Assembly: GCA_965223265.1 (NCBI GenBank)
Contig: OZ244999.1
Location: forward strand, 6,784,001-6,848,000
From: Planctomycetota bacterium
Lineage (GTDB): Bacteria; Planctomycetota; UBA8108; SXIK01
Length of the DNA stretch: 64,000 nucleotides
Direction: 5' to 3'
Part shown: piece after piece, positions 1 to 64,000 of the stretch
Layout of the letters: each line of letters opens with the position of its first letter
Position numbering within the stretch: position 1 is the stretch's first letter
Program-made: the position numbers and the translations under genes
The notes under the pieces: generated by a model
What the model saw: only the letters and a program-made list of their open reading frames with translations
Databases searched by the model: none
Told to the model about the DNA's origin: nothing

Positions 1-694
1 CTAGCAATTCGCCAGGCCCATCCCGTGGCACGAGCGCCTCGCCCCTCCCACTAGACTCGTCCCAAGTCATGGCGATCACAAAACCGTGAAACGGCTCGTC
101 CGAGCTGATCAAGATCGGCACGCTCGCGACCTCGCCGGGGGCCGCCTCGCCGCGTCCGACCGTGATGGCGTTCTCCCCTCGTACACGCGCACCGCAGAGC
201 GCAATGATCGATACGGCAGCCGCTACGAGAGGCCGTCTACTAAGGCGACGATTCAAAACACGCACCCGAAAGGAATCCTTGACCATAGCCGTCGTCTGAC
301 GCTCTACCTATGTCTTCATTTCTGTTCGATGTCGTCGGGGAACCCCGCGGCTCACGCGTGCCCAGAAGACACCGCTTCGAGATCGCAACATGCCATTGCA
401 ATCATCGCATCGGTGGGGATCAACCGGAGCATGAGACCTGAAACTGGTACGCCGGCCAGGCCAGGGGGCGCGCGTCCCGCCTGGAAACCGCCAACCGACT
501 CTCGCCATTCTATTGGACACCTTCGTTAGATGCTATTGCGTAACCATTTAGGAAAATGTTAGTGACCCATCGAAGTAGAAAAACTACTTGCCAATGGAGG
601 ATTTCACTCCGCTGCAGCGTCGACGCCCTAGAATCATTACAGGGGCACGAGAACGCCTGACGAAAAGAAGTTCACGACAAGAGGATCACACCAC

Positions 695-1531
695 ATGTTC
701 GGTTCTTACCATTTGACTCGCATCCGCGGCATTCCGATCCGTATCCATGGGTCACTCGTGCTGTTCGTGCTGGTGATCGCGGCCTTGTGGGGAAGCGCCG
801 GCGGCCTCGCCGGCGTCGTCACTCACCTGGCCTTCCTTGCCTCGCTCTACCTCTTCGTGCTGCTCCACGAACTCGGCCACGCGGTGGTGGCCCAGCGGCA
901 CGGCATCTCCGTGCCCTCGATCACGCTTTACCCGATCGGCGGGATCGCGGCGCTCTCCCACATCCCGAAGGATTCCAAGACCGAGCTGAAGATCGCGCTG
1001 GCAGGCCCAGCGGTCAACGTCGTCCTAGCGGCAGCTCTCGGCCTAATGCTCGCGATGCTGGCGGCGGTTAGCGGGCTAGGGACGGGTTCTTTCGCAGCGA
1101 GCGTCCTGCCGCAGCTCATGTATCTGAACGTCGGCTTAGCCATCTTCAACATGCTCCCAGCGTTTCCCCTCGACGGTGGTAGAGTCTTGAGAGCTCTGCT
1201 GGCGATGCGCCTCCCCCACGCACGAGCTACCCGCATCGCGGCCAGGACAGGGCAAGCTCTGGCAATCGCCATGGGGGTTCTCGGCGTCATCAGCGGCCAC
1301 CTCATGCTCGTCGTGATCGCGATGTTTCTTTTTTTGACCCAAAACGCAACTTTGGCCTCCCAGCCGGCCCCAGCGAGCTCGCTAACGGCGACGCTGCAGG
1401 CGGCGGCTCAGGCGCGCCAGGCTGCACGCCAGGGCCGGACGCCGCCGCGCCCGAATTCAACGTATAGCGACTTGATCGTCGAAGTCGGACCTGACGGCGA
1501 GGTGAACACGTTTCGGCGCTGGCCAAGGTAG
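695..1531 (+). CDS. Site-2 protease (M50 family) intramembrane zinc metallopeptidase
   Basis: HELGH zinc motif, 'IALAGPAVN' and 'FNMLPAFPLDGGR' (NxxPxxxxDG) motifs, several TM segments; GAGGA SD upstream. Confidence 0.93.
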   Translation: MFGSYHLTRIRGIPIRIHGSLVLFVLVIAALWGSAGGLAGVVTHLAFLASLYLFVLLHELGHAVVAQRHGISVPSITLYPIGGIAALSHIPKDSKTELKIALAGPAVNVVLAAALGLMLAMLAAVSGLGTGSFAASVLPQLMYLNVGLAIFNMLPAFPLDGGRVLRALLAMRLPHARATRIAARTGQALAIAMGVLGVISGHLMLVVIAMFLFLTQNATLASQPAPASSLTATLQAAAQARQAARQGRTPPRPNSTYSDLIVEVGPDGEVNTFRRWPR

Positions 1532-1804
1532 AATCGCACCCCTATCCACGCCGCAACCGAGCCCCGAGGGGAGCCAGACGCGGCCCCTTTCACCCTTGCG
1601 AGCGCTCGGCGAGTATGGTACGAAAGCCCTTCCGATTCGACCGCCATCCACAGTCTCCTGTGGCGGCGGAGGAGGTCCCTGCCGAGTCCCGTGGGGCGAG
1701 CTGCGGATGGCCTCAGCGGACGCGACCCACAGCGGGAGAGCCGCAGGTGCCCCCTCAACGGCGAATCGGTCGAACCTCGAATCTACACAGGAGAGGGTCC
1801 TCTC

Positions 1805-2119
1805 ATGAGCCGTGTCTGCCAGGTAACCGGACGCCGCACCAGTGTCGGCAATCACTACACGCGCCGTGGTCTCGCCAAGGCCAAGGGTGGCGTCGGCAAA
1901 AAGACAACCGGCATCGCGCGCCGCAAATTCAAGATCAATCTGCAGTGGAAGCGGATCTGGGTGCCCGAGGTGAAGCGCTACGTCCGCGTCCGTCTCTCCA
2001 CACAGGCGCTCCGCAACATCAGCAAGAACGGCGCTTACAAGACGCTCGTCGGTGCCGGCATCATCAAGCCGACGCGGTCGCGGAAGAAAAAGAAGAAGGC
2101 CCAATCCGCAAACGCTTGA
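1805..2119 (+). CDS. rpmB: 50S ribosomal protein L28 (zinc-free form, with GLAKAKGGVG insertion)
   Basis: MSRVCQVTGRRTSVGN...RRKFKINLQWKRIW...RVRLSTQALR; ATG at 1805 preceded by GGAGAGG. Confidence 0.95.
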   Translation: MSRVCQVTGRRTSVGNHYTRRGLAKAKGGVGKKTTGIARRKFKINLQWKRIWVPEVKRYVRVRLSTQALRNISKNGAYKTLVGAGIIKPTRSRKKKKKAQSANA

Positions 2120-2257
2120 GCCGACGTGCCCCGCGCCGCGAAAACGCCGCGGCTCTGAACGCCGACCACGCCGCCTCACGGCCGTTCACACCGTGGAGTC
2201 CAGCAGTGGTCAGGCCATGAAGCCGGCGCGTCAAATTGCGAAATCTGAAACGCTGTC

Positions 2258-2295
2258 AACGCCCCTTGGATCCCCTCCGAGGGGCGTTTTTCTTT
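2258..2295 (+). terminator. Rho-independent terminator after rpmB
   Basis: 13-bp stem AACGCCCCTTGGA / TCCGAGGGGCGTT (one G-U), 5-nt loop, followed by TTTCTTT. Confidence 0.8.
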
Positions 2296-2342
2296 GGCCG
2301 CGCCGCGGCTCTCGCGTCAGTCACGGCGAAAAACCGTTTTAC

Positions 2343-2963
2343 TTGGAGACACCAGACGACGTCTCAAATGAAAACGGACGACGGGACCAAAGTTTGGACG
2401 CACGGATCCTCCAACAGGCCCAGAGCGGAGACGAACGCGCCATCGAGACTGTCCTGCGTCGAGTGACGCCGCGCTTGCTCCCACTCGCCAGACACCTGAC
2501 GGCGAACCCGACGGCAGCGGAGGAGCTCGTCGAGGATGCGCTCTACCGTGGCGCTCTGAAACTCAAGGAACTCCGACATGCACACGCTCTCAACTCGTGG
2601 TTTCGCACCATCCTCCTGCGGCTGTGGCGGGACGCCCTGCGGCGGAGCGCCCGGGAGCGGAAGAGAGGTGACCGCCCACTCGACAGCAGCGACGACTCGA
2701 TCCTTCCAGCCGCGCCGCGTAGCTCTCAGCCTGAAGCGATCGCGGAAGCAACCGAGACGCATGATCTCATCGCGCGCGCCATCGACGAGCTGCCGCCGCT
2801 GCAGCGCGCTGTCGTCAAACTTACGTTCGAGTCGTCGCTCAGCGTCAGTGAGATCGCGGCGGTTCTGGAGACGTCTGCCGACCGCGTCAAGGCGAACCTA
2901 TGGCACGCACGACACCGTCTGCGCGGGCGCCTCAAGGGCATCGTCGGCAACGACATCGATTGA
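2343..2963 (+). CDS. ECF-family RNA polymerase sigma factor (start uncertain; TTG 2343 chosen because it lies downstream of the rpmB terminator)
   Basis: Region 2 (GDERAIETV...AEELVEDAL...SWFRTI) and region 4 (LPPLQRAVVKL...SVSEIAAVL...VKANLWHARHRLR). Confidence 0.88.
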   Translation: METPDDVSNENGRRDQSLDARILQQAQSGDERAIETVLRRVTPRLLPLARHLTANPTAAEELVEDALYRGALKLKELRHAHALNSWFRTILLRLWRDALRRSARERKRGDRPLDSSDDSILPAAPRSSQPEAIAEATETHDLIARAIDELPPLQRAVVKLTFESSLSVSEIAAVLETSADRVKANLWHARHRLRGRLKGIVGNDID

Positions 2964-2990
2964 ACTTGCAGGCAGAAAGAAGTTGATTCC

Positions 2991-4829
2991 ATGAAACGAA
3001 ACGAGCCGGTCGGGTCGCAACCAGAGAACGACCCGCTCGACGCTTTGCTGGCGCGGGAGCTGCGCCGGGCCACGGGAGTTGGTCCGGATGTCCGTCCAGG
3101 CGAAGCCTCCGCCCCAGGAAGAGACGCAGAAGTCACGGCAGAAGCCATCGACCGCGTCGTCGGACGTGCCATGGATCGCGTGCGGCAGCACCGCGCCCGC
3201 GAACGCGAGCCGCGCCGTGGGCGGCGACGTTTCTACGCGGCCGCGGCAGCAGCGGCGCTCGTCGCAGCGGCACTGGTGGCGGCCATCGTTCGTAACGAGC
3301 GGTCACAAGCTCCGCCGCCGCCGCTTGTTGACGACCGGAACCAAACCGCAGAACCGAAGCGGGAAAATCCACCGAGCCGCGACAAGGCGTACGGCGCGAA
3401 CGACTCGTCGTCGAGTCTCGCCGATGTCCTAGAACGCCCGCATCGTGACCGAAGAGAGCTTCTCAAGCGAATCCGCCGGGACGCTCCAGCTTCGTTTGCA
3501 GAGCTGGAAGAGCTCGTTCTGTCGGGACCGCGTGACGCGGCGATCGAAGCCGCGTGGCTCCTCGCCCGAGCCCGCTCGGGCGCCGCGGATCGGCGGATCG
3601 CCGAACTCCTGCACCGCGTCGCTGATCACGAGGTGGCGATGGCCACCCTGTCGGCGCTTGCCGAACGGCGCGACGGCGCAGCGACGGAACTACTGAGCAC
3701 ACTGTTCGCCGACGAGCGAGCTGCAGGACATCTCAAGCGCTTCCTTGCCGGCGGGGCGCGAAGCGAACGCGTCGTCGACATCGCGTGTACCTCACCGCTC
3801 GTCGAGTTGCGGACGCTGGCCATCTCACTTCTCTCCGTCACCGCGCCCGCGCGTGCGGCCGAGCGAGTGTGGACTGAACTCATGGACCACTATGCAGACG
3901 CATCGAGGACACCGTCCGCCGACGCAGGCAACGAAGTTGGCGCCGGTGGTGCCGACGCTGTGGCGTTTCTTCGCACTGCGCTCCCGGCGCTTTCGTCGAC
4001 ATCGCGAAATCAGCTCGCTCGACTCGTTCGTGGCGACTCGTTGAGAGCGAGCGTTCGGGCGCAGCGCGGCTGCTCCGGAGAACGCCTCGCTCGCTGGCTT
4101 GCCGCGGCACGCCTGGCCGAGTCTTGGCCTCTTCTCGCAGCGCTGCTCGAGGTCGAGCGCCCCACCGCCGCCCTGATCGCGGCCGCGGGCGCTTCGCATG
4201 ACCTGCGGGCCCTCGCCTACCTCGAGCGCTTCGTCCATTTGGACGACGCCAGGGGCACCGCGGCAATTCACGCCATCGCCAGGCTGCCAGGACGCACAGC
4301 GCTCGAGCGATTGACCAAGACCTACCATCTCAAGCGCGGCGCCGGTGCCCTGTCTTCCGCTGCGATCGCCGCCCTCACCAGCGCGCTCCGCAGCCGCGGC
4401 AACGAGACGCTCGAGCACCTTGACCACCAGCTGGCGCGCGGCGCGCGTGAAGAAGCGATCGACCTCCTCGTCGACGTTTTTCCAGACGCGGCAACGCCGC
4501 GGCTCGTCGCGCTCATCGACGATGAAGGCGAACTGCGCGATCGGATTGTGCGCGGAATCGTCGTCAGGTCGCTCGGCCGTCTGCGAACACCGCAGGCCAT
4601 CGGCGCACTCCTCGACGCGCTCGATGAACCCAGACTAGCGACCGACGCGCACGCAGCTCTCCGCCGCCTGACGCAGCGCGATTTCGGCCGCAACCCGGAT
4701 GCATGGAAGCGGTGGCTGCGCGCCAGCGACCTGCTGCCGCCGGTCGACGCGGAATCAAGAAATCGAAACATGAACCCTGAATCGACCGTAGCTCTCAAGA
4801 CCGCCCTTTGGGCGCAGGAGGAAGCATGA
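2991..4829 (+). CDS. Single-pass membrane protein with HEAT/PBS-like helical repeats, putative anti-sigma factor
   Basis: Short N-terminal domain (DPLDALLARELR), Arg cluster then Ala-rich TM, HEAT-like repeats (VRSLGRLRTPQAIGALLDALDE...AHAALRRLTQRDFG...WKRW); directly after the ECF sigma gene. Confidence 0.65.
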   Translation: MKRNEPVGSQPENDPLDALLARELRRATGVGPDVRPGEASAPGRDAEVTAEAIDRVVGRAMDRVRQHRAREREPRRGRRRFYAAAAAAALVAAALVAAIVRNERSQAPPPPLVDDRNQTAEPKRENPPSRDKAYGANDSSSSLADVLERPHRDRRELLKRIRRDAPASFAELEELVLSGPRDAAIEAAWLLARARSGAADRRIAELLHRVADHEVAMATLSALAERRDGAATELLSTLFADERAAGHLKRFLAGGARSERVVDIACTSPLVELRTLAISLLSVTAPARAAERVWTELMDHYADASRTPSADAGNEVGAGGADAVAFLRTALPALSSTSRNQLARLVRGDSLRASVRAQRGCSGERLARWLAAARLAESWPLLAALLEVERPTAALIAAAGASHDLRALAYLERFVHLDDARGTAAIHAIARLPGRTALERLTKTYHLKRGAGALSSAAIAALTSALRSRGNETLEHLDHQLARGAREEAIDLLVDVFPDAATPRLVALIDDEGELRDRIVRGIVVRSLGRLRTPQAIGALLDALDEPRLATDAHAALRRLTQRDFGRNPDAWKRWLRASDLLPPVDAESRNRNMNPESTVALKTALWAQEEA

Positions 4830-6754
4830 AGCTTCGCAGTTTCGCATTTCGCCTCGTCGCACTCAGCTCTATCGCTGCCGCGGGACCAACTTTCCTCGTC
4901 GCAGAATCGCCCGAGGATGAAACCGTCCGCAGCTACGACTTCCGCACGCTCGTGCGTTCGCTGCCGCACGCGCGCACCTTTCTGAAGCCCTATGGGCCGC
5001 TGCTCTCAGTCTCACCAGGGTCCCAGATCCAGAACAACGAGCATGAAACGCTAGGGATCCTCCAAGACCCCCAGGTCGGAGAGTCCATCATCTTTTCTCA
5101 TTCTTCTCGAGCTTCGATGTCGATGCCGGGGCACGCAGCCCCAGCGATCCATGCGGAAGCCGTGCCAGGCTCGGTCTCTCGCTACCTGCAACTCATGGGC
5201 CTGATCGACGAAGCCGATGAGTTCTCAGAGCGGAACGTGGTCTTCGCTGCCGGCATCCTTCAAATCAAGGGGAGCGCTGCAATCCATACGGCGGTCGAGG
5301 CCTTTGTTCAGCGGCTCGAAAGGCTGGCGCACACGATGGTTCAAGTGGAGTGCCTCCTCGTACCGCCAGCAGTCGCAGGAGAGATTCTCGGCGATACCAC
5401 GGACCAGCACACGCTGGACGATGCGGGATTCGAGCGGGCTCTCGCCCATTCCCAGACCCGCCTCTTCACCGCCAACTGCCGCAGCGGTCAACGGATCGCC
5501 ACCGGCACGACGGACGCGGAGATGGTCCAGACCGACTTCGAGGTCAATCAAACCGGCGTGATTCCAGTGATCAATCCCGTTGTCACCGTCCCGCCGCAGG
5601 GAGAGCGTCTCGAGGTCTATCCGCTCGTCCTCGCGGACGGTCGCATCTTCCTCGAGATCGTCGTCGGTCGCCTCGGGTTGACGGTAGGCCAGATGGGGAT
5701 CGGCGGCGGCCTCGGAAACCTCGATCGCCCAGTGCGAAGGGAAACGCTGTTCTCTGCCAGCTTGGTGATCGCCAACCGTGAGACGGTCGTCGCGGGAGAA
5801 GTCGGCACAGAGAACGGTTTCGTCGTCCTCGTCAGATCAAACGTGTGGCCGGCCGCAGGGACGTCAACGGACGACTCATTCGACGAGGTCGTGTTCGCCG
5901 ATCGTACGCCGTTCCAGCGTCTATGGCCGGCCCGGGAGTGGCCCCAACTCCACACACACCGGACCTTCGCCGTCAACGTCGAGGAGTCTCGAGAGGTGCC
6001 GCAGTTCTCTCTGTTCCTGGATTCTATCGACGAAGAAGACGAGGCTCGGGATCTACTGTCGGGGATCGAGTCGATGATGGTCCCCGTCCCGCGCGAGCTG
6101 GCGCCAAAGCTGGCAGAATTCACGCGCAGAGAGACCGCGAAACTGGCTCAGACGGCTCGGATCGACCTGCGCCTGGCGCGCGTCTCGCGCCAAACGTTCG
6201 CTCAGCTGCGAAACCAGGTCAAAGACGGCGAGTCGCTTCCGGGCGACTGGCTCAAGAAGGTCGAGCGGACTGCCGGCGCCGAAGTGCAGAGGTTTCGCAT
6301 CGTTGGCGCCGCCGGTGAAGTGCACGCGCTCCGTGACGCCGAGTTGAGCACGTTCGTCACCGACGTTGTACAGGTATCTGGCGGCACCGGGTTTGCCATC
6401 ATCGAAGTGGGCGATCCCGTGACGCAAGAAGCCGGTTCAGGAATGGAACTGCGCGTGCGCGCTGATCTGCAGGTCGACGCGGACCGAGCGTTTCTCCAAA
6501 TCGACGGCGCCGAGGCAACGATCACGGCCACGCGCAAGGTGGTGACTGAGTATACGGTGGTTTCCGTAGCCAGCTCCAAGCCACTTCAGGAGCTTCAGCC
6601 GGTGAAGCGCACTCTCCTTCTGCCGCGCCAAGAAACGCGGCGCTGGGACATCCGCCGCACGCTCCCGCTCGACCGCTGGATCATCCTGCACAGCGACGTT
6701 AAGCAAGGGGATCAGGCACACCTCCTCATCGGACGTGTGCGCGCAGAAGGGTGA
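4826..6754 (+). CDS. Exported protein with two tandem secretin-like segments (hypothetical)
   Basis: Signal peptide MKLRSFAFRLVALSSIAAA; ATGA overlap with the previous stop; internal repeat (TDFEV..NPVV..GERLEVYP..GRIFLEI vs TDVVQV..DPVT..GMELRVRA..DRAFLQI) resembling secretin beta strands. Confidence 0.55.
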   Translation: MKLRSFAFRLVALSSIAAAGPTFLVAESPEDETVRSYDFRTLVRSLPHARTFLKPYGPLLSVSPGSQIQNNEHETLGILQDPQVGESIIFSHSSRASMSMPGHAAPAIHAEAVPGSVSRYLQLMGLIDEADEFSERNVVFAAGILQIKGSAAIHTAVEAFVQRLERLAHTMVQVECLLVPPAVAGEILGDTTDQHTLDDAGFERALAHSQTRLFTANCRSGQRIATGTTDAEMVQTDFEVNQTGVIPVINPVVTVPPQGERLEVYPLVLADGRIFLEIVVGRLGLTVGQMGIGGGLGNLDRPVRRETLFSASLVIANRETVVAGEVGTENGFVVLVRSNVWPAAGTSTDDSFDEVVFADRTPFQRLWPAREWPQLHTHRTFAVNVEESREVPQFSLFLDSIDEEDEARDLLSGIESMMVPVPRELAPKLAEFTRRETAKLAQTARIDLRLARVSRQTFAQLRNQVKDGESLPGDWLKKVERTAGAEVQRFRIVGAAGEVHALRDAELSTFVTDVVQVSGGTGFAIIEVGDPVTQEAGSGMELRVRADLQVDADRAFLQIDGAEATITATRKVVTEYTVVSVASSKPLQELQPVKRTLLLPRQETRRWDIRRTLPLDRWIILHSDVKQGDQAHLLIGRVRAEG

Positions 6755-6928
6755 CGTGATCTTGCCTCGAGTTTGGCCATTCGGTGCACGAAAGTAGCAG
6801 CGCACGCCGAGGCGGTGAATTCTTCAGACGTGACGGCGCAACTCGCAGTCGCAGTCCACGGCCACGGCCGGACGACACACGACGTTGCCTGCTCCCTTCG
6901 GACGGTCTTCCTTCGTTGACTTGGTTTC

Positions 6929-6973
6929 CTTCTGTTCAACGCTTCTTCTGATCTCTTGAATCTTGAACAGAAG
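6929..6973. terminator. Inverted repeat between convergent genes, possible terminator
   Basis: CTTCTGTTCAA (6929-6939) / TTGAACAGAAG (6963-6973), perfect 11-bp arms with a 23-nt loop. Confidence 0.4.
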
Positions 6974-6997
6974 CAAACACCGCGCGGCGCGCGCCCG

Positions 6998-7945
6998 TCA
7001 CACAACCAGCACCGGCCGACTCGACTCACGGATGAGCGCCAGTACCTGCTGATAGCCCGTGACGACGCGCTTCTGCGGGCAGCCGGTGACAATGACGCAC
7101 GGTCGCTCTTTCGCGACGCCCGCGACCACTGGCACCGGCTCGCCGACGCGGAACGACACGTGGCAACCGAGGTCGTGATGCGCCGCGTGACGCTGCAGCG
7201 CAGCGATCAGGCCGGCGTGCTCCTTGTTCTCCAGTCCGCGCAGCGTTCCCTCGTCGAGCTCGCGCGCATCGACGTCACCGCCGAGCAGATGACTTGCCGA
7301 TTCGAGAACTTGTGCATCCGCCACGATCAGCAGTCGCACACCGCCTGAAGCAGCGACGAGCCGGAGCGCCCAGCCCGCAGCCTTGACGTTCTCCTCGTCG
7401 TGAAAGGTCACCGGCAGGAGTACATGCTCAAGCGCCTCTGCGACATCGTCCAGGGGTTCGCGCACCACAAGCACAGGAACCTTGCTGCGGTAGAGAAGCA
7501 TGTCGAGGTTGGTGCCGACGCTCTCGCGGCCGAGGACGCGGAGATCGTCGAGATACGGCGAACACACGAGGATCAAATCGCACCGCTCGCGCTCGCCCAC
7601 CTCGAGGATCTTTTCAAAGGACTTCTTTTGTGTTGAGTGTGCTGCCTGGACAGTCACACGCTCGTTCGCTTCCAGTCGCTTCGCCAGCTCGTCACAGCGC
7701 TCCTCGAGGTATCTCTCAGACGCTTCATCGCGTTCGCCTTCGTAGGCATAAACCACATGCAGCGACGCATCGTGGCGACGCACGATCTCGACGGCGATCG
7801 CCTCGACGGTCGCGTCTTGATTCGATTGATCGAGCGCCATCAAGACCCGCTCGATCGCTGGCTCCTCGATGCGCACCTCGCGAGCCTCGAGCGCCGCCTC
7901 GAAGGCACTCATACTCTCTCTCAGATCAGCGTCTGTGTCGGCCAT
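6998..7945 (-). CDS. Universal stress protein (tandem USP domains)
   Basis: RVLMALDQS...LHVVYA...CDLILV...ESVGTNLDMLLYRSKVPVLVV and a second domain ending LIRESSRPVLVV. Confidence 0.85.
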   Translation of the reverse strand: MADTDADLRESMSAFEAALEAREVRIEEPAIERVLMALDQSNQDATVEAIAVEIVRRHDASLHVVYAYEGERDEASERYLEERCDELAKRLEANERVTVQAAHSTQKKSFEKILEVGERERCDLILVCSPYLDDLRVLGRESVGTNLDMLLYRSKVPVLVVREPLDDVAEALEHVLLPVTFHDEENVKAAGWALRLVAASGGVRLLIVADAQVLESASHLLGGDVDARELDEGTLRGLENKEHAGLIAALQRHAAHHDLGCHVSFRVGEPVPVVAGVAKERPCVIVTGCPQKRVVTGYQQVLALIRESSRPVLVV

Positions 7946-8022
7946 GTCGCAGCCTCAACGGGTCACAGGCACTCATCGGTGCCAACAGGGAGCCCAAAGG
8001 TCACCTCTCCATCGCCGCGCGG

Positions 8023-9444
8023 TCAAGAGCCGCTCAGCGAGGGGAAGAGCCCGAATTTGTAGAACAGATAGATATAGCCGATGACGAGAAGAATCTGCAG
8101 CACCGTTACCGCGCCGCCGACCTTGAGGTACTCGCCCCAGCCGATCTTGATGCGCCGCTCCTTCTCGAGCGCGTGGAGCGCAATCACCGCGGAAATGCTG
8201 CCGACGGGCGTCGGGTTGCCGCCGAGGTTGCACGCGCCGATGAGCCCCCACCAGAGTGGTTCGGCCGCAAGCCCTTGGGCGATCATCGATTTGACGACGG
8301 GGATCATCGTAGCGGCGACCGGAATGTTGTCGACCAGACCGCTCAATATGAAAGCGAATGGCACAATGACCACGACAGCAAGGACGACGTTGTCGCCGGA
8401 GATCGTATAGATCTGGGAGGCCAGGAGATCGAGCAGGCCGGTCTCGCGGACGGTGCCAATGATCACAAAGAGCCCGACGAAAAACATGATCACCGGCCAT
8501 TTGACCTTCTTAATGGCCTCTTCGGCGTCAAATCCTGAAAAAAGGAGCGCTGCTGTGCCCCCAAGAACAGCAATGAAGTCGAGCCCAACGCCGAGCTGCT
8601 GCGCCGTGGCGAAGCCGATGATCGTCACACCGAGAATCCCAGCCGAGCGGTAGAAGATCGACCGGTCGCGCACGAGCGCCCACTCGTCGAACTCAGCGAC
8701 CTTGCGCGCCCGTGCCGCCAAGTCCTCGGCGCCGCTCAGGGAACGCCGGTAGATCCAGCGAACCACAAAAAACGCCACCACGGCCGAAATCAGTGCCAGC
8801 GGCATGGAAACGACTAAGAAATGAAGGTAGGGAATCTCCGCGCTGGTACCAATCATGAGCGTCGGGATGCCGGAGGCGAACGTCATGAGCGCGCCCGAGT
8901 TGGCGCCGATCGCAACAGCGATGATGTACGGCTTTGGGTCGTCCTCAAGCTCACGCGTGATCACCAGCACGAGCGACGACATGATGAGCACACCGGGAGC
9001 AATCGTGAGAAACGTCACGAAGAGAATCGTCGCGCCCATGATCGCCGGAAAAAGGCGCGAGGGCGCGCCGCCGGTCGCCTTGACGAGACGAACAGCAAGA
9101 AAGTGAAAGAGACCCGAGTGGCCGGCGATCTCGACGAGGATGCTCGTCCCGACGATCACTCCGAGGACGCCAAGATCATGCTCGATGAAGTGATGCACCG
9201 CCGCGTAAGGGACATCACCATGATAAACACCGAGAACGAGAGCCAGAATCACCGACACCACGGCACCGAGCAGCGCCGCGACGGTCTTGTGGAGGACCTC
9301 GAACGCGATGAGACTGAACGTCGCCACGAGCACAATTCCCATGAGGATCATGGGGAGTACCGGTGGATCGCCAACCTGCACTTCGCCTCCGGCTGCGGCG
9401 AGCAGAGGCAAGGCGCCCACCAGGGGTGCGATCGTCGTCACCAT
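8023..9444 (-). CDS. ArsB/NhaD/SLC13 (CitMHS-like) ion transporter permease
   Basis: Many TM helices; 'ANSGALMTFASGIPTLMIG', 'SGLVDNIPVAATMIP', 'NLGGNPTPVGSISAV'; ATG 9444 with GAGGAG SD. Confidence 0.88.
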   Translation of the reverse strand: MVTTIAPLVGALPLLAAAGGEVQVGDPPVLPMILMGIVLVATFSLIAFEVLHKTVAALLGAVVSVILALVLGVYHGDVPYAAVHHFIEHDLGVLGVIVGTSILVEIAGHSGLFHFLAVRLVKATGGAPSRLFPAIMGATILFVTFLTIAPGVLIMSSLVLVITRELEDDPKPYIIAVAIGANSGALMTFASGIPTLMIGTSAEIPYLHFLVVSMPLALISAVVAFFVVRWIYRRSLSGAEDLAARARKVAEFDEWALVRDRSIFYRSAGILGVTIIGFATAQQLGVGLDFIAVLGGTAALLFSGFDAEEAIKKVKWPVIMFFVGLFVIIGTVRETGLLDLLASQIYTISGDNVVLAVVVIVPFAFILSGLVDNIPVAATMIPVVKSMIAQGLAAEPLWWGLIGACNLGGNPTPVGSISAVIALHALEKERRIKIGWGEYLKVGGAVTVLQILLVIGYIYLFYKFGLFPSLSGS

Positions 9445-9685
9445 GAGCGCTCGGTCTCCTCTTTTCTCTTCGTTGTCGGGCAGTTCCGGAACGAACGGTC
9501 TCAGAGCGGTCCGTCGCGGATTATAGTCGCCGACGTGTCCAGGGCTCAACCCGCGTCGAGCGGGTGTTTCGGTGTCGGGCGCGGGACGGTGGAATGCGCG
9601 TACAGATCGGCGGGCGCGGGCGAGCGCGGCGGCCGTTTGCATGGACGTGGGCGTCTCCTGATCCGTGCGCGTGTGCCGCTTCAGA

Positions 9686-9890
9686 CGTGACCGTGACCGT
9701 GACCGTGACCGTCGACCGTTCGTCACGACGACGCGTTCTCAGAAACTCACAGCCTCTCCGTGTGCCGTCCGGACTTGTCCGCATCGGCCGTTCCCGTTCC
9801 CGTTCCCGGTTGCGTGTGAGTGTGCGTGTGCGTCGCCGTTCCCGTTCCCCTTTGCGTGTGGGCTGTCCGCCTCTGTCTCCGTCTCCGATC
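9686..9890. repeat. Intergenic patch of hexamer microsatellites
   Basis: (CGTGAC)x4 at 9686-9709, (CCGTTC)x3 near 9788, GCGTGT-like and CCGTCT-like repeats further on. Confidence 0.75.
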
Positions 9891-10002
9891 CAAAAGCACT
9901 TGACGGCCGCTCTCCCCAACCTGTTAACTCACACTCTCATGTGTTCCTGCGCAGCAGGAACCTGGCGCAAGAGGGTTTCACCCGCGGCAGGAGGACTCGA
10001 CG

Positions 10003-11178
10003 ATGATCCGCTCCACGGCTCCGCACGAGCCGACGCTCGACACGCAAAAGTACTTCCTCGACCGCCTCGGTCGCCTGCCGACGCCGTGCCTGATCGTCTT
10101 TCGCCCCGTCGTGGAAGAGAACATTCGGCGCATGCACTCCTATTTGGAGGCCGTCGCGCCAGGAACCGGCTTTGATCACCTGCGCACGCACGTCAAAACG
10201 CACAAGTCGGCGTGGACGACGCGCCTTCTCCTCGACGCTGGCATCGAACGATACAAGTGCTCACTGCATGAGCTTGAGATGCTGATCGACGGCGGTGCGC
10301 GCGACATCTTCGTCGCCTATCCGCTCCTGCCGCGCGACGCGGACCGCGTTGCTGAGCGGGTCGCGCAGTATCCGGACCTGCGCATCTTGACGCAAGCGGG
10401 CTGCGAGACGCATGCCGAGTATCTGGCCCAGGCGGCGCAGCGTCGTGGGGTCGAGTTGGAAATCCTTCTCGACGTCGACATCGGCAACCAACGCACGGGG
10501 TCCCCGCCCGAGCGCGTCATCGAGCTCGCTGGGTTGCTCCAGCGCGACCAGCGTTTCGGGACGCTCAAGGTTGCAGGTGTGCACGGCTACGATGGCCACA
10601 ACCACGCCGTTGACCCGGGTGAACGCCGCAGCATCGCACACGGAACGATGGAAGCGCTCGTGCGCTGCGTTCAAGGTGTCGAGCGCGCCGTCGGTGAGCT
10701 CGACACCGTCGTCACGGGGGGAACGCCGCCGTTCGCCGAAGATCTCGACGAGCTACTACGCATGCAAAGCCTCACCGCGCACATCGAGGTCTCGCCCGGC
10801 ACGTGGATCTACTGGGATAGTAACTACGATCATATCCTGCCCGGAAAGTTCGACATCGCCGCGCTCCTTTTGGCGCAGGTGATCGACCTGCCGCAGGACG
10901 ATCTCATGACGCTCAACCTCGGCCACAAGCGATGGTCCATTGACCACGGCCCGATCGAGCTCTACAGTCTGCCCGGTGTAGAGTTCGTCTCGGCGACCGA
11001 GGAACACACGGTCCTCAGGCGAACCGCAGCGACACCTGAGGTGAACATCGGCGACCCGGTGCTCTTGGCGCCGTTTCACGTCTGCCCGACGGTCAACCTC
11101 TGGGAGCGATTCGTCGTCGTTGGGGCCGATGGGGCCATCGAGACGCAAACCGAACCGGTGACGGCGCGCAACCGCTAG
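10003..11178 (+). CDS. PLP-dependent fold-type III enzyme, D-threonine aldolase / D-serine dehydratase (DSD1) family
   Basis: LPTPCLIV, LRTHVKTHK (PLP lysine), DVDIGNQRTG, HGYDGH, GGTP, TEEHT, HVCPTVNL; GGAGGA SD. Confidence 0.9.
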   Translation: MIRSTAPHEPTLDTQKYFLDRLGRLPTPCLIVFRPVVEENIRRMHSYLEAVAPGTGFDHLRTHVKTHKSAWTTRLLLDAGIERYKCSLHELEMLIDGGARDIFVAYPLLPRDADRVAERVAQYPDLRILTQAGCETHAEYLAQAAQRRGVELEILLDVDIGNQRTGSPPERVIELAGLLQRDQRFGTLKVAGVHGYDGHNHAVDPGERRSIAHGTMEALVRCVQGVERAVGELDTVVTGGTPPFAEDLDELLRMQSLTAHIEVSPGTWIYWDSNYDHILPGKFDIAALLLAQVIDLPQDDLMTLNLGHKRWSIDHGPIELYSLPGVEFVSATEEHTVLRRTAATPEVNIGDPVLLAPFHVCPTVNLWERFVVVGADGAIETQTEPVTARNR

Positions 11179-11246
11179 CGACCCACCGCCTCTCGCTTGA
11201 CCGAGTCCTCCGCAACGTCGAGCCCGCGCGGCAAGAACGAAGCGAC

Positions 11247-13166
11247 TCAGTTGCGTGGTCGAGTTCGACGATCGAAGTAGAAGAACGCGGCTGGCACCAA
11301 CGCCAGGACGGCGAACGTCACAAGCGCGACAAGTTGCGGTGACCAAGAGACCGCAACCTCACCCGCGTCCCGATCGAGAAACCGAATCGCAGCGATCAAA
11401 ATACCGACCAGAGCCTCACCTGCGATGACCCCGGACGCCAGGAGGACACCGACGCCGCCGGACTTCTTACGCTGCGGTGCCGGCCGAACGGCGAGCGTGT
11501 GCGCGATGCCACCGATCAGAATCGGCACTGAAATGCTCAGCGGTAAATAGATGCCGACGGCAATCGGCATGACGTGGAATCGAAACAGCGACTGCGGTCG
11601 CAGTCGCTGCAGCACCAAATCTGCGCAGAAGAGAAACGCTGCGAGCGCGACGCCGATCTGAAACATTGCCGACTGCAGCTCGCCGTCACCAAAAAAGACG
11701 TCGACAAGACTAGCGAAGAGTTGAGCTTGCGGGGCTCTGAGTTCCTCGCCGCCGAAACCACCGCCTTGATCCCCTTCATGAAGCATGTAGAGAACTGGCC
11801 ACATGACAAACGCCGCCACCACGACGCCGATGACTTGCAGCAGCTGTTGATCCCGGGGCCGTGCCCCGACGAGATGCCCTGTCTTCAGGTCATTGCAAAC
11901 GTCGCCGGCGGTGCAAGCGACGCAGCACACCACGCCCGCCACGCCCAACGTCGCGACGATGGCAACCTCGCCGGCGAAACCAGAGAGCGACAGGAGAAGC
12001 GCAGTCCCAAGGAGGGCCATGAGCGTCATCCCAGAGACCGGACTGTTCGAATTGCCAACGAGACCGACAATGTAACTCGCGATCGCCGTCAGGAAGAAAG
12101 CGAGCACAAGCATCGACACGGCTGTCACCACGGTGATGGCGACGCTGTTGGTGAGATAGAAGTAGAGCAGTGCGATCGCCAGCGTCGTAACGACCGCGGT
12201 CGGAATGAGAATGCTGTTCTCCAGGTCGTCGCCGCGAGTCTCGCCGCAATCGCTTCGCTGCTCACCCGACGAACGACCGAAGAGCTCGGCGACCGCAGCG
12301 CGCAGACCATGCCGAACTCGGAAGATCGAGATCAGTCCGCCGACGACCATCGCACCGACGCCGATGTACCGCACCTTGGTACTCCACAGGTGGCGAGCGT
12401 GCGCAACGGCGGCTTCTGGGGTGGCGTCGCCGGAGAATCCGCCCAGCATCGGGATCGCGACACACCAACCAATCGCGCCCCCCAAGACGATCAGAAGAGC
12501 AATTCTCAACCCCACGATGTAACCGACCGCCATCAGTGCCGGCGACACGTCGGTACCGGCGTAGAACACGCGCCCAGAAACCGCCCGTGCCCATTCCACG
12601 GTCTCGTAGATAAGGTGAAGAGAGCTAGCGAAGAACTTGATGCATCCTCCAGCGAGAACACCGCCAAGCACGAAGAGCGCATCGCGCCCAGCTGTGGCTC
12701 CGGCACGCAGCACCTCCGCGCAAGCGACGCCCTCTGGAAAGAGAAGCTCGCGGCTGTCGACGACGAAAACGCGGCGCATCGGAATCATGAGGAGCACGCC
12801 CAGGAGGCCGCCGCCAAGTGCCACGGCGGTGACGATGAAGAAGCGATCCCAGCCGGCGAGCGAATCCCAAACTCCGACGATGACGAGAGCCGGCATGGTG
12901 AAGACGATTCCCGCTGCAAGTGACTCGCCGGCCGATGCCGCCGTCTGCACCAGATTGCTCTCAAGGACACCGCTGCGACCGCGCAAGGCTCGTAGCACTC
13001 CCATGGCGACCACGGCCGCCGGAATCGATGCCGACACCGTCATGCCCACCTTGAGACCGAGGTAGACGTTCGCCGCCCCCATGACAAGCGACAGGATGAT
13101 GCCTAGGAGAATCGCCAGCCAGGTCAGCTCCCGCTCGCGGCTCGGACCAGTCTGCTGTGTTTCCAC
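11247..13166 (-). CDS. OPT-family oligopeptide transporter
   Basis: YLGLKVGMTVSASIPAAV, ESNLVQTAASAGES, FPEGVACAEVL, GNSNSPVSG, NDLKTGHLVGARP, APQA motifs. Confidence 0.95.
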   Translation of the reverse strand: METQQTGPSRERELTWLAILLGIILSLVMGAANVYLGLKVGMTVSASIPAAVVAMGVLRALRGRSGVLESNLVQTAASAGESLAAGIVFTMPALVIVGVWDSLAGWDRFFIVTAVALGGGLLGVLLMIPMRRVFVVDSRELLFPEGVACAEVLRAGATAGRDALFVLGGVLAGGCIKFFASSLHLIYETVEWARAVSGRVFYAGTDVSPALMAVGYIVGLRIALLIVLGGAIGWCVAIPMLGGFSGDATPEAAVAHARHLWSTKVRYIGVGAMVVGGLISIFRVRHGLRAAVAELFGRSSGEQRSDCGETRGDDLENSILIPTAVVTTLAIALLYFYLTNSVAITVVTAVSMLVLAFFLTAIASYIVGLVGNSNSPVSGMTLMALLGTALLLSLSGFAGEVAIVATLGVAGVVCCVACTAGDVCNDLKTGHLVGARPRDQQLLQVIGVVVAAFVMWPVLYMLHEGDQGGGFGGEELRAPQAQLFASLVDVFFGDGELQSAMFQIGVALAAFLFCADLVLQRLRPQSLFRFHVMPIAVGIYLPLSISVPILIGGIAHTLAVRPAPQRKKSGGVGVLLASGVIAGEALVGILIAAIRFLDRDAGEVAVSWSPQLVALVTFAVLALVPAAFFYFDRRTRPRN

Positions 13167-13388
13167 GGAGTCTCCACGTTCTTGCGCCGGGACGCGCGAT
13201 TGTGCCGCGGTTCATCTTAGTGATGCTGCGCGGCAGCTCGGGACATGCCGCATCTCTTCCCCCTGTCGGCAACGCCGGAGGAAGAAGCCCCAAGGACACA
13301 ACATCGTCGTGATCGTTGCAACCCTTCTTGGTAGAATTCTCGATCAACGTCGCGGCGGCTGCGTCGCCGCAGCGCCCACACAAGAGCC

Positions 13389-14093
13389 GTGACGCAACCT
13401 GAAACGATGCAGCGCATCCCCGAACCTGAAGTGATGAACGCCGACGCCGAGGTGAAGGCCTACGCGGGAGCAGATTTCCGTGCTGTCAACCGCCGCTGCG
13501 CGCGCCGTGCCCTGCGCGCCGCCGGCACGCGGCGGGGACACGCGCTCGACCTCGGCACCGGGCCGGGAGACATCCCGATCGCGCTGTGCCGGCTCGCCCC
13601 GCTCTGGCGTGTGACGGCGGTCGACCTCGCCCCGCGCATGGTCGCGTGGGCGCGAAGAAACGTGCGCGACGCGGGACTCGCCAGCCGCATCCGCGTCGTC
13701 AAAGCCGACGCGAAACGCGCCGCGCGCCTCAATGGGCCATTTCAGCTGGTGTTCTCCAACAGCCTGCTCCACCATCTCGAGGATCCGGCGCCGTTTTGGC
13801 GCAGCGTCAAGCGACATCTCAGGCCGCGCACCGCTGTGATGATCCAAGACCTCTCGCGCCCAGAGTCTAAGAGCGCCGCGCGCAAATTGGTCAAGCTCCA
13901 TGCAGCCGGCGAGTCGCCGCTCCTTCGGCGACTCTTCTATGAATCGCTTCTCGCTGCGTTCACGCCGTCGGAAGTGCGCGTTCAACTGCGTGCGGCTGGA
14001 CTCGAGAACCTTGTAGTCCGCAAAATCAACGATCGCCATCTCGTGGTCAGGCGGTCTTCACCCCGTCCGAGAATCAAAAGACACTCTGCATGA
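13389..14093 (+). CDS. Class I SAM-dependent methyltransferase (alternative start ATG 13407)
   Basis: RIPEPEVM N-terminus, LDLGTGPG motif I, AVDLAPRM, SNSLLHHL, SLLAAFTPSEV. Confidence 0.9.
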   Translation: MTQPETMQRIPEPEVMNADAEVKAYAGADFRAVNRRCARRALRAAGTRRGHALDLGTGPGDIPIALCRLAPLWRVTAVDLAPRMVAWARRNVRDAGLASRIRVVKADAKRAARLNGPFQLVFSNSLLHHLEDPAPFWRSVKRHLRPRTAVMIQDLSRPESKSAARKLVKLHAAGESPLLRRLFYESLLAAFTPSEVRVQLRAAGLENLVVRKINDRHLVVRRSSPRPRIKRHSA

Positions 14094-14884
14094 TCGAACG
14101 CATCGAAGGTCCTGCCTGGAGCCCGCTCGAGTTTCCCACTGGGTTCACGGAGGACGACACGCACGCCCCCGTGTCTCTTCCCGACGCGCCGCCGCGCGCC
14201 TATTCGGTGACACTCGCTCTGCTTCTCGAGGGCACGGAGATCCCGGCAGAGACTCTGCAAGTGTGCATGTCGACGGCCGGGGTGTTCCTCTACGGAGCAA
14301 AGCACTTTCTCGAGCACGCCAACCGCTTCATCGAGCTTGTCGACACGGATCCCGCGGCGGCCGTTGACTCGCTCGATCAGCTCCTCGTCTGTGCAACCAC
14401 CCTCGTCGGCGAACGGACGGCAGCGTACGCCCTCCGCCAGGTCAGCGACATGGTGGCCGCACAACGCGGCGCCAACCCGTTCGGCCACACGTGTCGGATC
14501 CGGCGTACACGGCGCTACATCGCGTCGTTGGAAGAGCCGCTGAAGCGCTCGGGCGCGCCGGCGCGGATGGAGCCAACCGAGTACGCTCGACTTGTCGTTG
14601 CGTTCGACGAATTCTACGATGACGCCTACGTCCAGCTGTCGCGACTCGCCGACCTCGTCGGCAGCCACCTCGACGACGCGCGGCAACAGTTTCCCGAGTT
14701 TCTCCGCCGCGTTTACGACGACTTCGCGCTGGCAAGTTTCGGAGACAACCTCATCGCAGAGCACGCGCACGCGGAGCCGAGTGTCGAGGGCGCACCGGGC
14801 GAGATGGCGGAGTCCGTGGAAGGCATCGCCGCGCGGCATGGACTCTTAAACCTGCTGCCGGAACTCATCGCAGCCCTGAGATAG
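14090..14884 (+). CDS. Hypothetical protein, predicted helical
   Basis: 264-aa ORF with gene-like composition and ATGA overlap with the methyltransferase stop; no motif recognised. Confidence 0.7.
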   Translation: MIERIEGPAWSPLEFPTGFTEDDTHAPVSLPDAPPRAYSVTLALLLEGTEIPAETLQVCMSTAGVFLYGAKHFLEHANRFIELVDTDPAAAVDSLDQLLVCATTLVGERTAAYALRQVSDMVAAQRGANPFGHTCRIRRTRRYIASLEEPLKRSGAPARMEPTEYARLVVAFDEFYDDAYVQLSRLADLVGSHLDDARQQFPEFLRRVYDDFALASFGDNLIAEHAHAEPSVEGAPGEMAESVEGIAARHGLLNLLPELIAALR

Positions 14885-15052
14885 GCTCACAGTACGCGCG
14901 GCCGTTGCTTGGGGGCGGCGCCAGACCTGTATCATCGCCGCGCGCGAATCGGGGCAACGCTTCGTCTTCGACGCCGATGCCGACGTCGAAGACGAAGCGG
15001 TCCCTCTCAGGCGCGGAGCTCGTGCACGACGAACGACCGCGTCAGACGATGA

Positions 15053-18000
15053 TCAACTACAACCTTGAGATTCGCCGCAAAAGATGCAGCGGTAGCAAGC
15101 ACCACTACGGATGGTGAACTGGCCGCAGTTGTTGCAAGTCGGTGCGTCACCCATGAGCGAAGCGAGCTCTTCGCGGTAGTTCTCCATGAAGAAATCTTCC
15201 ATGCGGCCGGCGGCGAGCTTGTCGTCACCACCGCTCTTGAGCGCCTCGGCGAGCGACGCCTTCTGCCCGGTTGTGGGCGGAGCCTCCGTGCTCCCTGCCG
15301 CCGGCTCGGCGGGCGGCGGCGCGGGCGTCTCCGTGGCTGAGGATTCCGGCGTTGGCCGCTGCTGCATCTTCGCTGCCATCTCCTTTTCGCTCGGATCGGC
15401 CTCCGACAGCTGCGGCGGCTTCACATGTACGAAGTCAGTGCGATCGAGATACTCGAGTGCGAGGATGCGGAAGACGAGATCGACGACCGAAGTGGACATC
15501 TTGATGTTGGGGTGGTCCTTCACTTGTCCCTGCGGGGCAAAGCGCGTGAACGTGAAGGTGTCCACAAACTCTTCGAGCGGAACGCCGTACTGGAGTCCCT
15601 TCGACACCGCGATCGCGAAACAATTCATCAAGGCACGGAACGAAGCACCCTCTTTATGCATGTCGACGAAGATCTCACCGAGGGTGTGGTCCTCGTATTC
15701 ACCCGTGCGCAAATAGATCTTGTGACCGCTGATGCGAGCTTCCTGGGTGAAGCCGCGTCGCTTCGCCGGCAGGAGCCGCCGCATCTGTCGTAGCTCAGGC
15801 ACTGCCGAAACGCTGTCGCTAGTCTCCGCTGCACCTTCAGCGCTCTTGGCCTCGCCGGAGTCGCCTCGATCCGCGTCCGATTTCGTCGATAGCGGTTGGC
15901 TTTCCTTACAACCGTCACGATAGAGAGCCGTCGCCTTAAGACCCAAGTGCCAGCTCTGCATGTACGCTTCGCCGATCTCGTCGACCGTGGTCTCGTGCGG
16001 CATGTTGATGGTCTTCGAGATCGCACCGCTGATGAACGGCTGCGCCACAGACATCATGCGCAGGTGCCCAAGCGGCGCTATGAACCGCTGGCCATGCTTG
16101 CCGCAGCGATTGGCGCAGTCGAACACACTTAAGTGCTCCGGCGTCAGGCGAGGTGCCCCCTCAATCGTATGGCGGCCGCAGATATGCGCGTTGGCGGCCT
16201 CGATCTGCTCGTCGCTGAAACCGAGCTCATGGAGGAGCGAAAAACCAGGCTGTTGATACTGCTCAGGAGCGAAGCCGAGGCGTTTGAGGCACTCCTCACC
16301 GAGCACCCACGACGTGAACGCGCTTGGCAAATCGAAGACCTTCGACAGCGCCTCATCGACCTGATCGAGCTCGCCATCGGTGAGCCCGTTCTCGCGTAGC
16401 GAGGCACGATTGACATAAGGTGCGCCCGCCAAACAATTGGTGCCGATGAGGTACTCGACGATCGCCTGACAGTCGTCATCGCTATAGCCGAGGGCCTGGA
16501 GAGCCGGCTCCACCGAACGGTTCGGGATCTTGAAGAACCCGCCGCCAGCGAGCTTCTTGAACTTCACAAGCGCGAAATCGGGCTCGATGCCTGTCGTATC
16601 ACAGTCCATCAGGAGGCCGATCGTGCCAGTCGGTGCGATGACTGTGGTCTGCGCGTTGCGGAATCCGTGCTCCTCGCCGAGCGCGAGTGCGCGGTCCCAC
16701 GCACCGCGTGCTGCTTCCAGGAGATCACGCGGACAGAAGCGCGAATCGATGCCGAGTGGCTTCACCGAAAGCTCCTCGTACTCCGACGCGGGCACGTTGT
16801 AGGCGGCACGACGATGGTTTCGGATCACGCGCAGCATGTCGCTGCGGTTCAGCTCGTAGCGCGGGAACGGTCCGAGCTCCCGGGCCATTTCCGCCGAGGT
16901 GGCGTAGCTTTCGCCCGTCATCAACGCCGTCAGCGCGCCGGCAATCGCCCGACCCTCATCGCTGTCGTACGGAATGCCGCGGAGCATCAACATGGCGCCG
17001 AGGTTGGCATAGCCAAGACCAAGTGTCCGGTACTCATAGCTGAGCTCAGCGATGCGCTGGCTCGGGTACTGTGCCATGAGCACGCTGATCTCAAGGACCA
17101 TCGTCCACAGGCGCACCGCATGACGAAACGCGTCGAGGTCCACTTCCCGCTTGAGCGGATCGTAAAACTTCACCAAGTTGATCGAGGCAAGATTGCACGC
17201 TGTGTCGTCCAGGAACATGTACTCCGAACATGGATTCGAAGCGTTGATTCGGCCACTCTTGGGACACGTGTGCCACTCGTTGATGGTCGTATCGTACTGC
17301 AGGCCAGGATCGGCGCAGCGCCACGCCGCCTCGCAGATCTGTCGCCAGAGATCCGGTGCATCGACCGTCTTGGCGACGCCGCCGTCAATGCGATTCGTGA
17401 GCTGCCACGGTCGTCCGGCCTCAACAGCGTCGATGAACGCGCGACTGACGCGAACGCTGTTGTTAGAGTTCTGGCCGGAGACGGTCATGTAGGCCTCTCC
17501 GTTGAAGTCGCACGGATAACCGGCATCGATGAGAGCCTTGACCTTACGCTCCTCTTCCGCCTTCCAATTGATAAACCCCTCAACATCGGGATGGTCGATG
17601 TCAAGACAAACCATCTTGGCAGCGCGGCGGGTCGTCCCACCACTCTTGATCGCACCGGCGGCGCGGTCGCCAATCTTCAAAAACGACATCAGCCCTGACG
17701 AGAAGCCGCCGCCCGCAAGTGCCTCGCCTTCACCGCGAATGCACGAAAAGTTGGTGCCCGTGCCAGAGCCGTACTTGAACAGCCGAGCTTCACGAACCCA
17801 AAGGTCCATGATGCCTCCAGCGTTGACGAGGTCATCCGTCACCGACTGAATGAAACAGGCGTGAGGCTGCGGACGAGAGTACGCGTCCTTCGACTGCTTC
17901 ACCGTTTCCGAGACAGGGTCGACGTAGTAGTGCCCCTGTGCCGGCCCCGTCAAACCATAAGCAAGGTTCAGCCCGGTGTTGAACCACTGTGGTGAGTTCG

Positions 18001-18577
18001 GCGCTGCCATCTGGTGCAGTAACATGTACGCCAGCTCGTCACCAAACACCTCTGCGTCTGCGCTGCTGGCGAAGTACCCGTGCTGCTCACCCCAATGCCG
18101 CCAGCAACGGACCAGCCGGTCAACAACCTGTCGCGTGCTCTTCTCCGGCCCCGTCACCTGCGCGCCATGCTCGTCGAGAATCGGGCGCCCGTTGACGTCG
18201 AACTGCGGCACTCCGGCTTTTCGCATATACTTCGACGCCATGATGTCGCCGGCAACTGCGGACCAGTCGGCGGGCACCTCGACGTCATCCATCTCGAAGA
18301 CGACAGCACCGTCGGAGCCGCGAATGGAGGACGAACGCTTCTCCCAGCGCACGGTCGCGTAGGGATCAATCTGTTCGCCTTTTTCATCGACGGTAAAACG
18401 ACGCGAGAGCGTCAGACCGCGCATACTGGATCCTGTCGCAACGCTCGATCCAGATCCGGCTGCAGCCCCGTTCCCGGCGCCACTACTCCCACCGGAGCCA
18501 TTGCCCGAACCATTGCGATCCCCCAAGGTGTCTTGAAACTTCAGGCCCGTTCGCTCGTGCTTGCCGTCAAGCGCCAT
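15053..18577 (-). CDS. nrdJ: Vitamin B12-dependent (class II) ribonucleotide reductase
   Basis: PNSPQWFN, QPHACFI, SGGTTRRAAKM, NPCSEY radical Cys, IAPTGTIG, GAISKTINMP, C-terminal TSCPD-like region and CxxC...CxxC ribbon; AGGAGG SD. Confidence 0.97.
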   Translation of the reverse strand: MALDGKHERTGLKFQDTLGDRNGSGNGSGGSSGAGNGAAAGSGSSVATGSSMRGLTLSRRFTVDEKGEQIDPYATVRWEKRSSSIRGSDGAVVFEMDDVEVPADWSAVAGDIMASKYMRKAGVPQFDVNGRPILDEHGAQVTGPEKSTRQVVDRLVRCWRHWGEQHGYFASSADAEVFGDELAYMLLHQMAAPNSPQWFNTGLNLAYGLTGPAQGHYYVDPVSETVKQSKDAYSRPQPHACFIQSVTDDLVNAGGIMDLWVREARLFKYGSGTGTNFSCIRGEGEALAGGGFSSGLMSFLKIGDRAAGAIKSGGTTRRAAKMVCLDIDHPDVEGFINWKAEEERKVKALIDAGYPCDFNGEAYMTVSGQNSNNSVRVSRAFIDAVEAGRPWQLTNRIDGGVAKTVDAPDLWRQICEAAWRCADPGLQYDTTINEWHTCPKSGRINASNPCSEYMFLDDTACNLASINLVKFYDPLKREVDLDAFRHAVRLWTMVLEISVLMAQYPSQRIAELSYEYRTLGLGYANLGAMLMLRGIPYDSDEGRAIAGALTALMTGESYATSAEMARELGPFPRYELNRSDMLRVIRNHRRAAYNVPASEYEELSVKPLGIDSRFCPRDLLEAARGAWDRALALGEEHGFRNAQTTVIAPTGTIGLLMDCDTTGIEPDFALVKFKKLAGGGFFKIPNRSVEPALQALGYSDDDCQAIVEYLIGTNCLAGAPYVNRASLRENGLTDGELDQVDEALSKVFDLPSAFTSWVLGEECLKRLGFAPEQYQQPGFSLLHELGFSDEQIEAANAHICGRHTIEGAPRLTPEHLSVFDCANRCGKHGQRFIAPLGHLRMMSVAQPFISGAISKTINMPHETTVDEIGEAYMQSWHLGLKATALYRDGCKESQPLSTKSDADRGDSGEAKSAEGAAETSDSVSAVPELRQMRRLLPAKRRGFTQEARISGHKIYLRTGEYEDHTLGEIFVDMHKEGASFRALMNCFAIAVSKGLQYGVPLEEFVDTFTFTRFAPQGQVKDHPNIKMSTSVVDLVFRILALEYLDRTDFVHVKPPQLSEADPSEKEMAAKMQQRPTPESSATETPAPPPAEPAAGSTEAPPTTGQKASLAEALKSGGDDKLAAGRMEDFFMENYREELASLMGDAPTCNNCGQFTIRSGACYRCIFCGESQGCS

Positions 18578-18829
18578 GAACTCCCTCCTACTTCGTCTTC
18601 TGTCGTCTTCCTTCTTTTACAACCACAGCTGGCCGGCATCATGCTCCAGCACCGAGGGCCGAGAAACATCGGCCTTACTTGCGCGCCGCGAGCCCTGCGG
18701 CACGACGACACTCCCCTGCCCTCCCTATTGCCAGAGCCGGAGCTCAGTCAATAGCGCTCGTCCGACACATCCCGACGCCGGCAATGCCGGCGTCACCTAC
18801 AGGATGATCATCGCAGACGCGGCAACCCG

Positions 18830-18913
18830 TCAGTCCGGTGGTGCATCAACAACTCGCGCCAGGCTCTGCGCCGGGTCCGCCAAGTGGTTGCTGTTCCCGT
18901 CTTTTAGGTCCAT
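18830..18913 (-). CDS. Putative 27-aa upstream ORF in the nrdJ leader (MDLKDGNSNHLADPAQSLARVVDAPPD)
   Basis: ATG preceded by GAGGAAGAGG on the minus strand, TGA at 18832-18830; no homology evidence. Confidence 0.3.
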   Translation of the reverse strand: MDLKDGNSNHLADPAQSLARVVDAPPD

Positions 18914-19523
18914 CCTCTTCCTCACTTCCTCTCAGCCACCGGCGTGGACACCGCAAGACACCATCGAGTCGATCGAACGTCTCGCGGCATGCCGCTCGGC
19001 AGAATCTCTCCCGATTTTAGATCATTCGCAGACGCCGTCGGCGCCGCCAAAACCCGCGGCCGAAACCGCTTTTCATCACCGCGGCGGAGCGGTTAGCATG
19101 CCGCGACAGTCCCCCCTCGAAAGATCGACGCGGGGGACTCAACTCACCGCGGCGCACCGACCGTGAACGCTGAAAATCGGAACACCTCGTGCTGACACTC
19201 AGTCGTCTGCTTTTCTCTGGCGGAGTGACTCGAACCTTCGGCCCTCATCACACCCGTCTACGCTTGCGTGCGCGGGCGCGTACCAGCGGAAACAACCGCA
19301 GCCGGGACAACCCGGCAGAGATCTCAAGAGAAGAGACGATCTATAGAGAGGCCTACAGAAAGAGAGTCCCGATAACACTTCAACCCGGCGACCGTCAGAT
19401 CGCCGCAGCGGAAGCGCCAGAGTGTCAATTCACAGCGTCAACGGTCGAGGATCCACCGCAAAAATCGACCACCAAATCCCACCAAACCGGATCCACCGAT
19501 CCTCGAGACCAAAGAAGCAATCA

Positions 19524-19572
19524 CCACAACATGTTTTACAAGGCGCCCCCACCCTACTACAAGATCTTGCGG
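19524..19572. promoter_or_regulatory. Tandem NrdR boxes
   Basis: CCACAACATGTTTTAC (19524-19539) and CTACAAGATCTTGCGG (19557-19572) fit acaCwAtATaTwGtgt; 33 bp apart; upstream of nrdJ. Confidence 0.8.
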
Positions 19573-19578
19573 TGTCAA
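19551..19578 (-). promoter_or_regulatory. Sigma70 promoter facing nrdJ, overlapped by an NrdR box
   Basis: Minus strand TTGACA (19578-19573), 16-nt spacer, TAGGGT (19556-19551). Confidence 0.65.
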
Positions 19579-19631
19579 TGCCGAAATCAAAAAATTCGCT
19601 AACATCCTTGGCCGCTGCCCGTTCTGCTGCC

Positions 19632-19660
19632 TTGTACCGCTGGATGTCCCGTGGTAAGAT
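19632..19660 (+). promoter_or_regulatory. Putative sigma70 promoter of pcnB
   Basis: TTGTAC-17 nt-TAAGAT with TG extension. Confidence 0.5.
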
Positions 19661-19771
19661 ACGGCACGACTTGTGTTTAGGGCGGCTTTTCAGAGCCGCG
19701 ACAGGAACGATTCCGACCACCCGGTCGCGGCCTCCCCGACACCGCGATCAAGCCTCGCAGAGCGTCTAGCT

Positions 19772-21115
19772 TTGGAGCCACGCCTCTCGCATTCCCACCC
19801 CGACTCCAGCCCGCAGATCATCCCGCGCCCCGAGCACTGTGTCTCCCGTCGCAATATCGATGACGACGCCCTGCAGGTGCTTCAGAGGCTCAGATCAGCC
19901 GGCTTTCAGAGCTATCTCGTCGGCGGTGGTGTGCGCGATCTCCTTCTCGGTAAGACACCGAAGGACTTCGACATCGCCACGGACGCTCGCCCCCGAGAAA
20001 TCCGACGCCTCTTCAGCAATTCCCGCGTCGTGGGCCGCCGATTCCGCATCGCGCACGTATTCTTCGGCGATAAGATCGTCGAGGTAGCGACATTTCGGCG
20101 CGGCACCCAAGAGGCCATCACGACAGCCAAAGGGCGCACCATCCTGCGTGACAATGCCTTCGGCACAGCGGAGGAGGACGCGCGGCGCCGCGACCTAACG
20201 ATCAACGCGCTGTTCTACGACATTTCCACGTTCGCCATCATCGACTACGTGGGTGGCATGGAAGACCTCCGCCGCGGCGTCGTGCGCACGATCAACGATC
20301 CAGGCGAAAGCTTTCGCGAAGACCCCGTGCGCATGATCCGCGCGCAGCGCCACGCGGCGCGGACCGGATTCACGATCGATTCAGCCACTTGGGCGGCGAT
20401 CCTCGACTCTCGGCACCTTCTGCCCCAAGCAAACCCATCGCGCCTCCTCGAAGAGACACTCAAGGATCTCAAGAGCGGGTACGCGGCCGTGTTTTTTCGT
20501 CAAGCTTTGGCCTCGCGGCTTCTGGAGTGGTGGCTACCGCCCTTAGCCAGCCAGCTGCGAGAGTCCGGCGACCAGCATCCACTCTGGGGACGCCTCGACG
20601 CGCTGGACCGCCAGCTGCGTGCCGGCGCAACATATACTGTACCGGTCCTTCTGTCGGTGCTGCTGCAAACGGTCGCAATGCCTGGGCGCGAACACTGGGC
20701 GGGAGAAGCTAACAACCCTCCGGACGCGTGGACGGCGATGAACGCGGAGCTGCAAGAGTTCACCGACATCGTCCGCATCTCGCGCCGTGACACCGAACGC
20801 ATGCTCGAGATCATCACCGCCTTCAGAAAACTCATCGTCAGCCGTGAACGAGGGCAACTCTTCCGCAGCATTGCGCACAAGGAGTATCTCTCCGAGGCAC
20901 TCGATTTCTTTGAGATCGATCTACGCTGCCACGGCTGCGACTGTTCCCTCGTGGCCGACTGGCGCGAAAAGGCACCGCCGGCACCCAAGCCGGCACGGGC
21001 GGGCTTCGATCGCGGCCACCCAAAGGCGGCGAAGGGGACGAAAAAGACGGAACCTTCACGGACATCGCTGCGACGACGAAGACGGAGGCGACGTCGCAAA
21101 AAAACCGAGGAGTGA
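19772..21115 (+). CDS. pcnB: Poly(A) polymerase I (start uncertain; frame open from 19673)
   Basis: VGGGVRDLLLG..PKDFDIAT, PAP I signature VVGRRFRIAHV, RRDLTINAL, FREDPVRMIRA, poly-Arg C-terminus. Confidence 0.92.
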   Translation: MEPRLSHSHPDSSPQIIPRPEHCVSRRNIDDDALQVLQRLRSAGFQSYLVGGGVRDLLLGKTPKDFDIATDARPREIRRLFSNSRVVGRRFRIAHVFFGDKIVEVATFRRGTQEAITTAKGRTILRDNAFGTAEEDARRRDLTINALFYDISTFAIIDYVGGMEDLRRGVVRTINDPGESFREDPVRMIRAQRHAARTGFTIDSATWAAILDSRHLLPQANPSRLLEETLKDLKSGYAAVFFRQALASRLLEWWLPPLASQLRESGDQHPLWGRLDALDRQLRAGATYTVPVLLSVLLQTVAMPGREHWAGEANNPPDAWTAMNAELQEFTDIVRISRRDTERMLEIITAFRKLIVSRERGQLFRSIAHKEYLSEALDFFEIDLRCHGCDCSLVADWREKAPPAPKPARAGFDRGHPKAAKGTKKTEPSRTSLRRRRRRRRRKKTEE

Positions 21116-21192
21116 TGCACCCGCAACGATCAAAGTTGTCACTTGCATCAAACGCGTGAGCGCAAGACTGCGAAAGCAACGCTGCGCTTCGT

Positions 21193-22017
21193 CTACTGCA
21201 GTTGCCGGCCGTATCGGGAGGCCAGCTTGCGCTCAACGAACTGCAGGAATTCCTCCACTTCGCTCGAAAGAGTGTCGCGCTCTGCGAGTTCCGCGCGAAC
21301 TTCCGCCGGGTCCCTCTTGCCTTCCTTCGGAAAGAGCGCCTTGTAAGCCCCGCGGAGCTTGCGGATCGCGTCGACAGAGAAGCCGGCGCGCTTGAGGCCC
21401 ACGTCGTTGATGCACTGTGGCGACGACTCCGGTCCGGTGCCGAACTCAACACCGTGAATCACAAACGGCTCAAGGTCTCGCCGTGCGCCAAGAAGGCCGA
21501 TCATGAACGCGTGTCTCCCCACGGTGACAAACTGAGAGAGCGCAGCGCCGCCGGCAAAATTCGCGTGGGACTGCACGTGGCAGTGACCGGCGAACAGCAC
21601 GTCATTCGCGGTAATGACGTGGTCTTCGATGACACAGTCGTGTCCAACGTGGGTGTTCGCCATGAAGAAATTGTGGTTGCCGACGCGCGTCACACCGTCG
21701 CCTTTCTGCGAGGCTCGATGAACAGTGACGCCCTCGCGGAAGACGTTGCCGTCGCCGATCTCCAGTCGCGTCGGCTCACCACCGTAGCCAACGTCCTGCG
21801 GCGGCCCGCCGATGACGGCTGTGGGAAAGATGCGATTGTTCTTACCAATGCGCGTCGGACCGTGGATCACTGCGCCAGCACCAATCCAGGTACCGCTATC
21901 GATGTCGACGCCGCTGCCGATCACGACACCCGGCTCAACCTCAACGTCGTCAGCGACGCGCGCCTCTTCGTGAACCCAGACGCCGTCAACTAACCGATAT
22001 CCAGAAGCGGGTTTCAC
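21193..22017 (-). CDS. lpxA: Acyl-ACP:UDP-N-acetylglucosamine O-acyltransferase (start GTG 22017 or 22047)
   Basis: Hexapeptide repeats, GGPPQDVGY, REGVTVHR, MANTHVGHDC, FAGHC, INDVGLKRAGF helical C-terminus. Confidence 0.9.
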   Translation of the reverse strand: MKPASGYRLVDGVWVHEEARVADDVEVEPGVVIGSGVDIDSGTWIGAGAVIHGPTRIGKNNRIFPTAVIGGPPQDVGYGGEPTRLEIGDGNVFREGVTVHRASQKGDGVTRVGNHNFFMANTHVGHDCVIEDHVITANDVLFAGHCHVQSHANFAGGAALSQFVTVGRHAFMIGLLGARRDLEPFVIHGVEFGTGPESSPQCINDVGLKRAGFSVDAIRKLRGAYKALFPKEGKRDPAEVRAELAERDTLSSEVEEFLQFVERKLASRYGRQLQ

Positions 22018-22571
22018 GTCTGGCGTTCCTCGTTTCGCTCCACTCACCTCTTGGCCTTCAAACCGGCCTCCTCGTAACGCGGCGCCGGTGTTTGGGCAAT
22101 ACTTTTTTTTGCTTTTTTGGTTTTGAGAAGGCATATGAATACACACTTGGCGACGCGCTGCCAATGAAAAGGTTTTGTCGCTCGGCCACAGCTCAAAGGG
22201 TCGGCACGTACCGCGCATCTTCGCGGCTGCGGCGGCTGGATGGCCGTTGACGATTCTGAGTGGTGAAGGCTGGTCGAGGCTTCTATTTGCGCGGAGCGAG
22301 CGCAAGCGACCCTGGAGGCGGTCGTTGAGGACGGGCGATAGAATCAGGGTAGAACGCGCCGGCGGGGCGATCGCCCAAATTTGTCAGCAGCGGCTGAGGA
22401 AGCGCGCCTTCACAAGCAACTCGACGGCGTTCGGCTCCGGCGCCGCGCTCGGCTGCTCCCTACGGGAATCACCGACGGCGACGAATACGATTGTGAAGTT
22501 GAACGGCCCCGACGACAACGTCGCGACGTGCGAAGCGCACGTGCGACATTAGGACACCCTCGCGAAAGTTC

Positions 22572-23672
22572 ATGAAAAAACAGGAAACGACCTACCGGAT
22601 ACAGCGCTTCACCGAACCTCTGGCGACTGAGTCCGGCGCGGTTCTGCCGAGCTTCGAGCTCGCCTATGAGAGTTGGGGTGTTCCCCGCGAGCGTCCCGAA
22701 GACACCGTGGTCGTGCTCCACGCGCTGTCGGGATCGAGCCATGCGCTCAGTTCCCCCGGTGTGAAAACACCGGGCTGGTGGCAAGGACTCCTTGGCGGCG
22801 AGGCGCCGCTCGGCCCGGCGCGACGGTTCGTCATCTGCTCGAATCTGCTCGGCGGCTGTAGTGGAAGCACAGGCCCAAGCTCCATCGACCCGACGCAAGG
22901 CCAGCCGTACGCCGTCGACTTCCCCGCGCTGACGATCGGCGATCTGGTGGAGTCGCAAAGACGACTTCTCCAGGCGTTGGACATCCCGTTTCCGGTGACC
23001 CTGGTCGGTGGATCCATGGGCGGCATGCTGGCACTCGAGTGGGCGGTTCGTTATCCCGAAGAGGTGTACCGCCTCGTCGGCGTCGGAACACCAGGGCGAT
23101 CGTTCGCGCAGACGATCGCCCTACGGGCGGTACAGCGCGAGGCGATTCTCAACGACCCCGGGTGGAAAGGGGGACGCTATTACCCCGGGCCTGGCCCGAC
23201 GAACGGCATGGCTCTGGCGCGCAAGATCGGCATGATCACCTACCGCTCGGCAGCTGAATTCGAAGAGCGGTTTGGACGTGCGATGCGCGACCCGCGGCCC
23301 CACTTTCTTGACGGCTTCTTTGAAGTGCAGTCGTATCTGAACCACCAAGGGGGAAAGTTTGTCGATCGATTCGACGCCAACACCTACTTGTACTACTCGC
23401 GCGCGATGGACCTCTTCGATCTCAGCAGCGACTATGAATCGCTCGCCGCGGCCCTGGCTCGAGTGACGGCACGGTGCCTGCTAGTCGCGATCGACAGCGA
23501 TTTCCTCTGCCCACTCGAGCAGATGGCCGAAGTCGAAGAGGCTCTCAAGGGAGCCGGGAGAATCTGCGAACTCGAAGTCATCCGGTCAATTCATGGCCAC
23601 GATGGCTTCCTCATCGAAGCCGAACAGATCAATCAGCGAATCGAGAAGTTCTTGGAGACGACGGGTCGCTGA
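22572..23672 (+). CDS. metX: Homoserine O-acyltransferase (MetX family)
   Basis: HALSG, NLLGGCSGSTGP, GGSMGG nucleophile, ARKIGMITY, RFDANTY, HGHDGFL. Confidence 0.93.
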   Translation: MKKQETTYRIQRFTEPLATESGAVLPSFELAYESWGVPRERPEDTVVVLHALSGSSHALSSPGVKTPGWWQGLLGGEAPLGPARRFVICSNLLGGCSGSTGPSSIDPTQGQPYAVDFPALTIGDLVESQRRLLQALDIPFPVTLVGGSMGGMLALEWAVRYPEEVYRLVGVGTPGRSFAQTIALRAVQREAILNDPGWKGGRYYPGPGPTNGMALARKIGMITYRSAAEFEERFGRAMRDPRPHFLDGFFEVQSYLNHQGGKFVDRFDANTYLYYSRAMDLFDLSSDYESLAAALARVTARCLLVAIDSDFLCPLEQMAEVEEALKGAGRICELEVIRSIHGHDGFLIEAEQINQRIEKFLETTGR

Positions 23673-23723
23673 CTGGCTACGCGTCAGGAGGCTGCGGCAA
23701 TCACCTAACGCGTCCGACAGAGG

Positions 23724-24560
23724 CTATTTCCTCTCCGACTCGCCCGACTCGTCGCCGACCAAGCGCACAAACCGGACAACCGTTCCGCCCTCTTCGTTGA
23801 CCTTGCCGTCTTTGTCCTTGGTGATGAGTCGGAGCTCCTGGTAGTAGTCGCCGACTGGAATCACGAGTCGTCCGCCAGGTTTGAGCTGGCGGATCAACGC
23901 CTCAGGCACCTTCTGCGGCGCGGCCGTAACGATGATCGCGTCGTAAGGCGCGGCGTCTTCATGTCCCATGCGCCCATCGCCGACGACGAAGTGGATCTTG
24001 TCAGGAGTGAGGACACTCTCCCCCTGCAATCGCTCGATCGTCCCACGTGCCTCTGAGGCAAGCGCCGGCAGAATCTCTACCGTGTACACGCTCTTCGCCA
24101 GCTCACCAAGGATCGCCGCCTGGTAGCCCGAACCTGTACCGATTTCGAGGACCGTCTCTGTGCCGTCGAGATCGAGGAGCTCCGTCATGATGGCCACGAC
24201 GGTCGGTTGCGAAATCGTCTGCCCTTCGTTGATCGGTAGCGCGTTGTCAACGTAGCTCCGCGCGCGGATCTCAGGCGGCACGAACTCATGTCGCGGCACG
24301 CGGCGCATAGCGTCCAGCACACGGCGGCTCTTAATGTTCGCTTGCAACGCATCGACCATTCGATTGCGTAGCTTCGCGTAGTCAGCTGGCGTTGGCACAG
24401 CACCAGTCTCCGAATGTGATCCGGTTTTGACCCCGCGCGGCGGCGCGCTCTGAGGGTCGGGAGCATCACAGCGCGCGAGCCCGAGACAGACCGCAAGACA
24501 GGCGACGGGTACCCAGCGGTGAATGAGCCACCGCCACGCGGTGGACCGACGCCGGGGCAT
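23724..24560 (-). CDS. pcm: Protein-L-isoaspartate O-methyltransferase with N-terminal hydrophobic extension (start uncertain)
   Basis: VPRHEFVP, GQTISQP, VLEIGTGSGYQAA, APYDAIIVTAA, QLKPGGRLVIPVG, VRFV. Confidence 0.92.
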   Translation of the reverse strand: MPRRRSTAWRWLIHRWVPVACLAVCLGLARCDAPDPQSAPPRGVKTGSHSETGAVPTPADYAKLRNRMVDALQANIKSRRVLDAMRRVPRHEFVPPEIRARSYVDNALPINEGQTISQPTVVAIMTELLDLDGTETVLEIGTGSGYQAAILGELAKSVYTVEILPALASEARGTIERLQGESVLTPDKIHFVVGDGRMGHEDAAPYDAIIVTAAPQKVPEALIRQLKPGGRLVIPVGDYYQELRLITKDKDGKVNEEGGTVVRFVRLVGDESGESERK

Positions 24561-24779
24561 ACAGCGCTGCATGAGATCAGTTCTCCCGCTCAAGTGTCGC
24601 TCCGGAGGCTCCTCACCAAGGGCCGCCAAAACCGGGCTCGGCCGGCGAGAAGCTCGCCGACCCACGAGCCCAGCGCCCAGCGACGTTCGCTGAAGAGCCC
24701 GCTCTTGTCAGACTCCTAAGATCTTATAGCAAGGATGATCGGCCGCCATGAGATTTCTCCAGGCCGCGAGCTGCGGCTC

Positions 24780-25868
24780 TCACGAGTCCGCCTCAGCGTA
24801 GTCCGTGAACGACCGAACGCTCTCCTCGTCAAGTCCGCGCACCACGTGACCGAGCAGCTCGTACGCGTTGACATAGTCCTCCCACTGAATCAGCGACACG
24901 TGCGTGTGGATGTGACGCGCCGGGACAGCGATCACGACCGTCGGCACTCCACGCCCGTGCATATGAATCGAGCGAGCATCTGTGCCGCCGCTTCGCCGCA
25001 CCGCCGTCTGCACTGCGATGCCGTGCGCTTCAGCCGTACGTTCGACGAAACGCACCAACCGGCGGTTTGAAAGTGCCGTTGGATCGTACAGCCGTATCTG
25101 CGGCCCACCACCGAGCACACTCTGCCGCTCGGTGAAACCGGGAAGGTCGTCCGCGGGCGTTCCCTCGAGCACGATCCCGACATCGGCCGAGGCGACTTCG
25201 CACGCCGTCGCCGCGCCGCGACAACCGACTTCTTCCTGGACCGCAGCAACGCCAACCACCGTGTTGGGGTGGTCGGTCGCGCTCAGCGAGCGCAGCAACT
25301 CACAGAGCAGACCGACGCCGACTCGATCATCGAACGCTTTACAACTCAAGACGCCGTTGACGCCGAATTCGACCCACTCGCTATGCGGCGCGATGGCATC
25401 GCCAACTCGAATGCCGAGGTCTTCGACTTGCCGGCGCGACGATGCTCCGACATCGACATACATCTTTTCGAGCCCAAGTACTTGGTCGCGTTCCTTCCCC
25501 TTCAGAAAGTGCGGTGGAGTCGAACCGATAACCCCGGCGATCGTCCCTGAGTCTGTGAGGACCTGCACCCGCTGCGCGAGAAGTACATGCCCCCACCATC
25601 CGCCGAGCGGCACGAATCTTAGACGGCCTTCGTCCGTGATGCTCTGAACCATAAAGCCGACTTCGTCCATATGCGCATCGACAAGCACACGCGGAGACTT
25701 CGTCTTCCCACCGACCTCGCAAATCAAACTTCCAAGAGCGTCGTATGAGATCTCGCCGACCTCCTCGACAGTTTCACGGACGATGCGACGAACGGCCCTC
25801 TCCGCGCCCGGAACGCCAGGTGCAAGCGCCAAGCGACGCAAGAGTTCCCGATTTGGTTGCTGCGACAT
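24780..25868 (-). CDS. M42 family metallo-aminopeptidase
   Basis: AHMDEVG, KAFDDRVG, QEEVGCRGA, GGTDA, RHIHT; ATG 25868 with GAGGAAGGA SD. Confidence 0.93.
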   Translation of the reverse strand: MSQQPNRELLRRLALAPGVPGAERAVRRIVRETVEEVGEISYDALGSLICEVGGKTKSPRVLVDAHMDEVGFMVQSITDEGRLRFVPLGGWWGHVLLAQRVQVLTDSGTIAGVIGSTPPHFLKGKERDQVLGLEKMYVDVGASSRRQVEDLGIRVGDAIAPHSEWVEFGVNGVLSCKAFDDRVGVGLLCELLRSLSATDHPNTVVGVAAVQEEVGCRGAATACEVASADVGIVLEGTPADDLPGFTERQSVLGGGPQIRLYDPTALSNRRLVRFVERTAEAHGIAVQTAVRRSGGTDARSIHMHGRGVPTVVIAVPARHIHTHVSLIQWEDYVNAYELLGHVVRGLDEESVRSFTDYAEADS

Positions 25869-26107
25869 GAATCCTTCCTCTTCGCGCCGCGTGTAGGCCC
25901 GATATCGCGGCGACATGAGCTTCTCAGGCGGGCTGCTCGTCACGAACGCACGCAGGGTAAACCAACTCAATCCGTGGATGCGAGGCCATAAGTCAGCTGC
26001 CGCGCAAACTCGAGGTAAAGCGCCGCCAGTGAAATGCGGCGACAGTGACGATACGATAGCAAGTCATACCATTCCGCCCCCGTCCGTCTCTACAGACCGA
26101 GGTCAAC

Positions 26108-27574
26108 GTGAGAGAGCCGTTGTTCGAGCCGACACGCGTCATCGCTGGCGTCCTGGGGGTTGTTCTTGCAATGTCCGTAATCGCTGCCAACGAGACGCCA
26201 CCCGATCCACGGACGCAGAGGGGCGCGGGAGAATCCTCTCAGCCGGTCAGTGCGGAGGAGTTAGCAAAACGGCGCGCCCAGGTCGTCGAGGCGCTGGAAG
26301 CCGACGCCGACGGGAACTCGTTCCTCCTCCTCCTAGCTCCGCCGCGCGCCCAGTTCGCGGGAGATGTCAACTACCCTTATCGGCCCTCCAACGATCTCTA
26401 CTACCTGACCGGAATCGACGAGCCAGACGCCGCACTCCTGCTCTCGAAGAAGCCGTTCGAGCACGGGAACGCCTTGCTCTTCCTACGACCGCAGAGCGAA
26501 TTCTCGGTGCTTTGGAATGGCCGTCGATTGGACGCGCCGGAAGCGGCGCGAGTCAGTGGCGTTGCCATCGAGGCCATTCTCGACGTCGACAGCCTGAAGG
26601 ACAGAGTCCGCACCTCCGTCGGAAGCAGCACGCCGCCGCATCGCCACCGCTCTGCGTATCCAAGTGCCGGTCACCTCTACTTCGACGCAGGTCCCGCGTT
26701 CGCTGCCGGCGAACCTGCCAGCAGCGGCTACGGGTTTCTGCTTTCAACGCTGGGAAGTGCAGCATTTCATCTGGATCTGAAACTGCCGAGCTCTGCCATC
26801 CATCCGCTGCGACAAGTGAAGTCGGACGCCGAAATCGCAACCCTCGCACGCGCCGTTGAAATCACATGCACGGCGCTCAAACGGGCCATCGAGGCGGTTC
26901 GCCCCGGGCTTTTCGAATACGAAGTGCGCGCCTTGATCGAGTCGACGTTCCTCGAGGCCTCAAGCTCAGGGTGGGGCTTTCCGTCGATCGTGGCCAGCGG
27001 CGCCAACGCTTGCACGCTGCACTACGCGGACTCTTCGCGCCAGCTCGAGCCGGGCGACCTTCTGCTCATGGACGTCGGCGCCGAGTATGGCTACTACTCC
27101 GCCGATGTGACACGCACCATTCCGGTGAGCGGACGCTTCACAGAACGTCAGCGAGCACTCTACGAAGCCGTGCTGCGTACTCAGGAACACGTCATCGAAT
27201 CGGTCAAGCCCGGGACAACCATGAAGGAGCTGCACACGCTTTCAAAAGAGAAGCTGGCGGCGGAACTCATCGCCCTCGGCGAGCTCGAGGAGGAGGGCGA
27301 GATCGGTGCGCTGCTGCCGCACCGGACGTGTCACGGTCTTGGCTTGAGCGTCCACGACCCGTCGCCGATCGAGCAACTCGCTCCCGGCATGGTGATCACC
27401 ATCGAACCAGGTGTCTACTTGCTGGGCGAGGGCATCGGAATCCGCATCGAGGACGACGTCGTCGTCACTGCCGACGGGTGTCGCGTTCTCAGTGCATGCG
27501 TTCCGAAGTCGCCCGACTCGATCGAAATGTTGATGCGCCAGGGCACTTCGTCATCCCGCCCAGATTCACGTTGA
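26108..27574 (+). CDS. pepP: Xaa-Pro aminopeptidase (M24B) with probable signal peptide
   Basis: AMP_N region (YRPSNDLYYLTG), metal ligands MDVG..SADVTRT, HGLGLSVHD, TIEPGVY, IRIEDD; hydrophobic N-terminus. Confidence 0.9.
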   Translation: MREPLFEPTRVIAGVLGVVLAMSVIAANETPPDPRTQRGAGESSQPVSAEELAKRRAQVVEALEADADGNSFLLLLAPPRAQFAGDVNYPYRPSNDLYYLTGIDEPDAALLLSKKPFEHGNALLFLRPQSEFSVLWNGRRLDAPEAARVSGVAIEAILDVDSLKDRVRTSVGSSTPPHRHRSAYPSAGHLYFDAGPAFAAGEPASSGYGFLLSTLGSAAFHLDLKLPSSAIHPLRQVKSDAEIATLARAVEITCTALKRAIEAVRPGLFEYEVRALIESTFLEASSSGWGFPSIVASGANACTLHYADSSRQLEPGDLLLMDVGAEYGYYSADVTRTIPVSGRFTERQRALYEAVLRTQEHVIESVKPGTTMKELHTLSKEKLAAELIALGELEEEGEIGALLPHRTCHGLGLSVHDPSPIEQLAPGMVITIEPGVYLLGEGIGIRIEDDVVVTADGCRVLSACVPKSPDSIEMLMRQGTSSSRPDSR

Positions 27575-28393
27575 CCCAGAATGCATCGCCGGTGCGCAAA
27601 CAGCGAACGCGCCGTAGCCCACGACGCGCTCGCGCGAGCCTGACGTATCGCTGGAGTTCTGCATCGACAGCGCGCGTACGTGCAGTCCTTTCCGCCGGGC
27701 GACCTCCAAGAGAGCGTTGATCGGTTTGTGACCACACGCGTCGTCGCCGCCGACCGGCTCCAGCGCCTCGATGCGCTCGCATGTGGCGCGATCAAGACGC
27801 CGGGCCGTCCGATCGTCGTGGTAGTGACTCAGATCTGAGCTGATCAGAATCACGGTCTCGTCACCGCCCCACACCGCCTCGAGCACATCGCTCAGCACCG
27901 CGGTGGTGACGCTGCCGACCAGGAGCGGCACGATGGAGAAACGGTCAAACAGCTGTTGCAAAAAGGGCAGATGAACTTCGAGGCAATGTTCCTCGCGATG
28001 AGCCTCGTCGAGGCGCGCCACAGCGCCTCCCTCACACAAGCGCGCAACCGTTTCGGTGTCGATTGGGACCCGGCCAAGAGGCGTCACGAACGCCGCGGCG
28101 CTCGAAGCCGCGACGCCGCGGAACGGGACGCGGTGCGCCGGGCCGACGATCACGACGCGTGTCGTCGAGCTCGCACCGGCGGCGAGAGCAGCGTAAGCGT
28201 GCGCGGCCACCTGCGCGGAGTAGATGTATCCGGCGTGCGGTGCGATGACGGCCTTCGCCGCTTCACTCGCCTCGGCAATAGCAGCGAGGTGGTGGCGAAC
28301 CGCAGCTCGGAGCTCATGCGCATCTGCCGGATAGAAGAGACCGGCGACTGCCGCCGGGCGGACTTTCACAGGCGTTCCTTTCGATGGTTCCAT
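27566..28393 (-). CDS. amrB: AmmeMemoRadiSam system protein B (MEMO1-like)
   Basis: VRPAAVAGLFYP, APHAGYIYS, GPAH, EHCLEVHLPFLQ, SSDLSHY, ACG, VVGYGA. Confidence 0.93.
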   Translation of the reverse strand: MEPSKGTPVKVRPAAVAGLFYPADAHELRAAVRHHLAAIAEASEAAKAVIAPHAGYIYSAQVAAHAYAALAAGASSTTRVVIVGPAHRVPFRGVAASSAAAFVTPLGRVPIDTETVARLCEGGAVARLDEAHREEHCLEVHLPFLQQLFDRFSIVPLLVGSVTTAVLSDVLEAVWGGDETVILISSDLSHYHDDRTARRLDRATCERIEALEPVGGDDACGHKPINALLEVARRKGLHVRALSMQNSSDTSGSRERVVGYGAFAVCAPAMHSGST

Positions 28394-28524
28394 CGCGTTG
28401 TACACTATCGATAGCGTCGATCGACAGCACCGCGTGCCATGCAGCGTCCGGCGCGGCCGGCGCTCCACACGCGGAGGCAGACACCAGCGTAGTCTCCGAA
28501 CGCCCACAGCGGAAGAACCTGTCC

Positions 28525-29628
28525 ATGGCGGCGAACCCTCACACTCACATCCACCCCGGTCGATTCTGGCATCGCCTCGACGACGGCCGCATTCAATGTG
28601 ACCTGTGCCCGCGCTACTGCTGCCTCGACGAAGGGCAGAGAGGGCTTTGCTTCGTCCGCCAGCGACTCGGCGACCAGATCGTGCTCACGACCTATGGTCG
28701 ATCGAGCGGCTTCTGCGTCGATCCCATCGAAAAGAAACCCCTGAATCATTTCCTCCCGGGCACCCCGGTTCTGTCGTTCGGCACTGCTGGCTGTAACCTA
28801 GCGTGCAAGTTCTGCCAAAACTGGGACATCAGCAAGTCGCGTGAAATGGACACCCTGGCGGACGCGGCCTCGCCAACACGCATCGCCGCTGCTGCCGAGC
28901 GGCTCCGCTGCCGCAGCGTCGCGTTCACGTATAACGACCCGGTGATCTTTCATGAGTACGCCGTCGACGTTGCCGCTGCTTGCCGCGAACGAGGCATCAA
29001 AACCGTGGCCGTGACTGCGGGTTACGTCACGCCGCAGCCGAGGGCGGAGTTCTTCACCGCCATGGACGCTGCCAACGTCGACCTCAAAGCCTTCACGCAC
29101 AGTTTCTATCGACGGATCTGCGGTGGCGACCTCGACACAGTCCTCGACACGCTCCGCTATCTCAAGCGCGAAACGAACGTCTGGTTCGAGATCACGACCC
29201 TGCTCATCCCGGACGAGAACGACTCCAATGCCGAACTCGAAGAGATGACGCAGTGGGTCGTCGCCGAACTCGGGCCGGACGTACCGATGCACTTCACCGC
29301 GTTTCACCCGGACTGGAAGATGATGGAGACCCCACACACACCTCCGAGGACACTGTCCCGCGCCCGCATGATCGCCATGAAAAACGGCGTCCGGTACGCC
29401 TACACAGGAAACGTCCACGATCCAGCCGGCGCGAGCACGTACTGTCCTGCATGTGGCGACCGCCTCATCGGCCGAGATGGATACGACATCACGTGCTGGA
29501 ACCTTTCGCACGCGAGTTGCGGGACTTGCGGTGAGGGAGTTGCGGGCGTCTTCGACGCACAGCCCGGCGACTGGGGCGCTCGAAGACTTCCTGTCGATCT
29601 CAGCGCGAGCGGCGGCAGCCCGACCTAG
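28525..29628 (+). CDS. amrS: AmmeMemoRadiSam system radical SAM enzyme
   Basis: CDLCPRYC N-terminus, DPIEKKPLNHF, GCNLACKFCQNW (CxxxCxxC), FTAFHPD, YTGNV, C-terminal CxxC pairs. Confidence 0.95.
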   Translation: MAANPHTHIHPGRFWHRLDDGRIQCDLCPRYCCLDEGQRGLCFVRQRLGDQIVLTTYGRSSGFCVDPIEKKPLNHFLPGTPVLSFGTAGCNLACKFCQNWDISKSREMDTLADAASPTRIAAAAERLRCRSVAFTYNDPVIFHEYAVDVAAACRERGIKTVAVTAGYVTPQPRAEFFTAMDAANVDLKAFTHSFYRRICGGDLDTVLDTLRYLKRETNVWFEITTLLIPDENDSNAELEEMTQWVVAELGPDVPMHFTAFHPDWKMMETPHTPPRTLSRARMIAMKNGVRYAYTGNVHDPAGASTYCPACGDRLIGRDGYDITCWNLSHASCGTCGEGVAGVFDAQPGDWGARRLPVDLSASGGSPT

Positions 29629-29779
29629 CGCGAGGGAGGAGCCGAGCCGAACGGTGTAAGGTCAGAGTGCGCGTCTGACGCAGGCCGTTCGTGAACGAGA
29701 ACGACGATTCTCCAGCGCGAAGAATCGTGCTGGATTTTGTGGCGGTGCCGACACGGAGGCGCTCACCGGTCCCGTCTCG

Positions 29780-32536
29780 TCAACGGGAACCCGCCGCGGC
29801 CCCCGCCTCGACCAGAGTCGCCTTCAAACTGAGCAAGTTCGCGAGCAATCGATATGCACCGGGCACACCGGCTGGCAACTGTCGGAAGAGACCAAGCCCC
29901 GTATAGACCCAGACGCCGCGGCCATAGCGCGCCACGACGAGACTGCCGCGTTTGGGACCCTTGTTGTACGCGAACGAATCTTCGATCTCGAGGAGCGCTG
30001 TGTAACGCTCATCCCACTCACCGAGAAAATAGAGTCCGCGTTCCTGCACCCAACCATCCCAGTCGCGCGCCCCCAATCGATTCGGTTGGCTGAGAATCGG
30101 GTGCTCCGGGAAGAGCGCCCGCACCGGAGCGTCTTCATCCGTGACGCGATCGTGCGGCCGATGGATCGTCAATGGATAGGGGCCGTACTGCGCCGCGTTG
30201 AACTCATACTTGTTGTACTGGACGATCATCACGCCGCCGCTTTTGACGTAGTCAAGCAATCGGTGATTGCTGGCGATCAGATCGTCCCGATCTTTGTATG
30301 CGCGCACGCCGGTGACGATGACATCGTATTTCGACAGATCGTCGCTGCGCAGCGCGGTGCCTTCAAGCTGCGTGACCGGGACGCCGAGCTGCTGAATCGA
30401 GGCATCGACCTCGTCACCCACCCCGACGACGTAGCCGACGTTCGGCTTCCCGGCCACTTCAACGTCGACGACCCTCAATGTCGCTGCGGCGGGCCGAAAG
30501 AGGTGGCGCGTCTCAATGTGATGGTAGGCAATCGTTTCATAGCCCTCGCGGTACTCCCGCTGCCCGTGGCGGGCGACGACGCGGATCGACTGCGATCCTG
30601 GCTCCAGCGCCTCCGGAGCCTGCAGTGTAAAGGAAATCTCGGCCTCATCGCCGCCGCGGGGAAGCTCCACCTGTGCGACCGCGGGCGTTGCTCGCCATCC
30701 GCCTGTGACGCTGACCTCGACATCGACGCGCGCTGCGGCGACGTTCGTGCGCACACGCGCCTGGACGCGCACCGGTGCGGAGTCCGATCGGCTCGACGCG
30801 ATCACAACCCTCGGCGACGCAATGACGGAGATTTCAGGCACGACTTTGAGCGCATGGCTGCGTCGCCGCGCCACGGCAGGGTCGTACGAGCGGGCGACCA
30901 CGGGCTGATCGACGTGAGCTTCGACACCGTGCGATGTGTACGTCCAGCGGGCAGTGAGCGGCGGCGCGACGAACGGTTCGCCACAGTGCTGGGTGTCGAC
31001 ACTGTAGCGACCTGACCACTCAAGGCTGCGTCGCCAGTAGGGTCGCGTCGGCGGGGCGTCTTGTGGGACGCGGACGCGAAAACGACTGCGCGCGACCTCG
31101 CCACGGCCCGGCCGGTCCGCACCGGCCTGTACCGTCTCGACGTGCCAACCCGGGGGCGCCCGCAGCTGGCAGCTCACGCCAGAGACGTCGGCTGGCGAGC
31201 GGTGCGCGAACTCGGTCTCAACCACGAACGCTTCACCTGAAACGACCATGCCGTCCGGATCGCCTTTCGCGCCCGCATCGCCCGTGACATATGCATCGTA
31301 GTGTAGAAAATGAGACTTGGCAGCCGCGTCGACCCAATCCTCCTCTTCCCGCTCGAGCAGAAACGGCACCTCGGTGCGCGCTGGACGGTCGCTGTCGGCT
31401 TCCGCGTCACTGTCGACGATCCGTTTCACTCGCCGCAGCTCCGCTAGACCCGACATGATCTGCTGACGCAGCTCATCGTAGTCGCGAAGGCGGAACGCGT
31501 TTGTAACAGCTCGTATGGTGTCGCTCCAACGATCAAGGTCCACACCGCGCGGCAGAGGCTTCAGAGACGCTCGCAGACGCGAGACGACGTCTGTGTGCAC
31601 ACCCTCGAAAAGTGCACCGCCCTCAGCGGCAGTGCCGACAAACGAGACCGCCAAACTATACCAGCGCGATTGCGGCCCCACGACAGGAGGTGCGTTCATG
31701 CCCTGAGATCGATGCTGGTTGCGAGCCAAGGCGCCGAACTCCGCATAGGACATGCCAAGCAGCGCGTCGAAGCCGCCAAGCTGGACTCTCACCATACGGC
31801 GTGAAGAGTCAGCATCACGATCTCCCCAATGAGCGCGATAAAGCTTCACCGGCTGCCAAGGCTCTAGCCCCGCAGCGAACTGTTCGGGAAAACGGCTGCG
31901 ATCGCCAGCGGCGAAGAAGGCTTCTGTCGCCAGACGCGCACTCGCTTGATGATGCTGCCCGCCGCCGGCGCCGATAGGAACCAACGTCACAACAACATCC
32001 GGGCGAAACGCGCGCAGGATACGAACGATGTCGGCCACGGTCTCATCATGCCCCCACGCCTCGTAGGTCTCCTCGACGCTGAAACTGTAACCGAAGTCGA
32101 TCACACTCCCGAAGAACTGCTCGACTCCGTCCAAGCGGTGAACAGCGAGTAGCTCTTCGGAGCGCAGAATGCCAATGGCCTGGCGGAGCTCCGGTCCGAT
32201 CTCGTTCTGCCCGCCCTCGCCGCGCGTGAGCGTCAAGGTCCCGAGACGATGTCCTTCGCCGCGACCAAGGCGTGCAAGCAGGGCGCTGTCCTCATCGTCC
32301 GGGTGCGCCGTGATGTAGAGGAGAGAAGCCGTCGACTGGAGACGCCGGAGCGCCAGCCCCAGACCGACGTCGCCACGATCCACAAAGAGGGGCTCGTGCT
32401 GGGCGCGAGCGGGCAAAGTAGGGAGCAGCGTCACGACGATACAAACCGCAGCGAACCTCTCGCGCGTCCAGCGAAGGCATCGTCTGCGTCGAGACGCGGG
32501 CTCAGACAAGCACGTTGAAGTCGACGGTGCGTTCAT
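29780..32536 (-). CDS. Exported PIG-L/LmbE-family deacetylase with NEW3-like and class I GATase-like domains
   Basis: AHPDDED, LTRGEGGQN, DFGYS, HRSQG, RVTDEDAP, WVQERGLYF, RQLPAGVPGAYRLLANL; signal peptide ending PARA. Confidence 0.88.
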   Translation of the reverse strand: MNAPSTSTCLSEPASRRRRCLRWTRERFAAVCIVVTLLPTLPARAQHEPLFVDRGDVGLGLALRRLQSTASLLYITAHPDDEDSALLARLGRGEGHRLGTLTLTRGEGGQNEIGPELRQAIGILRSEELLAVHRLDGVEQFFGSVIDFGYSFSVEETYEAWGHDETVADIVRILRAFRPDVVVTLVPIGAGGGQHHQASARLATEAFFAAGDRSRFPEQFAAGLEPWQPVKLYRAHWGDRDADSSRRMVRVQLGGFDALLGMSYAEFGALARNQHRSQGMNAPPVVGPQSRWYSLAVSFVGTAAEGGALFEGVHTDVVSRLRASLKPLPRGVDLDRWSDTIRAVTNAFRLRDYDELRQQIMSGLAELRRVKRIVDSDAEADSDRPARTEVPFLLEREEEDWVDAAAKSHFLHYDAYVTGDAGAKGDPDGMVVSGEAFVVETEFAHRSPADVSGVSCQLRAPPGWHVETVQAGADRPGRGEVARSRFRVRVPQDAPPTRPYWRRSLEWSGRYSVDTQHCGEPFVAPPLTARWTYTSHGVEAHVDQPVVARSYDPAVARRRSHALKVVPEISVIASPRVVIASSRSDSAPVRVQARVRTNVAAARVDVEVSVTGGWRATPAVAQVELPRGGDEAEISFTLQAPEALEPGSQSIRVVARHGQREYREGYETIAYHHIETRHLFRPAAATLRVVDVEVAGKPNVGYVVGVGDEVDASIQQLGVPVTQLEGTALRSDDLSKYDVIVTGVRAYKDRDDLIASNHRLLDYVKSGGVMIVQYNKYEFNAAQYGPYPLTIHRPHDRVTDEDAPVRALFPEHPILSQPNRLGARDWDGWVQERGLYFLGEWDERYTALLEIEDSFAYNKGPKRGSLVVARYGRGVWVYTGLGLFRQLPAGVPGAYRLLANLLSLKATLVEAGAAAGSR

Positions 32537-32642
32537 CGCTGTGTGGCGACACCTCTGACTCGATCCGAAGCGGCGACGGCATAGGCAACTGTAACGATGC
32601 GAGCGCGAGTGAGTCCACCGCACCACCCTCGTGAAACCGGCA

Positions 32643-33941
32643 TCAGCTGCGCCCCTCAGCAGCGGCGACCTCTTCCAGCGCCGCGCCGATCGCCTCTCCA
32701 ATGCGATCGATGTCGTCGTCGGTGTGCGCCAGCGAGAGAAAAAACGCCTCGTACTGCGACGGCGGAAACGCCACGCCGCGCGCCAGCAGGGCGTGAAAGA
32801 ACTTGCCATACAAATCGGTGCGAACGCCGTCAAGTGAATCGAGACTCACCACAGGGCCTGGTGCGAAGAACAGTGTCGCCATCGAACCGACGCGCTGATA
32901 AGAAAGCGGAAGATCGGCGCTCGCAAGTGCTCGCATGACGTGACCCTCAAGACGCTCCGCCTTCGCCTCAAGCTCACGGTAGACGTCACCGCGACCGAGC
33001 ACAGCGAGCGTCGCCAGACCAGCAGCAGTGGCGAGCGGATTGCCGGACAGCGTCCCGGCCTGGTAGACCGGCCCCTCGGGCGCCAGCTGACTGACGATCT
33101 CGCGACGACCTCCGACGGCTGCGAGCGGCATGCCACCGCCGACCACCTTGCCGAGCGTCGTCAGATCCGGTGCGACGTCGTAAAACTGCTGCGCGCCGCC
33201 GCGAGCAACGCGAAAACCTGTCATGACCTCGTCGAGAATCAGGAGCGCCCCGTGTCGCGTGCAAAGATCGCGCAAGGTCGTGAGAAACCCAGGCCGCGGC
33301 GGTACGGTGCCCATGTTGCCGGCGATCGGCTCAACGATGACCGCGGCAATCTCCGGTCCGAACTCGCTAAAGAGGCGCGAGACGTCGTCAACGTCGTTGA
33401 ATCGAGCCGTTAGAGTCAACTCCGCGAGCGCGCGCGGCACCCCCGGGCTCGACGGCACCCCCAGGGTCAACGCGCCGGACCCGGCCTGAATCAAGAAGCT
33501 GTCGGCGTGACCGTGGTAACAACCGGCGAACTTGACGATGCGATCGCGTCCTGTGACGCCGCGCGCCAGTCGAATCGCCACCATGCACGCCTCGGTGCCG
33601 GAGTTCGTCAGACGCACAAGCTCAACGCTCGGCACTCGGTCGCAGATCGTCTCCGCCAGCTCGACTTCCGCCGCAGTCGGAGCACCGAACGTCCAGCCAC
33701 CCGCGATTGCCGCCCGAAGCGCCTCCTCGACCTCGGGGTGGCGATGCCCGAGAATCAGTGGCCCCCATGAGCCGACACAGTCGATCAGCTCGCGCCCAGC
33801 GACGTCGACGACACGTGCGCCTTCGCCGCGCGCGTAAAAGACCGGAGACCCGCCCACCGACCCAAAGGCGCGGACGGGTGAGTTCACCCCTCCGGGAATC
33901 GACTTTTTGGCTCGTTCGAAAAGTTCTTCGTTCTGATTCAT
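32643..33941 (-). CDS. hemL: Glutamate-1-semialdehyde 2,1-aminomutase
   Basis: PGGVNSPVRAF, SWGPLILGH, NSGTEA, GCYHGH, DEVMTGFR, LGKVVGGG, QAGTLSGNP, PPSQYEA. Confidence 0.97.
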   Translation of the reverse strand: MNQNEELFERAKKSIPGGVNSPVRAFGSVGGSPVFYARGEGARVVDVAGRELIDCVGSWGPLILGHRHPEVEEALRAAIAGGWTFGAPTAAEVELAETICDRVPSVELVRLTNSGTEACMVAIRLARGVTGRDRIVKFAGCYHGHADSFLIQAGSGALTLGVPSSPGVPRALAELTLTARFNDVDDVSRLFSEFGPEIAAVIVEPIAGNMGTVPPRPGFLTTLRDLCTRHGALLILDEVMTGFRVARGGAQQFYDVAPDLTTLGKVVGGGMPLAAVGGRREIVSQLAPEGPVYQAGTLSGNPLATAAGLATLAVLGRGDVYRELEAKAERLEGHVMRALASADLPLSYQRVGSMATLFFAPGPVVSLDSLDGVRTDLYGKFFHALLARGVAFPPSQYEAFFLSLAHTDDDIDRIGEAIGAALEEVAAAEGRS

Positions 33942-34078
33942 TCCGATTCACTCAGCTTTCTTCTGCGACGCGCCAGCCCACTCACGCCGGACACAGCACT
34001 GATTCTTCTTGTTGACGACATCTGCTGAGATCTGCGCCGCGCATCGCGGCCATCATACTGCGAAGGCCTGGATGCAGT

Positions 34079-35146
34079 TCACGGCGGCACAGAAAACGCC
34101 TTAGCCTCCTCGACGAAGACCTCCACCGCCTCGATCGGTGTGTCGCGGTGAATGCCGTGCCCAAGGTTGAGGACGTGACCAGCATCGGGCGCCATACTTT
34201 GGAGCAGCTCTCGCGTCTTGCGGCGGATCACTGCAGCGGGCGCAAAGAGTGTCGCCGGGTCGAGGTTCCCTTGGAGTGCCAGCCCAGAGCCAACGCGCTC
34301 GCGTACCGACGCCAGCGGCTCCCGCCAGTCAACACTGAGCGCCGTCGCCCCACTCTGCGCCATGCTCGTGAGTAAATGGGGACCACCGTTGACGTAGAGG
34401 ATTCCCGGCGCGCGGCACTCCGCGACGCGGGCGAAAATGCGCTTCTGGTAAGGCAACGCGAACTCGTTGTAGGCTTCAAGACTGAGGATTCCTGCCCACG
34501 TGTCGAACAGCTGCACGGCGTCAGCGCCGGCATCGATCTGTAGCGACAGATAATCACAGGTCGCGTCCGTCAAACGCGCGAGCAGGTCGTGCAGTAGATG
34601 CGGATCTTCGACTGCCAAACGCCGAATGCGCTCGCCACCGCGAAACTCCCCCTCCACCAAATACGTTGCCAGAGTGAATGGAGCACCGGCGAAACCAAGC
34701 ACCGCGAGCGCGGGAGAGACTTCACTGCGCAAAGCTTTGAGCGAATCGAGAACGACGCCAATTCCGCGTTTGGGATCGCGCGCTTCCAGGTCGGGGGGAT
34801 GTAAAGCCTCGACATGCGAGCGTTCTCTGATCGGGTGAAGGAACGCAGGCCCGCGATCATCGAATCGCAGAGGCGCTCCCATCGCCTCGGGTAGAAACAG
34901 TATGTCGTAAAAAACGATCGCCGCGTCGAATTCGAACCTCCGCAGCGGCTGCAGCGAAATCTCAACCGCCAGTTCTGGTGACGTACACATCTCAACGAAC
35001 GTGTGACGTCGACGAAGCTCCTGATACTCGGGCAGGTAGCGCCCAGCCTGGCGCATGATCCACACTGGTGGTCGATCGCGATTCTGCCGCCGGCAGGCGC
35101 GAAGGAAAAGCGAGGTAACAGGGTCTTGAGAGGCGTTGCGTGACAA
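34079..35146 (-). CDS. hemE: Uroporphyrinogen decarboxylase (start TTG 35146 or 35158)
   Basis: PVWIMRQAGRYLPEY, GFAGAPFTLATY, QLFDTWAG, LQGNLDP, NLGHGI. Confidence 0.96.
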   Translation of the reverse strand: MSRNASQDPVTSLFLRACRRQNRDRPPVWIMRQAGRYLPEYQELRRRHTFVEMCTSPELAVEISLQPLRRFEFDAAIVFYDILFLPEAMGAPLRFDDRGPAFLHPIRERSHVEALHPPDLEARDPKRGIGVVLDSLKALRSEVSPALAVLGFAGAPFTLATYLVEGEFRGGERIRRLAVEDPHLLHDLLARLTDATCDYLSLQIDAGADAVQLFDTWAGILSLEAYNEFALPYQKRIFARVAECRAPGILYVNGGPHLLTSMAQSGATALSVDWREPLASVRERVGSGLALQGNLDPATLFAPAAVIRRKTRELLQSMAPDAGHVLNLGHGIHRDTPIEAVEVFVEEAKAFSVPP

Positions 35147-35502
35147 CGGTGTCCTCAAATCTCCGCGCCAGGAAGGGTTCGCCGCGCCGTGGTCGCATCG
35201 TCACCGAGACTCATAAGACGCGCTGCGAGCAGTTCATAGAAGAAACCGTTTTGCCCGATATAGGTGCAGAATACCAGTCTCGGAAACGCCGGAAACCCGA
35301 CGCATCGGCGGTTCACGCGCCTACGTGCGATTCAGCGCCGGTTTTGTCTTTCGCTCTCGGGTTCGGTAAGATAGTTTTCTTGGCCTGATTCTGGCCTCGA
35401 GTTTGGCCCGAACGCACCGAAGCCACAACCCGCTCATGCAGGCGCCACCGCGGAAGCGTCGTCGAGTCAACGCCGCTGGATTGAATTCTTCAGACGTAGC
35501 GC

Positions 35503-36933
35503 ATGGAATTCCTTGTTTTCGGCCTCAACCACCGCACCGCACCGCTCGAAGTCCGCGAGCGATGGGCGGTCTCTTCGAACGATGCGCCCACCTTGCTCAA
35601 AGGCCTGCGCGGTCGTCTCGAGAAGTCGGAGCACCTTGTCCTATCGACCTGCAACCGGACAGAGTTCTATTGCAGTGTTCCGATGGGGAGCGCACCTTTT
35701 CGGACCGGCGGTAGCGGGCACATTGCGAGTGCTGCTACTAACGGGCAGAAGCTCATCGAGAACGCTCGGCGCGGCGCTCTCGATTTCTATCGCAGTGCAC
35801 GCCAACTAGCGCGGGACGACAATACCGCAACGCCGGATCCAGGTTGTTTCTATCTCTACCGACAAGAGGTGGCGCTCGAGCATCTCTTCCGCCTTGCGGG
35901 CGGCCTCGATTCGATGATTCTCGGCGAGACCCAGATCCTCAAGCAACTCAAGGACGCATTCGCGATCGCGCAGCAGGCTGAGTCTGCCGGCCGGTTTTTC
36001 CATAGAGTCTTTCCCGCCGCTCTGCGCGTCGGCAAGCTGGTGCGTACGACCACCTCGATCACGGACGGGTGTATCACTCCCGGGCAGGCTGCGTTGGCTT
36101 TGGCGCGACAGGTGCTCCGTGACCTCCGCGGGCACAAGTTGGCCGTCGTCGGCTCGGGAAAGATCGCTCGGCTGGCACTCCAGGCGGCCGACGCAGAGTC
36201 GCTCGAGTGCCACGTTCTGAACCGCACCTTCGCCAACGCCAACGAACTCGTCTGCGAAGTCGGCGCTGGAACAGCGCGTGATTGGACACAGCTGCGAGAG
36301 GTTCTAGCCGACGTCGACATCATCGTCTCAACAACGGGGTCGGTCGAGCCGATCATGACACGCGTCCAGCTCGAAGCGATTCAACGACAACGGCACGGGC
36401 GTCAGCTCGTCGTGGTGGACCTCGCCATCCCGCGTGATTTTGAACCTGAGGCGGCGACCGTTCCAGGTGTCACGCTCTTCAACCTGGACGACCTCAACGA
36501 GGTGATCCAAGAAAACGTTGAGCGCAGACACCAAGAGATCCCTCACGCCGAACGCATTATCCGTGACGAGCTGAGCAGCTTCCAGGGCAGCATGATCTAC
36601 ATGCAGGTCGACCCTGTGCTCAAGCATCTCGTGCACCGCTTCGAACAGATTCGTTTGGGAGTGCTCCAGTCGCACCTCGATCACTTCCCATCGGATTTGC
36701 ACGGTAAAGTCGATCAGCTCACGAATGCGCTGATGAAGAAGCTGCTGCACTTCCCCATCGAAAAACTGAAATCGCTGCGCAACATTCGCGACCTGGACGA
36801 AGCTGAGGTGAGGTTTCTCCAGCGCTTGTTCCTCACCGACCCACCTGCGCCATCGTTTCGAGCTTCTGATTCCCGGCAGGATCCTCCTGACTTTCCGTCT
36901 GACGGCCCCGCGGAGGATCGCCCCCGCCGGTGA
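35503..36933 (+). CDS. hemA: Glutamyl-tRNA reductase
   Basis: GLNHRTAPLEVRE, STCNRTE, GLDSMILGETQILKQ, VGSGKIA, NRT, DLAIPRD. Confidence 0.96.
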   Translation: MEFLVFGLNHRTAPLEVRERWAVSSNDAPTLLKGLRGRLEKSEHLVLSTCNRTEFYCSVPMGSAPFRTGGSGHIASAATNGQKLIENARRGALDFYRSARQLARDDNTATPDPGCFYLYRQEVALEHLFRLAGGLDSMILGETQILKQLKDAFAIAQQAESAGRFFHRVFPAALRVGKLVRTTTSITDGCITPGQAALALARQVLRDLRGHKLAVVGSGKIARLALQAADAESLECHVLNRTFANANELVCEVGAGTARDWTQLREVLADVDIIVSTTGSVEPIMTRVQLEAIQRQRHGRQLVVVDLAIPRDFEPEAATVPGVTLFNLDDLNEVIQENVERRHQEIPHAERIIRDELSSFQGSMIYMQVDPVLKHLVHRFEQIRLGVLQSHLDHFPSDLHGKVDQLTNALMKKLLHFPIEKLKSLRNIRDLDEAEVRFLQRLFLTDPPAPSFRASDSRQDPPDFPSDGPAEDRPRR

Positions 36934-37010
36934 GATGGAAACGTAAGGACTCAATAGGCCTTCGAGGCAGCGTTTCCAACGACCGCACTCGCCTGATCAA
37001 TAGGTAGGTC

Positions 37011-37955
37011 ATGAAGAATCGCCGTCAGCTACGCCTCGGCACGCGTGGGAGCCCTTTAGCGTTGTGGCAAGCCCGCTGGATCGCAGAACGGCTGCAGGAA
37101 ACGACGCAGCGGAGCGTAGAGCTACATGTCGTCAAGACGGTCGCCGAGAAGTTCCCTGAGCGCAGTCTCACAGCCATGGGTGTTGGCGTCTTCACCAGGG
37201 AACTCGACGACGTGCTCCTTCGCGGTGAGATTGACTTAGCTGTTCACAGCTTGAAGGACGTGCCGTCAGAGCTTCACCCGCAGCTGACGATCGCGGCCGT
37301 GCCGCTGCGCGCGAGCGCATGGGACGCATGGATCTCCGCCGACGGCGTGAAGTTCGGCGCGCTGCCGCCTGGCAGCCGCATCGGGACAGCAAGTCCGCGG
37401 CGACAGGCGCAGCTGCTCGCGTATCGCCGCGATCTCGAGTTCACACCGCTACGCGGCAACATCGACACGCGCCTCGAAAAGATGCGCCAGCTCGGACTCG
37501 GAGGCATCGTCCTCGCGCAAGCAGGGCTCGAACGTTTAGGTCGGGGCGATCTAATCACCGAGGCGCTCGAGCTCGAATACCTCGTGCCAGCGGTAGCGCA
37601 GGGAGCACTCGCGGTCATGACCCGGCTCGACAACCTTTCGCTGCGTGAGGAGCTGTGTGCCCTCGAGGATGTCCAGAGTCGAACGTGTGTCGACTGTGAG
37701 CGATCTTTTCTGCAGCGTCTGCGCGGCGGTTGTCAGGTACCGGCTGGGGCCTACGCGAGGTACGTCGACGGGGGTCGAGTGCACATCGTTGGAGCGCTGG
37801 CGACGACTGACGGCCGTACATGTTTGCGCGATGAGCTCGAGGGTGCGAGTGCAGACGCCGCAGCGCTGGGCGCCCTTTTAGCGCAGCGATTGATCGGCGC
37901 CGGCGGCGAAGCCATTCTCGCCGAGCTACGAGGAGGCGGCGCTGTTGAGAGCTGA
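37011..37955 (+). CDS. hemC: Hydroxymethylbilane synthase (porphobilinogen deaminase)
   Basis: GTRGSPLALWQ, AVHSLKD, GTASPRR, RGNIDTR, PAVAQGAL, GGCQVP. Confidence 0.96.
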   Translation: MKNRRQLRLGTRGSPLALWQARWIAERLQETTQRSVELHVVKTVAEKFPERSLTAMGVGVFTRELDDVLLRGEIDLAVHSLKDVPSELHPQLTIAAVPLRASAWDAWISADGVKFGALPPGSRIGTASPRRQAQLLAYRRDLEFTPLRGNIDTRLEKMRQLGLGGIVLAQAGLERLGRGDLITEALELEYLVPAVAQGALAVMTRLDNLSLREELCALEDVQSRTCVDCERSFLQRLRGGCQVPAGAYARYVDGGRVHIVGALATTDGRTCLRDELEGASADAAALGALLAQRLIGAGGEAILAELRGGGAVES

Positions 37956-38050
37956 GATAGATGCGACGCTTGCGAGCAAACCATCGACGCGCAGGACCGA
38001 ACGGGGACGACGGGCCCGGGACTGAGCAGAGAAACTGAGCAGAGAAGACG

Positions 38051-38842
38051 ATGGCGATGCGTAGCAACCTCAAAAACCGAATCGTGGTGGTGACGAGGAG
38101 CCGCGAAGAGAATCGACGCCTGGCCGCACGCCTGCGAGAGTACGGAGCGAGCGTCATCGAAGTCCCGACCCTGCGCTTTGTCCCGACGCCGCCTTCTCCC
38201 GAAACTAACGCGCTCATTGCAACTGCGGACGTCTACACCCACGTCGCATTCACCAGTCCACGCGCGGTCCGTTTCTTCGCTGCGCGTCTCGAGGACTCCA
38301 CGGTCGCGCCGGAGGGCTGGAGGCGTCTCGCAACGGCTGTCGTCGGACCGCAGACGGCGAGGGCCGCGCTGCAGTACGGCTGGAACCCAACGATTGAGTC
38401 GAGGGGCGGCGGCGCAGCGCTGGCGCGGGCGCTCGCCCCGAGTGGTGCCGTTGAAAAGAACACCCACGTGCTACTCCCGGTGTCAGCCATCGCCTCGTCC
38501 GATCTAGCCGAGACGCTCGTGAGCGCAGGCGCCCAGGTCACACGACTCATCGTCTACGAAACGCAGACTGAGGGACCCGATGCGGCGACGGCGCTCCTAA
38601 CGCACCTCAACGCGCATCGCGCGCCCGATGCGATCGCGTTCGCCAGCCCCTCGGCCGTAAGCACGTTTCTCCTCCTCACTGGCGCACCCGGCCAAGCGAT
38701 GCTCGCAGACAAAAACGTTCGGATCGTATCGATCGGTCCGACGACATCTTCCGCCGTCACTGCGGCTGGCCATCACGTGGACGCGGAGGCGGCACAGCCC
38801 GGCATGGACGAGTTGGTGCAGGCGATCGCGACGGTGCTGTGA
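38051..38842 (+). CDS. hemD: Uroporphyrinogen-III synthase
   Basis: VVTRSRE, FTSPRAV, AVVGPQTA, VYET, FASPSAV, SIGPTT; follows hemC. Confidence 0.92.
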   Translation: MAMRSNLKNRIVVVTRSREENRRLAARLREYGASVIEVPTLRFVPTPPSPETNALIATADVYTHVAFTSPRAVRFFAARLEDSTVAPEGWRRLATAVVGPQTARAALQYGWNPTIESRGGGAALARALAPSGAVEKNTHVLLPVSAIASSDLAETLVSAGAQVTRLIVYETQTEGPDAATALLTHLNAHRAPDAIAFASPSAVSTFLLLTGAPGQAMLADKNVRIVSIGPTTSSAVTAAGHHVDAEAAQPGMDELVQAIATVL

Positions 38843-39002
38843 CCGTCCGTCCACCGGCCAGCCTCACAGCATCACACGTGAAGTCCGCCGCGACGCCCCA
38901 CAGCCGCCGATCAAACCTCAGGACATGGGTTTCTCAACCCTTCGTGCGAAAAACTCATGCGACTGCAGGGACCGATTCCCTCTTCGGTGCTCGATCCGGT
39001 CG

Positions 39003-40214
39003 TTACGACTTCATGTCCCGGTAGAACGTCGCGCCGAGGGCAATGAAAACGCTTGGAGCGAGCCACGACCCCACACGTGCAGGTATGTGGCCGCTCACAC
39101 CGAGCTCTTGAAACATCGAGTGCGTGAGGTGGTAGGAAGCGGCGACGAGGACCGAGAGAATCGCACCGACGAAGACGTTTCGTTGACCAAATCGGACAAC
39201 GATCGGCAGTCCCAGAAAGACCAAAATGAAACTGACAGCAGGCGTTGAGAAACGTCCCATGTACTTGACGACCCAGAGACTCTGATCCGGCGCATCACGT
39301 GTACGGCGGCGGAGATCCGCAAGACTCATGTAGACGGACTGTTCCTCTCGCAGCTCAAAAAACTCCGGCACCAGATTGGTCTCGATAGGGAGCTCGTCGA
39401 ACGCCATCGACAACTCCGGAACCTCGCCCTCGGAGGCGGCGGTGGGGACGATCAACTCACGGTCCTCGCTGTAGCGCTGCACGCGGCCGTCGAGGAGAGT
39501 GAAAAGCGGCGAACCGTCGCCGGCATCGCGCCACACTGCACGTTCAGCATTGATCAAACGCCGTGCTCCCGCACTCTGCCACACCGGGAGAACCAACACA
39601 CCATGGCACTCCTTGGTCATACGGTCGAAGCTGCGGACCGAAATCAGGTTGCCGTGGCTGCGGTCGGGATAATTGAAGTTTTCATAGGTCATGCGCCCGC
39701 TGCGCGACTTGAGCGCCCGTTCGATCGACTCGACAGATCGGGGAATCCACAACTCCTGCAGAGCAAACGTGCAGAGCGAGATGGCGGCGCTCCCGAGAAC
39801 AATCGGCATCAAAGTCCGCTGGAGGCTACGCCCAGAAGCCTGAATCGGGACGACTTCGTTCGCACGCTGAAACGTGGTGACCGCAAAGAGTGCCGAGGCG
39901 ACCGCAGTGACCGGGCCGAGAATCTGACAAAAAGTAACCGGCACCATCGAGACATAGTAGCCGAAGCAAGCGGCGGCGAGTGACCGCAGGTCGCCCCCTT
40001 CGTTCTGCCGCGCGAATCGCTCAAAGTGGTTGACCAGGTCGATCACTACGTAGAGAAACGTGAACGAGAAAACGCACGCAAGGTAGATCGACAAGAATCG
40101 TTTGAAGACGTAACCGTCGAGCGTCTGAATCAGGCTTCTTCGGTGCCGCTTCGTCTCAGAATTTCGTCCGCTTTGACTGGGCATGCAGCGCGTACTCGGG
40201 TCGTTAGTGGCCAA
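39003..40214 (-). CDS. LptF/LptG-family LPS export permease
   Basis: LDGYVFKRFL, 3 TM + NEV...ASGRSLQR, periplasmic jellyroll (NAERAVW), 3 C-terminal TM. Confidence 0.88.
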   Translation of the reverse strand: MATNDPSTRCMPSQSGRNSETKRHRRSLIQTLDGYVFKRFLSIYLACVFSFTFLYVVIDLVNHFERFARQNEGGDLRSLAAACFGYYVSMVPVTFCQILGPVTAVASALFAVTTFQRANEVVPIQASGRSLQRTLMPIVLGSAAISLCTFALQELWIPRSVESIERALKSRSGRMTYENFNYPDRSHGNLISVRSFDRMTKECHGVLVLPVWQSAGARRLINAERAVWRDAGDGSPLFTLLDGRVQRYSEDRELIVPTAASEGEVPELSMAFDELPIETNLVPEFFELREEQSVYMSLADLRRRTRDAPDQSLWVVKYMGRFSTPAVSFILVFLGLPIVVRFGQRNVFVGAILSVLVAASYHLTHSMFQELGVSGHIPARVGSWLAPSVFIALGATFYRDMKS

Positions 40215-40322
40215 GAATCCTACCGCAGCCCCGGCTGGAAATCGACGCCCCCGACGCCGCTACGCGCGACGCCGGTGTCTTCAGGAGTCTCGAGCCGTCA
40301 ACCGAGTTTAACCTTAACTTAA

Positions 40323-40576
40323 CCTCGAGTTTGGCGATTTCGCGCCGGCCTGGCCGGACGAGTTTCGCGGGAATTCAAAGGCCCTTTCAACTTTTTAGTA
40401 CCCTGAGAACCCTTGTGCATGTTCAAAAACTCCTGTCCGGCCCTTCGGGGAACGCCAGGAGCGCCGATGCCTGCGCCCGTCCTCCGCCACGACCCGAGCG
40501 GGATCGCGCCCGAGTCGCTCCTTGGCCTCGACGCTCCTGGCGCTGGCAGGCTCGACGCGAAATGGCCAAACTCGAG
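40323..40576. mobile_element. MITE family A, copy 1 (254 bp, intergenic)
   Basis: Terminal inverted repeats CTCGAGTTTGGC(G/C)ATTTCGCG; TTAA duplication at 40319-40322 and 40577-40580; differs from the copy at 53125-53378 by 4 substitutions. Confidence 0.9.
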
Positions 40577-40580
40577 TTAA

Positions 40581-40752
40581 CAACCCGCCTGAAAAAGTCA
40601 TTCGGCCGAGAAACTGGCCTCTTCACGCCCAGCTCCGAGCCTCGCGGTGCACATCTTATAGAAGAGGGCTCGGAGTTTACCTACGTTCGCTGCGACCGAT
40701 CTGGACGCGAAGCGACCAGTTTTCGACTCGAAGCACTTTTTCAGGCGGGCTG
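40581..40752. mobile_element. MITE family B, long variant (172 bp)
   Basis: TIRs CAACCCGCCTGAAAAAGT / ACTTTTTCAGGCGGGCTG; homologous (inverted) to 48973-49074 plus an internal ~70-bp hairpin-containing segment. Confidence 0.82.
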
Positions 40753-41023
40753 CCAACGCCACGAAACGAAGGGTAAGCCAAGGCGCGGAGCGCGTCGTCA
40801 GCGCACCTTGTGCCGCACGGGCACGCGGCGCGCTCGCGCTCGCGCCCGCGTCGGCACCCTCGACGCGCCCGAACTCGCAACAGGAGAGCGGATTTCGCCG
40901 ACATTCTTTCACAGTCTGTGGCGTCCAGCACCGTGGGGTGTCCCCCCCACTAGTTTCCCCTTTCCCAGCTCACCATGTCGCTTATAATTCAAGGTCTGCC
41001 ATCGTTTCGACAGAGTCAGGATA

Positions 41024-42076
41024 ATGAGTCAAGCTGCCAAAGAAACAATGCGCCGTGCCGTGCCGGATTGGGAGACGCTGACGTTCTCGCTCACCGAGAC
41101 GGACTATATGTACCGTTCACTTGGTGATCTCGAGCGCGCGCCAGTGTGGGATGACGGCGAATTCGTTCCGTTCGGCGACATCACCCTGAGCCCGGCGGCC
41201 GCGTTCATGTCGTACGGCATGGGTGTCTTCGAGGGTCTCAAGGCGCAGCGCTGCGACGATGGACGCGTCCTCCTGTTTCGACCGCAGAAAAACGGCGAGC
41301 GCATGCAAAACTCAGCCGAGCGTTTGAGCATGCCACCGTTTCCGGTCGAGCAATTCGTCGACGCCGTCGTTGAGGTGACGCGGCGCAACTTGCGATTCGT
41401 GCCTCCCGCTGACAAAGGCTCCCTGTACCTCCGCCCGATGCAGCACGCGATCGAGCCGAAGCTCGGGCTGGGGCCGTGCAGACTGTTCAGTGTTCTCATT
41501 TTCGCCAGCCCTGTCGGCTCCTATTTCACCGGTGGCGCCGAGTCTGGCGTCCGCCTTCGCGTACTCGAGCAGGGACGCGTCGCACCCGGCGGCACTGGGG
41601 CCTCTAAGGCGATGGGTAACTACGCAGGCGCGATCTGGGTGGCTTCGCAGTGGAAGGAGCAGGGATTCGATGACGTCATGTACTTGGACTCCCGACACGT
41701 CTCCTACGCCACTGAAACCAGCGGCTCGAACATCTTCTTGAAACGTAAAGACGGCGTCATCGTGACCCCTGCGCTCAACGACCAGATTCTTCCCGGCGTG
41801 ACGCGCGATTCCACGGTTCAGGCGGCTCGCGACATTCTCGGAATCGACGTCGAAGAACGCCCCCTGACGATCGACGAGATCATCGCCGACGGAGAAGAGC
41901 TTTTTTGCACGGGAACTGCCTGGACGATTCAAAGCGTGCGTGAAATCGTCTACCGCGACCAAGCGGTCGCCTTCCAGCAAAATCAGACCTGTAAGGCTCT
42001 GCTCGAGATTCTCCGAGGAATTCAAACGGGGACCCGAGAAGACCCCTTCGGCTGGGCTGTCGAGGTCACGGAGTAG
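41024..42076 (+). CDS. ilvE: Branched-chain amino acid aminotransferase
   Basis: YGMGVFEGLKA, LFRP, LYLRP, KAMGNY (PLP lysine), ETSGSNIF, ILPGVTR, TGTA; TATAAT at 40983. Confidence 0.95.
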   Translation: MSQAAKETMRRAVPDWETLTFSLTETDYMYRSLGDLERAPVWDDGEFVPFGDITLSPAAAFMSYGMGVFEGLKAQRCDDGRVLLFRPQKNGERMQNSAERLSMPPFPVEQFVDAVVEVTRRNLRFVPPADKGSLYLRPMQHAIEPKLGLGPCRLFSVLIFASPVGSYFTGGAESGVRLRVLEQGRVAPGGTGASKAMGNYAGAIWVASQWKEQGFDDVMYLDSRHVSYATETSGSNIFLKRKDGVIVTPALNDQILPGVTRDSTVQAARDILGIDVEERPLTIDEIIADGEELFCTGTAWTIQSVREIVYRDQAVAFQQNQTCKALLEILRGIQTGTREDPFGWAVEVTE

Positions 42077-42181
42077 CGACAGCCGACGGCGGCTCTCCTC
42101 GTAGCTCGACTCAAGAACGCCGATCCAGGCCAACCAAGTCGAAACATCTTCTCTTTAGCCGGTTGAAACGCCATCCCACCC

Positions 42182-44209
42182 ATGGACAAACTCGAAAGAC
42201 TCCGTCGCGAAATCAACACGACGGACGCCACCATTCTCCAGATGCTCGCGAAACGTCGAGAGCTGTCGCGGCAAGTCATCGAAGACAAAGCGATCAGCGG
42301 TCGCCCGCTTCGTGACGAGAAGCGCGAGGAGGAGCTACTCGCCCGACTGATCGCCGAGGGCCGCGACCTCGGGTTGGACGCGCACCATGTCACCCGTATC
42401 TTCCATGAAGTCATCGACGACAGCGTTCGCTGCCAGCAACTCTATCTTCTGGAGGGCTCTCAACCTCAGACCGACGAAAAGAAGGTCGCGTATCAAGGCA
42501 TTGCGGGTGCCTATAGCCACCTCGCAGCACAGAAGTTCTTCGCGCGGGAGAAGACATCGCCGGTCTACGTTGGCTACCCGACCTTCCAAGAAGTCGTCAC
42601 CGCCGTCGAGACGGGCGAGACCGACTTCGCCTTGCTGCCCATCGAAAACACGACGGCAGGAAGCATCAATGAAGTCTATGATCTGCTCTCGAGCGCCGAT
42701 CTGCACATTCTCGGCGAAGAGATCTTCCCGGTAGAGCACTGTCTGCTGGCTATCGAGGATGTTCCCCTGTCGAAGATCCGCCGGATCTTGTCGCATCCTC
42801 AGGGGCTCGCACAGTGCGTTCGGTTCCTGTCAACGCTCGAGAACTGCCAACGGGAGTACTACGCCGACACGGCCATGGCAGTCCGGAAAGTGAAGGAGGA
42901 CAACGACCTCTCGCAGGCTGCGATCGCCAGCGAGGAAGCCGGACGTCTGTACGGTCTCAAGGTTCTCAAGCGCCACCTCGCCGATCAGCCCAACAACTAC
43001 ACGCGGTTTCTCGTCGTCTCGACCACCAACCATACCGTCGACACCCGCATTCCCTGCAAGACGAGCTTGGTACTGGCGACGCGAGACGAAGAAGGTGCGC
43101 TGCTGCGCTCTCTGACGCTCCTGCACGAACATCGCTTGAATCTGACGAAGCTGGAGAGCCGACCACGCCCCGGCTATCCGTTTCAGTATCTTTTCTACCT
43201 CGACTTTGTCGGCAATCTCAGCGACCCAAACGTCGCGGCAGCCGTCGACCGATTGCGAGACGTCACCGCGTTTCTCAAGATCCTCGGTAGTTATCCCATC
43301 GAGCAGCGCCGACGTACGGCCCCTCGTCTCGAGGACATCGTGCCGCCATCGAAACCGCAGGTGACGCAGGCTCACAATTCGGCAGAGGGGCAGGCGACGC
43401 CGGAAACCGAGCCGACAGCGCTGCAGCCTCCGCGCCGGCTCGCCGAGCGTGGTGCGAGGTCGACGGATACCGCCGTCGGTATCGGCGAGACGATTTTCGG
43501 CGGCGATGAATTCGCCGTCATCGGCGGCCCGCGACACATCAAATCGCAAGAGAAGATCCTGACGCAAGCGCGCGAGCTCCGAGAAGCGGGCGGCAAGGTC
43601 TTCCTGGCGCAAAAATACATCGCAGATGCAGGTCCGGGGACCCGTTCGGAACTCAGCTCCGAGATCCTCGAACAAGTCGTTGAGGCGTGCAGTCAGTACG
43701 ACGTCGCCGTCGTCGCGGATATCTCTTCACCGGCAAGGGTGCAGGCCGTGGCGCGCGCCGTCGACGCGCTGCTCGTAGCTGGCCACAACATGCAGAATGC
43801 AGAACTGCTGCGTGCCGCCGGCAAATCGAGTCGTCCGGTGATTCTACAGCGGAGAGTGACCGCGACGGTGGATGAGCTTTTGAGTGCCGCCGAGGCGATT
43901 CTGGCGCAGGGCAATCACCAGATCATTCTGTGCGAGTGCGGCCGGCGTGTGTACGATTCCGCGGGTCATGGAGTGACCGTCGATCTGGCGTCGATTCCAA
44001 GCCTTCGCGCCCGGACGCACCTTCCCGTCGTCATCGATCCTCGCGGCGTGATTGATCGATCCCACCTCCACGCCATCGCCGAAGCGGGGCGTTTGGTGGG
44101 AGCACACGGCATCCTCCTCGCCGTCGATTCCGACGGCAACGACGACGCGATCGACCTCGGCGCGTTCACGAACATTGTTCGCACGCTCTACCTTGGCGCC
44201 GGCAAATGA
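42182..44209 (+). CDS. pheA: Chorismate mutase / prephenate dehydratase (with ACT domain) fused to a degenerate type I-beta DAHP synthase domain
   Basis: AroQ domain (LERLRREINTTD..R..K..RDEKRE), PDT (AYQGIAGAYS, PIENTTAGS, SHPQ, NYTRF), ACT (NLTKLESRP, FYLD), then a DAHPS-like barrel (IGGP, NMQN, ILCE, THLPVVIDP). Confidence 0.9.
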   Translation: MDKLERLRREINTTDATILQMLAKRRELSRQVIEDKAISGRPLRDEKREEELLARLIAEGRDLGLDAHHVTRIFHEVIDDSVRCQQLYLLEGSQPQTDEKKVAYQGIAGAYSHLAAQKFFAREKTSPVYVGYPTFQEVVTAVETGETDFALLPIENTTAGSINEVYDLLSSADLHILGEEIFPVEHCLLAIEDVPLSKIRRILSHPQGLAQCVRFLSTLENCQREYYADTAMAVRKVKEDNDLSQAAIASEEAGRLYGLKVLKRHLADQPNNYTRFLVVSTTNHTVDTRIPCKTSLVLATRDEEGALLRSLTLLHEHRLNLTKLESRPRPGYPFQYLFYLDFVGNLSDPNVAAAVDRLRDVTAFLKILGSYPIEQRRRTAPRLEDIVPPSKPQVTQAHNSAEGQATPETEPTALQPPRRLAERGARSTDTAVGIGETIFGGDEFAVIGGPRHIKSQEKILTQARELREAGGKVFLAQKYIADAGPGTRSELSSEILEQVVEACSQYDVAVVADISSPARVQAVARAVDALLVAGHNMQNAELLRAAGKSSRPVILQRRVTATVDELLSAAEAILAQGNHQIILCECGRRVYDSAGHGVTVDLASIPSLRARTHLPVVIDPRGVIDRSHLHAIAEAGRLVGAHGILLAVDSDGNDDAIDLGAFTNIVRTLYLGAGK

Positions 44210-44327
44210 CGCCACCCGGTCGGGAGGTCGCTTCACGACAGCCGGGCCATCGAGACCGAATCGGGCCGCACGCCCCCCGGAGCGCTGTCCAAAAGGCGCT
44301 GTTCGAGCCTGCGGTTGAAAGTCTTCG

Positions 44328-44356
44328 TTGACACGTCGATGGCTGACTTCTAAACT
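44328..44356 (+). promoter_or_regulatory. Sigma70 promoter of the leader-leuA-cimA operon
   Basis: TTGACA-17 nt-TAAACT. Confidence 0.75.
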
Positions 44357-44483
44357 ACTCGAATTCGATGGAGCCGCGGTCAGGCCACCCTTTCCAGCGA
44401 GACGCTGGAAGATTCTAAGCGCGTTTCGAATGCACGCTGATCCCTCGGGTGGTGGCGACTGACGGCAGTAGGAAGTCTTCGAA

Positions 44484-44642
44484 ATGGCAACCACCGACCG
44501 ACAAGCTCACTTCTTCGAGCACGCCACTGACGACGCGGCGATCGCCCTGGCGGTTCGTCCGGCACTCGGCAGTCGTCTCCTCAGTCGTGAGGACAGCATC
44601 CTCGGTCTAGCCATTCTTCTTCCGGAGGTGGGAGGCCTCTAA
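44484..44642 (+). CDS. Attenuator leader peptide, 52 aa, ending in a Leu/Ile-rich tract (ILGLAILL)
   Basis: ATG 44484 with AGGAAG SD; codons ATC CTC GGT CTA GCC ATT CTT CTT just before the antiterminator arm; TAA at 44640-44642. Confidence 0.7.
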   Translation: MATTDRQAHFFEHATDDAAIALAVRPALGSRLLSREDSILGLAILLPEVGGL

Positions 44643-44667
44643 AGATCTCTTCGATCTTAGCCAGGCC

Positions 44668-44702
44668 ACCCGCCACCACACCGGTGAGCGGGTTTTTTTT
44701 TT
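44668..44702 (+). terminator. Attenuator terminator upstream of leuA
   Basis: ACCCGC-CACC / GGTG-A-GCGGGT stem followed by a T10 run; its 5' arm can instead pair with GGTGGGAGGCCT in the leader. Confidence 0.85.
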
Positions 44703-44871
44703 GTCTCATCGGTGAATGAAACGATGTTTCGACGTGGGCGCGTCCACCAAACGCTGACGCGCGATTCTACACACTGGATTCGAGGTAATCCGCCGGTTTG
44801 CCGAAGAACGTGTATTCGGGAGCCGCCGGAAGAACAGTTTTCTCCTGCGTTTTCTAACCAACGGTGAAGCC

Positions 44872-46434
44872 ATGAGGCGAATCAAGATTTTCGACACCAC
44901 CCTGCGTGACGGCGAACAATGTCCTGGCGGCAGTATGAACGTTGACGAGAAGCTCGTCATCGCTCGCCAGCTCGAGCGCCTCGGTGTCGACGTCATCGAA
45001 GCCGGTTTTCCGATCAGCTCGCAGGGAGACTTCGACAGCGTCCGCGTCATCGCGGAAAACATTACCGGCCCGACCATCTGCGGTCTGGCGCGGGCGCGGG
45101 ACGATGACATCGACGCAGCCGGGCGGGCGCTAGAGCCATGCCGCAACAAGCGTGTTCACGTTTTTATCGCGACGTCGCAGCTGCACATGGACAAAAAGCT
45201 CAAGATGTCCCAGGAGCAGGTGATCGAAGCGGCTGTGCGAGGTGTTCGGCGCGCGCGGAACTATACAGACGACGTGGAGTTTTCGCCGGAAGACTGCTCG
45301 CGCACCGACATCCAGTTCATGTGTCAAATCATCGAAGCGGCGATCGACGCCGGCGCCACGACGATCAATATCCCTGACACCGTCGGCTACGCGATTCCAC
45401 AAGAGATCGGCGAGCGCATCACTCATGTCCGTCAGGCGGTGCCAAACATCGACAAGGTGACCCTCAGTATCCATTGTCACAATGATCTGGGGCTGGCTGT
45501 GGCCAACTCCATGGCTGCCGTCGAAGCGGGATGCGATCAGGTCGAGTGCACGATCAACGGCATCGGCGAGCGGGCCGGCAACGCGTCGCTGGAGGAAGTC
45601 GTGATGGCGCTCCGACTGCGCAGCGACGCGGTCGGTGCCGATACGGACGTCAACACCAAAGAGATTTGGAGCACGAGTCGCCTCGTTTCAAGCTTGACGG
45701 GACTCGACGTACAGAGAAACAAGGCGATCGTCGGTGAGAACGCCTTTGCCCACGAGGCTGGCATCCACCAACACGGTGTCATCGCGGACCGACGCACCTA
45801 CGAGATTCTTCGTGCCGAAGACGTCGGGTGGAACGGCCAGCAGCTGGTCATCGGCAAACACTCGGGCGTTCACGCAGTCGAAGAAGTTCTCAAATCGAGA
45901 GGCTTCGCCCTCGACCAAGCGCAGCTGCGCGAAGTCGTCGCCCGCGTCAAGAACGCCGCGGACAAGGACAAACGTGTAGAGGATGAAGACGTCCTGGCTT
46001 TCGCCAGCGAGGTTCTCGACGATCAATCCACAGACAAGCCGATCGTCGAGCTGCGCGAGCTCTCGGTGATGACCGGAAACAGCTTCACAGCCAGCGCCAC
46101 GATCAAGCTGACAATCAATGACCACGAGACCATCGGTACCGGGACTGGAGTCGGCCCGGTCGATGCAGCCGCCCACGCGCTCGCCTCGATCCTGCGCACC
46201 AATCTCGGTAGCAAGCTGCGACTGCAGGAGTACGGCCTCAAGGCGATCACTGGCGGCACGGACGCGCTGGCGCATGCACACATTCGTCTCAGCGACGACA
46301 AAGGCGGCTCGTTTCGCGGTGAGGCGATCGATGGGGACGTGATTCTCGCCTCGGTGTATGCGATGGTGAAGGGAGCCAATCGAGCCCTCAACGCCCACAG
46401 AAAAGCAACATCGCCAGGCGCCTCTGCCACCTGA
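44872..46434 (+). CDS. leuA: 2-isopropylmalate synthase
   Basis: DTTLRDGEQ, EAGFP, PDTVG, HCHNDLG, GIGERAGN, AHEAGIHQHG, GKHSG, regulatory-domain GPVDA. Confidence 0.92.
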   Translation: MRRIKIFDTTLRDGEQCPGGSMNVDEKLVIARQLERLGVDVIEAGFPISSQGDFDSVRVIAENITGPTICGLARARDDDIDAAGRALEPCRNKRVHVFIATSQLHMDKKLKMSQEQVIEAAVRGVRRARNYTDDVEFSPEDCSRTDIQFMCQIIEAAIDAGATTINIPDTVGYAIPQEIGERITHVRQAVPNIDKVTLSIHCHNDLGLAVANSMAAVEAGCDQVECTINGIGERAGNASLEEVVMALRLRSDAVGADTDVNTKEIWSTSRLVSSLTGLDVQRNKAIVGENAFAHEAGIHQHGVIADRRTYEILRAEDVGWNGQQLVIGKHSGVHAVEEVLKSRGFALDQAQLREVVARVKNAADKDKRVEDEDVLAFASEVLDDQSTDKPIVELRELSVMTGNSFTASATIKLTINDHETIGTGTGVGPVDAAAHALASILRTNLGSKLRLQEYGLKAITGGTDALAHAHIRLSDDKGGSFRGEAIDGDVILASVYAMVKGANRALNAHRKATSPGASAT

Positions 46435-46476
46435 AGAGTCTCCATCCGCCAACGAAGCTCAACACCGACAGCACGC

Positions 46477-48117
46477 ATGCCCCAAAAAATCGAAACCTAC
46501 GACACCACGCTACGGGACGGCTCACAAGGTGAGGGCGTTTCGTTTTCGCAAGTCGACAAGATCAACGTACTGAAATGTCTCGACGACTTCGGGATCGATT
46601 ACGTCGAGGGCGGCTGGCCGGGCTCAAATCCTAAGGACATCGACTTCTTCGTCGCCGCCAAGGACGTGCCGCTTGCCCACACACGGCTGGCCGCGTTCGG
46701 CAGCACTCGACGCGCCGATCGTGCGGTCGAAGACGACGCCAACCTCGCCGCGTTGATTGAGGTCGAGACGCCGGTAGTGACGATTTTCGGCAAGTCGTGG
46801 AAGCTTCACGTCACTGAGGTGTTTCGCACCACGATCGCAGAAAACCTGAAGATGATCGAAGATTCCGTACGCTACCTGCGCGCGCACGATCGAACTGTAC
46901 TGTACGATGCAGAACACTTCTTCGACGGATTCAAGGACGATCCAAGCTACGCCATCGAGACGCTGCGCGCAGCGCTACGTGGCGGCGCGGAATGTCTGAT
47001 CCTCTGCGACACCAACGGCGGCACTCTGCCGACGGAACTCGGTGACGTTGTGCGGAAAGTCATCGCGACGCTGCCGGAAGCGACCATCGGGATTCATCCG
47101 CACAACGACTCCGGCGTTGCCGTTGCCAACGCGCTGCATGCCGTGGAAGAAGGCGCCGTGCATGTACAAGGCACCTTCAACGGCATCGGCGAGCGCTGCG
47201 GTAACGCGGATCTCACTGCCATCATTCCGAACCTCATTCTAAAGCTCGGAAAGCAGCTGAGCGTATCGCGCGACCAATTGAAACGGCTGTCGCACACAGC
47301 CCGTTACGTCCACGCCTCAGCCAACTTGATCTATCCAGAGAACCAGCCCTACATCGGTCAAATGGCGTTCGCTCACAAAGGCGGAGTACATGTTAACTCC
47401 GTCATGAAAGTGCCGCATTCCTATGAACACGTCGAACCCGAGCTAGTTGGCAATCACCGCCGTGTGCTGATCTCCGAACTCTCTGGAAAGTCGAACGCGC
47501 AGCACCTCGCAGCCGCACAAGGAATCGACACGTCTGAACATCCCAAAGCGGCTCAGCAGGCGGTAGCGGAGATCAAGCAACTTGAAAACGAAGGCCACGT
47601 CTTCGAATCGGCAGAGGCGTCTGCGACGCTGATCATGCTCCGGCACATGGGCAAGGTGCCGCAGCTTTTCGAGCTCGTCCGCTATCGAACAGCGGTCGAG
47701 CATCGGCCCAACGGTGGAACGTTCACCGAGGCAACCGTCAAGATTCGCGTCCAGGAGGACGAACACCTCGCGGTAGGTGAAGGCGTCGGCCCTGTCGACG
47801 CACTCGACGCGGCCCTGCGCAAAGCGATTCACGCTTTCTATCCGGAAATCGATGCCATCGTGCTGCAAGATTATCGTGTTCGCATCATCAACGCGCAGGA
47901 GGCGACACACGCGAAGGTGTGCGTGACGATCCAGTCGATCGACAAGCGCGACGACGTTGTCTTCGGAACTGTCGGCGCCGACGAAAACATCATGGAAGCG
48001 TCGTGGTCCGCTCTTCGCGACAGTATCGTCTTCGGGTTACTCCGCCAGCAGCTCAAGCTCGACACGACCTCGACGCGTGAAGCGCGCCCCAACCCTGGTA
48101 TCTCGAGCGCTGTCTAA
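46477..48117 (+). CDS. cimA: (R)-citramalate synthase
   Basis: DTTLRDGSQGEG, EGGWPGSNPKD, GKSW..HV, YDAEHFFDG, LCDTNGG, AFAHKGGVH, SELSGKSN. Confidence 0.93.
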   Translation: MPQKIETYDTTLRDGSQGEGVSFSQVDKINVLKCLDDFGIDYVEGGWPGSNPKDIDFFVAAKDVPLAHTRLAAFGSTRRADRAVEDDANLAALIEVETPVVTIFGKSWKLHVTEVFRTTIAENLKMIEDSVRYLRAHDRTVLYDAEHFFDGFKDDPSYAIETLRAALRGGAECLILCDTNGGTLPTELGDVVRKVIATLPEATIGIHPHNDSGVAVANALHAVEEGAVHVQGTFNGIGERCGNADLTAIIPNLILKLGKQLSVSRDQLKRLSHTARYVHASANLIYPENQPYIGQMAFAHKGGVHVNSVMKVPHSYEHVEPELVGNHRRVLISELSGKSNAQHLAAAQGIDTSEHPKAAQQAVAEIKQLENEGHVFESAEASATLIMLRHMGKVPQLFELVRYRTAVEHRPNGGTFTEATVKIRVQEDEHLAVGEGVGPVDALDAALRKAIHAFYPEIDAIVLQDYRVRIINAQEATHAKVCVTIQSIDKRDDVVFGTVGADENIMEASWSALRDSIVFGLLRQQLKLDTTSTREARPNPGISSAV

Positions 48118-48228
48118 TCGTCCGCATCAGACGATGGATCCGGCGGCAGCCGTCTCGCGACCCTTGGAGGCGCGCAGCGGCTCGAGCCGAGGCTTGCGCT
48201 CCGGGCTCGCCTCACGGATGATTCGGGC

Positions 48229-48972
48229 ATGGACGCCGCCCCGCATTCGCCCGAGCTGCGCATCTCCGCTGTCGTTCCAACCTGGAACGAAGCCGAGAAT
48301 GTCGCTCGGTCCCTGACGAGCCTGCGTCGCGCCGGGATCGACGAGATCGTCGTCGTTGACGGCCACAGCACCGACGACACGGTCACGGTCGCGACGCCGC
48401 TGGCCGACCGCGTGCTCCTCAGCAGTTTGAACCTATTCACGCAGCTCAATCGCGGCGCCGCGGCCGCGAGCGGCGACGTATTGCTCTTCCACTACGCAGA
48501 TGGCGACTTCCCCCCGGGCGGACGCACTGCAATCCTGCGCACTCTCGCTCGCGGCGACGCGGTCCGCGATGGTCGTCACGACGTCGTTGGCGGTGCCTTT
48601 CGGCTCAGCTTCCGATCGCGGCACGCGTTCTACCGCTTCATCGCCGTGACCGCCAACGCGCGCAACCGACTCCGGCTCGGCCCGTTCGGCGACCAGTCGA
48701 TTTTCGTGCGTCGACAAACTTTCGAAGTCGTCTCTGGGTTTTCGGTCGACCGCTACCTGCCCGATCTACAGTTCGTACAGGCGCTCAGGCGTCTCGGCCA
48801 CTTCGCACTCTTGGAGGACCCTGTCGTGACGTCGGACCGTCGCTGGGAGAGCCGCGGGCGTACGCGCACCCTCTTCAACCACTGGTGGCTGACCGGCCTC
48901 TACGTCCTCGGCAAGCGCCGCGCTGGCAGCCGCGCCGAGAAGAAGTCGTCGCGGCTGCGCACCGTCCGCTAA
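48229..48972 (+). CDS. Family 2 glycosyltransferase (TIGR04283-like)
   Basis: VVPTWNEA, VVVDGHSTD, QLNRGAAAASGDVLLF, FGDQSIF, TSDRRW. Confidence 0.87.
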   Translation: MDAAPHSPELRISAVVPTWNEAENVARSLTSLRRAGIDEIVVVDGHSTDDTVTVATPLADRVLLSSLNLFTQLNRGAAAASGDVLLFHYADGDFPPGGRTAILRTLARGDAVRDGRHDVVGGAFRLSFRSRHAFYRFIAVTANARNRLRLGPFGDQSIFVRRQTFEVVSGFSVDRYLPDLQFVQALRRLGHFALLEDPVVTSDRRWESRGRTRTLFNHWWLTGLYVLGKRRAGSRAEKKSSRLRTVR

Positions 48973-49074
48973 CAGCCCGCTTGAAGAAGTGCTTCGAGCC
49001 GAAAACCGGTCTCTTCGCGTCCAGATCGGCCGCGGCAAACGCTTTTCGGCCGAATGACTTTTTCAGGCGGGCTG
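48973..49074. mobile_element. MITE family B, short variant (102 bp)
   Basis: TIRs CAGCCCGCTTGAAGAAGT / ACTTTTTCAGGCGGGCTG; CTAA duplication at 48969-48972 and 49075-49078. Confidence 0.85.
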
Positions 49075-49204
49075 CTAACTGCGCGTTCGGTCCGCTCCGT
49101 CTCGAGTCTGGGGATAGCCGGAGCGCGGCAAAGCCACAGAGTGACGCGATCGAAGCGGGAATTCGTTCCGAACCCCACCGGCGGCGCGGTACACTCCTGT
49201 TGGT

Positions 49205-49223
49205 GTGTATGAATTTCACTCAC
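49205..49223. promoter_or_regulatory. 19-bp palindrome upstream of the kinase gene (candidate operator)
   Basis: GTGTATGAATTTCACTCAC = GTG-nn-TGAAwTTCA-nn-CAC; near-identical site at 54830. Confidence 0.55.
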
Positions 49224-49333
49224 CTCATGAGCCGATAGAGATTCCTAAGAGACTTCCTCGCCACGAGTTCTGGCTACGCCAGTTTCCAGTGCACAAGAGG
49301 AACACGGCGCCCCGCCACGGCGAAAGCTGAGAG

Positions 49334-51106
49334 ATGAACGACACCCTGCCACCCAGCCGACCGTTTTGGCACGACAGCACCGAGCCGACGTCAGGCCCGA
49401 GCGCCGCCGAGCGTGCGGATCCGGATTGGATTGGGCCCTATCAGGTCCTCGGTCGACTGGGTGAAGGCAGCATGGGTGTTGTCTTTCGCTGCCGCGACCT
49501 ATCGCTCCAGCGCGATGTCGCCGTCAAGGTCTTGAGACGACGTTTTGAGAGCGACGACCGCTACCGGCGACGATTTCGTCGCGAAGCCAAAGCAGCGGCG
49601 AGCCTGTCTCACGACTGCGTCGTGCGCATCTTCGGCATTCACGAAGGACACGGTAGCGATCCGTCCTATCTCGTCATGGAGCTCGTCGCCGGCGACTCTG
49701 CCGATCGACTCATCGAAGAGCGCGGCCGCATCGCCGCGGGCGAATCCGTCACCTGGATCCGGGACGCCGCGATCGGGCTCCGGGAGGCGTCGAAGCGCGG
49801 CTTGATTCACCGCGATGTGAAACCGTCCAACCTTCTGGTGACCCCCAGCGACCACGTCAAGATCGTCGACTTCGGTCTCGCCAAGGATGTCGAGGCGAGT
49901 CCGTCACTGACTGAAGAAGGGATGGTCTTAGGCACACCTCACTATATTTCTCCCGAGCAGGGCCAGGGAAAGAAAGTCGATCAGCGCAGCGACATCTATT
50001 CCCTCGGTGCAACGCTCTATCACCTTCTCACCGGCGAGACCCCGTTCGACGGCGAATCGTCGGTGTCGGTGATCGTGGCGCACGTGAACACGTCACCCCG
50101 ACCACCGCATCTCGTCGTGGATGACATTTCGCTGTCGCTCTCGCGGGTCGTCCTCCGCATGCTCGCCAAGAGTCCAGGGGATCGCTACCCGTCATACGAC
50201 GAGCTCATCGAAGATCTCGAGGCAATCCTGGGCGGCGAGGAGCCTCCTCACGCGGGGTCGCATAGCGCTGGCACGCAGACGCCTCGACGTCGCGGGCCAC
50301 TGATCGCTGGGATTGCTGCGGTCGCCCTCGTCGCCGTGGTCGGAGGCTTAAGCCTTGGCGGTGTCTTCCAACCGCCCGCAGCAGCGGTCCCCTCACTGAC
50401 GTCCAGTCTGGGATCATGGTGCGTGTCTCAGACCGGCCGCGACGTAGACCTCGACTTCAACTTCGCGGCACCGCCCCCTGTTGCGACGCGTTTCGAGTTG
50501 CTCCAACGCATCCTGACCTTACCGCGCGATCTTCCCAATGATGTCGACGCGCCAGGGCTCCGTTCCGGCAACCTTCATCTTGCCGACTTCACGGCGCCGC
50601 TGGCGTTTTCGTTCGCCTTTGAGCGACTGGACCACGTCGCCGTCGAGATCAACGCGGCGTCGGACGACTGTCACCTGCAAATTGCGCTCTCCCATCCCGC
50701 TGCAGCGAGTCATCGCCAACTGCTCATTCGCCTCGACCTCGAGCACCGAAGCGACGCCGCGACCATCGTGGCCATCAGAAACGGTGAAGAGATCGCTGGC
50801 GCGCGGGAATTGCGTACGCGGGATGGTCAGACAGTGAGTCGTTTGCCGAGAGTTGGCCAGCCGCCACTGCGATTGGAGGTGGACTTCGAAGCTGCTGACG
50901 GTGAAACGCAGGTCTTAGCCCGTGTGTTCAGACCCCAGCGCCCGGAGCCGCTGTTCGAAGTGAAGCGCGTCATCGAAGGTGACGACTGGGTCAAAGGCGT
51001 CCCAACGCTCAGGTGCGCATCGACGCGCGGGGCGTACTCATTGCGGATCAGTCGGGTTGCCCTGCGCGGTAGGATCGGCGACACCGTCGTCCATCAGGTC
51101 CCCTAA
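49334..51106 (+). CDS. Membrane-anchored Hanks-type Ser/Thr protein kinase
   Basis: LGEGSMGVV, VAVK, HRDVKPSN, DFG, GTPHYISPEQ, SDIYSLG; TM LIAGIAAVALVAVVGGL; beta-rich C-terminal domain. Confidence 0.95.
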   Translation: MNDTLPPSRPFWHDSTEPTSGPSAAERADPDWIGPYQVLGRLGEGSMGVVFRCRDLSLQRDVAVKVLRRRFESDDRYRRRFRREAKAAASLSHDCVVRIFGIHEGHGSDPSYLVMELVAGDSADRLIEERGRIAAGESVTWIRDAAIGLREASKRGLIHRDVKPSNLLVTPSDHVKIVDFGLAKDVEASPSLTEEGMVLGTPHYISPEQGQGKKVDQRSDIYSLGATLYHLLTGETPFDGESSVSVIVAHVNTSPRPPHLVVDDISLSLSRVVLRMLAKSPGDRYPSYDELIEDLEAILGGEEPPHAGSHSAGTQTPRRRGPLIAGIAAVALVAVVGGLSLGGVFQPPAAAVPSLTSSLGSWCVSQTGRDVDLDFNFAAPPPVATRFELLQRILTLPRDLPNDVDAPGLRSGNLHLADFTAPLAFSFAFERLDHVAVEINAASDDCHLQIALSHPAAASHRQLLIRLDLEHRSDAATIVAIRNGEEIAGARELRTRDGQTVSRLPRVGQPPLRLEVDFEAADGETQVLARVFRPQRPEPLFEVKRVIEGDDWVKGVPTLRCASTRGAYSLRISRVALRGRIGDTVVHQVP

Positions 51107-51141
51107 CGAGCGACGCTCCAAAACATTTGCGAAACTCCGCC

Positions 51142-53046
51142 ATGACGATCACGACCAAGACCGACCCGCCCCCTCCGACCGGAGCGAAGCTCTCCGTGTC
51201 ATGCGGACCAGACTTAGGCGCCGAGTTCGATCTCGACACCGAGTTCACGAGTCGGACAGTCACCGTCGGACGCGATGAGCACGCTGACATCACGCTCAAC
51301 GATCCCGCCGTCTCGCGCGAACACTTTCGACTTGAGAAAGCATCGCGGGCGTGGCGCGTTGTTGATCTCGGGAGCCGCAACCAGACGTTCCTCAACGGCC
51401 GTCCCGTCAGCGACATCGAGCTGGCGGGAGGCGATGTACTGCGAGTCGGCGATACCGAACTTCGGTTTCAAGACAGCGAGCGGCTGGGTGGCGGCTCGAC
51501 GATCATGAAACATGTCCAGCAGCCAACGGGACGCGAAACGTTCCTGGAGCGCATCGATCACGTTGAACGCATGCTCGAAGAAGAGAAGGCCAAACGCGCG
51601 CTCGATGAGGTGCGTCGGCTTTTCGAAGTCCATCAACGACTCGCGACAACCGCTTCTTCTGACGAACTCTTTCATCGGATTCTCGCCGAAGTGGTGCCGG
51701 TACTCAAAGCCGACTCCGCGGTCGTCGTCGTCAATCAGGGCGGCGACTGGAAGGTGCGAGCGAAGTATCCGGACGAGAGTAGTGAGAAAGTCTCGTTCAG
51801 CCGCTCGGTCGTCCAGCGAGTCGCGGACAGCGGCGAAGCACTGCTCCTCGAGCGCGCCGAAGACGAGGAGGAGCTGCGAAAGAAACAGAGCATCGTCTCG
51901 CAAGACATCACAACGATCCTCGCGCTGCCGCTGCGAACAGGCGGCGCCGTCCGCGCCGTGATCTACACGGATCGCCGCGGCTCCGATCAACCATTCCTCG
52001 ACTCTGACCTTGAACTACTAACGGCAGCGCTCGACTCGGTCGCGCCGTTCGTCGGGCGTCTGCTCGAGGGCGAGAAACTCAAAGTCGAGAACCGTCACCT
52101 CTTCGAAAGTATTGCCTCTGACAAGAAGATCATCGGGCGCTCGCCGGCCATCGAAGCGGTTCTCAGTTTCATCCGGCGCGCCGCGCCGACACCGATGACG
52201 GTGCTCATTCAGGGTGAGACCGGCACCGGGAAAGAGCTCGTGGCGGCCGCGATCCATTACGCTAGCCCGCGCCGAGGCCAACCGTTTGTCGCTCTCAACT
52301 GCGCCGCGATGCCCGAGCAGCTTGCCGAAAGCGAACTGTTCGGCCACGAGAAGGGATCGTTCACCGGTGCGGCGAGCCGCCGCAAGGGACGGTTTGAGCT
52401 CGCCCATGGCGGCACGATCTTCCTGGACGAAGTTGGAGAGCTCTCGCCCGCCTGCCAGGCTAAACTTCTTCGACTCCTCGAAGAAAGGTGCTTCGAGCGC
52501 GTGGGCGGCGCGGAATCAATCGAAGTCGACGTCCGCGTCGTCGCCGCGACCAACCGCGACCTGCTCGGTGCCGTCGATGAGGGCGAATTTCGCGAGGATC
52601 TTTACTATCGATTGAACGTGCTCAGCGTTGAGCTACCGCCACTGCGCCAGCGCAGCGAAGACATCCCACTCCTCGTCGAACACTTCCTGGCCATGTCCCA
52701 CGCACAGCACAAGAGTCTGAGCAAACGGGCAGAAGAAGCTCTGCGCTCATACAATTGGCCGGGTAACATCCGGGAGCTGCGAAACGTCATCGAAAGCGCG
52801 GTCGTTCTCGGCACGGGTAACGTGATCAAGCCCGAAGATCTCCTGCTCACCCGCAGCCGACCGCGAAAAGCTCAGGCGACGGCGGCGTGGGAACCGATCA
52901 GCTTACAGCAGCTTGAGAAGAGCCACATCGCTCGCGTTCTGGAACACACCGGCGGCAACAAAAAGCGCGCCGCCGAGATCCTCGGCATCGAACGCTGCAC
53001 TCTCTACGCCAAGATTAAGAACTACGACCTGAACGACGCCACATGA
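51142..53046 (+). CDS. Sigma54-dependent enhancer-binding protein with FHA and GAF domains
   Basis: FHA (VGR..VSREH..DLGSRNQTFLNG), GAF, AAA+ (GETGTGKE, ESELFGHEKGSFTGA, FLDEVGE, FREDLYYRL, WPGNIREL), Fis-type HTH. Confidence 0.95.
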   Translation: MTITTKTDPPPPTGAKLSVSCGPDLGAEFDLDTEFTSRTVTVGRDEHADITLNDPAVSREHFRLEKASRAWRVVDLGSRNQTFLNGRPVSDIELAGGDVLRVGDTELRFQDSERLGGGSTIMKHVQQPTGRETFLERIDHVERMLEEEKAKRALDEVRRLFEVHQRLATTASSDELFHRILAEVVPVLKADSAVVVVNQGGDWKVRAKYPDESSEKVSFSRSVVQRVADSGEALLLERAEDEEELRKKQSIVSQDITTILALPLRTGGAVRAVIYTDRRGSDQPFLDSDLELLTAALDSVAPFVGRLLEGEKLKVENRHLFESIASDKKIIGRSPAIEAVLSFIRRAAPTPMTVLIQGETGTGKELVAAAIHYASPRRGQPFVALNCAAMPEQLAESELFGHEKGSFTGAASRRKGRFELAHGGTIFLDEVGELSPACQAKLLRLLEERCFERVGGAESIEVDVRVVAATNRDLLGAVDEGEFREDLYYRLNVLSVELPPLRQRSEDIPLLVEHFLAMSHAQHKSLSKRAEEALRSYNWPGNIRELRNVIESAVVLGTGNVIKPEDLLLTRSRPRKAQATAAWEPISLQQLEKSHIARVLEHTGGNKKRAAEILGIERCTLYAKIKNYDLNDAT

Positions 53047-54473
53047 ACCCGCCGCCTGAGCTCCTCCCCCAACACTGCGAAAAAATCCGCCCGGTACGGA
53101 GACTCGGTGTGGTCGGCGCGCTAGCTCGAGTTTGGCCATTTCGCGTCGAGCCTGCCAGCGCCAGGAGCGTCGAGGCCAAGGAGCGACTCGGGCGCGATCC
53201 CGCTCGGGTCGTGGCGGAGGACGGGCGCAGGCATCGGCGCTCCTGGCGTTCCCCGAAGGGCCGGACAGGAGTTTTTGAACATGCACAAGGGTTCTCAGGG
53301 TACGAAAAAGTCGAAAGGGCCTTTGAATCCCCGCGAAACTCGTCCGGCCAGGCCGGCGCGAAATGGCCAAACTCGAGGCTAGCACGTCTGACGATTCTCT
53401 CGTGCGCAGCGGGCGCTCTCTGCCTCGTCACGAGTTTCGCTCACGCGGACGAAGCGATCACGCCGGTGCGAGAGGACGGCCGCGGCGAAGGAGAGGCAGT
53501 GAAGACCGAGCGCGGCGCTCCGGCGAACGTGTCGAAACGGACGACAGAACCGGGCGCGCCAGCCGCAAAGTTCGAGTCTGGAGTTGCCAACGACAAGGCA
53601 CCGAACCAAGGGCAGGGCAGACAGCGCCAGCCAAGACGAATCGACCTCAAGCCGCGCCAGCCGCTGGCGTCTCGCAAGCCTGGCGGTGCCAAGACCAAAG
53701 CCGACGCGCCGCCACCGGTGGCGAAGAAGCGCGCCGGTGGCTTGGGTCTCCCTCCACGCACGGTTTCTTTGCCGATGCAGGGGGTCTACCGAGCGGCCGA
53801 ACTGATCGCACTGGCCGCAAAACTTCAGGATCTACCGCTGCGCACATCGAACGAGCAACTCGGTGAGATCCGCATTGCCATTCTCCCAGACCTTGCTGGC
53901 GCCCGCATCACGCTCAGCGAACTGCGCGTGCTCCTGGCGGCGCATCGGATTTATTTGCTGGAAGTCGATGATCCACGCGGCGAGCGCTTTCTCGTCGCCA
54001 CCGACGATCCGCGGTGGCGACCACGCGCGCTGCGCCACACCTACGTGCTCGAGGTCTCCGACAGCAGGTTCGCGGAGACCGAAGCGGCGCTCGCAAAGCG
54101 AGTCGCGACCTATAACGCTCAGCGCCCGAAAGGCGAGTTACCGGCCGCGGTCGTTGGGGCACCGCGCATGGGGCGCATTCTTCTGCGCGCCGGTAGCGCG
54201 CAAGCGCTCGAAGAACTAGTCGCGGTCGCTGAAGAGCACACAGCAGTGCGTCTTGCGCCCGATCCAGATCGTCCGAAAATGTTCATCTACACGGGCCGGA
54301 ATCGGCGCATCGGTGAGCTCAAAGAGCACGTTCTTAAGGAGCTGAGCGAGGTCGAGCGCGCGCAGACGCGCTGCATCACCCGCGGCAACCGACTCCTGTT
54401 TCGCGCCGCCCCGAAACTCGGAGAGCGCATCTTGAGACTGCTGCGCGAAGCCGATGTTCGCGCCAGCCGGTAA
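53043..54473 (+). CDS. Exported protein resembling secretin periplasmic N-domains without a barrel; carries an in-frame MITE near the N-terminus
   Basis: ATGA overlap with the activator stop; signal peptide core LTILSCAAGALCLVTSFAHA; segments align by eye with N0, N2 and N3 of the adjacent GspD. Confidence 0.6.
   Translation: MNPPPELLPQHCEKIRPVRRLGVVGALARVWPFRVEPASARSVEAKERLGRDPARVVAEDGRRHRRSWRSPKGRTGVFEHAQGFSGYEKVERAFESPRNSSGQAGAKWPNSRLARLTILSCAAGALCLVTSFAHADEAITPVREDGRGEGEAVKTERGAPANVSKRTTEPGAPAAKFESGVANDKAPNQGQGRQRQPRRIDLKPRQPLASRKPGGAKTKADAPPPVAKKRAGGLGLPPRTVSLPMQGVYRAAELIALAAKLQDLPLRTSNEQLGEIRIAILPDLAGARITLSELRVLLAAHRIYLLEVDDPRGERFLVATDDPRWRPRALRHTYVLEVSDSRFAETEAALAKRVATYNAQRPKGELPAAVVGAPRMGRILLRAGSAQALEELVAVAEEHTAVRLAPDPDRPKMFIYTGRNRRIGELKEHVLKELSEVERAQTRCITRGNRLLFRAAPKLGERILRLLREADVRASR
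53125..53378. mobile_element. MITE family A, copy 2 (254 bp, intragenic, inverted relative to copy 1)
   Basis: TIRs CTCGAGTTTGGCCATTTCGCG / CGCGAAATGGCCAAACTCGAG; CTAG duplication at 53121-53124 and 53379-53382. Confidence 0.92.
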
Positions 54474-54829
54474 CCTCGCGTTCGCTCCCGGCGCGCCGGG
54501 CGGCTTCTCACGCGCAGCCCGTGCCGCCGAGCAGAGTACATCGAGGAATGATGGCTGGCGCACGGTTGAGTCTCCTGAAGCCAAAAGGGAGAGCGGTGCG
54601 CGAGGTGTGCAGGCGCTACCTCCTGAAGACCTCCAGAATGCGCCGCCGCCTTCGCACCAAGGAGCCGGATGGTGGCTTCAGGCGTTTCGATCCGTCGCGT
54701 CAAATCGGCCAAAGGAGTGCTACAGGAAGTGCCGAAGACTAGCCTGGATCTCGCCTCGAGGGGGGCCGTCTGCTGCTCTGCGTTCGGCTGTCGAGAGCGA
54801 AATCCAGCGGACGGGACCCGCCCCTTCTC

Positions 54830-54848
54830 GTGTATGAAATTCAAGCAC
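54830..54848. promoter_or_regulatory. 19-bp palindrome, candidate upstream activator sequence for the T2SS sigma54 promoter
   Basis: GTGTATGAAATTCAAGCAC, centred about 135 bp upstream of the -24 GG. Confidence 0.6.
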
Positions 54849-54971
54849 GAATGAGCTGCGATCAGGGGCGAATCACGAGGCTCTGAGGCGTTTCCTTGAG
54901 CCCTGAACGACGGCCATAACTTCAATCAATTAAAAGTGTTAAAAGTTTCCCCTGCACCCGCACCGCCGTCT

Positions 54972-54988
54972 TTGGCCCGGGGTTTGCT
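54972..54988 (+). promoter_or_regulatory. Sigma54 (-24/-12) promoter of the T2SS operon
   Basis: TTGGCCCGGGGTTTGCT: GG (54974-5)-N10-GC (54986-7), close to TGGCACG-N4-TTGCW; AT-rich tract at 54920-54948. Confidence 0.8.
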
Positions 54989-55124
54989 TGGCCGTACTGA
55001 AGCCGGCTCCCTGGCCCGCCGGCGGGGGCAGAACACTCAGACAATTCCCATCCGCGCCGAGCCGCGCCGGAACAACCCAGTTCATGATACCGCGCCGTCG
55101 CCGCTGCACGGTGAGGAGTCTCTA

Positions 55125-57833
55125 ATGCGTAACAGCCTGTTGAACAATGTCATTCGGCTGAGAAACCAGCCGGCTGAGAAAACCCGACGTTCGTCACCGT
55201 CGTCTCGTGGTTGGTGGCACCAAAGCGCGGTTCTCGCGCTGGTCGTCGCACTCGTGACCGCACCAGCAACGCGACTTCCCGCCCAGGCGCCAGGCGGAGA
55301 CGACACCGCGGGTGAGGCGCCACCACCACCACCGCCGCAACCAGACGGCGGCGAAGGAGGCATCGGTGCTCCCCCCGATGCCATCGGCGCAGGTGACGAG
55401 CTCATTACCGGTGCATTCCGAGCCGACGAGGTGATCGAGATCGACGATGGCGAGATCCCGGGCGCGGACTTCCTCAAATTCCTGTCGCACTACACCGGCC
55501 TACCGGTGCTCATCGACAGCAAGCAGCTCGCGAGCCTGACGACGATCAACATTGCGGCGCCGATCAGGCAGGCCGACGGCGAAATCGTCAAAGCGATCCT
55601 CGAGTCGAACGGCCTCAGCGTCACCGAACGCGTCTTGCCCAGCGGACGCTCGGTGATCCGCGTCGAAGGCGCAACGACAGGCGCGGCCGCCGCCCAGCGT
55701 GGACCCGAACCGAGCCCGATCATTGTCGTCACGGCGGACGAGCTTGGGGAACTTGCGAACGTTCCACGACCTGACGAAGTCGCGACGATGATCTTTCGCC
55801 TCCGACATCGCGAGCCAGCTGACGTCATCAAAGCTCTCGGCGACCTCGTCGGTGGCGGCGGCGGCGGCACGACGCCGGGGCGCGCAGCCACGCGTACGGG
55901 GCAGTACAGCCTGACGGAAGTTGAAGGCTCACCGGTCGTCGTCGTGAAGGCGAAGTTCGGCCTCCTCGATTTCTTTCACAAACTCGTCTACGAGATCATC
56001 GACCTGCCGGTGAGCGCTCCCGATCGGATCATCGAGATCGTCGACATCGAAAACGCCTATGCCGACGAACTCGTTCAGATCATCGAGACCTTCATTTTCG
56101 ATGGCCGCCGCTCCACGTCGAGCGTGCGCCGCACGGCCTCAACGCCTGCCTCTGGGACGGCCGCTCAGGGCGCGGCAGCGCGCGCACGACGCACGTCGAC
56201 GACGACGGAAGAGTACGAGACCAAGGTCATCGCGGAGCCGAGAACCAACAAGATCCTCATCGAGACCTACGACGAGCAGGATCTCCAAGACATCTTCATG
56301 CTCATTCGGGCTCTCGACATCCGCTACGAGCTCAGACGCCTCAAGACCTACATCTATCAAGTGCAGTATCTGAAAGCCGACGAAGTCGCCACGACGATTC
56401 AGAGTCTCGTTGGAGGTGCCGGATTCGGGGGCCGTACCGGAAGCAGCAGCCTCGGCCAGGCTCGCACCCGCGGCCTGTCACGAGGAGTTCAGCGACGCGG
56501 CCAGACAACGCGCACACCAACGCCAACGACGCAGACTCCGGGCACCGCAGGCGCCGCCTCGGCTGGCGCCCCGCTGATCGTGCCGCACATCGAGACGAAC
56601 TCGCTCATCATCCAGGCCGAGCCCGAAGACCGCGCCGAGGTGCTCAACATCCTCGAGCAGATCGACACCAAGCGGCGCCAGGTGTTCCTCGAGGCGGCGC
56701 TCGTGCAGGTGACGTCGGACAGCACGCTCAATTTTGTCATCGAGCTGCTCGCGGGCGAGCCGGACGATCGCTCGACGCGAGCCCTGTTCGAAACGTCGTT
56801 CGGCCTCAGCGGCCTAGACTTCGAAAACTTCAACCGCGCCATCCCAGATCTCTCCAATCCCGCCTCTGTGCCCAGGGGTGCGCTCGTCGCCATCATGAAC
56901 CGCGGCAAGTTCCCGGCGCTGATTCAGTTCTTCAAGACCAACACGGACAGCCAGGTCTTGGCGACGCCGTTCATTCTCGCCGACGACAACATGCCGAACG
57001 TGATCCAGATTCTGCAGACACAGTTCGTGCAGACGACCGCGTCGACCGCCGCCGGCCAGACGACATCACAGGAAGCCGAAGACGCCGGTATTATCCTGGA
57101 GATCACGCCGACGATCAGCTCGGAGAGCGCAGTCTTCCTTGAGATGAGCCTCGAAGTGTCGGAGTTCTCTGGCGCCCCGCCGGCGGCCGGTGTGCTGCCG
57201 CCCAAGCTGACGAACACGATCACTTCGGCGGTAACGATTCCAGATGGCGATCTCTTCGTCATCGGCGGTCTGACGCGCGAAAACAAATCGAAGAACGTCT
57301 CCAAAATCCCGATCCTCGGCGACATTCCTCTGCTCGGTAAGCTGTTTCGCTCCGAAGGCTCGGCAAAGAGCACGTCGAACCTCTACATCTTCCTTCGCGC
57401 GCACGTCCTCAGTCACCCTGAGTTCGAAGACCACAAGGAGCTGACACGAAACGCGGAGGATGAGGTCAGCAGGATTTCGAACGTCGAAAAGATCACCAAG
57501 TTCCCGGCGCCGAACGTGCCGCTGCCGCCACCGCCGGCGGTCGACCCGGACGCGCCGACTCGCTTCCAGCTCAACCCCGGCGGGGAGACTAGTTCGTCTC
57601 GCTACGACCCGGAGAGCGAACGACGCCGCTACGCGAACGACCCCGAGAGTCCTTTCGCATCAGGAGGTCTCAACGGAGCGGGCGCCGAACCTGTACCGCG
57701 CCTGCCGCTGACGACGGATCCGGCTACCGAGGAAGAGCTACTCATCGACCAGCAGAACCGAGCCTTGCGCGGCACCGGTGCCAGGGTCGACAAGACCGGA
57801 AAGAGTTGGATCGTGCCGATCGAGGCGAGATGA
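55125..57833 (+). CDS. gspD: Type II secretion system secretin
   Basis: N0-N3 domains, QVFLEAALVQV, VLATPFI, AGIILEITPTI, VIGGL, KIPILGDIPLLGKLFR, NLYIFLR; GAGGAG SD before ATG 55125. Confidence 0.93.
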   Translation: MRNSLLNNVIRLRNQPAEKTRRSSPSSRGWWHQSAVLALVVALVTAPATRLPAQAPGGDDTAGEAPPPPPPQPDGGEGGIGAPPDAIGAGDELITGAFRADEVIEIDDGEIPGADFLKFLSHYTGLPVLIDSKQLASLTTINIAAPIRQADGEIVKAILESNGLSVTERVLPSGRSVIRVEGATTGAAAAQRGPEPSPIIVVTADELGELANVPRPDEVATMIFRLRHREPADVIKALGDLVGGGGGGTTPGRAATRTGQYSLTEVEGSPVVVVKAKFGLLDFFHKLVYEIIDLPVSAPDRIIEIVDIENAYADELVQIIETFIFDGRRSTSSVRRTASTPASGTAAQGAAARARRTSTTTEEYETKVIAEPRTNKILIETYDEQDLQDIFMLIRALDIRYELRRLKTYIYQVQYLKADEVATTIQSLVGGAGFGGRTGSSSLGQARTRGLSRGVQRRGQTTRTPTPTTQTPGTAGAASAGAPLIVPHIETNSLIIQAEPEDRAEVLNILEQIDTKRRQVFLEAALVQVTSDSTLNFVIELLAGEPDDRSTRALFETSFGLSGLDFENFNRAIPDLSNPASVPRGALVAIMNRGKFPALIQFFKTNTDSQVLATPFILADDNMPNVIQILQTQFVQTTASTAAGQTTSQEAEDAGIILEITPTISSESAVFLEMSLEVSEFSGAPPAAGVLPPKLTNTITSAVTIPDGDLFVIGGLTRENKSKNVSKIPILGDIPLLGKLFRSEGSAKSTSNLYIFLRAHVLSHPEFEDHKELTRNAEDEVSRISNVEKITKFPAPNVPLPPPPAVDPDAPTRFQLNPGGETSSSRYDPESERRRYANDPESPFASGGLNGAGAEPVPRLPLTTDPATEEELLIDQQNRALRGTGARVDKTGKSWIVPIEAR

Positions 57834-57951
57834 GCTGGCTGCAATTCTGACGTAGAATAAACATGTTGATCGCGGCAGAGGGTTGACGCGAGGCTGGTAA
57901 TGGAGCGCTCCGCCCGTCCGCACTCGGACCGAATGGAACAGCGAACAATCG

Positions 57952-59652
57952 ATGAAACTGAGCGTCTTTGAACACCTCGTCGACGAAGGACTCATCGATC
58001 GCGAGCAGCTCGATGAGTGTCAGGCGATCGTCAGCGAAAGCGGCGAGCCGCTCGACCGTGTGCTGCGCGCGAAAGGGTTCGTTTCGGAGGCAGCACTCCT
58101 CGACGTCCTGAGTCGTGTCCTACGGCTCGAGCTGCGAGAGGATATCGAAGAGATCGAGGTACCGCGCGTCTTCGTCCAGCGGGTGCCGGCACAGTTCGCG
58201 CGCAACTACAATCTCGTGGGACTGTCACGCGACAATGGCACGTTCCACGTCGCCACGTGCGACCCGCTTGATATCCATCCGATGGACGAGCTCTCCAGCT
58301 TGCTCGAGGCCGACGTCGTCCCCGTGTTGTCACCGCGAGCGAAGATCACGTCTCTGATCAATCGCGCCTACCAGCGCTCTTCGACCGACGTCGACGAGCT
58401 GCTCGACGGCATCGAAGAAGATGACATGATCAGCCTGACGAAGATCGTCGACGAGTCTGAGGACGTCCTCGACATCGCGAACAAGCCGCCGATCATCAAG
58501 CTGATGAATACGATCCTCTTCGAGGCTCTGAAGATTCGCGCCAGCGACATCCATCTGCAGCCTTACGTGGATCGTCTCCAGGTACGCTACCGGATCGATG
58601 GCATTCTCTACGAAGCCAAGGTGATCCCGAAAAAGTTCCAAGACGCGATCATTTCGCGTGTCAAAGTGATGGGCAAAATGGACATCGCGGAGCGTCGACT
58701 GCCGCAAGACGGACGCACGACGATCAAGGTCGGCGACGGCGAGGTGGACGTGCGTATCTCTTCGGTGCCGACCTCCTCCGGCGAGCGCATCGTTTTTCGT
58801 CTGCTGGACAAGAGCGCCCGTCTCTACCGCTTGCACGAAATCGGACTCGGCGAAAGCAGCCTCGACTTGGTGCGCAATCTGATCAGCTATTCCCACGGAA
58901 TCGTTCTGATCACAGGCCCAACCGGAAGCGGCAAAACGACCACGCTCTACGCCGCGCTCGCTGAGATCAATTCCGAAGAAAAGAACGTCATCACGATCGA
59001 AGACCCAATCGAGTACAACATTGACGGCATCAGCCAGATTCAGGTTTCGAACAAGAAGGGCCTGACGTTCGCCTCGGGACTGCGCTCGCTCATGCGGCAG
59101 GACCCCGACGTCATGATGGTCGGTGAGATTCGAGACGGCGAGACCGCGAACATCGCCGTGCAGGCAGCGAACACCGGCCACCTCGTCTTCTCGACCTTGC
59201 ACACCAACGACTCCACCGGCGCGATTAGCCGTATGATCAACCTCGGCGTCGAGCCTTACCTCACAGCTTCGGCAGTGATCGGCGTCATCGCCCAGCGTCT
59301 CGTGCGCCTGATCTGTCCGCACTGCCGCGAGCCCTTCGAAGCGACCGACGCCCAGCTTGCTGAGCTTGGTGTCGAGCGTGGTCAGCTCGACAACAATCAG
59401 CTTTGGCGCGGCCATGGCTGCGAGCACTGTCTTGGTCGTGGACTCTTCGACCGGACCGCGATCTACGAAATCCTCGTCATCGATGAGGACGCACGCGACC
59501 AGATCATCTCCCGCACCAGCGCGTCGGTGATGAAGCAGTCTGCCGTACAGCGAGGCTTGCGGACGCTCCGCATGGACGGGGCGCAGCGGGTCGTCGAGGG
59601 CAAGACGACCATTGAAGAGGTGTTCCGCGTCACGCAGCTCGACGTTTTCTAA
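57952..59652 (+). CDS. gspE: Type II secretion system ATPase
   Basis: ASDIH, DIAERRLPQDG, GPTGSGKTTT, TIEDPIEY, RQDPDVMMVGEIRD, STLHTND, tetracysteine motif. Confidence 0.96.
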   Translation: MKLSVFEHLVDEGLIDREQLDECQAIVSESGEPLDRVLRAKGFVSEAALLDVLSRVLRLELREDIEEIEVPRVFVQRVPAQFARNYNLVGLSRDNGTFHVATCDPLDIHPMDELSSLLEADVVPVLSPRAKITSLINRAYQRSSTDVDELLDGIEEDDMISLTKIVDESEDVLDIANKPPIIKLMNTILFEALKIRASDIHLQPYVDRLQVRYRIDGILYEAKVIPKKFQDAIISRVKVMGKMDIAERRLPQDGRTTIKVGDGEVDVRISSVPTSSGERIVFRLLDKSARLYRLHEIGLGESSLDLVRNLISYSHGIVLITGPTGSGKTTTLYAALAEINSEEKNVITIEDPIEYNIDGISQIQVSNKKGLTFASGLRSLMRQDPDVMMVGEIRDGETANIAVQAANTGHLVFSTLHTNDSTGAISRMINLGVEPYLTASAVIGVIAQRLVRLICPHCREPFEATDAQLAELGVERGQLDNNQLWRGHGCEHCLGRGLFDRTAIYEILVIDEDARDQIISRTSASVMKQSAVQRGLRTLRMDGAQRVVEGKTTIEEVFRVTQLDVF

Positions 59653-59710
59653 GCCGATCGCCGCGGCGGTCGGCAACCACGGTCTTTTCGATTTCCATAG
59701 GCACACGGAC

Positions 59711-60952
59711 ATGCCCGTCTTCGAGTATCGCGCGCTCACCAAAAGTGGCAAAACGACGAAAGGCATCGTCGACGCCGACACCGCCAAGGCGGCGCGTGCG
59801 CAGCTGCGGACCAATAACGTCCACGTCACCGATATCCGCGCCCTCGCAGCGCGCAAAACGAAGGGGAAGGGTGATCAGGCCAACAAGAAAAAGAAGCTGC
59901 AGCTGGATCTGACGCTCGAGCGCGGCCTCAGCACCCGCGATCTCGCCACCTTCACGCGGCAGTTCTCGACGCTGCTGCGCAGCGGGATTCAGCTCGCCGA
60001 CGCACTGCGCGCTCTGGTCGAGCAGTGCGAACAGCGCCACTTCGAACAGATCCTCCGGAACGTCAAGGAGGAGATCACCGCTGGCAACAGTCTGGCCGAA
60101 TCGCTCGCGAAACACCCGCGCTATTTCTCGGACCTCTACGTCAACATGGTCCGCGCCGGCGAGGCGAGCGGCAACCTTGATCAGGTACTCGAGCAGCTAG
60201 CCGCGTATATTCAAAAACAAGCGAGCCTCAAGGGTAAGGTGGCCGCCGCCATCACCTATCCCGCGATCATGGTCGTCGTCGGGACGTTCGTCGTCATCTT
60301 TCTCATGACGTGGGTCGTGCCGCGGATCACACAGGTGCTGCAAGATCGCAATCAGCCGTTGCCGCTCGTCACCGAAACTCTCGTCGCCATTTCTGGTTTC
60401 TTGGTCGACTATTGGTGGATCCTGATCATTGGGGCTGCCAGCGTCTTTTTCTTCACCAAGGCGGTGCTAGCGACGGACGCGGGACGTCTGAAGTTCGACA
60501 CGGGGCTCCTACGCTTTCCTATCTTCGGACAGCTCTTCGCCAAGCAGGCGATCTCGCGCTTCGCAATGACTTTCTCTACGCTTCTCAAGAGCGGCCTTCC
60601 TGCCCTCGACGCACTCAAGATCGTCTCGCTCGTAGTCAACAATGCGCGGCTGACGCAAGTGATCAATGACATCCACGGGCGCATCCTCGAGGGTGCTGAC
60701 ATCGCTACGCCGATCAAGAGATCGAAGGTTTTTCCGCCCATGGTTGGATACATGGTGTCGGTCGGCGAGCAGAGCGGTCAGCTCGAAGAGATCCTCGATC
60801 GTCTCTCGGAGAGTTATGAGGAAGAGCTCGACTTCGCGATTCAGAAAGTTACCGCTTCGATCGAACCGATGATTATCATCGCACTGGCCGTCGTAGTAGG
60901 ATTCATCATTGCGGCTGTCCTCCTGCCGCTCCTCGATTTCTCAAACGTGTGA
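59711..60952 (+). CDS. gspF: Type II secretion system inner-membrane platform protein
   Basis: MPVFEYRAL, FTRQFSTLL, AGEASGNL, AITYP, VGEQSGQL, IEP..I..L. Confidence 0.96.
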   Translation: MPVFEYRALTKSGKTTKGIVDADTAKAARAQLRTNNVHVTDIRALAARKTKGKGDQANKKKKLQLDLTLERGLSTRDLATFTRQFSTLLRSGIQLADALRALVEQCEQRHFEQILRNVKEEITAGNSLAESLAKHPRYFSDLYVNMVRAGEASGNLDQVLEQLAAYIQKQASLKGKVAAAITYPAIMVVVGTFVVIFLMTWVVPRITQVLQDRNQPLPLVTETLVAISGFLVDYWWILIIGAASVFFFTKAVLATDAGRLKFDTGLLRFPIFGQLFAKQAISRFAMTFSTLLKSGLPALDALKIVSLVVNNARLTQVINDIHGRILEGADIATPIKRSKVFPPMVGYMVSVGEQSGQLEEILDRLSESYEEELDFAIQKVTASIEPMIIIALAVVVGFIIAAVLLPLLDFSNV

Positions 60953-61140
60953 GGTACCACAGCGTCGCCGCTCGATCGCGCCGGGCCGGGAGGCTCGAGC
61001 TCGAGAACGCGGCGGCGAGACACACGCCTCCGCGCGAGAGGCACCGAAGCGCGATGCAGGCCAGACGCAGAGACACGGAAAAGTAGAGACCAAAAGAACG
61101 ACAGAAGAGATTTCGCGAGACAAATCCAAGAGGGAGACAA

Positions 61141-61596
61141 ATGAACCAACTCACTTCACTACCTCGCGCGCTGCGACGAAAGCGAGCAGGACGCCCCGGT
61201 TTCACACTGCTCGAGCTCATTGTTGTGATCACGGTGATCGGTGTGCTCGCCAGCCTGGTCGTCATGAGGGTGTCAAACGTCGGCCCTCGGGCGCGGCGTA
61301 CGAAGATCGATTCCGACATGAAAACCGTGCTGCGCGTTGCCGAGGCCATCAAGGCCGAAACGGGACGCTATCCAGAGACCATCACCGATATGATCAACCC
61401 CACCGACGCCACCGGCGCGCCGCTGGCGGCGAGTCTCGACTCCGTGCCGCTCGACCCGTGGCAGCAGGAGTACATCTACGAAATCTACGACGGCCGGCCG
61501 TCGCTCCTCTGCCTGGGCTCGGACATGGCTGAGGGCGGCGAGGATGAGGCCCAGGATGTCAGATACCCGGAAGAAGATGACTTCGGCGGCTACTGA
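61141..61596 (+). CDS. gspG: Major pseudopilin
   Basis: GFTLLELIVV prepilin motif, GRYP, PLDPWQQEYIY, LGSD..EGGE...D. Confidence 0.92.
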   Translation: MNQLTSLPRALRRKRAGRPGFTLLELIVVITVIGVLASLVVMRVSNVGPRARRTKIDSDMKTVLRVAEAIKAETGRYPETITDMINPTDATGAPLAASLDSVPLDPWQQEYIYEIYDGRPSLLCLGSDMAEGGEDEAQDVRYPEEDDFGGY

Positions 61597-61705
61597 CAGG
61601 CCGCATCTTCGTGAAGTCGCCGCACTCGGTCGAACGCCGGCGCGAGTCGGCGATGGAGCCGGGTCGATCTTCCCGGATCGAATCGCCCGGATCGAACGAG
61701 ACCAA

Positions 61706-62329
61706 ATGGACCGCATGGCTGAAATGCAACGCCGCAGCACCACCGAGCCGTCCGCGCGGACGACCGTGACGAGGCCCTGGAGACGCCCGTCGTCGACAGC
61801 GGGGTTCACTTTTCTCGAGCTCGTCCTCGTCGTCGTCGTCATCGGCCTTCTTTTTTCCATCAGCATCATCTCCCTGCGCGGTATGGGTCCGAAGTATCGC
61901 TTGCGCTCGGCCGCCCGTCTCCTCGCCAGCGACATCGAACGCACGCGACTCTCCGCGATCTCGCGGCAGCAGTGGCTGGGCATTCGCTACGTCATCGACC
62001 CTCAAGGAAACAAAACCGTCCCCTACTATCAGGTGATTCCGCCACCGCCGGAGGACTATCCCGATCAACCACTCGAAGAGCGCCAGCTGCATTCCCCGCA
62101 GGAACTTCCAACCACAGTGCGCTTTCGCGAGATCCGTCTCGCCAACGGCCAGACGGCGTCGGGCGGCGACGTCAGTATTCTCTTCGCACCGCAAGGCAAC
62201 ACGGGCAGTCACATCGTCGTGCTTGAAGGCGCCGAGGATCGCGTCATGGCGATCAAAGTGAATTCGATCACCGGGCTGACAGATTTCTACGAGACCGATC
62301 TAGCGGACTTCCAACACTTCGAAGGTTAG
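61706..62329 (+). CDS. gspH: Minor pseudopilin, GspH-like (start uncertain)
   Basis: AGFTFLELVLVVVVIG, LRSAARLLASDI..R..AI, ILFAPQG; follows gspG. Confidence 0.8.
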   Translation: MDRMAEMQRRSTTEPSARTTVTRPWRRPSSTAGFTFLELVLVVVVIGLLFSISIISLRGMGPKYRLRSAARLLASDIERTRLSAISRQQWLGIRYVIDPQGNKTVPYYQVIPPPPEDYPDQPLEERQLHSPQELPTTVRFREIRLANGQTASGGDVSILFAPQGNTGSHIVVLEGAEDRVMAIKVNSITGLTDFYETDLADFQHFEG

Positions 62330-62335
62330 CAGCTG

Positions 62336-62887
62336 ATGCACTCCCTCTGCGATGCCCACAGCCATGTCAGAGCCGCACAAGCTGTTCGGAGCTCGGCGGG
62401 ATTCACACTGCTCGAGCTGATCGTCGCGATCACGATCCTCGCCAGTTTCATCCTCCCGCTTCTGGACATCCTCTCGAAGGCAAAGATTCGCACGACGATC
62501 GCGACGCAGGAGCGGCAGCTGCGGGACTTCGCGCACCGCAAGCTCTTCGACCGCATGCACTTTTACGAAGAAGAGGACAGCGGCGACTTCGCCGCGGAAG
62601 GGCGTGCCGAGTGGACGTGGGAGATTCTGCCCTTGCAGCTTGTCGGGCAGGGAGAGCAAGCGCTCTTGGAGTACACGATCGAGGTCTATACCCCGCAAAA
62701 GTTAGGTGGCCGCAGCGAGGAGCACGCCAGCGAGGAAGGTTCGGTCTATCGCTTCAGCGCCTGGACCTTCCCAGACCCCCAGTGGTACGACGAGCAGGAG
62801 CAGCTCAACGCCATGGGGTACGACTCGCTCCTCTACGGCAGCGCCACGGGCGCCGTAGGCGGTGGCTTGCCGCCGCTGCCCCGATAG
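62336..62887 (+). CDS. gspI: Minor pseudopilin, GspI-like
   Basis: AGFTLLELIVAITILA, SGDF...WTWE; operon position. Confidence 0.78.
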   Translation: MHSLCDAHSHVRAAQAVRSSAGFTLLELIVAITILASFILPLLDILSKAKIRTTIATQERQLRDFAHRKLFDRMHFYEEEDSGDFAAEGRAEWTWEILPLQLVGQGEQALLEYTIEVYTPQKLGGRSEEHASEEGSVYRFSAWTFPDPQWYDEQEQLNAMGYDSLLYGSATGAVGGGLPPLPR

Positions 62888-62923
62888 CGGCCGAGAGCGT
62901 CATGAGATGACGGAGACTGGACG

Positions 62924-64000
62924 ATGAACCCAACCCGAACAATCCACTGCAGGCCGGCCGCGATCGAGCAGGGAAAACGCAGGGCCGGCTGCAGCTGTCG
63001 GCTCAGCCCGCGACGCCTTGCGTCGCGGCACGGGTTCACGCTCGTTGAAGTCGTTTTGGCCATGACGCTCCTGGTTACGGTGCTCGCCGTGTCGTACAAC
63101 GTCATCGTCGACTGCCTCGAAACCGATCGTCAAATCGACAAAGTCGCCCTGCCAGAAAAAGTCGGGGAGGGCGTCATGATGCTCTTTCGACGCGACCTCG
63201 CGGGCGTCTACTTTCGCCAGCTCGGGCGTCGCATCTTTTTCATCTCTGACGGCGGGTCGCCGCCCAATTCGCGCGACGAGATGCGACTGATCACAACGGT
63301 TCCGCCGACGCCAATCGAAGAGCTCGAGGGTGGCGCGAACACTGTGTATCAAAGTCGGTCCCTTACGGGAGTCCACTACTTCCTGCGGGACAACCCGGAC
63401 GTCCAGGACGTGCGAGCGATGACACTGTTTCGCAAGGAAATCACCACCTTCGACCCGATCGCGCCACTCGATGCGCCGGGCGCCGCGTATGAAGTCTACG
63501 ACAAAGTGGCGTACTTGAACATCGAAGCGTTCGACGGCTTTCTGTGGACGCCCGAGTGGGATTCCGAAGTGCAAATCGCTGTCGAAGAAGAGGAACTGGC
63601 GTTTTACCAAGAGCAGCAGCAGGGTCAAATCGCGCGCGTCTCAGCTGCCCAGGCGCCAGTCGAGACGATCAACGCCGCGCCGGGAGTCGCGCCGACGGCG
63701 ACGACCGACCAGATTTCCCTGCCGTCAGCCGTACCTTCGGCTGTTCGCGTCGAGTTCGGGGTTTACGTTGGTCGCGGCAACACTGTCGAATTCGACAGTA
63801 ACGGCGAACCGATTTTGAAGGTCTACTCTGCCACCGTGCCGATCATCACCGCTCGCAGGATGTTCATCAGCGGCGGCGAAGACAGCGGCATGGGCGATGG
63901 CGGGAGCGGCAGTGGGGTCGAGTCATTCAACCGTACCGGCGGCGACGCGGGGGCCGCACCCGGAGGCAACGCGCCGACCGGCGGGCTCCCCGGAGGACGT
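62924..64000 (+). CDS. gspJ: Minor pseudopilin, GspJ-like (runs off the window; absent from the ORF track)
   Basis: ATG 62924; HGFTLVEVVLAMTLL, FRRDL, VHYFLR, W..EWDS, PSAVRV; no stop seen before 64000. Confidence 0.8.
   Translation, partial: MNPTRTIHCRPAAIEQGKRRAGCSCRLSPRRLASRHGFTLVEVVLAMTLLVTVLAVSYNVIVDCLETDRQIDKVALPEKVGEGVMMLFRRDLAGVYFRQLGRRIFFISDGGSPPNSRDEMRLITTVPPTPIEELEGGANTVYQSRSLTGVHYFLRDNPDVQDVRAMTLFRKEITTFDPIAPLDAPGAAYEVYDKVAYLNIEAFDGFLWTPEWDSEVQIAVEEEELAFYQEQQQGQIARVSAAQAPVETINAAPGVAPTATTDQISLPSAVPSAVRVEFGVYVGRGNTVEFDSNGEPILKVYSATVPIITARRMFISGGEDSGMGDGGSGSGVESFNRTGGDAGAAPGGNAPTGGLPGGR

Follow-up and report, generated by a model that had tools for sequence, protein, structure and literature searches.

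Layout of the locus

In the window (the whole stretch of 64,000 nucleotides that was analysed), a set of three regulatory genes is followed by a cluster of type II secretion system (T2SS) genes. The features are as follows.

49166–49195, + strand: sigma-70-like promoter of the regulatory operon (-35 TTCCGA, 18-nt spacer, -10 TACACT; read from the sequence, tentative)
49205–49223: dyad 1, 19 bp, 9 nt past the -10 hexamer; proposed autoregulatory operator
49334–54473, + strand: regulatory operon with the kinase, the FHA-sigma-54 activator and the barrel-less N-domain gene (from Pfam and ORFs)
49334–51106, + strand: single-pass Hanks-type Ser/Thr kinase (Pkinase at residues 36–285, E 5e-47)
51127–53046, + strand: FHA-GAF-AAA+(sigma-54)-HTH_8 enhancer-binding protein (start TTG 51127 or ATG 51142)
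53043–54473, + strand: barrel-less paralogue of the GspD N-region (N0-like domain and two Secretin_N domains)
53120–53382: MITE-like repeat, 263 bp, inserted in frame in the signal-peptide region of the N-domain gene
54830–54848: dyad 2, 19 bp; proposed upstream activating sequence for the activator
54917–54955: AT-rich tract between dyad and promoter (31% G+C, compared with 61% in the genome)
54973–54988, + strand: predicted sigma-54 -24/-12 promoter, TGGCCC-N5-TTGCT (predicted start near 54999)
55125–57833, + strand: gspD, secretin, 902 aa (Secretin and Secretin_N)
57952–59652, + strand: gspE, ATPase with an N-terminal MshEN domain (T2SSE; NCBIfam 627.6 against a cut-off of 630.25)
59612–60952, + strand: gspF, platform protein (T2SSF; NCBIfam GspF above cut-off)
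61141–61596, + strand: gspG, major pseudopilin (T2SSG)
61544–62329, + strand: H-like minor pseudopilin (N_methyl motif; weak GspH match below cut-off)
62336–62887, + strand: I-like minor pseudopilin (N_methyl motif; weak GspI match below cut-off)
62924 to about 64021, past the window end, + strand: J-like minor pseudopilin (N_methyl; weak GspJ match below cut-off; end of the gene taken from L068)

The architecture proposed by an earlier, sequence-only reading of this DNA is real: Pfam domains confirm a kinase gene and a gene for an FHA-GAF-AAA+-HTH activator, and profile alignment confirms an N-domain gene, directly upstream of the gsp operon. The regulatory genes are separated from gspD by a 651-bp spacer, after which gspD, gspE, gspF, gspG and the minor pseudopilin genes follow.

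Type II secretion genes

GspD, GspE, GspF, GspG and the minor pseudopilins are encoded in one cluster, the gene content of a T2SS. It is a divergent T2SS-type system, since GspD, G, H, I and J fall below the NCBIfam cut-offs. The start of gspD was placed at ATG 55125, which is preceded by GGTGAGGAG; the GTG at 54936 was rejected in its favour. The observation that no gspC precedes gspD extends to the whole genome, in which the GspC model (T2SSC, PF11356) has no match above cut-off. A PilM/GspL-like gene is found downstream on the minus strand, with a score under the GspL cut-off. Genes for Kelch-repeat and HEAT-repeat proteins lie directly downstream of the locus.

Membrane kinase and FHA-GAF activator

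The kinase has the features of a receptor-type Hanks kinase, namely HRD (HRDxKPSN) and DFG motifs (columns invariant across 16 kinase orthologues), one hydrophobic stretch at about residues 321–345 (judged by eye) as a putative single membrane span, and a C-terminal outer domain of 245 aa that belongs to no known family. An acidic Thr motif is conserved at its N-terminus. The ectodomain profile matched 16 of the 301 genomes in a phylum sample, all inside one class: the single-copy family was found in all 16 sampled class genomes and in 0 of the 285 other genomes. Among its weak language-model neighbours the ectodomain has PelX_N and 3keto-disac_hyd, accessory domains of carbohydrate enzymes that share few features with it (leads only).

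Pfam domains of the activator are FHA (residues 45–108; PF00498, E 1e-17), GAF (179–306), Sigma54_activat (335–501; PF00158, E 1.6e-72) and HTH_8 (593–633). FHA, Sigma54_activat and HTH_8 are present in all 16 activator orthologues and GAF in 12 of them. The Walker A, Walker B and GAFTGA-type loop of an AAA+ sigma-54 interaction domain are all in place (GETGTGKE, FLDEVGE and the loop variant GSFTGA), and their columns are invariant in the 16 orthologues. The FHA domain likewise carries the phosphothreonine-binding signature (Gly-Arg, Ser-x-x-His, Asn): columns G43, R44, S58, R59, H61, S78, N80 and T82, which we take to be the phosphothreonine-pocket residues, are invariant in 16/16 orthologues. 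The best NCBIfam match was NifA (E 3e-117), with a score of 392.7, below the cut-off of 528.85.

The genome contains two rpoN genes (Sigma54_DBD) for sigma-54, and a -24/-12 element is present at gspD, the predicted target of the activator. All three giant ORFs of this genome that were examined join Pkinase, GAF, Sigma54_activat and HTH_8 in one chain, fusions that may be taken as Rosetta-stone support for the pairing of kinase and activator. Cross-talk is possible, since strong matches to sigma-54 activators number about 33 in the genome and the kinase domain was matched 73 times.

Promoters and dyads

The palindrome that had been noticed ahead of both units is indeed the same one, and the strict dyad (GTG-N2-TGAA-N-TTCA-N2-CAC) has exactly two copies in the genome (9,179,496 bases), both at this locus; 0.01 matches are expected by chance in the window (window shuffles). 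Four near-matches of the strict dyad are inside ORFs, with no convincing promoter nearby. A loose dyad pattern is frequent (83 matches in 353 kb).

The -24/-12 element and the AT-rich tract reported ahead of gspD are likewise in place. Dyad 2 is centred 135 bp upstream of the GG in the -24 hexamer, and the AT-rich tract is possibly a bend or an IHF-type site. Because 0.87 chance matches of the bare -24/-12 pattern are expected per window, the weight of this match comes from its position and conservation. The sigma-70-like promoter ahead of the kinase is tentative, as a strict-consensus scan found no sigma-70 site in that region; L023–L028 and L031 share a conserved counterpart, TTACGA-N18-TACACT, ahead of their kinase genes. 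No terminator-like site was found on the + strand between the regulatory and gsp units, so read-through into gspD is possible. None of the RNA runs contains this stretch.

Conservation among relatives

The comparison took in 20 loci of relatives, spread over five families within a single Planctomycetota class; 19 of these loci extend to gspD. The gene order is the same in all 20, so that the synteny of the three genes with gspD, a point raised by the sequence-only reading, is kept across all five families. In family f2 the ORFs overlap by 13 nt (kinase/activator) and 11 nt (activator/N-domain gene), and in the window the activator stop codon overlaps the ATG of the N-domain gene (ATGA). Both the window and 19/19 loci reaching gspD have a -24/-12 match (at most 1 mismatch) ahead of this gene. 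Dyads with at most 2 mismatches to GTGTT-N9-AACAC occur in 16 of 20 gspD upstream regions (window counted); a TGT-N11-ACA dyad is visible by eye in L051 and L070, L021 has a degenerate version with 3 mismatches, and the dyad of L030 is ambiguous. The relatives' dyad lies about 100–150 bp further upstream than the -24/-12 match, and AT-rich stretches are seen at the same position in the family-f2 loci. Ahead of the kinase gene, L021–L028 and L031 have a related dyad in the corresponding position; it was seen there in the window's own order only and not in the eight class-level loci, so autoregulation would not be class-wide.

It could be argued that the genes have stayed together by descent only, with no functional meaning; the activator would then act on other targets, and gspD would be transcribed with the help of a different activator or by read-through. 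Within the window's order the whole neighbourhood is syntenic, including the upstream neighbours, two leuA-like genes and a GT2 gene, and GT2 still adjoins in G021 and G032; the many activators in the genome and the lack of a + strand terminator-like site between the units also fit this explanation. We nevertheless consider it very improbable. The dyad-plus-promoter layout persists over five families while the intergenic sequence diverges, the strict dyad occurs at only two sites in 9.18 Mb (its four near-matches being inside ORFs), and five class-level loci keep the kinase-activator-T2SS linkage although neither leuA nor GT2 was found within the 20 kb fetched.

Proposed transcription switch

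Starting from the observed domain content, homology, synteny and conserved promoter and dyad, we think that the locus is probably a dedicated kinase-to-FHA-to-sigma-54 transcription switch for a planctomycete T2SS, with autoregulation. What binds the dyad, the direction of control and the phospho-site are what we infer in this model. The gspD-E-F-G-pseudopilin operon would be transcribed from the sigma-54 promoter, a type of promoter that needs an AAA+ activator to remodel the polymerase before any transcription starts. The adjacent FHA-GAF-AAA+-HTH protein would be the activator of the gspD promoter, binding the 19-bp dyad, (G/C)TGT-N11-ACA(C/G), about 100–150 bp upstream, with the putative AT-rich bend between. 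As a dyad also lies just past the -10 of its own sigma-70-like promoter (in the window's order), the activator is probably its own repressor as well, in the manner of PspF and NtrC. Its output would be set by the membrane Ser/Thr kinase encoded in the same operon, with the orphan outer domain of the kinase sensing a periplasmic or external cue. The FHA domain would recognise a phosphothreonine made by the kinase, a candidate position being the acidic Thr motif conserved in the kinase's N-terminal tail, and the GAF domain may supply a second input.

Barrel-less N-domain protein

The third protein had been described as an exported protein made of secretin-like N-domains. The assignment to secretin-like N-domains stands: in hhalign a profile of the 63-sequence family aligns collinearly along the N-terminal half of its cognate GspD orthologues (97.4%, E 1e-11, 226 columns), residues 131–204 of a 362-aa N-domain construct, the putative N0-like stretch, aligning to GspD 107–180 as part of this single match, and 11 of the 12 matches of the family profile to PDB sequences at E<=1 are secretins. 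The window ORF has no Pfam match at E<=0.01 (Secretin_N reaches E 0.076), and Secretin_N (PF03958) is found in 47 of the 63 members (best E 4.8e-17). No member matches the Pfam N0 or STN models at E<=0.1, and Pfam reaches the family through the Secretin_N model alone. The protein is not itself a secretin, since none of the 63 members matches the Secretin barrel (PF00263) at E<=0.1 and members are 250–460 aa long. It is single-copy, and the family was found within the same class only, save two marginal matches elsewhere.

Simple export does not hold for the copy studied here. The repeat covers residues ~26–113 of the ORF and splits the signal peptide, so in the source genome the gene does not encode a simply exported protein. 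The repeat has the properties of a MITE: it is short, has many copies (81 matches by genome blastn, 46 of at least 240 bp, one 100% identical) and terminal inverted repeats, and is non-coding (stops in most copies). In contigs of four runs from one sample, both MITE ends are entered and the element is skipped in none.

We infer a role for this protein in which, as a periplasmic, pore-less copy of the secretin N0 and two ring-forming N-domains, it would attach either to GspD's periplasmic portion or to the platform in the inner membrane, in a system without GspC. One version gives it a signalling function: together with the kinase outer domain it would monitor secretin assembly or substrate load and feed back through Thr phosphorylation, an idea carried over from the sequence-only reading that we regard as unlikely. 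It has in its favour that in all loci examined the N-domain gene belongs to the regulators' operon and not to the genes that follow the sigma-54 promoter, with its start overlapping the activator stop, and that both the N-domain protein and the kinase ectodomain are single-copy and class-restricted (apart from the two marginal N-domain matches). In addition, TonB-dependent transducers have an STN signalling domain to which N0 is related, and an STN-bearing cluster is among the weaker language-model neighbours of the N-domain protein; the secretin-related STN domain of FecA, which signals to FecR, offers a model. The N0-N-N protein, free or bound to GspD or cargo, would then alter kinase ectodomain activity and thus the Thr mark read by FHA, a trans-envelope checkpoint that seems to us rather doubtful. 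Class members G021 and G032 have the kinase ectodomain, yet the N-domain profile finds nothing in them at E<=1e-5, and in the source genome the kinase, activator and T2SS frames are open despite the MITE in the N-domain gene. If the checkpoint is true, the T2SS would be built and run only when the outer-membrane pore or substrates demand it, merging FecA/FecR-style N0 signalling, eukaryote-like phospho-signalling and sigma-54.

It is possible, with the chances against it, that the N-domain protein has a structural role only, adding a ring in the periplasm, replacing GspC or serving as a scaffold on which GspD assembles, and that the kinase responds to something unrelated outside the cell (a polymer fragment, for example) by inducing secretion of degradative enzymes. 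Secretin N-domains stack as rings and N0 is the docking site of GspC, according to the portion of PMC8134430 at hand, while GspC has no above-cut-off match in this genome. Stand-alone proteins of comparable type, GspDN1-3 (PMC8134430) and the N0-like DotD (PMC2951367), are machine parts as far as the available portions of these papers go. The PelX_N and 3keto-disac_hyd neighbours of the ectodomain and the downstream Kelch- and HEAT-repeat proteins would also suit a degradative function, but the language-model matches are leads only. A structural role leaves unexplained why the N-domain gene is placed and translationally coupled with the regulators and not with the machine genes.

Whichever role the N-domain protein has, the proposed switch gives a compact, testable circuit in which sensor kinase, phospho-reader activator, operator, promoter and target operon are named. 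To our knowledge, dedicated regulators of T2SS operons have rarely been defined, and planctomycete secretion is almost unstudied; an arrangement conserved over a Planctomycetota class points to a dedicated secretion on/off switch. If the switch is true, FHA-type sigma-54 activators would gain a concrete cognate kinase and target, which we did not find described in the literature searched. The pore-less secretin paralogue may show how GspC-less systems bridge or monitor the periplasm, and the MITE-disrupted copy is a natural variant that can be compared with intact relatives.

Comparison with known systems

The circuit is assembled from known parts. NifA-type activators share the GAF-AAA+-Fis-type HTH core with the locus activator, and the NifA upstream site (TGT-N10-ACA) lies about 100–150 bp before the -24/-12 promoter, a distance and a TGT...ACA type that the dyad ahead of gspD shares. 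The locus activator differs from NifA in its extra N-terminal FHA domain, its dyad spacing (N11) and its target, a secretion machine and not nif. FHA-sigma-54 activators of Myxococcus xanthus, reportedly described by Jelsbak, Givskov and Kaiser in 2005, are thought to take Hanks-kinase input. We know of no cognate kinase, operator or T2SS target defined for them, and the literature searched gave none, whereas here kinase, operator and target operon are adjacent and co-conserved.

The Thr-phosphorylation pathway of the Pseudomonas aeruginosa H1-T6SS (PpkA, Fha1, PppA and TagQRST) controls T6SS assembly post-translationally. As in the circuit proposed here, a secretion machine is gated jointly by a Hanks kinase that sits in the membrane and has a periplasmic domain, by an FHA protein and by accessory proteins of the periplasm or outer membrane. 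At the locus, in contrast, the FHA domain sits in a transcription activator, the machine is a T2SS, and no phosphatase gene is seen.

PspF, the sigma-54 activator of the phage-shock (Psp) response, has no sensory domain, is held by PspA, and binds sites that overlap its own sigma-70 promoter, thereby autoregulating. Mislocalised secretins activate PspF, according to the portions of PMC3041696 and PMC3069315 at hand. Secretin state is thus coupled to a sigma-54 activator, as known for PspF and proposed for the locus; unlike the locus, Psp targets the psp operon and not a secretion system, and it has no kinase.

The sequence-only reading knew of no description of this circuit, and the literature searched agrees, with no description of a kinase-FHA-sigma-54 circuit acting on a T2SS. 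The T2SS promoter part is not new, however: the available portion of PMC12316311 contains a COG-level prediction of sigma-54 promoters ahead of T2SS genes, chiefly for Myxococcia and to a smaller degree for Planctomycetia. The regulon as given there stays at COG level and names neither an activator nor a kinase, an operator or a protein made of N-domains; the main text has 0 occurrences of 'FHA' and of 'secretin'.

Finally, the N-domain protein has counterparts in which secretin N-type domains lacking a barrel are encoded apart from the pore. Going by the portions of the two papers at hand, mitochondrial T2SS GspDN1-3 are stand-alone barrel-less Secretin_N-type proteins, of which GspDN1 binds GspD in a two-hybrid assay (PMC8134430), and Legionella DotD is a stand-alone N0-like protein (PMC2951367). 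Mitochondrial GspD is split, without its own N-region and N0 as described in that portion, whereas the locus GspD keeps its N-region; unlike the mitochondrial GspDN1-3, the locus N-domain protein is a paralogue with an N0-like domain, encoded in a regulatory operon.

Gene order and T2SS components of the window

The regulatory genes and the T2SS genes lie on one strand, in the order listed here.

Genes of the window, in order
From 44872, plus strand: two leuA-like genes, then a GT2 glycosyltransferase gene, upstream of the kinase gene
49334-51106, plus strand: Ser/Thr kinase
51127-53046, plus strand: activator with FHA, GAF, Sigma54_activat and HTH_8 domains
53043-54473, plus strand: N-domain ORF (476 codons, zero Pfam matches)
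After the N-domain ORF to the window's end, plus strand: secretin, GspE, GspF, GspG and three more prepilin-type ORFs

The secretin gene starts at ATG 55125, downstream of GGTGAGGAG, which leaves a 651-bp spacer between the N-domain gene and gspD. GspF scores over its NCBIfam cut-off, GspE reaches 627.6 against a cut-off of 630.25, and GspD, G, H, I and J score under their respective cut-offs, a profile that agrees with a divergent T2SS-type set. The sequence-only reading had noticed that gspD is not preceded by a gspC, and a search of the whole genome gave no GspC match over the cut-off. No Rfam match was found at E<=1 across 48000-64000.

At its N-terminus, residues 7-143, GspE (57952-59652) matches the MshEN domain type (Pfam E 2e-16), and a match to a c-di-GMP-binding motif scores 35.8 bits, slightly short of the cut-off of 38; together these hint that, besides the proposed transcriptional switch, a second messenger may control the GspE ATPase. 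Right past the window's end, locus L068 encodes two Kelch-repeat proteins (651 and 785 aa), a HEAT-repeat protein and a 150-aa ORF (1562-7495, plus strand), followed by a PilM/GspL-like gene (638 aa) and three ORFs of unknown family (7774-13496, minus strand); these genes past the last pseudopilin are candidate T2SS substrates or missing T2SS parts. Elsewhere in the genome, one of the nine secretin-domain matches (G000:C1:2246527-2247024) belongs to an open reading frame 4537 codons long, which would make an unusually large secretin-bearing protein.

Conservation of the locus in relatives

The comparison covered 20 loci: three families of the window's order contributed 12, and eight came from another two families of the same class. 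Synteny of the three genes with gspD had been proposed as a check, and it holds for most of the arrangement: the kinase gene adjoins the activator gene in all 20 loci, gspD lies downstream in 19 (in the twentieth, L029, the contig stops earlier), and in 18 a search finds the N-domain gene in the interval from the activator gene to gspD; the exceptions are genomes G021 and G032, which gave no match to it at E<=1e-5. In family f2 the ORFs overlap, by 13 nt between kinase and activator and by 11 nt between activator and N-domain gene.

Within the order this synteny is weak evidence, since the leuA and GT2 neighbours are conserved there too. The leuA-type pair itself (44872-48117) encodes tandem LeuA/homocitrate-synthase-like paralogues of 520 and 546 aa and stands beside the kinase locus throughout the order. 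In five class-level loci neither leuA nor GT2 was found in the 20 kb fetched, and the kinase-to-T2SS order is kept; in G021 and G032 GT2 is adjacent once more.

Regulatory DNA

The dyad GTG-N2-TGAA-N-TTCA-N2-CAC has exactly two copies in the 9,179,496 bases of the genome, at 49205 before the kinase gene (dyad 1) and at 54830 before gspD (dyad 2), so the earlier observation of the same palindrome ahead of both units stands. Four near-matches elsewhere in the genome were dropped, as they lie inside ORFs without convincing promoters. The -24/-12 element TGGCCC-N5-TTGCT occupies 54973-54988, with the centre of dyad 2 located 135 bp ahead of its GG and a tract of 31% G+C in between; dyad, AT-rich tract and -24/-12 element stand in the classical order of what would be an enhancer-dependent promoter. 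Dyad 1 is preceded by a TACACT hexamer, 9 nt ahead of its start, and by TTCCGA, 18 nt before TACACT, and its position is thus predicted to be a repressing one.

The bare -24/-12 pattern is expected 0.87 times per window and is insignificant alone, so its weight comes from its conservation: a match with at most one mismatch was found upstream of gspD in 19 of 19 loci. The loose dyad pattern is common (83 matches in 353 kb), so that only position and a low mismatch count bear weight. A GTGTT-N9-AACAC dyad with at most two mismatches is found in 16 of the 20 gspD upstream regions (the window counted); the dyad of L021 takes three mismatches, L030 is ambiguous, and L051 and L070 have TGT-N11-ACA dyads as judged by eye. 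Where measured, the distance from dyad start to -24 element is about 120-150 bp. Ahead of the kinase gene, a dyad is present in the window, in L021-L028 and in L031; none of the eight loci from the rest of the class showed one.

Kinase, activator and their probable coupling

The kinase has a single hydrophobic stretch at about residues 321-345, followed by a C-terminal domain of 245 residues. A profile of this outer domain found neither a Pfam family nor a solved relative by sequence, and a word-based homologue search with it returned the query itself as sole match. Each of the 16 sampled genomes of the class has a single gene that matches this profile, whereas the other 285 genomes of the phylum sample gave no match. 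The cytoplasmic N-tail of the kinase has an acidic Thr motif in all 16 orthologues; it opens the tail as D-[DE]-T-L-P-P or lies deeper in it as [DE]-[DE]-T-[RQ]-P-[LM], and we infer that it is a candidate docking phosphosite.

The activator contains the motifs GETGTGKE and FLDEVGE and a GSFTGA loop. Among 16 aligned orthologues, FHA, AAA+ domain and HTH_8 are present in all and GAF in 12, and the columns of the FHA pocket are invariant. A GarA-like self-inhibitory site in the N-terminal Thr-rich stretch of the window's activator was rejected because the orthologues begin about 19 residues later. The genome has two rpoN genes and about 33 strong activator matches, with at least three FHA-activators.

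Kinase and activator domains are also found fused in this genome. The three giant ORFs scanned (G000:C1:4753765-4759269, 702777-708176 and 6324837-6330968) share one architecture, joining in a single chain a Ser/Thr kinase, a STAND/AAA_16 or NACHT-like module, TPR repeats, GAF, a sigma-54 AAA+ domain and HTH_8; with seven more long frames (1599-1818 aa), ten in total end in an AAA+ domain. The fusions support, as a Rosetta-stone case, a probable kinase-to-activator coupling in this lineage.

The N-domain protein

A profile of 12 orthologues, run against 1.84 billion proteins, matched 465 representatives at E<=1e-3, including 60 at E<=1e-30. Pfam scans of eleven matches showed one giant to be a cadherin protein, two family members to be without Pfam match, and five to be proteins of about 900-1200 residues with 8-16 tandem Secretin_N domains; tandem Secretin_N proteins of this size (P0084, P0117, P0124, P0139, P0140 and P0141) have no barrel match at E<=0.01. 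Among PDB sequences, the 12-sequence profile matched GspD secretins only (4 of 4, best E 8e-4), and for a 63-sequence profile 11 of 12 matches at E<=1 were secretins. A language model places the N-domain protein next to short proteins of Planctomycetota that bear Secretin_N and gspD_N0 (score 0.92).

The decisive test compared the profile of the N-domain family with one built from the N-terminal half of each of 12 cognate GspD proteins, and gave a probability of 97.4% and an E-value of 1e-11 over 226 columns. The alignment is collinear, with the first domain on GspD N0 (107-180) and the next two on later Secretin_N domains. Given this homology, Secretin_N in 47 of the 63 family members, and a secretin barrel model that matches none of the 63 at E<=0.1, the term 'barrel-less secretin' of the sequence-only reading is right at the sequence level. 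In locus L032 (genome G017), the N-domain ORF (1844-3220, minus strand) reaches 459 residues: ahead of the secretin gene proper it continues into another stretch that looks like GspD N0, which reflects either a fusion or duplication or else an error in the assembly.

In the window, a 263-bp repeat with inverted ends (53120-53382) supplies residues about 26-113 of the N-domain ORF. The repeat belongs to a MITE-like family (inverted ends of about 26 bp; further window copy at 40320-40579, minus strand). Blastn against the genome gives 81 matches, of which 46 reach 240 bp or more, and the family seems to have been active recently, as one copy elsewhere is 100% identical to that in the N-domain gene. 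Short-read contigs (four runs, single sample) extend into the element from either side, and not one bypasses it. The repeat divides an apparent single signal peptide, with the charged stretch before it and the hydrophobic core and AHA after it, and the only in-frame start codons are 53043, 53109 and 53211; the N-domain protein may therefore be poorly exported in this strain. Export as proposed earlier fits the orthologues, which have ordinary N-terminal signal peptides, and is less straightforward in this genome, where the signal peptide is split.

Proposed circuit and comparison with known systems

The best-supported reading of the sequence is a dedicated switch in which the kinase would act through the FHA activator on the sigma-54 promoter of the T2SS operon, and in the order to which the window belongs the activator would also repress itself. 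A sensing loop through the N-domain protein, as first proposed, appears rather unlikely. Homology to the GspD N-region, the lack of GspC in this system and the precedents of GspDN1-3 and DotD favour the N-domain protein being a part of the secretion machine; the fixed place of its gene in an operon of regulators favours a regulatory role. Full-text literature searches returned no description of such a kinase-FHA-sigma-54 circuit for a T2SS; in PMC12316311, sigma-54 promoters are predicted ahead of T2SS COGs, chiefly in Myxococcia.
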